From: Okamejei kenojei
Lineage: Eukaryota
Length of the DNA: 64,000 nt
NCBI GenBank assembly: GCA_035221665.1
Contig: CM069131.1
Coordinates: forward strand, 28,396,001-28,460,000
Reading direction: 5' to 3'
Shown here: positions 1 through 64,000 of the stretch, one piece after another
How positions within the stretch are numbered: the first letter of the stretch is position 1
Layout: the number at the start of each line of letters is the position of its first letter
Made by a program: the position numbers and the translations under genes
Notes under the pieces: generated by a model
Database searches by the model: none
Told to the model about the DNA's origin: nothing
Seen by the model: the letters and a program-made list of their open reading frames with translations, nothing else

Positions 1-206
1 CATGTGGGCTTTCTCCGAGATATTCGGTTTATTCCCACACTCCAATTATGTACAGGTTTGTAGGTTAATTGGCTTGGTATAAATGTAAATTATCCCTAGT
101 GTGTGTAGGATAGCATTATTGCGCAGGGATCGCTGGTCGGTGCGGACTCGGTGAGCCGAAGGGCCTGTCTCCGCGCTGTATCTCTAAACTAAACTAAACT
201 AAACTA
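1..206 (+). mobile_element. V-SINE (HE1-like) 3' portion, cut by the window edge
   Basis: V-domain-like GGTTT..CCCACACTCCAA..GTACAGGTTTGTAGGTTAATTGG, 3' GCCGAAGGGCCTG and an (AAACT)n tail; paralog of 35262-35582. Confidence 0.8.
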
Positions 207-1233
207 AAGTAAAGAGTATTTAAAGTGGCTTTTGAATAGGCACATGGATATACAGGAAGTGGGGGGATGCAGATTATGCACAGGCACCATCCTAAATTCC
301 AAAGGATACCCATGAATCGAGTGGTACATAAAGGCTGGCACTGCCAATGACACTCACGCTACGTGCTTCTACAGGACAAATGTCTGACAGGAAGCACACA
401 GGACTACATTTTATGAAAGCATCTTTTCAATGTGCATCCACAGACTGTGTGTGATGCTTGAGCAAGCAATCAATATCCGGATCAGTCTGCAACGCTGACA
501 CGTAGATCCCACCAATGGATCTCAACAGTGGAACCAAAACAGCTCACACATCTCAGCCCAAATAGAAAATACATCAGATTTTCCCCATCAATGCTACTTA
601 GAGGGATAACACAATCCATAGTAACGTACATGAGTGTTTATTTTAAGAACTGTTTTAGTTGCACTAAGGACATGAGTGTTTTTTATTTTGCACTAGAATT
701 GTAATTGTATAATATCAATGTGTATTGTGTTTAAGGTCTGTTATGCTGCTGCAAGTAAGTATTTCATTGTTCCATCATTGGTACTGTAGGATCACTGAAT
801 TCTCAATGACTTGCTGAGTCCAGTGGAAGCGTTTGAAACTTTTTATTCAGGAACAATGGACATAGGGCATCAGAGTAAAGCATTAAAATATCTTAACTAA
901 AAATTGAACATATCACAGCTAACAGAACAAAAAACTATGGAACTAGTACTGAAAGAGTAAAGACTGAACATTACTTTTATAGACACACTGAACATAGAGT
1001 GATGAGGATGTGTCAAGCACCTCGCACCATGAAAGAATCATTGTTCACAGTTCTGTCTAGACTCCTGTCAGTTGTAACCGTAATCTCACAAACTGTTCCT
1101 GGTCGCTGCATTTAGCCAACCTGCTCACATATTACTAAATGCAGTAGACAAGGTTTGTGGAGGCGCATATGGACCTCTCTCTCACCTGGACGGGCTGCTG
1201 GGGTTCCTGGAGGGAAGTGAGAGGGGAGATGTA
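1..1233 (+). repeat. Segmental duplicate of 35376-36625
   Basis: Colinear and highly similar from CATGTGGGCTTTCTCC to GATGTA; it then jumps into the DIRS YR remnant of the tandem unit at ~1238. Confidence 0.9.
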
Positions 1234-1361
1234 CCAAACAAAGCAGACCAAGAAGAGCTGGAACCAAGGTAAAATTTAAGCATATCCTGTCGGCCATTTT
1301 GCAACTCCAGCATTTTGTGTCTATCTTCGACAGAAACAGGCAAATCAGCATACCATGTCCC

Positions 1362-1734
1362 CCTCTTAAGGGGTTGGACAGGCTAGATGCAGGAAGATTG
1401 TTCCCGATGTTGGGGAAGTCCAGGACAAGGGGTCACAGCTTAAGGATAAGGGGGAAATCCTTTAAGACCGAGATGAGAAAGACTTTTTACACACAGAGAG
1501 TGGTGAGTCTCTGGAACTCTCTGCCACAGAGGGTAGTTGAGGCCAGTTCATTGGCTATATTTAAGAGTGAGTTGGATGTGGCCCTTGTGGCTAAGGGGAT
1601 CAGAGGGTATGGAAAGAAGGCAGGTACGGGATACTGAGTTGGATGATCAGCCATGATCATATTGAATGGCGGTGCAGGCTCGAAGGGCTGAATGGCCTAC
1701 TCCTGCACCTAATTTCTATGTTTCTATGTTTCTA
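1362..1734 (+). mobile_element. Young 5'-truncated CR1/HER1-like LINE 3' end
   Basis: RT C-terminus KGLDRLDAGRLFPMLGKSRTRGHSLRIRG..WNSLP; (TTTCTATG)n tail; empty site CATGTCCC|TGATATCC in copies B and C and at 41530. Confidence 0.9.
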
Positions 1735-1974
1735 TGATATCCAGTACTCATCTATATTAATGCCATTTACTAGTACTTTGTCTGTAACCTTCTATGCATT
1801 GGCTCATCCAGAAGCTTCTATATTGTTGTGAGAAACCTATCCACACCACCCACCGTGGTAAAATGTGTTAAACATTTGTAACATCTTCTGTGTGACTAAG
1901 GTTTTCCTCAGCTTTGCTCTAACCGCTTATCTCTTACTCACAATTTACTCTATCTTATCCCCTCCACAAGTCCA

Positions 1975-2455
1975 AGGTAGTGCAAGAAGTGGTCTTTATT
2001 CTGCTGTCGAGGTAGGATTAGAGTTGTTCAGGTCAGTTCAAGAACCTGACGATGTAAGAGAGTAATATTCCTGAACCTGGTGTTGCGGGACTTCAGGCTT
2101 CTGGACCTCCTGCCTGACAGTAGCAGCAATAAGAGGGCATGGCTGAGATGGCCGGGATCTTTGATGTTAGGCAACACCTCATGCAGATGCATTCGATAGA
2201 AGGGAGGGGGGGGTGGGTTTGTACCTGTCATGGACGGCAACTCTTTCATTCCTTACGATAGAATTGACATACCAGGCCATGATGCGACCAATCACTATAC
2301 TTTCTACAGTGTTTCTGTGGAATTGTGTTGGAGTATTTGGTGACGTGCCAGATCTCTTTAAACTTTGAAAAAAGTAGGGTTGTTGGCACTTCATGATTCC
2401 ATCTACGTGCTGGGCCCAGGACACGTTATCTGAGATATTAACACCCAGGAATTTG
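1975..2455 (-). mobile_element. Rex-Babar LINE RT C-terminal relic (copies ~17215-17705 and ~41780-42145)
   Basis: KFLGVNISDNVSW..ESI...I.AWY and IKDPGHL.HAL..LL.SGRRSRSLKSRNTRFRN motifs. Confidence 0.75.
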
Positions 2456-2984
2456 TGCAATGTCTTATAACTATCAGGATTCAATTCCATTTGAAATTCA
2501 ATCTGATATGCTAGCAACAGTTATTCTGCTGCCTTTAACTCTATGACAATCCATTGCCCAGCAAATATAACACACCTTGATCTGAAAGATCAAGGCCAAA
2601 CTTGTATATTCCTTGGATGAGATGTGTCAGTCTTCTAAGCTATTACAAGTGTTATTTTTAACTGACCTTTTATACTATTAATAGGAACATATAGCGCTGA
2701 TGGAAAGTTGAGGACGAATGTGCCTCAGGCAGCTTGGCGACAGAACTTATAAAGTAAAACAGTTGGCTTGGTCTTTCCATAAAATTCATTCATACCATTT
2801 AAAGTTTTGTTTCCAGTAACTTTTCATTCAATGAATTGCAGATCACAACCAGTTCATCTTTTAAAAAAATGTTTCCTCATGCTGCCTCACATTCTTTTCC
2901 CAGTGATCTGATCATGTATGATTTTGACTCATGGAAGCACAAGGAGGTCTTAAAGCCTCTTCATCCTTCCCCATTATTCAATGA

Positions 2985-3455
2985 GCATCCTGCACTCCAA
3001 GGAACAAAGTCCCAACCTCCTTACAGCTCAGGCCCCTCAGTCCCAGCAACATCCTCACTCATCTTCTCTGTACTCTCCATCCAGCCCAATGACATCCCTG
3101 TGACCAAGACTGAACACAGCACTCCAAATGTGGCCCCACAACGTCCTGTACAACTAAATACCCTGAACGCCAAGGGCCAATGTAGAACAAGCACCCTCCA
3201 TCATCCTACCCACCTATGACACAACCTCCAGGGAACCATGCACCAGCACCCCTACATCCCTTACTCCATCACGGCCCCAGGGTCCCATCTCAACCCGACC
3301 TCCCAAAATCTCAAAACACCCCTCAGCCATCTGCACCAAACTCCATCAGCTATTCCTCAGCCCACTTACCTAGCTGACCAAGATCCCACTGCAATCGTTG
3401 ACAACCATCTTCACTGTTCACAATACCACCTATATTAGTATCATCTGCAAACTGC
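2985..3455 (-). mobile_element. Old CR1-like LINE RT fragment (copies ~18230-18720, ~26735-27225, partial 9139-9365)
   Basis: Reverse complement gives FADDT (TCATCTGCAAAC) and an RPHLE.C.Q.W-type motif (ACTCCAAATGTGGCC). Confidence 0.65.
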
Positions 3456-3570
3456 ACGCTAAAACTGTCAATAGTTTATCAAACATATTTTCTTTTGCAA
3501 TAAATTAGCTGCTGAAGGAACTCCCAGCATCTGTGGGATGGAGGGGAGTAGTGATCGATGATTCTAACCA

Positions 3571-4010
3571 GTAGCGTCTAGGACCAGGGGTCATAGCCTC
3601 AGAATAAAATGACGTTTCTTTAGGAAGTAGATAAGGAGGAATTTCTTTTGTCAGAGGGTGGTGAATCTGTGAAATTCATTGCCACAGAAGGCTGTGGAGG
3701 CCAGGTCGATGGATATGTTTAAGGCAGAGATAGACAGATTCTTGATTAATATGTATGACAGGGGTTATGGGGGCAAGGCAGGAGAATGGGGTTGAGGGGG
3801 AGAGATAGGTCAATTCTCATTAACCTCCTCTGGACCCTCTCCAACACCAGCACATCCTTCTTCAGATATGCGGCACAAAACTGTTCACAATAATCCAAAG
3901 GCAGTCTGACCAGTGCTTTATAAAGCCTCAGCATTGCATCCCTGTTTTTGTATTCTAATCCTCTTGAAATAAATGCTAACATTGCATTTGCCTTTCTTAC
4001 AACTGATTCT
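3571..4010. mobile_element. Two convergent CR1 fragments (+ ~3571-3805, - ~3808-4010); repeated in each unit
   Basis: Minus: MLAFISRGLEYKNRDAMLRLYKALVR..LERVQRR; plus: SRTRGHSL and RVVNLWNSLP-type 3' end. Confidence 0.8.
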
Positions 4011-4197
4011 CCAATTTCTCAATATAACTAATGTATAAATCCAAGGATACCATCTATCCTTGTGCACCATTCCAAACTTGCCCTGCCAGAGACTTTGTGT
4101 GATCCCTCCTTCAGCCCTGCCTCCTACTGTAATGTCACTACTTCAGTTACAGTATGTTGCCCCTCTTCACATTTCGGTCCATGAGATTTCACTCTCC

Positions 4198-7100
4198 TTT
4201 TTTTTTTAAATTTTTTTTTTAATTTTTTTTATTGTAGAAACAATATATACCGAGTACACTCTTATACGACAGTGAAAATTATATAATATACAAAATTATA
4301 TAATATTGATTATCGATTGATACTGTTTATGTTAATTGTAATATTATCCATTATACATTTCGTGGTTATTTATTTTATATAATTGGGAGTGTATATAGTA
4401 TATTCCTAAAATAAGCAATATACTCAGACTTCTCATACCATAGATATTCTTCTAATTACCAAATACAAATCCCCCCTAATATAACTACATAATACCCAAT
4501 CTTAAACAAAGTTCTATAATATTCATAATGTTATCAAAATATTAAGAATGTTTGTATTATTATTAACTTTATATTTCAAAATTATTATATAGTTGAAAAT
4601 GCACAATTTTATATAATTACAAATTTAAGACATCTATAATCTTTTCATACAAATAAAAATAGGTGTATACATATTAAAAATTTATATAATATGTTTCTAT
4701 ATTTTTTTCCTTAATTAAAGATAGGAAGATAGAGAAAGAGAATAGAAAATAGAAAAGAAAATGTGAGAAGTTTGATGGAGATTAAAATATTACTAAATAA
4801 TCCATTCTTGGAGATACATTCATGATTTATTATATGTATTTCTTCATCCATTCAGATATTCAGGCCTCAGTCAAGTCCCTGCGACGAACCATTGTGACCC
4901 TGTAGATATTTAATGTAGGGAGACCAAATCCCTTTGAAGAGATCTAACCATAAGGACAAGTCTCAATCTCTCCAAGTGAAGTGTCTCCGTCATTTCTGTA
5001 TTCCACATTTTAATTGTTGGGGATACAGGGCCTTTCCAAAATTTTAATATTAATTTTTTCCCAATTATTAAAGAATAGTCGATAAAAGTTCTTTGATTCC
5101 TTGTAATTATTTGTTCCGTTTCCGGTATTCCAAGTATGATTAACTTTGGGTCAGGAATCATAGTAATATTAATAACATTCGAGACTATCTTAAATATTTC
5201 ATTCCAATATTCTACAATCTTCGTACAATTAGTAAATGAATGTGACAAAGTTGCTTCTAAGATTTGACATTTATCACATATAGGTGATAATTTTGGAAAT
5301 ATATTATGTAATTTAGATTTAGAATAATGTAATCTATGTAAAATTTTAAACTGTATAAGAGCATGTTTAGCATTTAACGAACAGTAATGTATGTGTTGTA
5401 AGCTTTCTTCCCATATTTCTGGGCTTATTATTTGACCTAATTCATTTTCCCAACGCTGTCTGTGTATTTCCGATGATGGAATATCACTTTCCAACAAAAT
5501 ATTGTAAATGTATGATATTATTTTTTCTGTATTTGGATGTTTATTCAAGCATTCATCTAAAATTTCACTCTTTCTATTTCTGAATTCTTGTGTATTTGCA
5601 GAGATATAGTTTCTGATTTGTAAGTATCTGAAATATTCATTATTATGAAGCCCGTAGGTTTGTTGTAATTCTTGAAATGAAAGAAAAGAATTTTCCTTAT
5701 AAAGATCCCCTATATTTAAAATTCCTTTATTTTTCCATTGTATAAAAGCCTTATCCATCGTTGACGGTTTAAACGTAAAATTGTTGGCAATAGTAAGACC
5801 TAGCGGTATAAATTTTAGTTTTAGTGTTTTCTTTATTTGTTTCCAAATACGTATTCCACTTTCTATTATCAAATTTTCACTATAAATTTTCTTAGGTACA
5901 TTAATATTAGCAAATATTATAGAGCTAATTTCAAATGGAAAACAGTCTTCTCTTTCCATTTTTAACCAATTTGGTTTATTATCTGTTTCTTCTAACCAGA
6001 AATTCATATTTTTAATATTAACTGCCCAATAATAAAACATAAAATTTGGTAAAGCTAAACCCCCGTTTATTTTAGCTTTACATAAATGTTTTTTATTTAT
6101 TCTATGATTCTTATAATCCCAGATAAAGTTAGTGACTATTGAATCTACTTTTTAAAAAAAATTTTTAGAGAAAATATATCGGGATTGATTGAAATAAATA
6201 TAATAATTGTGGGAGGAAAATCATTTTTATTGCGTTTATTTTACCTAACATTGAGATAGGTAAACTTTTCCAGTATAAGATATTTTTATTTAATTTATTC
6301 AATAATAACGGGAAATTAGACTTAAATAAAGAGTCAAATCTTTTTGTAACAAAAATACCAAGATATTTAATATTTTCATTTGTTATCTTAAAAGGAAATT
6401 GTTGTAATATCTGTAAGTTATTCATGGTTATTGGCATAAGTTCACTTTTATTCCAATTGATACTGTATCCTGAAATTAAACCAAATTCCGTTATTAGTTT
6501 TAACAAATTACGGATACTTATTTCTGGTTTAGTAATATAAAGTAATATATCGTCCGCATATAACGAGATTTTATTCTTAGTATCTTTAGTATCATATCCA
6601 TATATTTCCGGGTGCAATCTTACCCTTTGAGCAAGAGGTTCGATTGCTAACGCAAACAGTAATGGTGATAAAGGACAGCCTTGTCTACAACCTCGAGATA
6701 AACTAAACTTAGTTGATAACATATGGTTTGTTATTATTCTAGCTGTTGGGTTTGCATATAATAATTTAATCCAAGTAGTAAACTTATCACCAAGCTTAAA
6801 GGCTTCCATCACCGAAAATAAATAAGGCCATTCCACCTGGTCAAAAGCTTTTTCTGCATCCAACGAGATAACTACTAAGTCTTTTTTATCACTTCTTTTC
6901 GAATATATGATATTAAATAACCGTCTTAGATTATATGAAGAATATCTTTTAGGTATAAATCCTGTTTGATCAGGATGAATTAATTCGTTAACAACTTTGC
7001 TTAATCTTTGTGCAAGGATCTTTGTTAAAATTTTTTGATCCGTATTTAATAAAGCAATTGCTCTATATGATCCTGGGTCATCCAAATCTTTATTTATTTT

Positions 7101-9138
7101 GGGTATAAGTGTTATAATAGATTCGTTCAATGTATCTGGTAATTTCTCTTGTGTATATATCTGTTCATATAATGATTTTAAATATGGGACCATTTGGTCA
7201 TGAAAAATTTTATAAAATTCCGAGCCTATACCATCGGGTCCTGGAGTTTTACCATTTTTTAAAGATTTAATAGATTCTTGGATTTCTTTTATTGAAATAT
7301 CGGCATTTAATAGTTCTCTATTTTGTAAATCTAATTCTTTTAAGTTACATACATTTAAAAAGGCATCTATTTCTGTTTTATTTACTGTCGTTTTACCAGT
7401 ATACAAATTTTTATAATATTGCATAAATCTTTCATTAATATCCTTGGGCTGTATTAATAATTCACCGTTTTGTGATTTAATCCTATGTATAATTTTTTCA
7501 GCTTCAATTTTCCTTAATTGTCGAGCCAATAGTTTTTGTGGTTTGTCTCCAAATTCAAACAACAATTGTTTAGTATGTTGGTAATATTTTAAAACTTGAT
7601 CAGTATATATTTTATTTAATTTATACTTCAATGCTACAATTTTATTATGTATTATTATATCTGATTTTGTTGCATTCTGTATATCTAATTGTTTAATCTC
7701 CCTTTCTAAGTTGTTGTTCCTTCCGAATCTTTTTATTATGGAATGCTTGTGAAGAAATCATAATTCCTCGAAGATATGCTTTAAATGTTTCCCATAATAA
7801 AGAGCGAGATATTTCTGGTTGATCATTTATTTCAAAAAACATCTTAATCTGAGTTATAATATATTCCTGAGTGGTTTTTATTTTTTAAAATTTGTGGGTT
7901 AAGTTTCCATTGTCCTAGATTTTCTGTTTTACCATTTATTTTAATTTTAAATGTTAATGGCGCATGATCTGAAATTATAATATTATGATATTTGGAATCG
8001 TAAGTAAGTGAAATAAGCTTTGCATCTACCAGAAAGTAATCTATTCTTGAATAAGTTTTATGTACTGGCGAGTAAAAGGAATATTCTCGACCAGTAGGAT
8101 TTTCTGTTCTCCAGACATCTTTAATGTTAGTCGTTTGGATGTATGCGTTTAATAAATCACTAGTATGCGATTTAATTTTTCTTTGTTTTGAAGATCTATC
8201 TAAATAAGGGTCTAATGTACAATTAAAATCTCCTCCAATTATCAAATTGTAATGTGTTAATTCCGGAATATTATTAAGTACTTTCTTAAAAAATAAAGGA
8301 CTATCAAAATTTGGTCCATAGATGTTAACAAAAATCATTTTTTCCCTATTTATTTCTCCTATCACAATAATGTATCTGCCATCTTTATCAGATATAGTAG
8401 ATGTATGCTTAAATAAAGTACCTTTACGAAATAATTGCTACGCCTCTTGATTTATGCGTAAAGGAAGAGTGATATATTTTATCTATCCATTTAGCTTTCA
8501 GCCTATTTTCAGCGTCTTTCTTTAGGTGAGTTTCTTGAATATAAATTACATCAGCTTTCATTGCCTTTAAGTGTGTCAATATTTTTCCTCTTTTTATTGG
8601 TTCATTGATACCTTTAACATTCCAACTGCAAAAGGTTAATCCCTCGTTCCCCATATTTCTTTTTAGATCCTGCATTTTAGGTTTGTGGGAATCTAGAATA
8701 GAGTCCAAGGGTCCGCGCAGTAGACCTAACCTTACACCCGAAACACCGAATAGATGAATTTTAAATCTCTTTTATGTACTTCACGAATATATCTCCATTG
8801 TTCCAGTGTATAGCTCCATTCAAACTGAAAGATATAGTAAGCATAAAAGAATAGTGAAGAGTAGATAAAAAGCTTAATAGAGTGCATAAAGAATGGGAAA
8901 ACTACAAATAAAATATTTGTAGTTTGTGAAAGCCAAACTATATTGGCTATCAATCTAAAGGCTTCCGGCATTGATGTTATTAATTTAGCCAGCTCCTAAT
9001 TTTAAGGAATTATTATTCCATGATAATATTTTAACGGGGATATAATATTAAAGAAATGAAAGGAGTGATATTAGTCATCATAAAAGTATGTATATCTAAA
9101 ATTAATTTAAAAATCTAATTATAAAGCCGCAGATAAAG
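4198..9138 (-). mobile_element. L1 LINE: near-complete but frameshifted ORF2 (~8654-4910), 3' UTR and poly(A); ORF1 absent
   Basis: APE endonuclease SWNVKG/QETH/GDFN/SRIDY/SDHAP; RT KTPGPDG, LDAEKAFD, GCRQGCPLSPLLF, YADD; C-terminal CDKC..H..C; poly-T at 4198. Confidence 0.95.
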
Positions 9139-10614
9139 AGCACCCCTACATCCCTTACTCCATCACGGCCCCAGGGCCTACATACACCATGAAGGTCCCA
9201 TCTCAACCCGACCTCCCAAAATCTCAAAACACCCCTCAGCCACCTGCACCAAACTCCATCAGCTATTCCTCAGCCCACTTACCTAGCTGACCAAGATCCC
9301 ACTGCAATCGTTGACAACCATCTTCACTGTTCACAATACCACCTATATTAGTATCATCTGCAAACTGCACGCTAAAACTGTCAATAGTTTATCAAACATA
9401 TTTTCTTTTGCAATAAATTAGCTGCTGAAGGAACTCCCAGCATCTGTGGGATGGAGGGGAGTAGTGATCGATGATTCTAACCAGTAGCGTCTAGGACCAG
9501 GGGTCATAGCCTCAGAATAAAATGACGTTTCTTTAGGAAGTAGATAAGGAGGAATTTCTTTTGTCAGAGGGTGGTGAATCTGTGAAATTCATTGCCACAG
9601 AAGGCTGTGGAGGCCGGGTCAATGGATATGTTTAAGGCAGAGATAGATAGATTCTTGATTAATATGTATGACAGGGGTTATGGGGGCAAGGCAGGAGAAT
9701 GGGGTTGAGGGGGAGGGATAGGTCAATTCTCATAAACCTCCTCTGGACCCTCTCCAACACCAGCACATCCTTCTTCAGATATGCGGCACAAAACAGTTCA
9801 CAATAATCCAAAGGCAGTCTGACCAGTGCTTTATAAAGCCTCAGCATTGCATCCCTGTTTTTGTATTCTAATCCTCTTGAAATAAATGCTAACATTGCAT
9901 TTGCCTTTCTTACTACTGATTCTCCAATTTCTCAATATAACTAATGTATAAATCCAAGGATACCATCTATCCTTGTGCACCATTCCAAACTTGCCCTGCC
10001 AGAGACTTTGTGTGATCCCTCCTTCAGCCCTGCCTCCTACTGTAATGTCACTACTTCAGTTACAGTATGTTGCCCCTCTTCACATTTCGGTCCATGAGAT
10101 TTCACTCTCCATGTGTCTGCTCACTTCACCAGCCTGTCTCTGATTCTTGTCCCTCCCACAGTTTACACTATTATATGTTTCCATGTAGTCTGACAAACCA
10201 ACCCTTCACCCAACTCTGTGCCTTGTCATCGCGTTAAATATACATACAAACTGATTGTCCGTGTCACAAGAGACACAATGCTGTTAATGATGCAGTGATA
10301 GTGCACTGAAAAGGCGCTTGTCCTAACGTGTCTCTGTCAGCTCTGTGAACGTCCATCTCTACATCAATCGTACAACCCTCAGCAACTCTTTTTGTTTAAT
10401 TATCCAAGATCTCAATCAAGCAAAGGCCAGCATTTATTTCCACCTCTAACTACCCTCGATCCACTGTTTGATGGAGATATTCCCAAGATAGTGGAGGGTC
10501 GGGGGTTCTAATATTTAGACCCCGTGATGATGAATAAAGATTGAGTAATGTGGGATGCAATATAATTCAGCTGCAGCTTCTGAAGGCCCATAAAGACTTC
10601 CCCAAGACACTCCT

Positions 10615-11148
10615 CATTTCAGTTTTGTTTATTGTCACATGTACTGAGGTACAGTGAAAAGCTTTTGTTGTGTGCTATCCAGTCAGCAGGAAGACGAAAC
10701 ATGATCGCAAATGAGCCATTTAAAGTGTCTAGGTACATGATAAGGGAATAATGTTTATTGCAAGGTGAAGCCGATCAAGGATAGTCCAAAGGTCACCAAT
10801 GAGGTAGATAGTAGTTCAGCACTGCTCTCTGGTTGTGATAGGATGATTCAATTGCCTGATAACAGCTGGGAAGAAACAGTCCCTGAATCTGGAGGTGTGC
10901 GTTTCACACTTCCATACCTTTTGCCTGATGGAAGAGGGGAGAAGAGGAAGTGGCCAGGGTGCAACTCATCCTTGGTTATGCTGCTGGCCTTGCCAAGGCA
11001 GCGTGAGGTAGAAATTGAGTCAATAGAGGGAAGGATGGATTGTGTGATGGTGTGAGCTGGGCTCTGTCCACAATTGGCTGCGATTTCTTGCGGTCTTGAA
11101 TGGAGCTGTTCCCAAACCAAGCTGTGATCCATCTGATAAAATGCTTTC
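10615..11148 (-). mobile_element. Rex-Babar LINE 3' fragment with UTR (copies ~19968-20490, ~28480-29010, partial ~34000-34200)
   Basis: ITAWFGNSSIQDRKK, RCLGKASSI.KDELHPGH.LFSPLPSGKRY; AATAAA on the minus strand near 10625. Confidence 0.8.
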
Positions 11149-11686
11149 TTGTCATCACAATTCCCTTTAAGTATTACTGAATGTTTTTAAAATGTGAGAA
11201 TTCTGCTCAATATAATGTCCCTGCCCTCGTTCACCAATAATAGAGTACAGATTGTGGTGGTGACCCCATGAGTTAGCACTCAAACGGTTTTTGATTTCAC
11301 AACACAATTAGAACAGGTTGTTGCACAACATTTCACAACCTGTGTTCATGGGCCATCCCTTCTCATGAGTTTATCTCCATCTTTAATATGTTTATTTGAT
11401 TTCCATTGTCAAATCTTGCATCAAAGCAGACTGTACATTGAATATTATTGTCCTCTCAGGAATTTGCAGTCTTTCAGTAATTATCAGCACTCGGCTCCTT
11501 AGTTCACTCAACGCTACTATCTGGAAAAAAAACCCAAAAATATTTGTGTGTTGACCTATATTATTCCACATAATTAAGTGGAGAGAGTGCATGAAATTAG
11601 CTGTAATTCCGGCCCCATTTACTTTGCATACAGTAGGCTGGTTGGTTACTCCTAGATCCACACAGTTTGCTTCACTGGAGCAATAT

Positions 11687-12922
11687 CTTTTTTTATATAA
11701 TATATATTTATTAGAAGTAAATACAGATTATGATGAAAACATTTCATGTGTATCAATCATACATTATTAATATTATCAATTGAAGATTCATTCTGCTTCT
11801 AATTTTAAATATATATATATGTAGAAACTAAGAAAGAGAGAGAGAGAAAAAAACATAAATGTCAAGATAAAAAAAGAAAGAATGGAATGATTTACTAATA
11901 ATACATCATTGGAGATAGGTTCGAAGATTATGAAGAATAACTTTTCATCTGATCCGGAGTTCAAGTTTCAGTTAGGTTCCTGTGCCGAACCAATCTACCC
12001 CTTCAAATAATCGATGAATGAAGACCATATTTTAACAAAAAGTTCTTGTTTGTCCATTAAGACAAATCTGATTCTTTCCAGGTGTAGGGTCTCTGACATT
12101 TCCATAATCTACATTTTAATTGTGGGGGTTATAGGACCTTTCCAAAATTTTAATATTTATTTCTTCCCAGTTATTATACTGTAGTCTAGAAAGTTTCTTT
12201 GACTTGTTGTGAGTGTTAGACTTTGTTCTCATATTCCAAGTATTATTAGTTTTGAGTCGGGATCCAGTTTAGTGTTAACAACTTCAGAAATTATTCTAAA
12301 AATATCAAACCAGAATTTTTTGATTTTTATACAATTTGCAAAAGTATGTGTTAAGTTAGCCTCTAGATGCTGACATTTACCGCAGATAGGGGAGATATGT
12401 GGGAAAATTCTATTTAATTTTACTTTAGAGTAATGTAATCTGTGTAATACTTTAAATTGTATTAAAGCATGTCTGGCATTTAACGAGCATTGATGTGTAT
12501 GTTGTAGACTTTTGTCCCAAATATCTTTCGTTATAGGTTGACCTAATTCATTTTCCCATGTATGTCTATATGATTCTGTTGATGGGACCTCGCTATCTAA
12601 AAGGGTATTATAAATATAAGTTGTTAATTTTTCTGTATTGGGATGTTTATTCAAATATTCATCAAGGATTTCTGGTTCCCTACTCCTATAATCTTGTGTA
12701 TTGGATTTAACATAATCTCTAAGTTGTAGATATCTAAAAAAATTATTTGAGTCCAGAATTAGTCCATAAATCTGTTGTAACTCCTGAAATAGAAGAAAAG
12801 TGCCTTTCTTATAAAGATGTCCCATCTTTTTAATTCCGTTATTTTTCCATTGTGTGAAACCTTTATGGAAGGTTTGAATAAGGGACTCTTTACAATGGGG
12901 AGACAGTGTGATATATTATCCA
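11687..12922 (-). mobile_element. L1 3' fragment (second subfamily), interrupted by DIRS
   Basis: FFRYLQLRDY..CSLNARHALIQFKVLHRLHY..CGKC..HTF..C; T-run at 11687; empty sites GCAATATCT|TAATC at ~34721 and ~43669. Confidence 0.9.
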
Positions 12923-14536
12923 ATTTTACTTCGGAGTCACGTGAGTGACTACGTGAAGAAGCCCCGCCTGGCGCTTGATCAGCATTACGTCGACGCTGAC
13001 GGTAGAGCAAGAGCTGCAGAGGCAGCTTCTCTACAGCGGTAGGTACGGGCCCGCAGGTAAGTGCAGTTGAAATACTTACAGGGCATATCCAAACTACGTG
13101 GCTGGTGTATAGAGCCACCAGGAGTTAAAAAGAAACGGAATTTAAAAGCAAAAAATAAAATAAAAGTTAAAATGAAAAGAAAATTAATGGAGAAAGACTC
13201 CAAAAATAAAAAAATCAACCAAAGGGTTTAAAAAGGCCCAGAATATTCCCCAAACCAGACCCTGATGGGTTTCCATATATTAATATATATGGTGGAATTT
13301 ATCAATGTGGAAATATCTACCTCGGATTGTTTTGGAGGTAGTCTCCTTGAGGAAAAACTCAGGAGTAACCAGGGCAGTAAAATAATATGAAAAAACTGAC
13401 CCTAAAGGTGCATTGATAGTGGTGGCTGGTCATAAAGTACCCACCACAGCACAAATATATATACAGGTGTACTAGGTACGATACCTGAATGAAGGAGTGA
13501 GGCCATGGAAAGTAACCATGGAAACCAAAATTAATTGGTCTCTCACCAAAGCTGTTATGGTTGAAACAGCAGAGTTATTGGTAAAACTTTTATGTTTTAT
13601 TAAGGTATCAACGGTGAATCCGATTATGGTACCCATGTCTCAATTATATGCGTGGCATCACTACTTATGTAAAACAAATAAAACATTGTGCAATAACCAA
13701 AACATTTTAAATAAAAAAGACAAATTGCCATTAGTTTGNNNNNNNNNNNNNNNNNNNNNNNNNNNNNNNNNNNNNNNNNNNNNNNNNNNNNNNNNNNNNN
13801 NNNNNNNNNNNNNNNNNNNNNNNNNNNNNNNNNNNNNNNNNNNNNNNNNNNNNNNNNNNNNNNNNNNNNNNNNNNNNNNNNNNNNNNNNNNNNNNNNNNN
13901 NNNNNNNNNNNNNNNNNNNNNNNNNNNNCAATTTTGCACTTAAGATTTGCAGGTCAAAACAGATCAAGTTATGTTAAACTCCTGATTATTTATGGAGTAA
14001 ACCTGCCTCAGGATTAATCAAAGACATTGATTACAAAGGAAAGACTATTGGTCATTAAACTTTGACACAATTATGATCCAATGTAAAGATTTGATAATGG
14101 ATCAAACAAAGGCAGGAGTATAATAAATAAATATTTATCCAACACAGCCTTATGTGAACCCATATGATTGGGAAGAGAAGGGGCTTCATGTACATTTGAA
14201 GAGGTGCAAACACTTGTTACAGAAGAAGTTGATGAAATCTCCAATTGTGGGAGATTACAGGTGTGTTATGATCAATGATATGGCATAACAAAGGATTGAT
14301 TTATTTTAATGTGTAAAGGATCTACAAAAAAATTGTAGAAGGAATTGGTTCACCTGTATAGGAAAACCTAAAAAATGATTTTAGGTTTGCACCCAAAATA
14401 TCTCCAATAAAGAAGGGGGTACGTAAATTTGTATAATAAATTTCCCCAGGGAAAAAGAAGATGTGGTGGTAAAGCCATACAAGACATCATTTTAAATACA
14501 CTTTTACAGTGTAAAAACAAATGTACATCTTCCATT

Positions 14537-14725
14537 TTATAGCTATGTTTAAGAGTGAGTTGGATGTGGCCCTTGTGGCTAAGGGGATCAGAGGGTATGG
14601 AGAGAAGGCAGGTACGGGATACTGAGTTGGATGATCAGCCATGATCATATTGAATGGCGGTGCAGGCTCGAAGGGCTGAATGGCCTACTCCTGCACCTAA
14701 TTTCTATGTTTCTATGTTTCTATGT
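14537..14725 (+). mobile_element. Young CR1/HER1-like 3' end inserted in DIRS copy A only
   Basis: Near-identical to 1554-1734 with a (TTTCTATG)3 tail; absent at the homologous site ~23918. Confidence 0.9.
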
Positions 14726-15432
14726 AACATTGAAAAACAATTGTTATTAACAAATTGTTAATCATTACTATAAGACTCGAATGATTGGTATTTAGTACCA
14801 ATTTATTATTATATTTACAGGTGCTTGAAATTAATTAGAATGGGTCAGCTGTGCAAGTTAAGACATTGTCTAATGGATTAAACTCAGTTCTAGGCTGTTC
14901 ACATAATTATTGGAACAACAATTGCACTGATAAGAAGATTAGCACTTGCACTAATGAGGACATGGTCATGGTTCATCTTGATCACATTTTAAATTGGAAG
15001 GTTGATCAGGAGTCAGCTGCAAATTAGTGCAGCAATTACAAGCCTGTTGAGAGGCAAGGTCCCTGACCCATCCAATAAAAACTATGTTTTAGGCATTCAT
15101 AAACATTCCTAAATTACTATTCTGGGTTTAGGAGTAATTCAGCACCATATGAGGGGGAAACATGTTTTCCGAGATACAAATATGTCTCATTGCTTTGTTG
15201 ACAAACTTTCTCCCTCCATCAGAGAAGGAGCTTAGGTAAAAGAGTAAAAAAGCTCCAAAAAAGGGAAAACACAAGCATTATAAGAGTATGCAGGCCATTT
15301 GACAGGCCTATGCAAATACCAAAGGATACGTTATCAGAATTAAAGTGGTGGATAGAAAAGATTCCACAAGCTGCTTTAAACATATTAGCTTAGCAGCCGT
15401 TGCAAGCTGAAGCAAGTATTATCGGATGATGG

Positions 15433-15518
15433 ATAGCTTCTGTGATTATTTGGGTTACGATAAGTAAAATATCTATTCTTATCAAGTTAATATTTGATAC
15501 GTCCCTTGTTTAGGGGAC
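15433..15518 (+). ncRNA. RNU2: U2 snRNA 5'-derived fragment (pseudogenic) embedded in the DIRS RNase H region
   Basis: 15470-15504 TATCTATTCTTATCAAGTTAATATTTGATACGTCC matches U2 TATCTGTTCTTATCAGTTTAATATCTGATACGTCC at 31/35; starts ATAGCTTCT (U2 ATCGCTTCT) and ends with a stem IIb-like GTCCCTT..AGGGGAC. Confidence 0.85.
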
Positions 15519-18500
15519 TACGGACAATAACACCAGGGAATTGCAAATGGATTGTCCTAAGAAATGTTTTCTCCAAACATTTGTATTAATATTGGAGTAT
15601 CAGGAGCTTTTTATGGATTAAATGCCTATTGTTCTACTATGAAAGTGTGCATGTCAAATCAGGTGAACAATACCACAGCTGTGGCATATATCAATCACAT
15701 GAATCAAGTAATATCATTATCAAGTGATTATCTGGGTAACCAGATGTGGCGTATTCTAATAATGTTTTAGTTCAGCTGTTTATCTCTAAGGAAGAGACAA
15801 TGTTGTCGCAGACAACAAATCAGGGGGAAAACATTGTCAGTAATATGGATTACTTGCCATTAATCTGGTTGTATCCAGATTAAATCACCGATTTCTCAAA
15901 TGTTTCTCGTGGGAAAACCGAGAGCAGGAGCGGTGGATGCATTTCGCTAAATTACATGAGGAAAGATGTTCTTTTATATTACTCATTTTGTCTGATAGGG
16001 CAATGTCTGATGAAAATGTAGCAGACGCTGCCAGGGGCACTTTGGTGGCCCAAACCGGACCTTCATGGTTCTCATTAATGTTGAGAGTGATGTTTGAACC
16101 AGTTATGATGACTCGTAGTTGCAGTAATATGTTGTTGTACAAATTCATCCATGGCAGGAAGATATGAATTTGGCTATCTGTAGGTTTGACCAGACCATTA
16201 TAACAGTTTGACGGTCAAAGAGGTCTATGAATGTTTTAACTAATATAAAATATAACAATTATGTACAAAAGGAATGTTATACCTGCAATTTGGAGAAATA
16301 GTTTAAAAAACAATATTTTGTTTATAAGAAATTGGAAGTCTTTCGCAGACAGTAAAAGTTATTTTATCATATTAGATATATGGGAGTTCCTTGTGGATTG
16401 CATTTTTTCTCAGCATCTAAGTGATAGAGCCAATAATAGGGCTCATAGTGTTTATCGTCCTATTTAGGACAAATTGCTGACCAAGAATTTATCGGGCCCA
16501 TTCGTAATATCCCNNNNNNNNNNNNNNNNNNNNNNNNNNNNNNNNNNNNNNNNNNNNNNNNNNNNNNNNNNNNNNNNNNNNNNNNNNNNNNNNNNNNNNN
16601 NNNNNNNNNNNNNNNNNNNNNNNNNNNNNNNNNNNNNNNNNNNNNNNNNNNNNNNNNAGTTGGGAGATCAGCATAGTCCTGACTTGCCTTAGGCAATGGA
16701 CTCCAATTCTATCAATGATTCAAAAATTTAACATTGAAAGTAATAATGTTCATGACTTTAGTATCAGCATAAGAGTGCAAACATTGCAAATGTTACATTA
16801 TATAATTGCATGTGGCTACAGCTTACATTATCTTATATGTTTATGAATTTACCAAACAAGGCAGACCAAGAAGAGCTGGAACCAAGGTAAAATTTAAGCA
16901 TATCCTGTCGGCCATTCTGCAACTCCAGCATTTTGTGTCTATCTTCGACAGAAACAGGCAAATCAGCATACCATGTCCCTGATATCCAGTACTCATCTAT
17001 ATTAATGCCATTTACTAGTACTTTGTCTGTAACCTTCTATGCATTGGCTCATCCAGAAGCTTCTATAATGTTGTGAGAAACTTATCCACACCACCCACCG
17101 TGGTAAAATGTGTTAAACATTTGTAACATCTTCTGTGTGACTAAGGTTTTCCTCAGCTTTGCTCTAACCGCTTATCTCTTACTCACAATTTACTCTATCT
17201 TATCCCCTCCACAAGTCCAAGGTAGTGCAAGAAGTGGTCTTTATTCTGCTGCCGAGGTAGGATTAGAGTTGTTCAGGTCAGTTCAAGAACCTGACGATGT
17301 AAGAGAGTAATATTCCTGAACCTGGTGTTGCGGGACTTCAGGCTTCTGGACCTCCTGCCTGACAGTAGCAGCAATAAGAGGGCATGGCCGAGATGGCCGG
17401 GATCTTTGATGTTAGGCAACACCTCATGCAGATGCGTTCGATGGAAGGGGGGGGGGGGGGGGGTGGGTTTGTACCTGTCATGGACGGCAACTCTTTCATT
17501 CCTTACGATAGAATTGGCATACCAGGCCATGATGCGACCAATCACTATACTTTCTACAGTGTTTCTGTGGAATTGTGTTGGAGTATTTGGTGACGTGCCA
17601 GATCTCTTTAAACTTTGAAAAAAGTAGGGTTGTTGGCACTTCATGATTCCATCTACGTGCTGGGCCCAGGACACGTTATCTGAGATATTAACACCCAGGA
17701 ATTTGTGCAATGTCTTATAACTATCAGGATTCAATTCCATTTGAAATTCAATCTGATATGCTAGCAACAGTTATTCTGCTGCCTTTAATTCTATGACAAT
17801 CCATTGCCCAGCAAATATAACACACCTTGATCTGAAAGATCAAGGCCAAACTTGTATATTCCTTGGATGAGATGTGTCAGTCTTCTAAGCTATTACAAGT
17901 GTTATTTTTAACAGACCTTTTATACTATTAATAGGAACATATAGCGCTGATGGAAAGTTGAGGACGAATGTGCCTCAGGCAGCTTGGCGACAGAACTTAT
18001 AAAGTAAAACAGTTGGCTTGGTCTTTCCTTAAAATTCATTCATACCATTTAAAGTTTTGTTTCCAGTAACTTTTCATTCAATGAATTGCAGATCACAACC
18101 AGTTCATCTTTTAAAAAAATGTTTCCTCATGCTTCACATTCTTTTCCCAGTGATCTGATCATGTATGATTTTGACTCATGGAAGCACAAGGAGGTCTTAA
18201 AGCCTCTTCATCCTTCCCCATTATTCAATGAGCATCCTGCACTCCAAGGAACAAAGTCCCAACCTCCTTACAGCTCAGGCCCCTCAGTCCCAGCAACATC
18301 CTCACTCATCTTCTCTGTACTCTCCATCCAGCCCAATGACATCCCTGTGACCAAGACTGAACACAGCACTCCAAATGTGGCCCCACAACGTCCTGTACAA
18401 CTAAATACCCTGAACGCCAAGGGCCAATGTAGAACAAGCCCCCTCCATCATCCTACCCACCTATGACACAACCTCCAGGGAACCATGCACCAGCACCCCT

Positions 18501-21023
18501 ACATCCCTTACTCCATCACGGCCCCAGGGCCCACATACACCATGAAGGTCCCATCTCAACCCGACCTCCCAAAATCCCAAAACACCCCTCAGCCATCTGC
18601 ACCAAACTCCATCAGCTATTCCTCAGCCCACTTACCTAGCTGACCAAGATCCCACTGCAATCGTTGACAACCATCTTCACTGTTCACAATACCACCTATA
18701 TTAGTATCATCTGCAAACTGCACGCTAAAACTGTCAATAGTTTATCAAACATATTTTCTTTTGCAATAAATTAGCTGCTGAAGGAACTCCCAGCATCTGT
18801 GGGATGGAGGGGAGTAGTGATCGATGATTCTAACCAGTAGCGTCTAGGACCAGGGGTCATAGCCTCAGAATAAAATGACGTTTCTTTAGGAAGTAGATAA
18901 GGAGGAATTTCTTTTGTCAGAGGGTGGTGAATCTGTGAAATTCATTGCCACAGAAGGCTGTGGAGGCCAGGTCAATGGATATGTTTAAGGCAGAGATAGA
19001 CAGATTCTTGATTAATATGTATGACAGGGGTTATGGGGGCAAGGCAGGAGAATGGGGTTGAGGGGGAGAGATAGGTCAATTCTCATTAACCTCCTCTGGA
19101 CCCTCTCCAACACCAGCACATCCTTCTTCAGATATGCGGCACAAAACTGTTCACAATAATCCAAAGGCAGTCTGACCAGTGCTTTATAAAGCCTCAGCAT
19201 TGCATCCCTGTTTTTGTATTCTAATCCTCTTGAAATAAATGCTAACATTGCATTTGCCTTTCTTACTACTGATTCTCCAATTTCTCAATATAACTAATGT
19301 ATAAATACAAGGATACCATCTATCCTTGTGCACTATTCCAAACTTGCCCTGCCAGAGACTTTGTGTGATCCCTCCTTCAGCCCTGCCTCCTACTGTAATG
19401 TCACTACTTCAGTTACAGTATGTTGCCCCTCTTCATATTTCAGTCCATGAGATTTCACTCTCCATGTGTCTGCTCACTTCACCAGCCTGTCTCTGATTCT
19501 TGTCCCTCCCACAGTTTACACTATTATATGTTTCCGTGTAGTCTGACAAACCAACCCTTCACCCAACTCTGTGCCTTGTCATCGCGTTAAATATACATAC
19601 AAACTGATTGTCCGTGTCACAAGAGACACAATGTTGTTAATGATGCAGTGATAGTGCACTGAAAAGGCGCTTGTCCTATCGTATCTCTGTCGGCTCTGTG
19701 AACGTCCATCTATACATCAATCGTACAACCCTCAGCAACTCTTTTTGTTAAATTATCCAAGATCTCAATCAAGCAAAGGCCAGCATTTATTTCCACCTCT
19801 AACTACCCTTGATCCACTGTTTGATGGAGATATTCCCAAGATAGTGGAGGGTCGGGGGTTCTAATATTTAGACCCCGTGATGATGAATAAAGATTGAGTA
19901 ATGTGGGATGCAATATAATTCAGCTGCAGCTTCTGAAGGCCCACAAAGACTTCCCCAAGACCCTCCTCAGTTCAGTTTTGTTTATTGTCACATGTACTGA
20001 GGTACAGTGAAAAGCTTTTGTTGTGTGCTATCCAGTCAGCAGGAAGACGAAACATGATTGCAAATGAGCCATTTAAAGTGTCTAGGTACATGATAAGGGA
20101 ATAATGTTTATTGCAAGGTGAAGCTGATCAAGGATAGTCCAAGGATCACCAATGAGGTAGATAGTAGTTCAGCACTGCTCTCTGGTTGTGGTAGGATGAT
20201 TCAATTGCCTGATAACAGCTGGGAAGAAACAGTCCCTGAATCTGGAGGTGTGCGTTTCACACTTCTATACCTTTTGCCTGATCGAAGAGGGAGTGGCCAG
20301 GGTGCAACTCATCCTTGATTATGCTGCTGGCCTTGCCAAGGCAGCGTGAGGTAGAAATGGAGTCAATAGAGGGAAGGATGGATTGTGTGATGGTGTGAGC
20401 TGGGCTCTGTCCACAATTGGCTGCAATTTCTTGCGGTCTTGAATGGAGCTGTTCCCAAACCAAGCTGTGATCCATCTGATAAAATGCTTTCTTGTCATCA
20501 CAATTCCCTTTAAGTATTACTGAATGTTTTTAAAATGTGAGAATTCTGCTCAATATAATGTCCCTGCCCTCATTCACCAATAATAGAGTACAGATTGTGG
20601 TGGTGACCCCATGAGTAAGCACTCAAACGGTTTTTGATTTCACAACACAATTAGAACGTTGCACATCATTTCACAACCTGTGTTCATGGCCCATCCCTTC
20701 TCATGAGTTTATCTCCATCTTTAATATGTTTATTTGATTTCCATTGTCAAATCTTGCATCACAGCAGACTGTACATTGAATATTATTGTCCTCTCAGGAA
20801 TTTGCAGTTTTTCAGTAATTATCAGCACTCGGCTCCTTAGTTCACTCAACGCTACTATCTGGAAAAAACCCAAAAAATATTTGTGTGTTGACCTATATTA
20901 TTCCACATAATTAAGTGGAGAGAGTGCATGAAATTAGCTGTAATCCCGGCCCCATTTACTTTGCATACAGTAGGCTGGTTGGTTACTCCTGGATCCACAC
21001 AGTTTGCTTCACTGGAGCAATAT

Positions 21024-22258
21024 CTTTTTTTATATAATATATATATTAGAAGTAAATACAGATTATGATGAAAACATTTCATGTGTATCAATCATACATT
21101 ATTAATATTATCAATTGAAGATTCATTCTGCTTCTAATTTTAAAAATATATATATGTAGAAACTAAGAAAGAGAGAGAGAAAAAAAAACATAAATGTCAA
21201 GCTAAAAAAAGAAAGAATGGAATGATTTACTAATAATACATCATTGGAGATAGGTTCGAAGATTATGAAGAATAACTTTTCATCTGATCCGGAGTTCAAG
21301 TTTCAGTTAGGTTCCTGTGCCGAACCAATCTACCCCTTCAAATAATCGATGAATGAAGACCATATTTTAACAAAAAGTTCTTGTTTGTCCATTAAGACAA
21401 ATCTGATTCTTTCCAGGTGTAGGGTCTCTGACATTTCCATAATCTACATTTTAATTGTGGGGGTTATAGGACCTTTCCAAAATTTTAATATTTATTTCTT
21501 CCCAGTTATTATACTGTAGTCTAGAAAGTTTCTTTGACTTGTTGTGAGTGTTAGACTTTGTTCTCATATTCCAAGTATTATTAGTTTTGAGTCGGGATCC
21601 AGTTTAGTGTTAACAACTTCAGAAATTATTCTAAAAATATCAAACCAGAAATTTTTGATTTTTATACAATTTGCAAAATTATGTGTTAAGTTAGCCTCTA
21701 GATGCTGACATTTATCGCAGATAGGGGAGATATGTGGGAAAATTCTATTTAATTTTACTTTAGAGTAATGTAATCTGTGTAATACTTTAAATTGTATTAA
21801 AGCATGTCTGGCATTTAACGAGCATTGATGTGTATGTTGTAGACTTTTGTCCCAAATATCTTTCGTTATAGGTTGACCTAATTCACTTTTCCCATGTATG
21901 TCTATATGATTCTGTTGATGGGACCTCGCTATCTAAAAGGGTATTATAAATATAAGTTGTTAATTTTTCTGTATTGGGATGTTTATTCAAATATTCATCA
22001 AGGATTTCTGGTTCCCTACTCCTATAATCTTGTGTATTGGATTTAACATAATCTCTAAGTTGTAGATATCTAAAAAAATTATTTGAGTCCAGAATTAGTC
22101 CATAAATCTGTTGTAACTCCTGAAATAGAAGAAAAGTGCCTTTCTTATAAAGATGTCCCATCTTTTTAATTCCGTTATTTTTCCATTGTGTGAAACCTTT
22201 ATGGAAGGTTTGAATAAGGGACTCTTTACAATGGGGAGACAGTGTGATATATTATCCA
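21024..22258 (-). mobile_element. L1 3' fragment, duplicate of 11687-12922
   Basis: Near-identical sequence and the same DIRS junction. Confidence 0.9.
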
Positions 22259-25200
22259 ATTTTACTTCGGAGTCACGTGAGTGACTACGTGAAGAAGCCC
22301 CGCCTGGCGCTTGATCGGCATTACGTCGACGCTGACGGTAGAGCAAGAGCTGCAGAGGCAGCTCCTCTACAGCGGTAGGTATGGGCCCGCAGGTAAGTGC
22401 AGTTGAAATACTTACAGGGCATATCCAAACTACGTGGCTGGTGTATAGAGCCACCAGGAGTTAAAAAGAAACGGAATTTAAAAGCAAAAAATAAAATAAA
22501 AGTTAAAATGAAAAGAAAATTAATGGAGAAAGACTCCAAAAATAAAAAAATCAACCAAAGGGTTTAAAAAGGCCCAGAATATTCCCCAAAACAGACCCTG
22601 AGGGGTTTCCATATATTAATATATATGGTGGAATTTATCAATGTGGAAATATCTACCTCGGATTGTTTTGGTGGTAGTCTCCTTGAGGAAAAACTCAGGA
22701 GTAACCAGGGCAGTAAAATAATATGAAAAAACTGACCCTAAAGGTGCATTGATAGTGGTGGCTGGTCATAAAGTACCCACCACAGCACAAATATATATAC
22801 AGGTGTACTAGGTACGATACCTGAATGAAGGAGTGAGGCCATGGAAAGTAACCATGGAAACCAAAATTAATTGGTCTCTCACCAAAGCTGTTATGGTTGA
22901 AACAGCAGAGTTATTGGTAAAACTTTTATGTTTTTATTAAGGTATCAACGGTGAATCCGATTATGGTACCCATGTCTCAATTATATGCGTGGCATCACTA
23001 CTTATGTAAAACAAATATAAACATTGTGCAATAACCAAAACATTTTAAATAAAAAAGACAAATTGCCATTAGTTTGNNNNNNNNNNNNNNNNNNNNNNNN
23101 NNNNNNNNNNNNNNNNNNNNNNNNNNNNNNNNNNNNNNNNNNNNNNNNNNNNNNNNNNNNNNNNNNNNNNNNNNNNNNNNNNNNNNNNNNNNNNNNNNNN
23201 NNNNNNNNNNNNNNNNNNNNNNNNNNNNNNNNNNNNNNNNNNNNNNNNNNNNNNNNNNNNNNNNNNNNNNNNNNNNNNNNNNNNNNNNNNNNNNNNNNNN
23301 NNNNNNNCAATTTTGCACTTAAGATTTGCAGGTCAAAACAGATCAAGTTATGTTAAACTCCTGATTATTTATGGAGTAAACCTGCCTCAGGATTAATCAA
23401 AGACATTGATTACAAAGGAAAGACTATTGGTCATTAAACTTTGACACAATTATGATCCAATGTAAAGATTTGATAATGGATCAAACAAAGGCAGCAGTAT
23501 GATAAATAAATATTTATCCAACACAGCCTTATGTGAACCCATATGATTGGGAAGAGAAGGGGCTTCATGTACATTTGAAGAGGTGCAAAAACTTGTTACA
23601 GAAGAAGTTGATGAAATCTCCAATTGTGGGAGATTACAGGTGTGTTATGATCAATGATATGGCATAACAAAGGATTGATTTATTTTAATGTGTAAAGGAT
23701 CTACAAAAAAATTGTAGAAGGAATTGGTTCACCTGTATAGGAAAACCTAAAAAATGATTTTAGGTTTGCACCCAAAATATCTCCAATAAAGAAGGGGTAC
23801 GTAAATTTGTATAATAAATTTCCCCAGGGAAAAAGAAGATGTGGTGGTAAAGCCATACAAGACATCATTTTAAATACACTTTTACAGTGTAAAAACATTT
23901 TATTAAAATGGACATCTTCAACATTGAAAAACAATTGTTATTAACAAATTGTTAATCATTACTATAAGACTCGAATGATTGGTATTTAGTACCAATTTAT
24001 TATTATATTTACAGGTGCTTGAAATTAATTAGAATGGGTCAGCTGTGCAAGTTAAGACATTGTCTAATGGATTAAACTCAGTTCTAGGCTGTTCACATAA
24101 TTATTGGAACAACAATTGCACTGATAAGAAGATTAGCACTTGCACTAATGAGGACATGGTCATGGTTCATCTTGATCACATTTTAAATTGGAAGGTTGAT
24201 CAGGAGTCAGCTGCAAATTAGTGCAGCAATTACAAGCCTGTTGAGAGGCAAGGTCCCTGACCCATCCAATAAAAACTATGTTTTAGGCATTCATAAACAT
24301 TCCTAAATTACTATTCTGGGTTTAGGAGTAATTCAGCACCATATGAGGGGGAAAACATGTTTTCCGAGATACAAATATGTCTCATTGCTTTGTTGACAAA
24401 CTTTCTCCCTCCATCAGAGAAGGAGCTTAGGTAAAAGAGTAAAAAAGCTCCAAAAAAGGGAAAACACAAGCATTATAAGAGTATGCAGGCCATTTGACAG
24501 GCCTATGCAAATACCAAAGGATACGTTATCAGAATTAAAGTGGTGGATAGAAAAGATTCCACAAGCTGCTTTAAACATATTAGCTTAGCAGCCGTTGCAA
24601 GCTGAAGCAAGTATTATCGGATGATGGATAGCTTCTGTGATTATTTGGGTTACGATAAGTAAAATATCTATTCTTATCAAGTTAATATTTGATACGTCCC
24701 TTGTTTAGGGGACTACGGACAATAACACCAGGGAATTGCAAATGGATTGTCCTAAGAAATGTTTTCTCCAAACATTTGTATTAATATTGGAGTATCAGGA
24801 GCTTTTTATGGATTAAATGCCTATTGTTCTACTATGAAAGTGTGCATGTCAAATCAGGTGAACAATACCACAGCTGTGGCATATATCAATCACATGAATC
24901 AAGTAATATCATTATCAAGTGATTATCTGGGTAACCAGATGTGGCGTATTCTAATAATGTTTTAGTTCAGCTGTTTATCTCTAAGGAAGAGACAATGTTG
25001 TCGCAGACAACAAATCAGGGGGAAAACATTGTCAGTAATATGGATTACTTACCATTAATCTGGTTGTATCCAGATTAAATCACTGATTTCTCAAATGTTT
25101 CTCGTGGGAAAACCGAGAGCAGGAGCGGTGGATGCATTTCGCTAAATTACATGAGGAAAGATGTTCTTTTATATTACTCATTTTGTCTGATAGGGCAATG

Positions 25201-26018
25201 TCTGATGAAAATGTAGCAGACGCTGCCAGGGGCACTTTGGTGGCCCAAACCGGACCTTCATGGTTCTCATTAATGTTGAGAGTGATGTTTGAACCAGTTA
25301 TGATGACTCGTAGTTGCAGTAATATGTTGTTGTACAAATTCATCCATGGCAGGAAGATATGAATTTGGCTATCTGTAGGTTTGACCAGACCATTATAACA
25401 GTTTGACGGTCAAAGAGGTCTATGAATGTTTTAACTAATATAAAATATAACAATTATGTACAAAAGGAATGTTATACCTGCAATTTGGAGAAATAGTTTA
25501 AAAAACAATATTTTGTTTATAAGAAATTGGAAGTCTTTCGCAGACAGTAAAAGTTATTTTATCATATTAGATATATGGGAGTTCCTTGTGGATTGCATTT
25601 TTTCTCAGCATCTAAGTGATAGAGCCAATAATAGGGCTCATAGTGTTTATCGTCCTATTTAGGACAAATTGCTGACCAAGAATTTATCGGGCCCATTCGT
25701 AATATCCCGATATGAAAAAAGGATATTTATATATAAAATGTCCAAAGTTGAAATACAGAAGTTGGGAGATCAGCATAGTCCTGACTTGCCTTAGGCAATG
25801 GACTCCAATTCTATCAATGATTCAAAAATGTAACATTGAAAGTAATAATGTTCATGACTTTAGTATCAGCATAAGAGTGCAAACATTGCAAATGTTACAT
25901 TATATAATTGCATGTGGCTACAGATTACATTATCTTATATGTTTATGAATTTACCAAACAAGGCAGACCAAGAAGAGCTGGAACCAAGGTAAAATTTAAG
26001 CATATCCTGTCGGCCATT
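22259..26018 (+). mobile_element. DIRS1-type retrotransposon, duplicate of 12923-16916
   Basis: Same left end and domain relics; YR P..KY..WE...VL..L..W.P at ~25740-25810. Confidence 0.88.
24628..24713 (+). ncRNA. RNU2: U2 snRNA 5'-derived fragment in DIRS copy B
   Basis: Identical to 15433-15518. Confidence 0.85.
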
Positions 26019-29013
26019 CTGCAACTCCAGCATTTTGTGTCTATCTTCGACAGAAACAGGCAAATCAGCATACCATGTCCCTGATATCCAGTACTCATCT
26101 ATATTAATGCCATTTACTAGTACTTTGTCTGTAACCTTCTATGCATTGGCTCATCCAGAAGCTTCTATAATGTTGTTTGAGAAACTTATCCACACCCACC
26201 CACCGTGGTAAAATGTGTTAAACATTTGTAACATCTTCTGTGTGACTAATCTTTGGTTTTCCTCAGCTTTGGACGGCTCTAACCGCTTATCTCTTACTTC
26301 ACAATCTCTTTTACTCTATCTTATCCCCTCCACAAGTCCCAAGGTCTTATAACTATAGATTCAATTCCATTTGCAAGAAGTGGTCTTTATTCTGCTTGCC
26401 GAGGTATTTTAACAGACCTTTTATACTATTAATAGGAACATATAGCGCTGATGGAAAGTTGAGGACGAATGTGCCTCAGGCAGCTTGGCGACAGAACTTA
26501 TAAAGTAAAAACAGTTGGCTTGGTCTTTCCTTAAAATTCATTCATACCATTTAAAGTTTTGTTTCCAGTAACTTTTCATTCAATGGAATTGCAGATCACA
26601 ACCAGTTCATCTTTTAAAAAAATGTTTCCTCATGCTTCACATTCTTTTCCCAGTGATCTGATCATGTATGATTTTGACTCATGGAAGCACAAGGAGGTCT
26701 TAAAGCCTCTTCATCCTTCCCCATTATTCAATGAGCATCCTGCACTCCAAGGAACAAAGTCCCAACCTCCTTACAGCTCAGGCCCCTCAGTCCCAGCAAC
26801 ATCCTCACTCATCTTCTCTGTACTCTCCATCCAGCCCAATGACATCCCTGTGACCAAGACTGAACACAGCACTCCAAATGTGGCCCCACAACGTCCTGTA
26901 CAACTAAATACCCTGAACGCCAAGGGCCAATGTAGAACAAGCCCCCTCCATCATCCTACCCACCTATGACACAACCTCCAGGGAACCATGCACCAGCACC
27001 CCTACATCCCTTACTCCATCACGGCCCCAGGGCCCACATACACCATGAAGGTCCCATCTCAACCCGACCTCCCAAAATCTCAAAACACCCCTCAGCCATC
27101 TGCACCAAACTCCATCAGCTATTCCTCAGCCCACTTACCTAGCTGACCAAGATTCCCACTGCAATCGTTGACAAACCATCTTCACTGTTCACAATACCAC
27201 CTATATTAGTATCATCTGCAAACTGCACGCTAAAACTGTCAATAGTTTATCAAACATATTTTCTTTTGCAATAAATTAGCTGCTGAAGGAACTCCCAGCA
27301 TCTGTGGGATGGAGGGGAGTAGTGATCGATGATTCTAACCAGTAGCGTCTAGGACCAGGGGTCATAGCCTCAGAATAAAATGACGTTTCTTTAGGAAGTA
27401 GATAAGGAGGAATTTCTTTTGTCAGAGGGTGGTGAATCTGTGAAATTCATTGCCACAGAAGGCTGTGGAGGCCAGGTCAATGGATATGTTTAAGGCAGAG
27501 ATAGACAGATTCTTGATTAATATGTATGACAGGGGTTATGGGGGCAAGGCAGGGAGAATGGGGTTGAGGGGGAGGAGATAGGTCAATTCTCATTAACCTC
27601 CTCTGGACCCTCTCCAACACCAGCACATCCTTCTTCAGATATGCGGCACAAAAACAGTTCACAATAATCCAAAGGCAGTCTGACCAGTGCTTTATAATGC
27701 CTCAGCATTGCATCCCTGTTTTTGTATTCTAATCCTCTCGAAATAAATGCTAACATTGCATTTGCCTTTCTTACAACTGATTCTCCAATTTCTCAATATA
27801 ACTAATGTATAAATCCAAGGATTACCATCTATCCTTGTGCACTATTCCAAACTTGCCCTGCCAGAGACTTTGTGTGATCCCTCCTTCAGCCCTGCCTCCT
27901 ACTGTAATGTCACTACTTCAGTTACAGTATGTTGCCCCTCTTCACATTTCGGTCCATGAGATTTCACTCTCCATGTGTCTGCTCACTTCACCAGCCTGTC
28001 TCTGATTCTTGTCCCTCCCACAGTTTACACTATTATATGTTTCCGTGTTGTAGTCTGACAAAACCAACCCTTCACCCAACTCTGTGCCTTGTCATCGCGT
28101 TAAATATACATACAAACTGATTGGCCGTGTGACAAGAGACACAATGCTGTTAATGATGCAGTGATAGTGCACTGAAAAGGCGCTTGTCCTATCATATCTC
28201 TGTCAGCTCTGTGAACGTCCATCTCTACATCCATCGTACAACCCTCAGCAACTCTTTTTGTTAAATTATCCAAGATCTCAATCAAGCAAAGGCCAGCATT
28301 TATTTCCACCTCTAACTACCCTGATCCACTGTTTGATGGAGATATTCCCAAGATAGTGGAGGGTCGGGGGTTCTAATATTTAGACCCCGTGATGATGAAT
28401 AAAGATTGAGTAATGTGGGATGCAATATAATTCAGCTGCAGCTTCTGAAGGCCCACAAAGACTTCCCCAAGACCCTCCTCAGTTCAGTTTTGTTTATTGT
28501 CACATGTACTGAGGTACAGTGAAAAGCTTTTGTTGTGTGCTATCCAGTCAGCAGGAAGACGAAACATGATTGCAAATGAGCCATTTAAAGTGTCTAGGTA
28601 CATGATAAGGGAATAATGTTTATTGCAAGGTGAAGCTGATCAAGGATAGTCCAAAGGTCACCAATGAGGTAGATAGTAGTTCAGCACTGCTCTCTGGTTG
28701 TGATAGGATGATTCAATTGCCTGATAACAGCTGGGAAGAAACAGTCCCTGAATCTGGAGGTGTGCGTTTCACACTTCCATACCTTTTGCCTGATCGAAGA
28801 GGGGAGAAGAGGGAGTGGCCAGGGTGCAACTCGTCCTTGATTATGCTGCTGGCCTTGCCAAGGCAGCATGAGGTAGAAATGGAGTCAATAGAGGGAAGGA
28901 TGGATTGTGTGATGGTCTGAGCTGGGCTCTGTCCACAATTTGCTGCAATTTCTTGCGGTCTTGGATGGAGCTGTTCCCAAACCAAGCTGTGATCCATCTG
29001 ATAGAATGTTTTC
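26013..29013 (+). repeat. Tandem unit copy C (partial, ends at an L1 insertion)
   Basis: Colinear with 16911-20490 apart from a scrambled/deleted stretch at ~26170-26410. Confidence 0.88.
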
Positions 29014-32000
29014 TTTTTTTTTTCTTTTTTTGTTTATTTTATCTTTATTTATTAGCGGTACTGTCAGTTACATCCGTGTACATCCCTTGTATTGTATTAC
29101 AGTCATTGTACCCCAATTTTAATTTTTTTTATTTTAAGGCTTTAGAAAAGAGAGAATAGAGCGAAAAATAGCAGCATAGAATGTAGAAAAGTGAAAAAGA
29201 GATGTGAAAGTGCAAAAGCGTGACAGAGGGAAAGGAACGGGAATTAAAAGATAGACCCTGGAGTGGAAAAAAAGAAAAAAGAAAAAGGGAAAAATAGAGA
29301 AAGAAAAACGAAAAGCCAGTTACTTTATTACTAACATCTCGCCAAAGGAATCTACCAACTCGGCAGTTTTTCTTCCCCCTTTACCAAGACCCGTCACCGG
29401 TACTTTTTTGAGGTATTCTTGCACCTTATCCTTGTAATAGATTTATAAATGCAGACCACGTCTTATAAAAACAGTCTGATTTTCCTGCTAGTCGGAGTCT
29501 CATATCTTCCAAGTGTAGTGTTTCGAACATAGTTGAGATCCACATATTGACTGTTGGTACCGGAGAATTTTTCCAGAAATTTAAGATTAGCTTTTTTCCA
29601 GTTAATATGCCATATTCAAGTAGAGTCTTTGAAACACGTTTAATTCGGGGCAATCTTCCGATATCCTGAAGATTATCCAGTCTGCTTCCGGGGTCAGTTT
29701 TATTTTAAATATTTTTGTGAAAATTTCAAAAATTTCAGTCCAAAATGTTTGAATTTTTGTACAAAAGACAAATGAGTGTGCTATATTAGCTTCTTGACAT
29801 TGACATTTATCATATATAGGCGAGACGTTGGGAAAAAGTTTACTTAGTTTAGTTTTTGAATAGTATAATCTGTGTAGGATTTTAAATTGTATTAAGGTGT
29901 GTCTTACATTAATTGAACATTTATGCACGTTTAATAAATATTCTTCCCACCTTTCTTTGGGAATTTTTATACTTAATTATTTTTCCCAGTCTCTCCTGAT
30001 ACCATCTGTTGTTGGTATTTCTGCATTTAGAATAATATTATATATATATGATATTAGGTTTGCTGATTCTGCCTTTGTATTCATTACTTCTTCCATTAAC
30101 TCTGGAGGCATATTGTGATAATCTTGTACGTATTTTTCAGATAGTCACAGATTTGGAAATATTTAAAATACTATTTGTTTCCCAAATTGTATTTTAGTTG
30201 TATTTGTTTAAATGATAATAGTTTTCCTAATTCATACACAACTCCGAAGATTTTTATTCCAGCTCTTTCCCATTGTACAAATGCTTTATCTATAGTTGAA
30301 GGTTTAAATGAGGGGTTTTTACCGATAGGAGATAAGAGAGAGAAATTTCTTAATTTTAGATTGTGTTTTATTTGTTTCCAAATTCTGATTGTACTGTATA
30401 TAATTGGATTATTGTTGTAATTTATATTATTCATCGATATTGGAGAGAGAAGGATTGCTCCAATATTATAAGGAGAGCAATCCTCTCTCTCCATAATCGT
30501 CCAATCCGATTGTTGGGGAGAGTTATCCAGCAATTGGATCATGTTTCTGATATTTACAGACCAGTAGTAATACATAAGGTTGGGGAGTGCTAATCCCCCT
30601 ACTACTTTGGGTTTTTTCAGATGAACTCTTTGTATTCTGTGGGATTTATAATCCCAAATAAAATTTGTGATACCTGAGTCCAGTTTTTAAAAAACCTTTT
30701 GGGTAAATATATTGGGATAGATTGGAACAGGTATAAAAATTGTGGTAGAAAAATCATTTTTATGCCATTTATTCGGCCTATTAAGGTCATCGGAAGCATT
30801 TTCCAAAATTTAATCAAGTTACATAGTTTCTTAAGTAGAGGGTTATAATTTTCATCAAACATATCTTGATATCTTCTAGTAATTTCGATGCAAGTATTTA
30901 ATTTTTTCCTTAGCTATTTTGAAAGAAAACTGTAAAAGATGCGTAGAGTCTTTCGGTTTTATTGACATGATTTCATTTTTATTCCAATTTATTATATATC
31001 CTGAAAATGATCCGAAGTCTATTAATTTTAAAATATTTGGTATAGTAATATGAGGTTTTGTGATGTACAATAGTACGTCATCAGCGTATAGTGATATTTT
31101 ATTATTGGAATATTTTGTTTTATATCCATGGATATTCGGATGAGTTCTTAATTTTTCCGCTAGGGGTTCAATTGTGAGGGCAAATAACAACGGTGATAAT
31201 GAACATCCTTGTCTGTTTCCCCTTGACAAATGAAATTTCGTAGATAAATTATTGTTCGTTAATATTCTGCCCGTTGGCTTATTATATAGTAATTTAATCC
31301 ATAGAATAAAATACTCTCCCGGTTGAAATTCTTGCAATACCCTGAGCATATAATCCCATTCGACCTGATCGAATGCTTTCTCTGCATCCAACGATATGAT
31401 TGATAGTTTTTGATCTTCAGTTTGGTGTGAATGCATTATATTGAACAGACTTCTCAAATTATTAAATGATTGTCTCTTAGGGATAAACCCCATTTGATCC
31501 GGATGTATTAATTTACTAGCATATTTACTTAGTCTTCTAGCTAGTATTTTCGCTAATATTTTTTGATCTGTATTTAGCAATGCAATAGCTCTGTGTGATC
31601 CAGGTTCTTTCACATTTTTATCTTTCTTAGGTATTAGTGTGATCGTGGATTCTGCTAATGTTTCAGGTAGCATTTGTGCTTTGAAGGCAACAGTATACAT
31701 TTTCTGTAGGCAGGGGGTAAATATGTCATAAAAACTTTTATAGAATTCGTTACTAAATCTGTCGGGACCTGGTGTTTTTCCATTTTTTAATGAGATTATT
31801 GTTTCTTCTATTTCCTTATTTGAGATTTGTGCTCCCAATTCCTCTTGTTCCTGCAACTCTAATTCAGGAAGGTTACAATTATCCAAGAATTCTGTAACTT
31901 TGGTGGTGTTCATTATCGTTTTAGATGTATACAGATTCTCGTAAAATTGTTCAAATCTTTTATTAATATCACTCGGCAAGGTCAATGTTTCCCCTTTGTC

Positions 32001-32645
32001 TGATTTAATCTATAAAATTGTGTGATCCTTTTCTCGTTTTTTTAACTGACGTGCCAAACGTTTATGGGGCTTATCCCCAAATTCAAAGTGTTCCTGACTT
32101 GTAATTTGTAATAATCTTATGATTTTCTCTGATAATAATTTATTTAATTTGAATTTCAGTATTATTATTCTATTATTTTCATCCGTAGTGGGGTCTAGTT
32201 GTCTTTGTTCATTCTTATTTTTCTTATTTTGAAAAGCTTGATATGAAATTATCATGCCTCGAATAAATGCTTTAAAAGATTCCCATAATAATGTAGGTGA
32301 TATGTCTGTCGTGTCGTTTATTTAGAAGAAAAGGTGAATTTGCTCTTTTAAATATGTACTCCCTTGCGGGTCTTTTAAAGTTTGTGGGTTGTACCTCCAA
32401 AACGGTTTGTTCTTAGTCATTTCTTCCATTTTTATACAAAAAAATATTGGGGAGTGATCTGAGATCGTATTTGTGTGGTATTTTTGTTTAGAAGTGTGGG
32501 GTATTAGTTTTGTATCCACCAAAAAATAATCTATTTGTGAATATGTCTTGTGTACCATAGAATAGAACGAGTAATCCCTGCCGGTCGGATTTGCAATCCT
32601 CCAGACATCTGTTATGTTTGTGATTTTTATGTATGTGTTTAGAAG
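29014..32645 (-). mobile_element. L1 LINE (third subfamily), 5'-truncated within the endonuclease, multiple frameshifts
   Basis: SQIDY/SDHSP, KTPGPD, LDAEKAFD, RQGCSLSPLLF, YADD, IQFKILHRLYY; T-rich tail at 29014. Confidence 0.95.
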
Positions 32646-32649
32646 TTTT

Positions 32650-33194
32650 CATGAATTTATAGGCCAAATGGAAGGAATTTAGTGTTTAATTCCCGACAAT
32701 TAATGGCCATTTAAATCAACTTGCGAGTGGGTTTTAGTGGAATGCGGTGCATTGGAACGTTGCAGTTTGCGGTGAATTTAACCCACAGTCAGCAGGGAAA
32801 ACACTGCCGGTTCGATTATTGTTTTGCCCCCTTTTCGCAACATGAAAATTTGATTAAAGGCTTCCTATGAAGCACGTTTTTATGTTAAAAAAAAAACTGT
32901 GTACTTTATTTTCTCCCCTACGTAAAATCCTTCCCGTTGTCGGCGCTCACAGCATTAGAAGATAATTTTTTAATTACTCCAGCTAATAAATGATCTAGCG
33001 TAGTTTAAAAAGACCTTCATAAAACAAATGTCGGAGAAATTTCTCTTCAACAAAATCCACTGAGATGGATCGATTTGCCCTGTCTGGAGAAAAACGGCAC
33101 TTTAAACCCGCCCCCCTCTAAAAGGCGCCAAAGTCGCGCACACGCGGAGTGGCAGAACTGCAGCGTCGCTCAAGGTATGTTTTGTAACATACCT
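32650..33194. repeat. Unclassified CpG-retaining repeat ending in a 9-bp-stem hairpin
   Basis: Composition shift between the L1 and unit sequence; AGGTATGTT-TTGT-AACATACCT at 33173-33194. Confidence 0.4.
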
Positions 33195-34849
33195 ACATCT
33201 GCCCTTGTGCACCATTCCAAACTTGCCCTGCCAGAGACTTGTGTGTTCCCTCCTTCAGCCCTGCCTCCTACTGTAATGTCACTACAACACAGTATGTTGC
33301 CGCTCTTCATACTCAAATATTTATCTTCACATTTTGGTCCATGAGATTTCACTCTCCATGTGTCTGCTCACTTCACCAGCCTGTGTCTGATTCTTGTCCC
33401 TCCCACAGTTTACACTATTATATGTTTCCATGTAGTCTTTAAAACCAACCCTTCACCCAACTCTGTGCCTTGTCATCGCGTTAAATTCACATACAAACTG
33501 ATTGTCCGTGTCGCCAGAGACACAATGCTGTTAATAATGATGCAGTGATAGTGTACTGAAAAGGCCGCTTGTCCTATCGTGTCTCTGTCAGCTCTGTGAA
33601 CGTCCATCTATACATCAATCATACGACCCTCAGCAACTCTTTTCTAAATTATCCAAGATCTCAATCAAGCAAAGGCCAACATTTATTCCCACCTCTAACT
33701 ATCCTTGACCCACCGTGTGATGAGATACTCCCAAGATAGTGTAGTAGGGACCACGGAGCGTTTTTGAAAGTGGGGGGCTGAATGATCACAGATCACTGGC
33801 CTTGGGGGTACCCGGCGAGGGAGTGGAGCGACCGAATGGGGGGAGGGTGTGGGAGGGGTTTCACACTGTATCACTCTATGACTACATTATACCTCCACCA
33901 TGCATGAATGCTTCAAAATCAAATGGTCGAGTTTTATTGCCATATACTCAAGCATAGAAACATAGCAAATAGGTGCAGGAACAGGCCATTCAGCCCGAGG
34001 GAGTGGCCAGGGTGCAACTCGTCCTTGATTATGCTGCTGGCTTTGCCAAGGCAGCGCGAGGTATGAATGGAGTCAATAGAAGGAAGGATGGATTGTGTGA
34101 TGGTGTGAGCTGGGCTCTGTCCACAATTGGCTGCAATTTATTGCGGTCTTGGATGGAGCTGTTCCCAAACCAAGCTGTGATCCATCTGATAAAATGCTTT
34201 CTTGTCATCACAATTCCCTTTAAGTATTACTGAATGTTTTTAAAATGTGAGAATTCTGCTCAATATAATGTCCCTGCCCTCGTTCACCAATGATAGAGTA
34301 CAGATTGTGGTGGTGACCCCATGAGTTAGCACTCAAACGGTTTTTGATTTCACAACACAATTAGAACAGGTTGTTGCACAATATTTCACAACCTATGTTC
34401 ATGGGCCATTGCTTCTCATGAGTTTATCACCATCTTTTATATGTTTATTTGATTTCCATTGTCAGATCTTGCATCAAAGCAGACTGTACATTGAATATTA
34501 TTGTCCTCTCAGGAATTTGAAGTCTTTCAGTAATTATCAGCACTTGGCGCTTCTATCTGGAAAAACCCCAAAATATTTCTGAGTTGATCCTATATTAATC
34601 CACATAATTACGTGGAGAAAGAGCATGAAATTAGCTGTAATCCTGTCCCCATTTACTTTGCATACATTAGGCTGGTTGGTTACTCTTAGATCCACACAGT
34701 TTGCTTCACTGGAGCAATATCTTAATCTGTTCATCTATCAATGTTTATATCTGCGTGCAATTAGTGCTCCACTTAATAAGTTCTTAATTGGTGATCACAG
34801 ACCAGACCATCACACAATCCAACATCTACTCCATTGGCCCTTTCTAAAT

Positions 34850-35252
34850 TTCATGCTGCCTTAGCAAAGCCACCAGCATAATTAAGGACGAGTCTCATTC
34901 CAGACATTCCCTCTTCTCCCATCAGGGAAAGGGTACAGAAGTGTGAAAATGCATACATCTATATTCAGGGACAGTTTCTTCCCAACTGTTATCAGCCAAT
35001 TGAACATTCCAATCACCAACTGGAGAGCTGCCCTGACCTACCATCTACCTCATCGGAGAAACACAGACTACCTTTAGTCGGACTTTACCGGACTTTATCT
35101 TGCATTAAATGTTATTCCCTTCATCCTGTATTTATACACTGTGCACAGCTCGATTGTAATCAGGTATTGTCTTTCCACAGACTGGATAGCATGCAACAAA
35201 AAAGCTTTTCACTGTACCTCAGTACACATGGCAATAAACTAGACTAAACTAA
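34850..35252 (+). mobile_element. Rex-Babar LINE 3' end
   Basis: CLSKATSIIKDESH..FRDSFFP-type sequence, AATAAA and an ACTAA tail. Confidence 0.75.
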
Positions 35253-35261
35253 ATATTAATG

Positions 35262-35582
35262 TGCGGCATGGTGGCACAGCAGTAGAGCTGCTGCCTTACA
35301 CCTAATGCAGTGTTGGAGACCTGGGTTTGAGCTACGGGTGCTATCTGTATGGAGTTTGTATGTTCTCCCCATGACCATGTGGGCTTTCTCCAAGATCTTC
35401 AGTTTATTCCCACACTCCAAAGATGTACAGGTTTGTAGGTTAATTGGCTTGGTATAAATGTAAATTATCCCTAGATAATATCTGTAGGATAGCATTAATG
35501 CGCAGCGATCGCTGGTTGGTGTGGACTCGGTGAGCCGAAGAGCCTGTTTCCACGCTGTATCTCTAAACTAAACTAAACTAAA
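35262..35582 (+). mobile_element. Full-length tRNA-derived V-SINE (HE1-like)
   Basis: A-box TGGCACAGCAGTAG, B-box-like GGTTTGAG, V domain, (AAACT)n tail. Confidence 0.85.
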
Positions 35583-36903
35583 GTAAAGAGTATTTAAAGT
35601 GGCTTTTGAATAGGCACATGGATATACAGGAAGTGGTGGATGCAGATTATGTACAGGCACCATCCTAAATTCCAAAGGATACCCATGAATCGAGTGGTAC
35701 ATAAAGGCTGGCACTGCCAATGACACTCACGCAACATGTTTCAACAGGACAAATGTCTGACAGGAAGTACACAGGACTACATTTTATGAAAGCATCTTCT
35801 CAATGTGCATCCACAGACTGTGTTTGATGCTTGAGCAAGCAATCAATATCCGGATCAGTCTGCAACGCTGACACGTAGATCCCACCAATGGATCTCAACA
35901 GTGGAACCAAAACAGCACACACATCTCAGCCCAAATAGAAAATACATCAGATTTTCCCCATCAATCCTACTTAGAGGGATCACACAATCCATAGTAATGT
36001 ATATGATTGTTTATTTTAAGAACTGTTTTAGTTGCACTAAGGACTTGAGTGTTTTTTATTTTGCACTAGAATTGTAATTATAAACGTATTCATTATATAT
36101 TATCAATGTGTGTTGTGTTTAAGGTCTGTTATGCTGCTGCAAGTATTTCATTGTTCCATCACTGGTACTGTAGGATCACTGAATTCCCAATGATTTGCTG
36201 AGTCCAGTGGAAGCGTTTAAAACTTTTTATTCAGGCACAATCAACATACGGCATCAGAGCAAAGCATTGAAATAACTTAACTAAAAATTGAACATATCAT
36301 AACAAACGGAACAAACAACTATGGAATTAGTACTGAAAAACTGAAGACTGAACATGACTTTTATGGACACACTGATGTATCAAGTGTGTCCATCTTAGGA
36401 TGTATCAAGCACCTCGCATCATTAAAGGATCATTGTTCACAGTTCTGTCCAGACTCCTGTCAGTTGTAACTTTAATCTCACAAACTGTTCCTGGACACTG
36501 CATTGAGCCAACCTGCTCGCATATTACTAAATGCAGTAGACGAGGTTTGAGGAGACGCATATGGACCTCTCTCTTAACTGTAAGGGCTGTTGTGATTCCT
36601 GGAGGGAAGTGAGAGGGAAGATGTAGGGACGCGTGTTATGTGATCCTGTTATTTAAGGAACAATAGATAATTATTAGAGACAGTTCACAGAATGTTCACT
36701 NNNNNNNNNNNNNNNNNNNNNNNNNNNNNNNNNNNNNNNNNNNNNNNNNNNNNNNNNNNNNNNNNNNNNNNNNNNNNNNNNNNNNNNNNNNNNNNNNNNN
36801 NNNNNNNNNNNNNNNNNNNNNNNNNNNNNNNNNNNNNNNNNNNNNNNNNNNNNNNNNNNNNNNNNNNNNNNNNNNNNNNNNNNNNNNNNNNNNNNNNNNN
36901 NNN

Positions 36904-38457
36904 AATTAAAATTGTTGACCAATCTGAGCTTTTTTAAAAATCTAACCACTGCCCAGCTGCTGAAGGTTCAATAACAGTGACATTTTTACATCTTCTGGTA
37001 GAAGTTTTCCTTAAGATTTCAAAAATCCAATCCTCTATAAAATTATTTCTCGAGATATTTACTAAAATTTATAACCAAACTGACATTTAAAAAAATTATT
37101 AAGGTTGCCCAGCTGCTGACCTCACAATGCCTTTCCTCATGGCCCCACTCCCTCCCCCCTCCCGCCGTCGCTCTGGATTAATGCAGCTGCAGTCAACGCG
37201 CATGCGCAGTTTTCCACGAGGTACGTTAGCCCACCCACCCCCCCCCCATTCTTTAAATGGTGCAGAAAGATCGAGAAAGTTCTGCAGAAAAGATCCTACT
37301 GCTCAGCTCCGCTATAGGTTCTTTGTTCTGCAGATTGCGAGCTCAGAGGCAAAGATCCTATAGCAAGCTCCGCTATAGGATCTTTGGTCAGAGGTGTCCT
37401 CGTGCTGAACAAGTTTTCTCGCTGCCTTTGCAGCTTGTGAAGCCATGCCCCTCACATCACCCGCCCACCCGCTCACTCAGCTGCCGGTTTCCAGAGAGTC
37501 AAACTGGTGCTGTCTCTCTCTGCTGTTCGCAGCCCACTCACTCACCCGGCTCCCCCCCCCCCCTCTTCTCACCTCCTCCTCTCTCCTCTCTCTCTCACCT
37601 CTCCTCTCTACCTGACCTCCTGTCCGTGTCTGTGCCCGACCCTCTGTAACACTGGCGGAAGCTTTTGGCAGTCCTCAGCAAAGAGCCTATATGTCGCTAT
37701 AGTATCTTTGGTCCTCAGATTGCTCCGNNNNNNNNNNNNNNNNNNNNNNNNNNNNNNNNNNNNNNNNNNNNNNNNNNNNNNNNNNNNNNNNNNNNNNNNN
37801 NNNNNNNNNNNNNNNNNNNNNNNNNNNNNNNNNNNNNNNNNNNNNNNNNNNNNNNNNNNNNNNNNNCCCCCTCTCTCTCCCCTCGCTCTCTCTCTCACCC
37901 TCTCTCTCCTCCTCCCTCTCTCTCCCCTCCCCTCTCGCCCCCTTCCTCTCTCCCACCCCCCCTGCCCTCCCTTCCCTAAACCCCCTTCTCCCCACCACCC
38001 CTCTCCAACCCTCTTCCCCCACCCTCTCAGCCCCCCTCTCTCCCTCTCTCTCCCCATCTCTCACCTCCCCTCTCTCCTCCCATCTCTCTCTTCCCTCCTC
38101 CGCCATCCTCCCTCTCCTCATCCTCTCTACCCCCCTCTCCCTCTGTATCTTGCCTTTCTGTCTCTGCCCCTCTCTATCTGTCTCTCCCCATTCTCTCTCC
38201 CCTCACTTTCTACCCCCCACCCACTCGAGATGCGCCTGCAAGTCGGGGGCTATGTGTCAGTGGATAGGGCAGTTATGGGGTAAAAGGAGCAAATTAATAA
38301 TATTATTATAATCTCAAGGGGGTTAGTTAGCGTGTGTGCATGGGGGTAGTTAGTTATGTGTGGGGGTGGTTAGTGCGTGTGACGCCGCATGCTCCCCCCC
38401 CCCCCCCCGTAACCGTGCGTTGGAGGAACAGACCCAACGGGTCTGCACTTGGTCTAG
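36904..38457 (+). mobile_element. Probable non-autonomous Helitron-type element with internal CT-rich low-complexity tract; 5' end uncertain (gaps)
   Basis: 3' hairpin CAGACCC-AAC-GGGTCTG (38429-38445), then CTAG|T (38454-38458); internal repeats GCTCCGCTATAGG. Confidence 0.55.
37867..38222. repeat. Polypyrimidine (CT/CCT) low-complexity tract
   Basis: Almost exclusively C/T on the + strand. Confidence 0.9.
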
Positions 38458-38870
38458 TTGTAACTTAAAAAATAAGAGGTGATCACACTGAAACATAGAA
38501 AAGCTGAGGGGGTTTGGCAGCCATGTGTTGGAAGGATGATCCTGCGTGTAGTAAAGTCTGGAACCAAAACACATCAACGCAGATTAAGGTGGAGGAGTCA
38601 TTTATGAATGAGACAAGGAAGAATATCTTCTCTCAAAAATCGGTGACTTATCTGAATTCCTTATCCCAGGAAAGGCTGAATCTTCCTCGGTCTTAGAAGC
38701 TGCATCTCAGCTTCTTTTTTTTTTTAAATGTCTATTTTGATATGATCTACAAATTGCAACATATCTGCGTATTATCAATTTGACTTCCTTGATGCCATCA
38801 GTGTTTTCTGTTGCACCAGTGACTGGCCTTTGCAAATTCATTATATTGAGCAACCCCTAGTTATTCGGAA

Positions 38871-38878
38871 TATAAATA
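38871..38878 (+). promoter_or_regulatory. TATA box of CXC chemokine gene 1
   Basis: TATAAATA 82 nt upstream of the ATG. Confidence 0.6.
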
Positions 38879-38952
38879 CAGAGGAAATAGAAGGCACAAA
38901 GATAAAACAACTGAATCAGAAAGGCAAGGCTCTGGAAGACTGGAATCTGACA

Positions 38953-39969
38953 ATGAACTACAGTGTTAGTGTTATACTCTTGCTGCTGCTTGGAATTTGT
39001 GCAGCTTTGTCTATGGGTGAGGAAAATACCCTAGATCTTGTCATTTATAGTCTTTAAGCTTTATAGCTATAATTAGATTTTAGATTAATTCAGCCAGTTG
39101 AATGAACTATTGAAGTCAGTTCACCGAATGTTCACTTGGATAATATTAGATATGGATTATCTTATAATAAATGGTTGAAGCGGGTGGGTCTGTACTCATT
39201 GTAACTTAAAAAATGAGCGGTGATCACACTGAAACATAGAATCCTGAGGGGATTTGGCAGGTTCTGATTCAAAGACAGTGTGTGTTTTCCAGGTTGTTCT
39301 ATTTGATGTTCAGTCTTGCAGGTTACTATGTGTCCAGATGGAACTTGATGTGTCCTTCCTCGGTCTTAGAATAGGCCTTGTTATAACAGTGCAGAAGGCC
39401 AAAGAAGAGGCCACATTGTGAACACTGAGAGTAATAAAACTAATTATAAGGAATATATTTTTACAACATGTCATTTGTTTTACAGCGACTCATATAAATA
39501 ACAATGAAGGAGAACAATGTAAGTGCAGCACATATGAAAATGAAACCATCAAGGAGGGTAATATTTATCAAATTGAAATCTTCAAGGCGAACGAAAATTG
39601 CGAATACACGGAAATCAAGTAAGAATTGTTCATGCATTCAAATTTTCATGTTTATATTTCAATGGGTGGGATTCGTGATAATATGGACAAATTGTATGAA
39701 TTGCATTTTTATCTGCAGATCATCTGCCACAAGTGAAAGGAACAAACAAGAGAACTCTGACAAATATTTTTTAATTAAATGATGCTGCAATTTATGCCCC
39801 CCCCCCCACCCCCACCCCCTCAAAAAATCTAATAACTAGAAAGATTAAATGTCTGCATTTTTCTTTCAGAGCTCATCAGATGTTCCCACGTAAGACAGTT
39901 TGTTTGAGTGGGAAGACTCCCTGGGTGAAAACGCTTATTACTGACTTACTTAACAAAACTGCAAAGTAG
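38953..39969 (+). CDS. CXC chemokine (ELR-negative, CXCL8/IL-8-like fold), 98 aa; exons 38953-39016, 39486-39618, 39870-39969
   Basis: Spliced product MNYSVSVILLLLLGICAALSM-ATHINNNEGEQCKCSTYENETIKEGNIYQIEIFKANENCEYTEI-KAHQMFPRKTVCLSGKTPWVKTLITDLLNKTAK*; signal peptide, CxC..C..C, canonical GT-AG introns in phases 1 and 2. Confidence 0.92.
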
Positions 39970-40131
39970 GATACATTTTGAAGAGCTTCATTACCACAAT
40001 GGTATCCTGAGCTGACGAAACAGGTTTTTTTTTTTTGTTATAATATTTTTATTAGAAGTAATCCATCATAACAACGGTATAACAAGTTTTATACCTACAA
40101 ATGTTTTTATGGTGAAGTGATTTTAATTCTA

Positions 40132-40137
40132 AATAAA
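40132..40137 (+). terminator. Candidate polyadenylation signal of CXC gene 1
   Basis: First AATAAA ~160 nt after the stop; a second at ~40171. Confidence 0.5.
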
Positions 40138-41397
40138 AAGGATTGTATCTCTGATATGATTTAAGCATCAAATAAATGGCATTCTAAAATGTATTTGTCT
40201 GTCCTAAATATAATGCCAAATCTTCTATCTCTTCCATATAAGGGAAAGCCTTCAATATTAAATCATAGAATGAGGTTCACAGTAGATCATTCAGCCCAAA
40301 TGTCTTTGCTGGTTATGTAAAAGTGATATTCAAGTACTTTCACCTATAGCTCTTCAACTCCCAACCACCACCAAAACTCCACCACCATTTCAGGTATTTT
40401 CAAAGCCATGCAAATATCTCTGCTTTGAAAGTTCTTCCAACTAACTCTTTATTGAAAGTTACCATTAAATCTGCTTCCATTGCCTTTTAAGAGAGAAACT
40501 CCAGATTAACAGCTCTTTTCCTTGTGTTTCTTCTGCAAATTTCTCCACATCCGTGCCCTCTAGTCAATGATGCTTTTGCCACAAGCAACACTTTCATCTT
40601 AGTTTCTCCATTTTATATTTCATGATATACTGGATATTGGATATACAGCATGCTTCAAATCTCACCTTAACTCCACCTATGCCCTGTTAAATAATCCAAG
40701 CTTCTCCATTTTATCAATAAAATAGAGATTCCAAAAACATGGCTTCATTCTTGTAAATCAGCTCTGTGGGACTCTGATTTTGGATGTAATTTGGTGCCAT
40801 GAACAGGAAGGATTACATCAGCTAGAAACCTATGAAAGGTTTATCATAGTTCCTTGCTTTTTTTTATTCTATGATGAGATGGACAAAGCGCAGAATCCCT
40901 GTTTCCTTTTTTTAATGGCAGTCATTGGCACATAGGATGGAGGTGATTGAGCTTTCCTGATCTGATGACATTGTAAATCCAGGGGCACAGTACTATACCC
41001 CACTCCGCCTTTTCGCAGACACATCTTTCCAGCCACGGCTCCATTCTTTTCAGGGTCTCTATTATTCTTTCATTCTCCTTTTCTCTGTCGGTAACACAAG
41101 GAACATTACATTAGAGTAACCAGAGTAATGTTGATAAATGGTCTTTAGTTTAAGAGCATACTTCATATTATTTTAAGCAATAAGCAGCATGGCACAGCAA
41201 GAAATGTGTCTGTCGAGAGCTTGCTATATTATATTATGTGAAATTGTGTGCACTAAGTTTTGTTAATAAACTGCTTTGAATCATATAATCGTATCCTGGT
41301 CATCATTTTAAAGAGACACAGGGAGAATGATATGGAACACCAAAGCTAAGTTAAGTCAATTAGAATTATAGAGGTAAAGAACACAGAAATAGGCTGA

Positions 41398-41510
41398 ATG
41401 AGTCTGAAAATGGGTCTCGACCCCAAACATCACCTATTCTTTTCTCCAGAATTGCTGCCTGACCCAAAGAGTTGCTACAGCATTTTGTGTCTATCTTTGA
41501 CCGAAACAGG
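41398..41510 (+). mobile_element. Penelope terminal-repeat-derived short repeat
   Basis: AGTCTGAAAATGGGTCTCGACCC..GCTGCCTGACCC..CAGCATTTTGTGTCTATC, homologous to 49390-49490. Confidence 0.7.
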
Positions 41511-43689
41511 TAAATCAGCATACCATGTCCCTGATATCCAGTACTCATCTATATTAATGCCATTTACTAGTACTTTGTCTGTTACCTTCTATGCATTGGC
41601 AATACAAGTGCTCATCCAGAAGCTTCTATAATGTCGTGAGAAACCTATCCACACCACCCACCGTGGTAAAATGTGTTAAACATTTGTAACATCTTCTGTG
41701 TGACTACGATTTTCCTCAGCTTTGCTCTAACCGCTTATCTCTTACTCACAATTTACACTATCTTATCCCCGCCACAAGTCCAAGGTAGTGCAAGAAGTGG
41801 TCTTTATTCTGCTGCCGAGGTAGGATTAGAGTTGTTCAGATCAGTTCAAGAGCCTGACGATGTAAGAGAGTAATATTCCTGAACCTGGTGTTGCGGGACT
41901 TCAGGCTTCTGGACCTCCTGCCTGACAGTAGCAGCAATAAGAGGGCATGGCCGAGATGGCCGGGATCCTTGATGTTAGGCAACACCTCATGCAGATTACA
42001 CCTCTGTGGAATTGTGTTGGAGTATTTGGTGACGTGCCAGATCTCTTTAAACATTGAAAAAAGTAGGGTTGTTGGCACTTCATGATTCCATCTACGTGCT
42101 GGGCCCAGGACACGTTATCTGAGATATTAACACCCAGGAATTTGTGCAATGTCTCATAACTATCAGGATTCAATTCCATTTGAAATTCAATCTGATATGC
42201 TAGCACCAGCTATTCTGCTGACTTTAACTCTATGACAATCCATTGCCCAGCAAATATGACACACCTTGCTCTGAAAGATCAAGACTAATCTTGTATATTC
42301 CCTGGATGAGATATGTCAGTCTTCCAAGCTATTACAAGTGTTATTTTTAACAGATCCTTTATACTATTAATAGGAACATATAGCGCTGATGGAAAGTTGA
42401 GGACGAATGTGCCTCAGGCAGCTTGGTGACAGAACTTATAAAGTAAAACAGTCGGCTCGGTCTTTCCTTAAAATTGATTCATACCATTTAAAATTATGTT
42501 TCCAGTAACTTTTCAATCAATGAATTGCAGATCACAACCAGTTCATTTTATAACAAAATGTTTCCTCATGCTGCCTCACATTCTTTTCTCAGTGATCTGA
42601 TCATGTATGATTTTGACTTGTGGCAGAGATAGATAGATTCTTGATTAGTACGCATGTCAGGGGTTATGGGGAGAAGGCAGGAGAATGGAGTTGAGGGGGC
42701 AGAGATAGGCCAATTCTCGTAAACCTCTTCTGGACCCTCTCCAACACCAGCACATCTTTCTTCAGATATGCGGCCCAAAACTGTGCACAATAATCCACAG
42801 GCAGTCTGACCAGTACTTGATAAAGCCTCAGCATTGCATCCCTGTTTTTGTATTGTAATCCTCTTGAAATAAATGCTAACATTGCATTTGCCTTTCTTAC
42901 TACTGATTCTCCAATTCCTCAATATATCTAATGTATAAATCCAAGGATACCATCTATCCTTGTGCACCATTCCAAACTTGCCCTGCCAGAGACTTGTGTG
43001 TTCCCTCCTTCAGCCCTGCCTCCTACTGTAATGTCACTACTTCAGTTACAGTATGTTGCCCCTCTTCATACTCAAATAGTTCTCTTCACACTTCGGTCCA
43101 TGAGATTTCACGCACCATGAGTCTAACCATCCCAAACCAAGCTGTGATCCATCGTGATAAAATGTTTTCTTGTCATCACAATTCCCTTTAAGTATTACTG
43201 AATGTTTTTAAATTGTGAGAATTCTGCTCAATATAATGTCCCTACCATCGTTCACCAATGATAGAGTACAGATTGTGGTGGTGACCCCATGAGTTAGCAC
43301 TCAAACTGTTTTTTGATTTCACAACACAATTAGAACAGGTTGTTGCACAACATTTCACAACCTGTGTTCATGGGCCATCCCTTCTCATGAGTTTACCTCC
43401 ATCTTTAATATGTTTATTTGATTTCCATTGTCAAATCTTGCATCAAACCAGACTGTACATTGAATATTACTGTCCTCTCTCTTAGTTCACTCAGCGCTAC
43501 TATCTGGAAAAACCCAAAAAATATTTGTGAGTTGGTCCTATATTATTCCACATAATTAAGTGGAGAAAGAGCATGAAATTAGCTGTAATCCCGTCCCCAT
43601 TTACTTTGCATGCAGTAGGCTGGTTGATTAATCCTGGATCCACACAGTTTGCTTCACTGAAGCAATATCTTAATCTGTTCATCTTTCAA

Positions 43690-44035
43690 TAGCAATAGAC
43701 AATAGACAATAGGTGCAGGAGTAGGCCATTTGGCCCTTCGAGCCAGCACCGACATTCAATGTGATCATGGCTGATCATCCCAAATCAGTACCCTGTCCCT
43801 GCCTTCTCCCCATATCCTCTGACTCTGCTATTTTTAAGAGCCTTATCTAGCTCTCTCTTGAAAGCATCCAGAAAACTTGCCTCCACCGCCCTCTGAGGCA
43901 GAGAATTCCACAGACTCACCACTCTCTGTGAGAAAAAGTGTTTCCTCGTCTCCGTTCTAAATGGCTTACTCCTTATTCTTAAACTGTGGCCCCTGGTTCT
44001 GGACTCCCCCAACATCGGGGACATGTTTCCTGCCT
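43690..44035 (-). mobile_element. CR1/HER1-like 3' end
   Basis: PMLGESRTRGHSLRI..WNSLPQRAVEA; (CAATAGA)n tail; empty site at ~34736. Confidence 0.88.
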
Positions 44036-44124
44036 CAATGTTTATATCCGTGTGCAATTAGTGCTCCACTTAATAAGTTCTTAATTAGTGGTCAAAGCCC
44101 AGACCATCACACAATCCAACATCT

Positions 44125-44841
44125 GTCTTTCCTTTCTTTTTGTCCTGTTAGGTGTATGTTTTAGGTTTTATTTTATTTTTAGCTGTGTGTGTGGGGGGGG
44201 GAGGAATCTTTTTAATCTCTTCCCTGCACGTTGACTCGACCTTTTCCCTGTCGAGTCTCCGTTGTTGTTGGGGCCTAGCATCGTGGAGCCGGCGGCCTCC
44301 AACCGGAATCGACCTGGGGCTCCAGTCACAGAGCCTGTGGACTTACCATTGCGGAGCTGGCCAACTCCTTCGGAGCTTCGGAGGCTCCGGTTGCAGGCCC
44401 TGTGGGCGATAACATCGGGAGCTCGCGGGTCCCTGGTGGGAGACTGCTTTTCAGAGCTCCCGCAACGGCAACTTCTCCCGCCTGAATCGAGGGTTTTAAA
44501 TCGACCCGGAGCGGGGCCTTACATCGCCCGGCGCGGCTTAAATGGCAGCGAGACTTAACATCAAAAGCCTCGGTAAGCTCGATGCACGAGTTTGACTGCT
44601 TGACTACGGGAGATAAAGAACAGAGAACATAAGAGATAAGACTTTTGCCTTTCATCACAGTGAGGAGATGTTTGGAGATGCACTGTGGTGGATGTTTGTG
44701 TGGAATTGTGTTAATTGTGTGTTTTGGTTTTTTGCTGTTATGACTGCAGGAACGTAATTTTGTTTGAACCTTGTATGTTTAAATGACAATAAATGGCATT
44801 CTATTCTATTCTATTCTATTCTATTCTATTCTATTCTATTC
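44125..44841 (+). mobile_element. GC-rich non-LTR/SINE-like element with AATAAA and an (ATTCT)n tail; related inverted copy ~61700-62335, fragment ~62960-63150
   Basis: Shared GGGAGCTCGC.GGTCCCTGGTGGGAGAC and TTTGCCTTYCATCACAGTGAG blocks; microsatellite tail 44798-44841. Confidence 0.6.
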
Positions 44842-46012
44842 TTCCCACACTCCAAAGATGTACAGGTTTGCAGGTTAATTGGCTTGGTATAAATGTAAAT
44901 TGTCCCTGATGTGTGTAGGATAGCATTAATGTGTGGGAATCGCTGGTCGGTGCAGACTCGATGGGCAGAAGGACCTGTTTCCGCGCTGTATCTCTAAACT
45001 AAACCAAACTAAAGTTAAGAATAAGTTAAGTGTTTTTTGGATAGGCACATGGATATACAGGAAGTGGGAGGACATAGATCGTGTACAGGCAGAGGAGATT
45101 GGTTTAATTTAGCATCCGGTTTGGCATGGACATTGTGGGCCTGTTCCAGTGTTGTACTTTTCTATGTTCCCTCCTTGTATTTCACAGCAATAGTTTATCT
45201 TTGCCAATTTTATCCGTCACACAATTTTTCTCTATAACTTCCTCCGTTTCGCCTCCTTTTAATTTTTCCTTAACATTCATCTGTTCAGCTAACTTTTCTA
45301 TGACCCTTCCTAAATTTATCTTATCATTGTTGTAATCTGACTGTGCTCTTATGAAATACTTTGGCACACTTTTCTCCATTACAGACTCAAGCTATTATTA
45401 GAATATTTCTGCCATTTTCCTTAAATTTGGAAACTAATTGTATTGCTTTTGAGGCAAGAAAAATGATAAAATCTGCCTAAAAGTTCTGTAGCAAGATTCT
45501 CACATGGAATGTCTTCATTATATTAGTCAGCAATCAATTCTATCAGGATATGCAAAATGACAGGTGAATAGGTTTAAAGACCTGTTATTTCCTGTTTGTA
45601 ACCACTGGAAATCTTATTCTAGATTACATTTCGACATACAGTTATTATGGTAAAACCTTCACACCTGCCATAAGTCAGAATGAACATTTCACACATTTCA
45701 CTGTACCAATTGGTACATGGGACAAATAAATGTATCTTGAATGAAAGGACATAGGGTGACATAAATATAGTGAGGGGCAGTATAAAACTACAAAGCAGAA
45801 AACAGATGTGTGGGTAGTTAACTTCCCAATGAGAAATAGCATAAATTCTGAGTTATTGAGGTACAAAATAACTCATCAACAAATGACTGAAAACGTCAAG
45901 TCTATTCAAAACTAACCTTTTGAATAAAGGCATTGTCTACTGTAACTTAAAACTATCCCTAACCTTTTCCAAATCCCTCACCTATTGTGGTAGGTTTGTT
46001 GATCTGATTTTA

Positions 46013-46395
46013 AAGCCCTGTCCCACAGTACAAGTTCATTCCAAGAGTTCTCCCGAGTTTGCCCTGATTTGAACTCGGAGATTTACGGTAATGGCCACTC
46101 GTCGGTACTCAGTGCGCTCGTGGACATTTTTCAACATGTTGAAAAATCTTCACGAGTCTTCCCGTGCTTACCTGCCGTTAGCGAGTCTTCCTGAGTATCT
46201 GCCGTTAGCGTTATGAGCCGCTCAGAGACATCCCCGAGCTCCACGTCCCCGAGCTCCGACATACCCGCTACGTTCATTCTCCGTGCTTACCACGAGTTAC
46301 CATGACAATAAACTCACTTGAACTTGAACTTGAGTTTGATTTTTTTTTAACTCGGGAGAGCTCTTGGAATGAACTCGTACCGTGGGACAGGGCTA
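46013..46395. mobile_element. PIF/Harbinger-type MITE
   Basis: ~46-bp TIRs AGCCCTGTCCCAC.GTAC.AGTTCATTCCAAGAG.TCTCCCGAGTT; TTA on both flanks. Confidence 0.8.
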
Positions 46396-47548
46396 TTAGA
46401 TATTAAAGTTCATCTCAAAACTTTACTCATAGATATATATTTTATGGCATATTCGCTATTCTAACGGACAAGATCATCTGAATTAACATTCAGCTGCTAC
46501 GCACCATGTTACATGCAACGCCTTACTGATGCTACTGAGTTTCATAGAACCTACACACCATCTGACGAATCCTTCTTTGCAGTGGTCTCATCTGCACAAG
46601 GAAAGTCACACGACCGGCCCTTGCATGGCCATTAATGTTAACATTAAAGTCATCATCTCACTCTCACATTCTGCGCACCCCAATGTACAGCAGTTTTCCA
46701 AGTCTAGAGTTAGTTGGAAGGTACTTTGTGGTCTCGCAGAATCAGTTGTTTTAACTGACTTCCAACACCAGACCACGTACTCTGCAACTTGCAGTACAGC
46801 ATGTGGTAGATATCCCACTTTATAATTAAAAACACAAAATACAGGATTAACTCAGTTGGTCAGGCAGCATCTCCAGAGAACATGGATAGGTGACATTTCA
46901 GATCAGGACCCTTCTTTAACCTGCCAATTATAGAGTCAGCATTTGCCAACATCTGGGAGGTGGTTATAGTTATAGAGTCATAGAGTCATACAGCGTGGAA
47001 AGATGCTCCGGCCCCACTCGCCCACACCGACCAATATGGTATAAGGTAGAAAGAAGAGGAAGAGGAGGCGCAGGAACAGTAGGAGGTGAGGAGAAGGAGG
47101 AGATGGAAGAAGATGATATTGGGAGCCCCATTTTTTTGTTGGAATGTCATGAACATATTGATAACATCCCAAGGTGGCTTGAAATGGTGGATGCGAAAGG
47201 ACGTTTCATTTTGTATGAGAATCTCTAATTAGGGGACACTGTTAAAAAAAAAAAGGAGTCATTCATTTAAGATGGGGTTGAGGCAGCTTGAGGCACTTTT
47301 TCTCTATCACGGATAAAGTGTTTTTCCAACGTCTTCCTGAAAGGGAAGTAGAAACAGCAACCTTGAATATTTTTAATTCAGAGGTAGAAACTATTTTGAT
47401 GAGCAAGGGGGTGAAAGATTAGCTGGCTGGCAGGAATTCAGATTGAGGTTGCAATATTTTTGAATGGCAGAACAGGCTGAAAGTGCCAGGTAGCCCACTC
47501 TTGCTCCTACTTGGTTTGTATATTGACATGTTCCTATCTTGTTTTAAG

Positions 47549-47665
47549 TGAGAAAATGCTTGAATTGAATTGCAAACATGAAGACAATGAGGCCTCAAAA
47601 TACAGGCATCATTCAGTACTGGACTTATGTGACAAGTGACATATGCCCCAACAAGTTTGAAACAG
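47549..47665 (+). pseudogene. Possible decayed CXC chemokine exon 2
   Basis: Restoring a 2-nt deletion gives ELNCK(C)MKTMRPQNTGIIQYWTYVTSDICPNKFETV; the acceptor phase does not fit. Confidence 0.3.
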
Positions 47666-47877
47666 TGGAGACACAAGAAACTGCAGATAATGGAATCTTG
47701 AGCAAAACACAAAGTGCTGGAGAAGCTCAGACTAAAGAAGGGTCCCGACCCAAACATCATCTTTCCATTCCCTCCACAAATGCTGCCTGACCTTCTGAGT
47801 TCCTCCAGCACTTTGTGTTTTGCCCATATTCGAGACAGTACTTTATTTGTAGACAAAAAGATGCAGGTACACGTATT

Positions 47878-48040
47878 GGGTTAGATGTAGCTCTTAGGGC
47901 TAAAGGAATCAAGATATATGCGCAAAAAAGCAGGAACGGAGTACTGAATTTAGATGATCAGCCATGATCATATTGAATGGTGGTGCTGGCTAGAAGGACC
48001 AAATGGCCTACTCCTGCACCTATATTCCTGTTTCTATGTT
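47878..48040 (+). mobile_element. CR1/HER1-like 3' end, short
   Basis: GATGATCAGCCATGATCATATTGAATGG..CCTACTCCTGCACCT..TTTCTATG. Confidence 0.8.
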
Positions 48041-48384
48041 ACTGTTGCTCTTTGCTGGTGTTGTTTATGGCAGATCATCGTACTATAAGCTGCTTAAGCT
48101 GTTTGTGGGCCTGACCGTCTACCTTAATTAATACATTTTACTTTTTCAATTTAGTCATCATTTTGCAATATTATTTAATTTATTTTTAACTTTTTAGAGG
48201 TACATACATGTGCATACTGTCACATCAAGTCCTCGTTGGAGACAATACTCGTTTCTTACAAGAAGTAATGCCACTAACATTCTTTGACATTCAACGGCAT
48301 TAACTTTCATGAAGTCATGAAAGCAATATTGTAGGAGTCACCGTTGGTCTGAAACTGAAACAAGACATGTATATAATTATTGTA

Positions 48385-48897
48385 GACATCTACTATAAAT
48401 CCGCTGACTCCCATGGCTATCTGGACTACACTTCCCACCCTGTTTCCTGAAAGGACTCCATCCCCTACTCCCAATTCCTCCTACGCCGCATCTGCACCCA
48501 GGTTGAGGTGTTCCAAACCAGGGCATTGGAGATGTCCTCATTCTTTAGGGAACGGGGGTTCCCCTCTTCTACTATAGATGAGGCTCTCACCAGGGTCTCT
48601 TCTGTACCCCGTAACTCTGCTCTCACTCCCCATCCCCCCACTCGTAACAAGGGCAGAGTCTCCCTTGTCTTCACCTTCCACCCTACTAGCCATCACATAC
48701 AACAAATAATCCTCCGACATTATTGCCACCTCCAACGGGATCCCACCACTCGTCCCATCTTCCCATCTCCTCCCCTTTCGGCTTTCCGCAGAGACTGCTC
48801 CCTCCCTAACTCCGTCAATTCGTCCCTTCCCACCCTTCCCGCCCCCTCTCCTGGCACTTTCCCTTGCAACCACAGGAAATGCTACACTTGTCGCTTT

Positions 48898-48930
<33 letters not shown>

Positions 48931-49521
48931 TGACTCCATCCAAGGATCCAAGCAGTCTTTCCAAGTGCAGCAGAGGTTCACCTGCACCTCATCCAATCTC
49001 ATCTATTGCATCCGCTTCTCTAGGTGTCAGCTGCTCCTCATCGGTGAGACCAAGCGTAGGCTTGGCGATCGCTTCGCCCAATACCTCCGCTCGGTTCACA
49101 ATAACCAACCTGATTTCCCGGTGGCTCAGCACTTCAACTCCCCCTCCCATTCCGAATCCGACCTTTCTGTCCTGGGCCTCCTCCATGGCCAGAGTGAGGC
49201 CCACTGTAAATTGCAGGAGCAGCACCTCATATTTCGCTTGGGTAGTTTACACACCAGCGGTATGAACATTGACCTCCAATTTTAGGTAGTCCCTACTTTC
49301 TCCTTCATTCCCCCTCCCCTTCCCAGCTCTCCCACAGCCCACTGTCTCCACTTCTTCCTTTCTTCTTCCCATCCCCCCACCCCAACATCAGTCTGAAGAA
49401 GGGTCTCGACCCGAAACGTTGCCTATTTCCTTCGCTGCATAGATGCTGCCTCGCCCACTGAGTTTCTCCAGCATTTTTGTCTACCTTCAATTTTCCATGA
49501 TTTGCAGTTCCTTCTAAAACA
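48385..49521 (+). mobile_element. Penelope-like element, 5'-truncated (RT C-terminus, GIY-YIG endonuclease, terminal repeat)
   Basis: SIPYSQFL.LRRIC, FTCTSSNLIYCI..IGETKRRLGDRF..HFN; 15-bp TSD TATATAATTATTGTA at 48370-48384 and 49522-49536. Confidence 0.92.
49393..49420 (+). ncRNA. Minimal hammerhead-ribozyme-like core in the Penelope terminal repeat
   Basis: CTGAAGA-A-GGGTC-TC-GACCC-GAAAC-GTT; stem I is weak. Confidence 0.55.
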
Positions 49522-50100
49522 TATATAATTATTGTAATTACAATGGTCAGTCAAAGGCTGTGTATTATGTGACACTGATTTAAACTAACTTGCCTAGCCT
49601 TCCACCATCTACGTTATATAAGTCAGGGATGGCATGCGTTTGTCAGCACGAGTGCAGTTTCAACAACACAAGAACATTGGCATCACTGACTAAAGCCAGA
49701 TTAAATGCACCCCATTCATCCACCTAAAGGTAGCCCCCACTATAACACTCACAAAGGAGCATCTTCTTCTTATCGAGTCCACACACAAGATTAGATGTTG
49801 TTCAGCCAGAGCTGAACCCACTTCTCAGCATCTGCGTACAATGGTGTCTGTCTTGCGCTTCTTGTGCTTCTTGTGTGTGTGGTGGAAAGATTGGTGGAAA
49901 CAGGACCGCGACGTGAACGCTCTTTCCTTGACCCCATAAAGGGGCTAAATTATATAATACCTGCAAAATGCACATCAACAACTTGCCTTGACAATTTCTA
50001 TCTCCTGGCCTCCACACACTATTCCACTCCAGAAAGTGTAGGTTTATCTGCCCCCAGGATATATCAACCCCTTCCCTCCCAACCCAGCAGCAGACAATTC

Positions 50101-50303
50101 AAGGTAGACAAAAGGGCCGGAGAAACTCAGCGGGTGCGGCAGCATCTATGGAGCGAAAGAAATAGGCAACGTTTTGGGCCGAAACCCTTCTTCCGAAACG
50201 TTGCCTATTTCCTTCGCTCCATAGACGCTGCAGCACCCGCTGAGTTTCTCCAGCACTTTTGTCTACCTTCGATTTTCCAGCATCTGCAGTTCCTTCTTAA
50301 ACA
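50101..50303. repeat. Palindromic dimer of the Penelope terminal repeat
   Basis: Arms ~50101-50173 and ~50196-50270 are near reverse complements. Confidence 0.85.
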
Positions 50304-50795
50304 GCAGAGAATTCAATCTTTCCTTGTGAACATTCCCCGCTGGCTGGAAAATTTATCCTTGCCTTGTGGCGTGATTCTTTAAAGGAAGTCAGAGGTGTAA
50401 GGATATATGGCAGAAGCACGAGGTTTGTGAAATGACACCTTGTCTGCATGAAGAAGCACAGCAGCATTTCATAAGGGAAATCATCCCATAGTTTTCATGC
50501 AGGCACCAATAAACGCACTCCTGTCGGAAATGTTCAAAGCCGTTTCACAGAGATCGCTAATATTGATTTAACACTAAAAAATATTGTTGCAAATTCATTT
50601 CTAAGCTATAATTTTTACCATTACTTTTCTTTTATTTAAAACCCAGTAAATGTCTTCAATAGATTTATTTTTAGTTTCCTCATATCCCTATTGTGAGGAT
50701 TCAAGCAATATTTTTAACTACTCTGCGGTTTTCTGATTTGCATTTAAAAGGTCCCTTGGAGGGCTCTATATTTCTTCAGCCACCCGCTCAATATA

Positions 50796-52413
50796 CAGTG
50801 GCTTGCAAAAGATTTCATACCCCTTGAACTTTTCCACATTTTGTCACGTTACAACCACAAACGTCAATGTATTTTATTGGGATTTTATGTGATAGACCAA
50901 CACAAAGTGGTGCATAATTGTGAAGTGGAAGGAAAATGATACATGGTTTCCAAATTTTATTACAAATAAAAAACTGACAAGTGTGGCGTGCAAAAGTATT
51001 CTGCCCCCCCTAGTCAATACTTTGTAGAACCACCATTGTATTTTCGCTGCAATTACAGCTGCAAGTATTTTGGGGGATGTCTCTGCCAGCTTTGCACATC
51101 TAGAGACTGACATTTTTGCCCATTCTTCTTTGCAAAATAGCTCAAGCTCAGTCAGATTGGATGGAGAGCGTCTGTGAACAGCAATTTTCAAGTCTTGCCA
51201 GAGATTCTCAATTGGATGTAGGTCTGGACTTTGACTGGGCCATTCTAACACATGAATATGCTTTGATCTAAACCATTGTAGCTCTGGCTGTATGTTTAAG
51301 GTCGTTGTCCTGCTGGAAGGTGAACCTCCACCCTAGTCTCAAGTCCTTTGCAGACTCTAACAAGTTTTCTTCCAAGATTGCCCTGTATTTGGCTCCATCC
51401 ATCTTCCGATCAACTCTGACCAGCTTCCCTGTCCCTGCTGAAGAAAAGCATCCCCACAGCATGATGCTGCCACCACTATGTTTCAAAGTGGGGATGGTGT
51501 GTTCAGGGTGATGTGCAGTGTTAGTTTTCCGGCACACATAGCATTTTGCATTTAGGCCAAAAACTTCAATTTTGGTCTCATCAGACCAGAGCACCTTCCT
51601 CCACATGTTTGCTGTGTCCCCCACATGGCTTGTGGCAAACTGCAAACGGGACTTCTTATGGCTTTGTTTCAACAATGGCTTTCTTCTTGCCACGCTTCCA
51701 TAAAAGCCTTATTTGTGGAGTGCACGACTAATAGTTGTCCTGTGGACAGATTCTCCCACCTGAGCTGTGGATCTCTGCAGCTCCTCCAGAGTTACCATGG
51801 GCCTCTTGGCTGCTTCTCGGATCAATGCTCTCCTTGCCAGGCCTGTCAGTTTAGGTGGATGGCCATGTCTTGGTAGGTTTGCAGTTGTGCCATACTCTTT
51901 CCATTTTCGGATGATGGATTGAACAGTGTTCCGTGAGATGTTCAAAGCTTGGGATACTTTTTTATAACCTAACCCTGCTTTAAACTTCTCCACAACTTTA
52001 TCCCTGACTGTCTGGTGTGTTCCTTGGGCTTCGTGATGCTGTTTGTTCACTAATGTTCTCTAACAAACCTCTGAGGCCTTCACAGAACAGCTGTATTTGT
52101 ACTGAGATTAGATTACACACAAGTGGACTCTATTTACTAATTAGATGACATCTGAAGGCAATTGGTTGCACTGGATTGTATTTAGGGGTATCAGAGTAAA
52201 GGGGGCTGAATACTTTTGCATTGCACACTTTTCAGTTTTTTATTTGTAAAAAACTTTGAAAACCATGTATCATTTTCCTTCCACTTCACAATTATGCGCC
52301 ACTTTGTGTTGGTCTATCACATAAAATCCTAATAAAATATATTTACGTTTGTGGTAGTAACGTGACAAAATGTGGAAAAGTTCAAGGGGTATGAAAACTT
52401 TTGCAAGCCACTG
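50796..52413 (-). mobile_element. Full-length Tc1 transposon with inactivated transposase
   Basis: TA|CAGTGGCTTGCAAAAG...CTTTTGCAAGCCACTG|TA, ~210-bp TIRs; WSDETK, FQQDND, SPDLHPIENLW (DD34E) split over three ORFs. Confidence 0.95.
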
Positions 52414-54844
52414 TAACTGTTAAACTCTTTAGTGTCCTTATTAATACGTGTTTTTTTTTACTTGTTTGTTTTTTCAGCCCCTATTACTGTCACCATGCTT
52501 TACATCTCACTTCATCTGTGGGTCTCCACTGCTTCCTGCACTGTTTAGAGCCAAAACCGGATTTTTTTATGAAGAAAAATCATTGCAAGCTATCCAGTTG
52601 TGGTTGGATGAATGTCTGATTTTACTTCGGAGTCACGTGAGTGACTACGTGAAGAACCCGCCTGGCGCTGGCAAACGGCATTACGTCGACGCTGACGGCA
52701 GAAGCAGGAGCTGCACAGACAGCTCCTCGACAGCGGTAGGTTCGGACCGGCAGGTAAGTGCAGTGAAAAAATATTAGGACTGGGAAAAAACTCCGTGCCT
52801 GGTGGAAACCAGGGTTTTAAAGGTTTAAATAACAAAATAAAGTTTAAACTGAATTGAAATACTCTGTTTAAACAACGGAGTTTGAATAGAACGTCCCGGG
52901 GAAAGAATACCCAGTGATCAGGACGAGAGATTAATTACGGGGCCGGTTCCGATACTGGTACCGTTTAAAATACCATAGAGAGGTTAAAATGCTCCACAAT
53001 TTTGGCAGGATATTTTAAAAGTCAGAAAGACTGTATTTTAAAAAAGTTAATAAAATTTTGAATATACAAAAGACTAGGGTCACAGTACCCAAACAGTTCC
53101 CCAAAAAAGACCCTGAGGGGCTTGAATATACAAAATATGGCTATGTGCCAAATTGAGAAATAAAAACTCTGACCCTGGATAGGGTGGAGGAAGTCTCTTT
53201 GGATATAATTCCAAGTGGATCGGGGCTGCAAAAGACAGACCCTGCAAGTGGTGATGTGAATTATGAATGCACACCACAAATAAAATAAAAATAAAAGTGA
53301 GGCCAGGTGTGCCTGAGATAGCAAAAGATTTTGCTATATCTAAAGGAAGTGGTGAGGCTATGGAAAAAACCTAGCTGCCTACATTAATTATATGGTACCT
53401 CACCAACTTCAAGAATACGATAAAACTTTTATGTTTTATTTAAATATCAATGGTTAATCCATTTATAAATATCCATGTCTCAAATAATATGAGATATAAG
53501 AAATACAATTTCAAAGTTTCAAAATGGTGCAAATAAGTGATACTTTCAATATAAAATAAATTGCCATTAGTTGTGGAGCTTAATAGGAAGAAATATATAT
53601 AATTTACCGAATCTGCATCATAGGGTTGCAGATTAATACAAATCAGGATATATTAAACTCCTGATTATTATAGAATACCTGCCTTATGATAAATCAAAGA
53701 CATTAATTACAAAAGAACAGACTACTGATCTTTAAACTTTGGGAAGGAAAACTATGATCCAATAAAAAATGTTGATTATGGATCAAAACAAAGACAAAGA
53801 TCTTTTATCTTATGGTGAAAAAACTATGATCCAATGAAAGATTTGATAATGGATCAAAATAAAGGCAGAAGTGGTATTATCCAAACATAGCCTTATCTTA
53901 ACCTATATAATTGGGGAAAAGAAGGCTTGATGTACGTTGAAGAGGTGCAAACATCTGGTTACAAAATAAGTCATGAAATCTCCAATTATGGGGGATTACA
54001 GGTGTATTATGATTGTTAAAACTTAATATAACTAAGGAAGGATTGGTTCACCTGTATAAGGAAAAAACTGATTTCAGGTTTGCACTCAAAAGTAAATTTT
54101 AAAAAAGAAGGGGAACGTACATGTATATTATAAAATTACCTTAGTGTAAAGATTCATGGTATAAACCATACAATAATATCATTATTTACACTTTCACAGT
54201 GTAAGAAAATAGAAACATCTAGAACATGGAAAGCTGTTGTGATTAACAAAGTGTTAATCAATATTACAGGTGCTTGAAATTAATTAAAGTGGGTCAAGCT
54301 GTGCAAGTTAAAACTTGTCCAAACAATCAATCAGTTCAAGTCTGTTAAAACTGAACACTGAAGGAACAATATACTGATAAAAGATCAGCACTTGCACTAA
54401 TGAGGTCATAGTATGGGTTATCTCGATTACATTTAAATTAGAAGAGATAAGAGCAGCTGCAAATTAGTGCCTGCCATTACAAACCTGGTGGAAGGTAGGA
54501 CCTGACCCATTACATAAAGCATATGCTTAGGCATTAATAAAATATTTTTAAATTACTATTCTGAATTCAGAAGTAATTTAAGCACCATAAGAGTGGGGAA
54601 AATTGTTCCATGATACAAATATGTATTATTGTTGTTGACATACTTTGTTCCTCCATTAGGTTAGGGAAAATATAAATAAAGTTCCAAAAGAAGGAATACA
54701 GAAGCTTATAAGAATATGTATGCCTTGTGAAGAGGCTTATGCAAAATATCAAATGATACGTTATCATTATTAGTAATGTAAAAAAAGGTTCATAAGCTGC
54801 TTCAACTATAAAATTACAACTGAAGCAAGGGTTACAGATCATGT

Positions 54845-54924
54845 ACAGCTTCTGTGAATGTTTGGGTAAAGATAAGAATATTATCTATTCTTATAACAAT
54901 AATTGATATGTCTTTTGTTCGGAC
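54845..54924 (+). ncRNA. RNU2: More decayed U2-derived fragment at the same RNase H position
   Basis: ACAGCTTCT..TTTGGGTAAAGATAAG..TATCTATTCTTAT..TTGATATGTC..GGAC, homologous to 15433-15518. Confidence 0.65.
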
Positions 54925-56192
54925 TGCAGACAATTATACCAGGCGAACATAAATGGTTTGTCCTAAGAAATTTTCCAAACATTCGTATTAATTGTTGAAG
55001 TATAAGGAGTTATGGATTAAAAAGATCGATTGTTTTATTATGGAACTGTCCATGTCGTATCAAGATGAAACAATACCACGGCTGTGACATATGTTAACTA
55101 TGGTCAAATTTGGGAGGAAAATATATTGTCATTATTTTGCATACTTACGATTAATCTGGTTGTATACAGATTAAATCACTGATTTTTAAATATTTCTTGT
55201 GGGTCACAAGATAAGTCAAATAACAATTATGGGATTATCTAAGTAAAACAGATGTGGCATGTTTTAAAGTTTAGTCCCACCTGTTTATCTCTAAGGAAGA
55301 GACAATGGTATCGGAAGATAACAAATTTGGGAAGAAAAACATATTGTCATTAATATGGATTATTTACGATTAATCTGATTGCATACAGATTAAATCACCG
55401 ATCTTTCGAATATTCTTGTGGGTAATCTAAGAACAGTGAAGGTGGATGCTTTTCTCCCAATTACATGAGGAAAAGATTTCTTTGTGTTCCTCATTTTTGT
55501 TTAATAGGGCAGTGTCTGATGAATATGTAGCGGGACACTGCCAGAGGCATTTTGGTGGCCTAATATGGGTCCTTTATGGTTTCATTTATATTGTGTGATT
55601 TTGAACTGCTAGTGATGATTCATAGTGGCAGCAATTTATTGAAGTCAAAAAAGGGGTCTCGACCTAGGTCGTTGCCTGTCTCCCTTTGCTCTTTGGATGC
55701 TGCTGCACCCACTGGGATCTCCAGGTTGAGAAACCCTGCAGTAATTTATTGTTGTACAAAAAACCTCCATAAGTGAAAATATGAATTTGACTATCTACAG
55801 GTTGACCAGACCATCTCAACAGCTGATGGTCAAAGAAGTCTATGAATGTAAACCAATATTACAATATATCAATAAAATAATTATGTATAAAGAAGTGTTA
55901 TACCTGCAATTTGCGGAAATAAGTCTAAATAACTATATTTTGTTATAAGAAATTGGAGGTCTGTATATACAGTAAGTTATTTTGTCATTTAGATATATGT
56001 GAATTCCTTGTGGATTGCATTTTCTAAGTATCTAATTGATAGAGCCAATAATAGGGCTCAGAGTGTTACCGTCTTATAAACGGACAATATATTAACCAAG
56101 AAGTTATCAGATGCATTCATAATATCCCATTATGGAAAGGGATATATATGTAAATGTTAATAAATATATATATATATGTGTGTGTGTGTATA

Positions 56193-56223
<31 letters not shown>

Positions 56224-57122
56224 AGATATGTGTATATGTATATATAATCTGTCCAAAATTGTAAAAAATATAAAGGCAGGAGATAAAAATCTTGAAATGC
56301 CTTAAGAAATGGACTTTAACTCTATCTATGATTCAAAAAACTTAAACATTGAAAATAATAATTCTGATAACTTTAGTATCAATATAAGAGTGCAAACATT
56401 GCAAATGTTACGTTATAATGGCATGTGGATACAAATTGCATTATCATATATGTTTATGAATCTACCAAACAAAGCACACCAAGAAGACCTGAAAACGAAA
56501 CCAAGGTAAACCTATAAGCATATCCTGCTGGCTTTAAGTTGTGTGTGTGTGTGTGTGTGTGTGTGTGAACATTGATGAAAATGTTGCAGTAGGTAAGAGT
56601 CTGTGGCAATGAGACTGCTTATTACACACAAAAACCACAGTGGGTTCAGTAAAACTGATGGTTATAGAGGAATGTATTTCTAGATGGTTAAAAAATTGGA
56701 TACATTCAGTAGGAACTAGACACTGAAAGGTGGAAAATCACTCTGTTAATGAGGAAAATACATTCACAAGAATGGCACAGGATGAGCCACTCAAGCAAAG
56801 ATGCAAGGCCGCAGGAGGCTGTAGATTACTGTTAAAATAAAGGAACCAGTCATGGTGTCAGATTTAGACACGCAATGTTCGGTTCGCTATAATTGTTGCT
56901 TTGTCATGCCATAAAAAATATATATATCTATTGGTATTTGTGATAAATTTGCTTTTCAATGGAAAGGGCATTATTTTCATTTTTTATAATGTGAAAATTA
57001 TTTATCACATAACTTGAGGCAATGTTTGGGGGAAAATGTGTTATTCGCTCGTTATTGTTTAATGAGCCGTTCTGTCGTATGGAATAAATTCTACGACACG
57101 AAAAACACAGAAAGCTTTAAAC

Positions 57123-57236
57123 TCTTCACGTAGTCACTCACGTGACTCCGAAGTAAAATAGTAAGATTAAACGAGAACTTACCAGTTCGAAGTTTGATCG
57201 TTTATTTTATGAGGAGTTACGATGAGGGATTACGTG
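57123..57236. repeat. DIRS internal complementary region (ICR)
   Basis: TCTTCACGTAGTCACTCACGTGACTCCGAAGTAAAA is the reverse complement of the left end, fused to TAGTAAGATTAAACGAGAACTT..., the reverse complement of the right end. Confidence 0.92.
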
Positions 57237-57702
57237 CCCTCCACTCCCCACCCTCATAAAATAAATGATCATCTGGTAGTTCTAAGTCTATTATGAGCCT
57301 TACTATGTTACTTCGGCTATTTTGTGTTCTGTGTTTTTCATGCCGCTGCTTTGAAGTATGCCGTTTGCCAGCGCCAGGCGGGTTCTTCATGTAATCCCTC
57401 ATCGTAACTCCTCATAAAATAACGATCAAACTTCATAAAAGTTCTCGTTTAATCTTACTAATTTATTTCAGTTGCGTTCTTGATTTTTTAAACTCCCCAA
57501 TCAAAGGCAGTAGATCCAGCATCTGGTTTCTGTCTGAAGCTACGTCTTAACATGGAACCGAAAATAATATGAAGCTAATTAAAGGAACAAATTCAAAAAA
57601 CAGGCGAAATACTTTGGTCTTTCATTTTGTTTGAGCACTCTGATCAGACTAAGTGGAGAGCCACAAGACAAAAGGAAGATCATAGAAGGTGAAGCTCCAG
57701 TT

Positions 57703-60700
57703 ATGAAGAACAAACAAATGCTGAAGCCTTTTGCAGCAATTCTGCTTTTCACAATTCTTGCAACAGGTGCGGTGTTTAATTATTACATTTTTCATTGTGC
57801 AATGTGATAATGTGATTAGTAAATATTTCCTGTTTTCTTAGCAATAGAAACCTTAAAAGTACAAAAACAAAATAATAATGAAGAAATATTCTTCCTAAAT
57901 AATGAGAAATAACAACAATGAGCTGATTGTTTGTGGAGACATTGGTACAAGCATGTGCAGAAATCATTGATTAGACTTGTTGTAATTGATTTGTGGACAG
58001 TACTACTATTAGAGCTGGTAGAGCTGCTGCCTCACAACACCAGAGGCCCGGGTTCGATCCTGACCTTGGGTGCTGTCTGTGTGGTGTTTGCACGTTCTTT
58101 CTGTAATCGCTCGGATTTCCTCTCGGTGTTCTGGTTTTCCCCCACATTCCACAGACGTGCAGGTTTGTAGGTTAATTCTTTGTCTCCATTTAGTTATTTA
58201 AGCAAAGTGTCATAACAGGTCCTAAAGCATTCCATATTGATATCCATACCCAAGCTGATAGGCCACTGCTAAATTTGGTCCGCCTTGAGGATTAATTAAG
58301 ACTTTTTGAAATAAATAAAACAAAAATAAACAAAAAAACTTAATGAAAATATTTAAAATTCAAGTAAAATGCAATTGTTGAATATAAATGTATGAATAAA
58401 TGGTCAGATTCACAAAAATGCTTACAAATTTTAAAATCACATACAAAGCAAATTAAAAAATGAAGTTCTGTTTCTTAAAACTCTACTATATTTCAAAGAC
58501 TCCAAAATACGTTATTTCATGATTTAATTCAAATTGTAAAATAATTGATATAATTTTTCAGAGCACTGCTATCACCACATTATTTTAGATGGGATAAACC
58601 AGATAACCACAAATCCGTCAGCTTAGATAATGTAGAGCGGCACAGTGGCACAGTCTCTTTGTTTGTGATGAATGTTTATGGCAAGTTGGTGTCACTGGGA
58701 AGCCCAGCACTCATGTCCATTTGGATATCGTGTCCATTTCCATGTCCATTTGGATATCATGTAAAATCTCCACATTCATACTTGCTAACTTGCTAGGTAG
58801 CAATGTTGGTTGTGATGAGGATGCAGAGGCTTCAGGAAAACAGACAAGAACTGATTGTGGCAACATGTACATTTGTACACTTTGGGGGTAGAAAAAATTG
58901 AAAGCCAGAGTCTTTTTAAGTAATTAAAGATTGAACGATGTAATAGAGGACTCTGAGTGTCCATTTACATGAATTATTAAAATATAGCATGCAGGCACAA
59001 CAAGAAATGAGTTATGTTGGCTTTTATTGCAAGAGGACTAGAGTACAAAAATACAAATGGCTTAAAACAATTATCTAGGCTTCCTGAGGCTGTACAGACC
59101 TGCCTAATTTAGGAAGGGTAGATTCGCCATACAGAAAATGCAACAATGGTTCACCAAGCTGATTCTAATGAGAGAGGTTGTGTTGTACGAGGTTTGATTA
59201 AACAGATTGGGACCAGGCTCTCTTACATCAATCTCTTAGATTAATGAGAATAAGAGGTGATCTCACTGAAATATATGAGATCTTTATGAGACTTAACAGG
59301 ATAGATTTAGGGATTGTTTCCCTTGACTGGGGAGGCTAAAATCATTCAGGTATCAGATGACAAAAAAATCACCGCGAAGATAATAAATGTTAGGAATTCT
59401 CTATCCAAGGAATCTGTGGAAGAGAGTCACAGAGAGCAATAGATTTCTAGATATGAAGGGAATGAGCTTGGTACAAGAAAACAATGTTGAGGGGAAAGAA
59501 CCGCAATGATCTTAACGAACAACAGAGGCACAAGGGTGCGTAAGGCAACCTTTTTACTTTTTCCTATGTCCTTAACATTTTAATAAACATTTTCTCTTTC
59601 AGAGGATCTTTAAATGGTTTTACTCATGGGTCATATAGAGCAATTTACCATTTATAACGAAGACTTGAATAAAGTTATTATTTTCTGAATAAACCGAGGT
59701 ATATTATTTTGCACAGTGACACCTGCTATGTGGTAGACCGTTCTGATATCTGTAATAAATGTCACAAAAAATAATTTCTCATTAAACTACGCTGATGAGG
59801 TCTGGGCATTCAGGGATGGTGTTTACAATCATCTAGAATTCTGCTCATCAAATTTTCCTTTCCAAACGTCTATTCTTGCCAGCCAGTGCCAACCCCAGCG
59901 CACCAATATCCTTTTATTAAAGACCATCGATCCTTTGTATTTTGCTCTTATTAACAATAATTTTAGAACATGCAGTTGATAAGCAGAACTGTCTTAACTG
60001 TATATAGACAACAAAGTGCTGGGGTAACTTAGTGGGTCAGGCAGCATCTCTGGAGAAAAAGGACGTGTGGCTTTTCGGGTTGGGGCCCTTTTTCAGACTG
60101 TTGTTTCAGTCTGAAGAAGGGTCCCGACCCGAAGCGTCACCTATCCTATTTCACCAGAAATGCTGCCTGACCCACTAAGTTACTCCAGCACTTTGTGTCT
60201 ATCTTTGGTATAAACCAATGCCTGCAGTTCTTTGTTTCTATATCTTATCTTTACATTCATAGTTTTTTCTGTACTTGCAAGCCAATGAACAGATACATTC
60301 AATTTGCACCTGGATTTGCTGGATATTATAACTTCCACACTTATAATAAGTGCTACTGATTCAGAAAGCTAATAACCACATCTATTTTCTTACAGCTGAT
60401 GCTGAAAGCCACCTTCTAGTTAAATCACAATGTAAATGCATGACTGTCACATCCAAAACAGTTGTTTCTGTATTGCCTAATGGTGGACGCGTGGAGCAGC
60501 TCATGAGAGATATACACATTATGTAAGTAAATGCATTATCATATGTGAATGTATCCACATGGTTGAAAACATGAAAAGACTAATTATTGGAGACTGTAGG
60601 CAATTATGTGCTGTGGTTCATTGAATCGTTATCACAAAAAGGAGGCAATCAATACATCAGTCAGACTCAGACCATAACACAACCCCTACCAACCATTCTG

Positions 60701-62710
60701 GTTCCTTGCTTGAGTTATTTCCTGCTTGCTCTATATTCCCCGAAGGCCCTCTGCCTTATACAAATTTAGTACTTTTGCCCCTTGGTCCCGATATTTCCTT
60801 CTTCATTACTATCTTAAAACATATGATCACAGTTCCTAAAATGTTCTTCCACAGAAACACCATTCACCTGGTCAGGCTCATTTCCCAATACAGGTCCAGT
60901 ATGGTCCCTCCACTAGTTGAACAATCCACAAATTGGTTCAAGAAACGCTTTTGGATACATAGAAACATAGAAATTAGGTGCAGGAGTAGGCCATTCGGCC
61001 CTTCGAGCCAGCACCGCCATTCAATATGATCATGGCTGATCATCCAACTCAGTATCCTGTACCTGCCTTCTCTCCATACCCCCTGATCCCTTCAGCCACA
61101 AGGGCCACATCCAACTCCCTCTTAAATATGGCCAGCGAACTGGCCTCAACTACCTTCTGTGGCAGAGAATTCCACAGATTCACCACTCTCTGTGTGAAAA
61201 ACGATTTTCTCATCTCGGTCCTAAAAGACTTCCCCCTTATCCTTAAACTGTGACCCCTTGTCCTGGACATCCCCAACATCGGGAACAATCTTCCTGCATC
61301 TAGCCTGTCCAACCCCTTAAGAATTTTGTAAGTCTCTATGAGATCACCCCTCAATCTTCTAAATTCCAGCGAGTACAAGCCAAGTAAGTCTATCCAGTCT
61401 TTCTTCATATGGAAGTCGTGCCATCCCAGGAATCAGTCTGGTGAACCTTCTCTGTACTCCCTCTATGGCAAGAATGTCTTTCCTCAGATTAGGAGACCAA
61501 AACTGTACGCAGGTTAGGAGACCAAAACTATACACCTTACAAATTCTGCCCTATCCTAATCTTTTGCACTAAGGAAATCCCAGTCAATATTGGGGAAGTT
61601 AAAGTCACTCATTATAACAACCCCATTCCTATTGACACTTCCCATAGTCTGTCTACATATCTGTTCCTTTATCTCCTGTTGGCTATTGCGAGGGCTATAG
61701 TATAATTATACAATTATACAATACATTTATTGTCATTTGAACCTCAAGTATGAAGTTCAAATGAAATTTGGTTTCTGCAGTCATACAAGAAAACAACTAA
61801 GACACACAACCAACACAATTTACACAAACATCCATCACGGTGAATCTCCTCCTCACTGTGATGGAAGGCAAAGTCTTGTCTCTTCTCCCGATGTTAAAGT
61901 CCCGGCAGGCGATGGCAAGTCCCACGGCTGTTAAGGCCGCACCAGGCAATGTAAGGCCCCACTCCGGGTCTTAATGTTAATGTTGGAGCCTCCGGCGGGC
62001 GATGGCAAGTCCCGCGGCCGTTAAAGCCGTGCTGGGCGATGTAATGCACTGGGTCATTTTCAACCCCGCAACTCGGGCGGGAGAAGCTGCCGTTGCGGGA
62101 GCTCCGAAAAGTGGTCTCCCACCAGGGACCTGCGAGCTCCCGATGCCACCGTCCACCGGACCTGTGGCTGGAGCCTCCGAGGTCCAGAGTCGGGTCACAG
62201 CCGCGCGCCACCACAGCTCTCCACGCTCCGAAGCCGGCCAGCCCCATGATGGTAAGTCCATGGGCTCCGCGACTGAAGCCCCCAGGTCGTTCCGGTTGGA
62301 GGCCGCTCCACGGTGCTAGGCCCCAACGACAACTTGGTGAGGTTTGTTACTTAACGGGTACAATCATTATGCAGGATGCCCTTTTTTTCTATTGCTACAG
62401 TAAATTACTACTTGGCCATAGGCAATAATCTTCCAATGATTATTTTAATTCATGACTTTCTTCCTTTAATTACTGATATTGCCTACCCACATCAACAATC
62501 ATGTGGTTGGACAATCACAGCTGTCCATGCTGTCAGCTGAAAGCTGTCCATGTGCAGAATGACTTAATGGCATTTGGCTGCCAATTTCTGGTAATGTTAA
62601 AATGGGTCGTAATTGTTCTTTTATTGCAGCGTTCCCACGAGGAGCAGAGAGAACATTTCAGATCCAACCTCCCCTCTTCGGAACAAGTTTGTCTACAAAA
62701 TTTCAGATTT
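57703..62710 (+). CDS. Atypical CXC chemokine-like gene or young pseudogene; exons 57703-57766, 60396-60522, 62630-62710 (exon 4 not found; read-through stop at 62750)
   Basis: MKNKQMLKPFAAILLFTILAT-ADAESHLLVKSQCKCMTVTSKTVVSVLPNGGRVEQLMRDIHI-IVPTRSRENISDPTSPLRNKFVYKISD; exons of 64/127/81 nt in phases 1/2/2 with GT-AG sites, as in CXC genes. Confidence 0.65.
58012..58176 (+). mobile_element. V-SINE 5' portion (another decayed copy ~63224-63490; 3' portion 44842-45012)
   Basis: GGTAGAGCTGCTGCCTCACA..GGTTCGATCC B-box..CCCACATTCC..GTTTGTAGGTTAATT. Confidence 0.8.
58790..59570 (+). mobile_element. Old CR1-like LINE 3' relic
   Basis: LAFIARGLEYK-, QWFTKLI- and RIRGDL-like motifs, decayed. Confidence 0.6.
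60007..60240. repeat. Palindromic dimer of the Penelope terminal repeat (similar at ~47668-47830; single arms ~46830-46915, 55645-55745, 62770-62885, 63735-63797)
   Basis: Inverted arms meet at CAGACTG..CAGTCTGAAGAAGGGTCCCGACCCGAAG. Confidence 0.8.
60957..61512 (-). mobile_element. Young CR1/HER1-like 3' fragment in intron 2, nested in an older CR1 relic
   Basis: LGLYSLEFRRLRGDLIETYKILKGLDRLDAGRLFP..; CATAGAAA tail. Confidence 0.92.
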
Positions 62711-63797
62711 GTATGATTTATATTTTTATCGCTTTTTTTGCAATATATAATTAGAGCAGGTGTTTATGAAAGAACTCCAGATGCTGGAAAAATCGAAGGT
62801 AGACAAAAATGCTGGAGAAACTCAGCGGGTGAGGCAGCATCTATGGAAAGAAGGAATAGGCGACGTTTCAGGTCGAGACCCTTCTAATTAGTGCAGGTTT
62901 CAGAACACAGCCCACACCTGGCATCTGCTATTCAAATTTTAATATGTGGTGTAATTCAGAACAAAAAAAATAAAGAGGGAGAAGATTGGATTTTTTGCCT
63001 TCCATCACAGTGAGTAATGTGGGGAATCCACTGTGGTGGATGTTTATGTTAACTTTTATGTATTTGTGTGTCTCGTTGCTTTTTATTTTCATGTGGCCAT
63101 GTGGTAATTCACATACCACTTTGGTACACGTGACAATAAAAGACCGTTGAAACGTTTGTGCTACAATCAGGCCTCCTTGAGCCATTTCTGAATATTCAGT
63201 AACAACTGAATAACTCAGGCTGAACGGTGGTGTCATTAGTAGAGCTGCTGTCTTCTGCTCCTGTGATCCTAGATCCAGACCTCGGGTGCTGTTTCATGGA
63301 GTTTGTACTATTTCTCTGTGACTATGTGGGATCCTGAGTATTCTGGTTTCCTCCATGTTTATAAATCATGAAGGTTGGCGGGTTACCAGGCCATTCTCTA
63401 TTACCGCTAATGTGTAGACGAGTGGTAGAATCTGAGGAAGCGTTAATAGTGAATGTGGGGAGAATAAAATGAATTACTGTTAAATAATTAGGATTTGTGT
63501 CAAAATGGATGCTTGATGTTTGCTGCTGACCTGGTGAGCCAAAAGACCTACCTCCCTGCTGTTTTTCAATATGACTCCATCATTGTATGAAAGCTTCAGT
63601 TCGACATTTTCGCAAAAAGGAGACCTAACGATATATTCAGAATGCTGTGTTTTGGTTTTTAATATTGCCAGAAGAACCATCTTCTCAGATACGTGAATGG
63701 GTAAAATAGTCAAAACAACTGAAGAAATCAGCAGAAAAATACACAAAATGCAGGAGTAACTCAGTGGGTCAGGCAGCATCTCTGGAGAACATGGATA

Positions 63798-64000
63798 CAG
63801 TGGCTTGCAAAAGTTTTCATACCCCTTGAACTTTTCCACATTTTGTCACGTTACAACCACAAACGTAAACGTATGCGATAGACCAACACAAAGTGGCGCA
63901 TAATTGTGAAGTGGAAGGAAAATGATACATGGTTTACAAATTTTTTTACAAATAAAAAACTGAAAAGTGTGGCGTGCTAAAGTATTCAGCCCCTTTTCTC
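63798..64000. mobile_element. Tc1 TIR (same family as 50796), cut by the window edge
   Basis: TA|CAGTGGCTTGCAAAAGTTTTCATACCCC; inserted in a Penelope-derived repeat. Confidence 0.9.

What the first reader, a model, noticed from the sequence alone, without database searches (positions are those of the whole stretch)
15433..15518. DIRS retrotransposon carrying a captured U2 snRNA 5' domain inside its RNase H region
Seen: directly after the RNase H DAS..GW-type relic (LQAEASIIG) and before the ..NTTAVAYINH relic lies an 86-nt segment that aligns to U2 from its first nucleotide to the end of stem IIb (core 31/35 identical). Stem IIa shows a paired change (U2 TATCAG/CTGATA -> TATCAA/TTGATA) and stem IIb still pairs (GTCCCTT/AGGGGAC), although the surrounding DIRS coding sequence is wrecked. 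The branch-point recognition GTAGTA is altered and the Sm site and 3' half are absent. Known: U2 is targeted by Keno/Utopia LINEs and gave rise to SINEU. I do not know of U2 as internal cargo of DIRS elements. Inference: capture by RT template switching, then propagation and possibly structural selection in a non-autonomous lineage (for example an RNP decoy, or a localisation or stability module).
Basis: partly seen in the sequence, partly recalled or inferred. Interest (0 to 1): 0.88.

Follow-up and report, generated by a model that had tools for sequence, protein, structure and literature searches.

The report
U2 snRNA fragment riding a DIRS retrotransposon
An 86-base copy of the front end of the spliceosomal U2 RNA sits inside the dead RNase H gene of a many-copy DIRS-type retrotransposon family and has spread with it, most likely as a passenger with no function.

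Summary
Window 15433-15518 (+) matches Rfam U2 from model position 1 to the end of stem IIb. It scores 37.1 bits (E 4.5e-6 locally, 7e-4 for the whole window), below the gathering score of 46. It lies between DIRS RNase H relics. The TDAS-to-ADxLSR spacing is 408 nt, against 330 nt in published DIRS1-like elements, so about 80 nt are extra.

The segment is not private to this copy. There is an identical copy at 24628, which is only a tandem segmental duplicate. A homologous, decayed copy lies at 54845-54924 in an independently inserted element about 25% diverged. Contigs from two species gave 883 and 1933 matching pieces, with even depth across the segment and no form lacking it. So an ancestral element acquired the fragment, probably through RNA, and the family then amplified.

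Structural selection is not supported. Identity between copies A and C in the segment (76%) is ordinary for the element. Copy C has lost stems IIa and IIb. One compensatory pair is within chance. No target-site duplication or poly(A) was found, so template switching is slightly favoured over retropseudogene insertion. No RNA evidence was obtained.

This is a new variant of known snRNA capture and of modest interest. The scan also noted this feature on another piece of this genome (s1-880622).

The parts
15433..15518 (+). U2 snRNA-derived segment, copy A (U2 nt 1 to the 3' foot of stem IIb). The right edge is uncertain by about 10 nt (15518-15528).
   Evidence: Rfam U2 37.1 bits, model starts at position 1. 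The fold keeps stems IIa and IIb.
24628..24713 (+). Copy B, 100% identical. It belongs to a 9.35-kb tandem segmental duplication, so it is not an independent insertion.
   Evidence: blastn (10648-20000 against 20001-29015, 98-99.8% identity); cmscan.
54845..54924 (+). Copy C, the homologous U2-derived segment in a diverged DIRS copy. Two 3-nt deletions break stems IIa and IIb.
   Evidence: Alignment A1. No U2 covariance-model hit. Fold z about 0. Identity to copy A is 81%, or 76% counting gaps.
15400..15432 (+). RNase H relic LQAEASIIG*W, equivalent to xxTDAS..GWG. It has a stop at 15427-15429.
   Evidence: Translation; motif list of Piednoel 2011, table S3.
15519..15700 (+). RNase H relic downstream of the insert, from ..GIANGLS*E..CINIGVSGAFYGLNAY to NNTTAVAYINH. 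It has stops at 15528 and 15558; the one at 15558 is shared with copy C.
15808..15825 (+). ADNKSG relic of the ADxLSR motif at the end of RNase H. It lies 408 nt after the TDAS motif start, against a canonical 330 nt.
14774..14985 (+). Reverse-transcriptase relics DSNDWY (for DLKDAY, at 14774) and HLDH (for YLDD, at 14974).
   Evidence: Stop-free pieces; motif order and spacing compared.
15970..16059 (+). Methyltransferase-domain relics SFIL (for AFPP, at 15970) and QTG (for PxW, at 16051). They are 81 nt apart, against a canonical 78 nt.
12923..16907 (+). DIRS1-like element copy A. The left terminal repeat is 12923-13072. The element is interrupted by two N runs and by a 206-nt repeat insertion at 14520-14725. 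The 3' end is missing.
   Evidence: blastn against copy C. No inverted repeat partner was found.
52619..57469 (+). DIRS1-like element copy C, with inverted terminal repeats and an internal complementary region.
   Evidence: 52619-52655 against 57123-57159 is 100% complementary, and 52638-52681 against 57358-57401 is 93% complementary. The flanks are unrelated to those of copy A.

Best explanation
The first 86 or so nucleotides of a U2 snRNA molecule were copied, through RNA, into the RNase H-coding region of a DIRS1-like retrotransposon in an ancestor of the present family. The fragment runs from the capped 5' end to the foot of stem IIb. The most likely route is two template switches of a reverse transcriptase during cDNA synthesis: from DIRS RNA onto U2 just 3' of stem IIb, run-off at the U2 5' end, then back to DIRS RNA. 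The lineage carrying the fragment has no open pol frame in the copies seen. It presumably moves using proteins supplied by autonomous DIRS elements, and it became a many-copy family in at least two related species. The U2 piece is passenger sequence. It has no promoter of its own (U2 promoters lie upstream of the gene), no Sm site and a mutated branch-point recognition sequence, and it decays at the same rate as the rest of the element's interior. Shown here: U2 origin, extra length, presence in independent copies and across the family, and no excess conservation. Inferred: the RNA route, template switching and trans-mobilisation.
For: U2 origin: 37.1 bits starting at model position 1, E 7e-4 for the whole window. 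At 15455 and 15458 the family-majority letters restore the GGCuaaGAU stretch of the U2 consensus. The segment spans the Keno/Utopia target site (TGTAGTATCTGTTCTT) intact, so it does not come from a LINE-interrupted U2 gene.

Extra sequence: the TDAS-to-ADxLSR spacing is 408 nt, against a median of 330 nt in 27 DIRS1-like elements. All seven vertebrate elements in that table have 330-332 nt. The neighbouring intervals in copy A are shorter than canonical, not longer.

Propagation: copy C has the segment at the same place with the same edges, inside an element with its own ITR/ICR and unrelated flanks. Contigs of organisms A and B gave 883 and 1933 laid pieces across all likeness classes. Summed depth over the U2 bins is like the flanks, and no joint skips 15433-15518. 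The scan noted a further copy on another piece of this genome.

Passenger status: A-to-C identity in the segment is 75.6%, and 35% of the 86-column windows along the element are at least as conserved. Copy C has lost the fold.

Route: the 5' edge is exactly U2 nt 1, there is no poly(A), and the flanking direct repeat matches only 6-7 of 10, which is within chance.
Against: No intact DIRS pol sequence could be fetched to align across the site. Every protein search with the decayed pieces came back empty, so the 'insertion' rests on motif spacing taken from a published table. One fungal element in that table has a 425-nt spacing, so longer RNase H regions do occur. Template switching was not separated from retropseudogene insertion. 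The reading-frame argument (86 = 3n+2 joins the two frames in copy A) is weakened because copy A lacks one T after 15589 that copy C and most family contigs have. Logan contigs of repeats are short, so rare empty copies could be missed. No RNA run was available. In copy A and the family majority, stems IIa and IIb have no broken pair. They show one compensatory change judged against Rfam, and perhaps two judged against my recollection of vertebrate U2. A crude count makes that mildly unlikely under neutrality.
Confidence: 0.7

Rival explanations
1. A LINE machinery retroposed a tailless, 3'-truncated U2 retropseudogene into a genomic DIRS master copy, and that copy then amplified. The passenger outcome is the same; only the entry route differs.
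For: This class of snRNA retrocopy is well known: it is 3'-truncated at varied positions, has an exact 5' end and is flanked by target-site duplications (review text). L1/Tx1-like LINEs with long ORFs lie in this window. Earlier scan notes report snRNA-headed Tx1 elements in this genome (unchecked). A weak direct repeat lies at the edges: ATCGGATGAT / TACGGACAAT in copy A and TACAGATCAT / TGCAGACAAT in copy C.
Against: The repeat matches only 6 of 10 in copy A and 7 of 10 in copy C. Even 8 of 10 occurs in about 5% of random window positions. A 10-12-nt duplication plus 86 nt would give 96-98 extra nt, against the 78 observed.
Confidence: 0.2
2. The U2 5' domain is a functional RNA module of this non-autonomous DIRS family, for example for RNP binding, nuclear retention or RNA stability, and is kept by selection in master copies.
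For: Every detectable family member carries it. Copy A folds into stems IIa and IIb, z -4.0. The G-C pair of stem IIa has changed on both sides to A-U. There are few common variants inside the two stems.
Against: Conservation is no higher than elsewhere in the element. Copy C has broken stems, and a second variant seen in X6 loose ends appears to have a broken stem IIa. C-to-T and A-to-G changes keep wobble pairs automatically. The branch-point site is mutated and the Sm site is absent. One compensatory pair among about 20 pairs is about what chance gives. The changes may already have been in the source U2 variant.
Confidence: 0.06
3. A U2-derived SINE-like retroposon with a target preference for this DIRS sequence inserted independently into many copies, as SINEU-3 does in Mariner-N4_AMi.
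For: There is a precedent in crocodilians. Earlier scan notes report snRNA-headed Tx1 elements in this genome (unchecked).
Against: There is no poly(A) or LINE-derived tail. Copies A and C have identical edges and share derived letters. No empty sites appear among thousands of contig pieces, and depth over the segment is not higher than over the flanks. Divergence of the segment equals that of the flanks.
Confidence: 0.03
4. The resemblance to U2 is chance, or the stretch is native DIRS coding sequence.
For: The score is below the Rfam gathering threshold. One DIRS element in the published table has a long RNase H region.
Against: E is 7e-4 across the whole window and all 4227 families. The match starts exactly at model position 1. 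The family-majority letters are closer to U2. There are 78 extra nt relative to 26 of 27 reference elements.
Confidence: 0.02

Closest known systems
Tailless, 3'-truncated snRNA retropseudogenes (Van Arsdell 1981 class; reviewed in Kojima 2015, PMC4494074)
   Same: RNA-derived copy of U2 that starts exactly at nt 1, is truncated at the 3' end and has no poly(A).
   Different: There is no significant target-site duplication here. The copy lies inside a retrotransposon and has been multiplied with it to many copies instead of remaining a single dead locus.
SINEU and snRNA-headed Tx1 elements (Kojima 2015, PMC4494074)
   Same: U2-derived sequence that became part of a mobile element, probably by template switching, and was then amplified.
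   Different: In SINEU and Tx1 the snRNA piece is the 5' head of a LINE-dependent element with a poly(A) tail. Here it is internal, in the middle of pol, in a tyrosine-recombinase (DIRS) element with no LINE-type tail. SINEU was reported only in crocodilians.
L1-mediated chimeric retrocopies such as U6-L1 and snRNA-Alu (Buzdin 2002; Garcia-Perez 2007, as cited in PMC4494074)
   Same: A reverse transcriptase switches template onto a small nuclear RNA and runs to its 5' end.
   Different: Those are single switches that give a 5' snRNA joined to a 3' LINE or mRNA, as dead-end insertions. This case needs two switches, or an insertion, and the product stayed mobile.
DIRS1-like retrotransposons (Piednoel 2011, PMC3266345; Malicki 2020, PMC7192593)
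   Same: Motif order RT-RH-MT, and inverted terminal repeats with an internal complementary region.
   Different: All ORFs are decayed. The TDAS-ADxLSR interval is 78 nt longer because of the U2 piece, and the neighbouring intervals are 50-65 nt shorter.
Keno/Utopia LINEs that target U2 genes (PMC4640811)
   Same: An association between U2 sequence and a retroelement.
   Different: Those elements insert into U2 at TGTAGTATCTGTTCTT. Here U2 sequence lies within the element, and that site is uninterrupted.

Membership tests
U2 snRNA gene (Rfam RF00004) | Score at or above the Rfam gathering threshold (46 bits) | tested here: not met
   37.1 bits.
U2 snRNA gene (Rfam RF00004) | Full length, with Sm site and stems III and IV | tested here: not met
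   Model positions from about 89 to 185 are deleted in the alignment.
U2 snRNA gene (Rfam RF00004) | Intact branch-point recognition sequence GUAGUA | tested here: not met
   It reads AAAAUA in copy A. Other family copies also differ from GUAGUA.
U2-derived sequence (fragment) | Significant similarity in sequence and structure to the U2 5' domain, starting at nt 1 | tested here: met
   E 4.5e-6 locally and 7.2e-4 for the window; stems IIa and IIb fold.
Tailless 3'-truncated snRNA retropseudogene | Flanking target-site duplication | tested here: inconclusive
   The best direct repeat matches 6 of 10 in copy A and 7 of 10 in copy C, which is within chance.
SINEU-type snRNA-headed SINE | snRNA head at the 5' end of an element with a 3' body and a poly(A) tail | tested here: not met
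   DIRS sequence resumes right after the segment, with no A-run and no LINE-like tail.
SINEU-type snRNA-headed SINE | Independent insertions, with empty target sites present | tested here: not met
   No joint skips the segment in 883 + 1933 + 69 laid contig pieces.
DIRS1-like retrotransposon | pol motifs in the order DLKDAY - YLDD - TDAS - ADxLSR - xFPP - PxW | tested here: met
   Relics DSNDWY 14774, HLDH 14974, LQAEAS 15400, ADNKSG 15808, SFIL 15970 and QTG 16051 against the table. They were read by eye. There is no profile support, because the pieces are too decayed.
DIRS1-like retrotransposon | Inverted terminal repeats plus an internal complementary region | tested here: met
   Met in copy C. 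Copy A has only the left repeat.
DIRS1-like retrotransposon | Tyrosine recombinase ORF with the HSTR-type motif | tested here: inconclusive
   No Pfam hit on downstream pieces. The region is partly under an N run in copy A. Only a recombinase N-terminal-like relic was seen by eye at 16249-16464.
DIRS1-like retrotransposon | Statistical homology of the encoded protein to DIRS pol | tested here: not met
   phmmer against 1.84 billion representatives gave 0 hits. The word-indexed search gave 0 candidates.

The most novel reading that the evidence does not exclude
The U2 5' domain is not a mere passenger but a selected RNA module that helped this coding-dead DIRS family succeed. It might do so by recruiting U2 snRNP or Sm-independent nuclear factors, by stabilising or retaining the transcript, or by helping it to be picked up by the proteins of an autonomous DIRS. 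In support: it is present in every detectable family member in at least two species, and the family-majority sequence keeps stems IIa and IIb with compensatory change.
Probability: 0.06. Interest if true: 0.7.

Novelty: new variant of a known kind. Interest (0 to 1): 0.35.

Why it matters
snRNA fragments are known as retropseudogenes, as heads of SINEU and Tx1 elements, and in L1 chimeras. I found no report of one carried inside a tyrosine-recombinase (DIRS) retrotransposon. If the template-switch route is right, it shows that DIRS reverse transcription can pick up abundant nuclear RNAs and that such a chimera can remain mobile in trans. In practice the segment is a clean diagnostic marker for this DIRS subfamily and its age across related species. 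It also warns that sub-threshold U2 hits in this genome are mostly DIRS interiors, not U2 pseudogene loci. It does not bear on splicing biology unless the functional reading proves true.

Tried and rejected
- **Protein homology for the DIRS call.** Pfam on 11 stop-free pieces gave nothing. phmmer of the 107-aa MT-region piece against 1.84 billion representatives gave 0 hits. The search for homologous proteins with the 69-aa RNase H piece found no candidates. So no intact DIRS pol could be aligned across the site, and motif spacing from a published table was used instead.
- **More copies from metagenomes.** Two pattern scans, one for the DIRS-U2 junction and one for the family-specific U2 stretch, gave 0 hits.
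- **Raw reads.** Run X21 (organism F) laid nothing, so there are no true depths or strand data. X6, listed as possible RNA, is probably DNA. There is therefore no expression evidence.
- **Target-site duplication.** A candidate was examined and found to be within chance.
- **Reading frame.** Removing 86 nt joins the frames in copy A. I do not rely on this, because copy A has a private 1-nt deletion at 15589/90 and the T-run at 15561-15575 varies among copies.
- **Extension of U2 homology to AAATGGATT (15546-15554).** I considered this and rejected it in favour of the DIRS G.WS relic. It would leave too little RNase H sequence.
- **Origin from a Keno/Utopia-interrupted U2 gene.** Rejected, because the segment crosses that target site intact.
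- **A 17-nt similarity between 15442-15458 and 15724-15740 (15 of 17, E 0.7).** Treated as chance.
- **Consensus or mended element.** I built none on purpose.

Full report
**Observation.** The stretch 15433-15518 on the + strand is U2-like. The default Rfam scan of the window reports nothing at gathering thresholds. A permissive scan places RF00004 (U2) at 15433-15535 with 37.1 bits. E is 4.5e-6 for a 401-nt search and 7.2e-4 for the whole window against all 4227 families. The alignment starts at model position 1 (AUAGCUUC...). It runs through the stem I region, an altered branch-point recognition site, stem IIa and stem IIb. It then skips model positions from about 89 to 185, so the Sm site and the 3' half are absent. 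The conserved CAG/CUG pair of stem IIa reads CAA/UUG. Folded alone, copy A forms stems IIa and IIb: the 43-nt piece gives -14.2 kcal/mol with z -4.0, and the 86-nt piece gives z -2.1.

**Surroundings.** The + strand from about 12.9 to 16.9 kb is a decayed DIRS1-like retrotransposon. Stop-free pieces and frame translations show these relics in the canonical order:
- DSNDWY (for DLKDAY) at 14774
- HLDH (for YLDD) at 14974
- LQAEAS (for xxTDAS) at 15400
- NNTTAVAYINH at 15666
- ADNKSG (for ADxLSR) at 15808
- SFIL (for AFPP) at 15970
- QTG (for PxW) at 16051

These are the pol motifs tabulated for 28 DIRS1-like elements by Piednoel et al. 2011 (PMC3266345, additional file 3). The related copy C (52619-57469) has the DIRS terminal architecture. 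Its left end 52619-52655 is 100% complementary to an internal region at 57123-57159, and 52638-52681 is 93% complementary to 57358-57401. Profile and homology searches with the decayed pieces gave nothing. The DIRS assignment therefore rests on motif order, spacing and terminal repeats.

**Is the U2 piece extra sequence?** In the published table, the distance from the start of the TDAS motif to the start of the ADxLSR motif has a median of 330 nt. It is 327-342 nt in 25 of 27 elements, with outliers at 258 and 425. All seven vertebrate elements have 330-332 nt. In copy A the distance is 408 nt, so 78 nt are extra. All of the excess lies between the DAS and NNTTAV relics. The neighbouring intervals are shorter than canonical: YLDD to TDAS is 426 against about 490, and ADxLSR to AFPP is 162 against about 216. 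The excess is therefore not general inflation. In copy A, removing exactly 15433-15518 (86 = 3n+2) brings the codons that start at 15400 into register with those that start at 15519. I do not lean on this argument. Copy A lacks one T after 15589 that copy C and most family contigs have, and the T-run at 15561-15575 varies among copies. No copy examined has an open RNase H frame. The stop at 15558-15560 is shared by copies A and C.

**Copies.**
- **Copy B.** The window holds an identical copy at 24628-24713, but it belongs to a 9.35-kb tandem segmental duplication of 98-99.8% identity. It is not an independent event.
- **Copy C.** A third copy at 54845-54924 lies in element C. Element C is 60-88% identical to A block by block, starts at the same terminal repeat and has unrelated flanks, so it is an independent insertion. 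It carries the U2-derived stretch at the same position with the same edges.
- **Family level.** Logan contigs of two species laid 883 and 1933 pieces on 15150-15850 at 80% likeness or more, spread over all likeness classes. Summed depth over the U2 bins is like the DIRS flanks: X1 gives 17.5-23k against 16-53k, and X13 gives 127-214k against 67-246k. Only two single-contig joints were listed, neither skipping 15433-15518, so no 'empty' family member was seen.
- **Majority letters.** At 15455, 15458 and 15467 most copies differ from copy A. At 15455 and 15458 their letters restore the GGCuaaGAU stretch of the U2 consensus.
A scan note records another such copy on a different piece of this genome (s1-880622; not checked by me).

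The segment therefore entered one ancestral element and was multiplied with it.

**Route of entry.** The left edge coincides with U2 nt 1, which points to an RNA template rather than recombination with a U2 gene (inference). The segment spans the Keno/Utopia target site in U2 (TGTAGTATCTGTTCTT; PMC4640811) without interruption. It therefore does not derive from the head of a LINE-interrupted U2 gene. There is no A-run or LINE-like tail. The best flanking direct repeat matches 6 of 10 in copy A and 7 of 10 in copy C. Even 8 of 10 is seen at about 5% of random positions. This slightly favours two template switches during reverse transcription over LINE-mediated insertion of a tailless, 3'-truncated U2 retropseudogene, a known class (PMC4494074). 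The two routes are not resolved.

**Selection.** The identity of copies A and C within the segment is 81% ungapped, or 75.6% with gaps. The adjacent 86 nt give the same values. Of all 86-column windows along the element, 35% are at least as conserved. The terminal repeat and the 16.3-16.9 kb region are the conserved parts. Copy C has 3-nt deletions in both stems and folds no better than shuffles. A further variant seen as loose ends in X6 appears to have both partners of a stem IIa pair changed to a non-pair. One compensatory pair among about 20 is near the chance expectation, and C-to-T changes keep G-U pairs automatically. The changes could also have been present in the source U2 variant, which I could not examine. 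The fragment lacks a promoter, because U2 promoters lie upstream of the gene (established knowledge). It also lacks the Sm site and an intact branch-point site. I conclude that it is passenger sequence. A functional RNA module is not excluded, but I give it about 6%.

**Comparison and novelty.** The closest known phenomena are tailless snRNA retropseudogenes, SINEU and snRNA-headed Tx1 elements, and L1 template-switch chimeras (PMC4494074). This case differs in three ways: the carrier is a tyrosine-recombinase retroelement, the position is internal, and the chimera stayed mobile and became abundant. Full-text searches found no report linking DIRS and U2 cargo. It is a new variant of a known kind. 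It is useful as a subfamily marker and as a caution for snRNA pseudogene annotation. Its interest is modest unless function is shown.

**Limits.** No reference DIRS protein, no raw reads from the host and no RNA data were available. Contigs of repeats are short, so rare empty copies could be missed. The host's U2 gene was not seen. 

Noticed in passing
window 10648-20000 vs 20001-29015: A tandem segmental duplication with a period of about 9.35 kb and 98-99.8% identity. It contains DIRS copy A/B and could also be an assembly duplication. Copy A has 206 nt (14520-14725) where copy B has 22 nt (23898-23919).
   Followed up: partly
window 14542-14724; also 1554-1736, 60954-61132 (-), 43695-43822 (-), 47877-48043, 33950-33996 (-): A repeat of about 180 nt ending in (ATGTTTCT)n, up to 99% identical between copies. 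It is inserted in DIRS copy A but not in its duplicate B, so it looks like a recently active SINE or a LINE 3'-tail family. From memory its sequence resembles elements of cartilaginous fishes.
   Followed up: partly
window 50105-50264: A long near-perfect hairpin. It matches several plant miRNA-precursor models on both strands, all below threshold (MIR8670 74 bits against a gathering score of 150). It is probably a palindromic repeat or MITE, not a miRNA.
   Followed up: no
window 55106-55204 vs 55324-55423: DIRS copy C carries an internal direct duplication of about 218 nt covering the end of RNase H and the start of the MT region (84% identity between units).
   Followed up: partly
window 15667-15701: The DNTTAVAYIN-coding block has the highest contig depth. 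Loose ends there continue into other, less decayed DIRS families (for example ...GGTGGAATTAGGTCA, which reads GGIRS). Several DIRS families therefore coexist in these species.
   Followed up: no
window 4910-8365 (-) and 30171-31985 (-): L1/Tx1-like LINE copies with long open frames (endonuclease 173 aa, RT 488 aa, C-terminal 376 aa). They are candidates for the reverse transcriptase behind snRNA retrocopies in this genome.
   Followed up: no
window 51268-51693 (-): A Tc1/mariner-type transposase fragment (141-aa ORF).
   Followed up: no
window 12923-13072 vs 52619-52768; 16257-16461; 16708-16871: Between DIRS copies A and C, the terminal repeat and two downstream interior blocks are 86-90% identical, while the rest of the interior is 60-77%. 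This fits selection on cis-acting parts in a non-autonomous lineage.
   Followed up: partly

Follow-up and report, generated by a model that had tools for sequence, protein, structure and literature searches.

Based on junction comparisons across the genome of Okamejei kenojei, DIRS retrotransposons appear to have captured U2 snRNA sequence on 6 to 8 independent occasions, one of which is represented by three copies in the window (the whole stretch of DNA analysed, 64,000 nt, at positions 28,396,001 to 28,460,000 of contig CM069131.1). The best explanation, with fair confidence, is that reverse transcription of DIRS jumped to a truncated U2 as template and that the captured piece then hitch-hiked neutrally. 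Pick-up of snRNA by retroelement reverse transcriptases (RTs) is already known for LINEs, SINEU and Tx1 heads (PMC4476161, PMC4494074). What would be new here, as judged from the sequences, is the internal, duplication-free and repeated capture of U2 by DIRS; among titles and abstract openings of the literature, with subscription journals and Repbase reports outside this set, no DIRS-snRNA capture was found.

The U2-derived segments and their host elements

The features of the window are as follows, where E denotes an insert-free DIRS relative, ITR an inverted terminal repeat and ICR an internal complementary region.

54845..54924, plus strand: U2-derived insert in DIRS copy C, U2 nt 1 to about 84 (stem I, branch-point-pairing sequence, stem IIa; eroded)
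52619..57469, plus strand: DIRS copy C, a full-length and non-coding member of a young subfamily; its longest frame without a stop has 70 codons
52619..52681, plus strand: left terminus of copy C, the inverse complement of 57358-57420 (ITR) and of the ICR
57123..57236, plus strand: ICR of copy C, with matches to the left terminus and to the right end at 57388-57469
54921..55097, plus strand: RNase H remnant of copy C, resuming straight after the insert and matching E 2609-2798
56289..56825, plus strand: tyrosine-recombinase (YR) remnant of copy C, seen as weak pieces in tblastn (E 1e-4 to 7e-4)
15433..15516, plus strand: U2 insert of copy A, from the older subfamily, with pairing retained in stems IIa and IIb
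24628..24711, plus strand: U2 insert in copy B, the segmental duplicate of A, same insert as in copy A
12923..16908, plus strand: DIRS copy A as far as alignable to E, lacking its right part and containing N stretches and insertions of other repeats
22259..26010, plus strand: DIRS copy B as far as alignable to E

The insert of copy C is collinear base for base with that of copy A, and the DIRS flanking sequence on both sides is common to the two copies. Against the genome's own U2 gene (L034, from the cluster on contig C37), the copy C insert scores 68, and 300 shuffles of the comparison gave 40.6 ± 5.7 with a maximum of 64. Because the score is near this maximum, the insert is a weak match by itself, and its assignment to U2 depends on the alignment with copy A. 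In Rfam at E ≤ 1, the copy C insert is absent from the matches, and the inserts of copies A and B are assigned to U2 with 37 bits (E 7e-4), short of the gathering score, 46. None of the three represents a full-length U2 with Sm site and 3′ stems scoring at least 46, and the branch-point-pairing sequence and stem I are mutated in both the A and C inserts.

The extent of the insert, U2 nt 1 to about 83-84, was judged against E and three closer copies that are empty-site relatives of the A/C insertion. The insertion point lies directly after the D-A-S-x-x-G-W codons of the host element, a region that we take from its motifs, without a Pfam match, to be RNase H. A chance likeness of RNase H sequence to U2 was ruled out, since the segment is missing from the insert-free relatives. 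The insert sits inside the element, bordered on either side by continuous DIRS sequence, rather than forming a 5′ head accompanied by a poly(A) 3′ end, so SINEU or another U2-headed non-LTR element is out. A Keno- or Utopia-type insertion into a U2 gene is also out, because DIRS sequence is contiguous around the piece and U2 gene flank is absent.

The host elements are DIRS1-like retrotransposons. ITRs combined with an ICR are the defining DIRS1-like layout (PMC3266345), and in copy C the ITRs (52619-52681 versus 57420-57358) agree at 87.5%, with ICR segments 57123-57170 and 57150-57236 pairing with the left and right ends, respectively. ITR/ICR ends are also borne by relative E (L215; 4,985 nt), in which RT (PF00078, E 5.7e-23) and YR (PF00589, E 7.5e-8) were recognised and which also has an ORF at E2946-3320. 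RT-RNase H remnants were detected in copies A and B by tblastn (E 1e-11 and 7e-17) and in copy C by blastn (E 1e-10), and YR remnants are present in all three. With no stop-free frame above the length listed, copy C lacks the open gag, pol and YR frames of an autonomous DIRS; its top 40 matches, copy C itself among them, are 97-100% identical. The elements are thus like the DIRS1-like elements of PMC3266345 and PMC7192593 in their ends and, in the intact relative, in RT-RNase H and YR, whereas the window copies are non-coding and contain an internal U2 fragment. They keep only domain remnants and are likely mobilised in trans (compare PMC7192593). The available portions of these two papers on DIRS do not describe snRNA capture.

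Several further observations concern the window and its DIRS elements. Copies A and B, whose flanks are common to both, lie in a tandem segmental duplication of ~9.2-9.35 kb (9139-29015; 98-99.8% identical), which may be a haplotype or assembly artefact. A near-perfect hairpin at 50105-50264 consists of two inverted copies of a short repeat, and its Rfam miRNA matches, all under gathering scores, look like artefacts. LINE copies occupy the minus strand at 4910-8437 (RT and endonuclease by Pfam) and 29496-32641 (RT by Pfam). A 26-nt DIRS terminal motif has 35,085 exact matches genome-wide and is common to many families only 65-80% alike internally; from this number, DIRS elements with this terminus are estimated at ~3% of the genome. 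Within DIRS family E, one sub-lineage continued to amplify after it had gained, at E3006-3028, a SINE-like insertion of 87-96 nt with a duplication of 22 nt (L216, L324, L332, L336, L344, L349, L352, L358).

Inheritance of the A/J/C insert

A preliminary description of this DNA had stated that copy C has flanks different from those of A and B and yet carries the U2 segment at the same position, and both statements hold: the 1-kb flanks of A and C give no BLAST match to each other, and copy C agrees with A/B both in the junction and in derived changes. These changes, absent from U2, are common to all A-family and C-family inserts. Flank homology, the sign of segmental duplication named beforehand as fatal to this view, was looked for in the same BLAST comparison and none was found, so A and C are not one insertion copied in that way. 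The capture was further said to be heritable and older than both insertions, and the insert is indeed present in 29/29 A-family and 30/30 C-family top matches, the queries themselves having contained it. Many U2 pseudo-hits had been predicted genome-wide; a degenerate 19-nt motif gave 2,145 exact matches and its control 0.

A tree of the first 30 of these 2,145 matches and the window copies, rooted on E, takes the form of a ladder that runs from A via an intermediate type J to C, with window copy C near the tip. A and C are thus stages of one ladder, A the older and C the younger, and not two sister lineages. The within-family distance of the young C subfamily is 1.5%. Stem IIa is lost in C and retained in A, as had been described. 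One detail did not hold, namely that the stretch TTTGGGTAAAGAT of copy C is closer to U2: window C and window A both match at 10/13. Since TTTGGGCTAAGAT, matching U2 at 12/13, is read by 19/27 scorable A-family loci, it is the A family that is closer to U2. The shared junction and derived changes indicate that the A/J/C insert is a single capture, inherited by one non-autonomous, ladder-like lineage of over two thousand copies.

Sequences from other organisms contain related pieces. In organism B, one contig spans 15290-15540 with 7 differences and C-type pieces also occur; in organism C, one contig spans 15342-15516 at a depth of 2.7; organisms D and E, with small shares, gave no bridging contig. 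C-type contigs are present in one run guessed to be RNA, the source of which may be DNA.

Repeated captures and their junctions

Further captures were located from 48 Rfam U2 matches and exact-pattern searches of the genome. Capture D (U2 1-87 followed by TA) is found in 19 of the first 30 of 406 matches and its exact empty site at 342 places; capture G (U2 1-86 followed by AAA) is found in 28 of the 30 loci fetched of 40 and its exact empty site at 23 places. Capture E1 consists of U2 1-95 and an A-run with a 1-nt duplication in two sister copies, one of them with a 25-nt A-rich tail. Capture E2 is a blunt insertion of U2 1-91 and one A, and capture E3 comprises U2 from nt 11/15 to 97 followed by AAA, with a 4-nt GGCC microhomology and a 16-nt deletion. 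In capture H, U2 1-185 links the left terminus to E1536 in the RT region, and in capture F, U2 1-96 lies upstream of a DIRS-type right end, with a body not recognisably DIRS. With A/J/C included, these would be eight events, or six if F is dropped and E2 and E3 are merged. E2 and E3 are separated by 10 nt, and a single insertion with a duplication of 7 nt could have given rise to both; they do not group in the tree, but this is star-like.

All eight captures are sense to the element (two-sided p 0.008; for 7/7, p 0.016), most begin at U2 nt 1, and 1-3 extra A's often follow. Seven of the eight have their end point at nt 83-97, in the interval from stem IIb to the Sm site. An exact U2 5′ 25-mer occurs at 67 loci outside C37, namely 16 DIRS captures, 42 loci of a U2-headed LINE family and 9 solo copies. 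With the LINE loci left out of the comparison, 0/9 solo copies outside DIRS end at nt 83-97 (Fisher p 4e-4; boundary chosen post hoc); they end at nt 37-62 or are full length, and three have clear duplications. One further solo copy covers 1-135. All of the examined U2 copies with an end at nt 83-97 lie in DIRS or in a DIRS-ended element. A target-site duplication (TSD) is lacking at G, D and E2, amounts to 1 nt at E1 and is not visible at the A/C site, where a short duplication may have been erased because the junction is old.

The frequency of U2 was estimated in two sets. In family E, it is present in 4/40 copies (3/39 without the query), and among unselected DIRS copies in 5/24, taken from 25 consecutive terminal-motif pairs on contig C1 (four by coordinate overlap, one among 20 fetched). 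The check for other captured RNAs covered U1, U4, U5 and U6 plus one Rfam scan; U2-like sequence is easier to detect than captured RNAs of an unfamiliar kind. Two of the 30 U6 loci lie within DIRS, one sense and one antisense, both with an A-tail and a 15-16-nt duplication. In searches that favour well-conserved copies, no locus in DIRS was found for U4 (0/15), for U5 (0/6) or for U1, the last either by Rfam (0/30) or among 30 fetched of 64 pattern matches, the two U1 sets overlapping. The Rfam scan of 15 unselected DIRS copies found U2 alone.

These junctions bear on a LINE origin, in which target-primed retroposition by L1 or Tx1 would have placed 3′-truncated U2 into genomic DIRS copies, some of which later became masters. 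LINEs, including a Tx1/Keno-like family with U2 and U1 heads, occur in the genome, U6 retrocopies do insert into DIRS, extra A's stand at most 3′ junctions of the U2 captures, with a long A-rich tail in one copy, and 98% of human U2 pseudogenes are 3′-truncated (PMC4476161). A common origin of E2 and E3 would likewise speak for this route. However, TSDs accompany 88% of human truncated U2 copies according to the same source and both U6-in-DIRS cases, and they are absent at G, D and E2 and limited to 1 nt at E1. Random orientation would also be predicted, whereas the captures are all sense, and the association of all examined copies ending at nt 83-97 with DIRS is hard to reconcile with the ~3% share of DIRS in the genome. 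The LINE route is already disfavoured by these data and is regarded as unlikely.

Proposed mechanism and fate of the captured U2

From the junctions, a likely mechanism was proposed, as sense orientation, a start at nt 1, short A's and an intact target would all be expected from a double template jump. During minus-strand cDNA synthesis, the RT may depart from the DIRS RNA, probably at a break, and start from the 3′ end of a U2 that is truncated and often oligo-adenylated. Having reached the capped nt 1 of U2, it would return to the DIRS RNA at or close to the point of departure. Since U2 1-87 has stops in each of the three frames, any copy with a capture inside an ORF would become non-autonomous; with termini and ICR intact, such a copy would be mobilised in trans. 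Truncated U2 without the Sm site has been reported from cytoplasmic P-bodies (PMC7968993, PMC7293007) and could be the template. The RT of DIRS-1 acts in trans (PMC7192593), and murine leukaemia virus (MLV) packages cytoplasmic pre-U2 (PMC4378196). Two observations fit less easily: the 25-nt A-rich tail of one E1 copy resembles LINE products and speaks against template jumping, and U2 in 5/24 unselected DIRS copies is high for a pure accident.

In place of two RT jumps, U2 might have been ligated to cleaved DIRS RNA or patched into a break of single-stranded antisense cDNA. Sense orientation and zero duplication would likewise be predicted, and RNA ligation is known from U6/L1 chimeras. The cDNA made by DIRS-1 is single-stranded, which is compatible with patching (PMC7192593). 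On the other hand, the capped 5′ end of U2 should be unligatable, so the 5′ junction would still require a jump. The added A's suggest a 3′-OH tail, and the E3 microhomology fits strand transfer, both of which argue against ligation or patching and make this origin improbable.

A more specific form of the template-jumping mechanism may be entertained only tentatively and is itself rather doubtful. DIRS particles would recruit Sm-less truncated U2, partly through pairing of its branch-point-recognition region, and the RT would insert it by precise end-to-end double jumps. Capture would then be a recurrent birth route of non-autonomous families, and the inserts would preserve intermediates of U2 decay as fossils. 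Next to both the D and the G site stands CTACAC, the complement of U2 31-36, a motif present a single time in the 4,985 nt of E, and duplex energies at both sites exceed those of 98-100% of shuffles (10-15-nt windows; post hoc). The lack of U1, U4 and U5 captures in the searches above is a further hint. At the E1 and F sites, no U2 pairing signal was found.

After capture by template jumping, the U2 insert was likely carried as neutral cargo, to judge from its rate of change. The distance between A and C is 0.189 over 79 insert sites versus 0.223 over 387 flank sites (Fisher p 0.55), in line with the earlier argument against strict structural selection. Flanks differ from E by 26% (A) and 35% (C), and inserts differ from U2 1-83 at 19% (A family) and 32% (C family) of sites. 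Insert and flanks thus erode at about the same rate. In the young C copies L418 and L420, its 3′ part is deleted. In subfamily A, stems IIa and IIb are retained with a G52A/C61T double change, and all 11 pairs are kept in only 2.5-5% of simulated neutral inserts, a pattern noticed post hoc; in J and C, these stems decay.

Alternatively, RT jumping may have been followed by selection, with the U2 5′ part aiding the export, packaging or reverse transcription of the non-coding RNA in trans. Such a role could account for U2 in at least three amplified families (A/J/C, D and G; possibly F) and in 5/24 unselected copies, for the stems retained in A (p about 0.03-0.05) and for the slightly lower variability of the D insert than of its flanks (0.030 versus 0.043). 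However, in the youngest, still-amplifying C subfamily the branch-pairing sequence is lost along with stems I and IIa, and a deletion has removed the insert 3′ part from some copies. In addition, the G insert is not less variable than its flanks (0.071 versus 0.066), and the insert-free relatives of D are likewise abundant (342 exact matches). Selection on the U2 piece therefore seems unlikely, and neutral hitch-hiking is preferred.

Among known systems, the snRNA/LINE chimeras described in PMC4476161 are similar in that the RT moves over to an snRNA, which it copies as far as the 5′ end, and the 3′-truncated snRNA pseudogenes of the same paper share the truncation of U2. In those chimeras, the snRNA, mostly U6 or U6atac, forms the 5′ end and is flanked by TSDs, whereas in the DIRS captures U2 is internal, a switch back is needed and a TSD is absent. 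SINEU and the Tx1/Keno elements with U1/U2 heads (PMC4494074) likewise show recurrent addition of the U2 5′ part to an element that then amplifies, but they are non-LTR elements with an snRNA 5′ head and a poly(A) tail; in the U2-headed LINE family of this genome, the heads end at U2 nt 47-54 and not at 83-97. Retroviral snRNA packaging offers a parallel in that unassembled U2 in the cytoplasm could enter a Gag/RT particle (PMC4378196). MLV packages a 3′-extended pre-U2 in that account, in contrast to the 3′-truncated form captured by DIRS, which is not a virus. snRNA copies associated with LTR elements have also been reported (Giles 2004, as cited in PMC4476161).

DIRS reverse transcription is poorly understood, and the capture junctions are natural footprints of it, suggesting which RNA accompanies DIRS and that the RT can leave and re-enter its template exactly. 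They also connect a mobile element with a cytoplasmic product of snRNA quality control in a way that can be tested. For dating non-autonomous lineages, the nearly invariant U2 gene serves as a built-in outgroup, and thousands of U2-like matches in this genome are transposon cargo that will inflate snRNA annotation.

The searches for snRNA copies also revealed LINE-related arrangements. The Tx1/Keno-like LINE family, so labelled by resemblance (L114, L099, L189 and others; 42/67 loci), has U2 1-47/54 at its 5′ end, often with an added U1 head, followed by an ORF1-like frame; L189 sits behind the promoter flank of a genuine U2 gene. Gene remainders of U2 (from nt 35-43), U4 (33-37) and U1 (32-41) all follow one and the same poly(A)-signal/A-tail end at L097, L098, L240, L243, L244 and L249-L251; L282 and L283; and L463, L470, L476, L480, L484, L486-L489 and L491. 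This arrangement suggests that related LINEs target U1, U2 and U4 genes at similar positions. A U4 4-80 fragment occurs in a multicopy AT-rich repeat on small contigs (L272-L276, L278, L280, L285) that is not DIRS by the comparison library, and at L317 a U6 retrocopy is followed by an A-run and then by a U1 copy.
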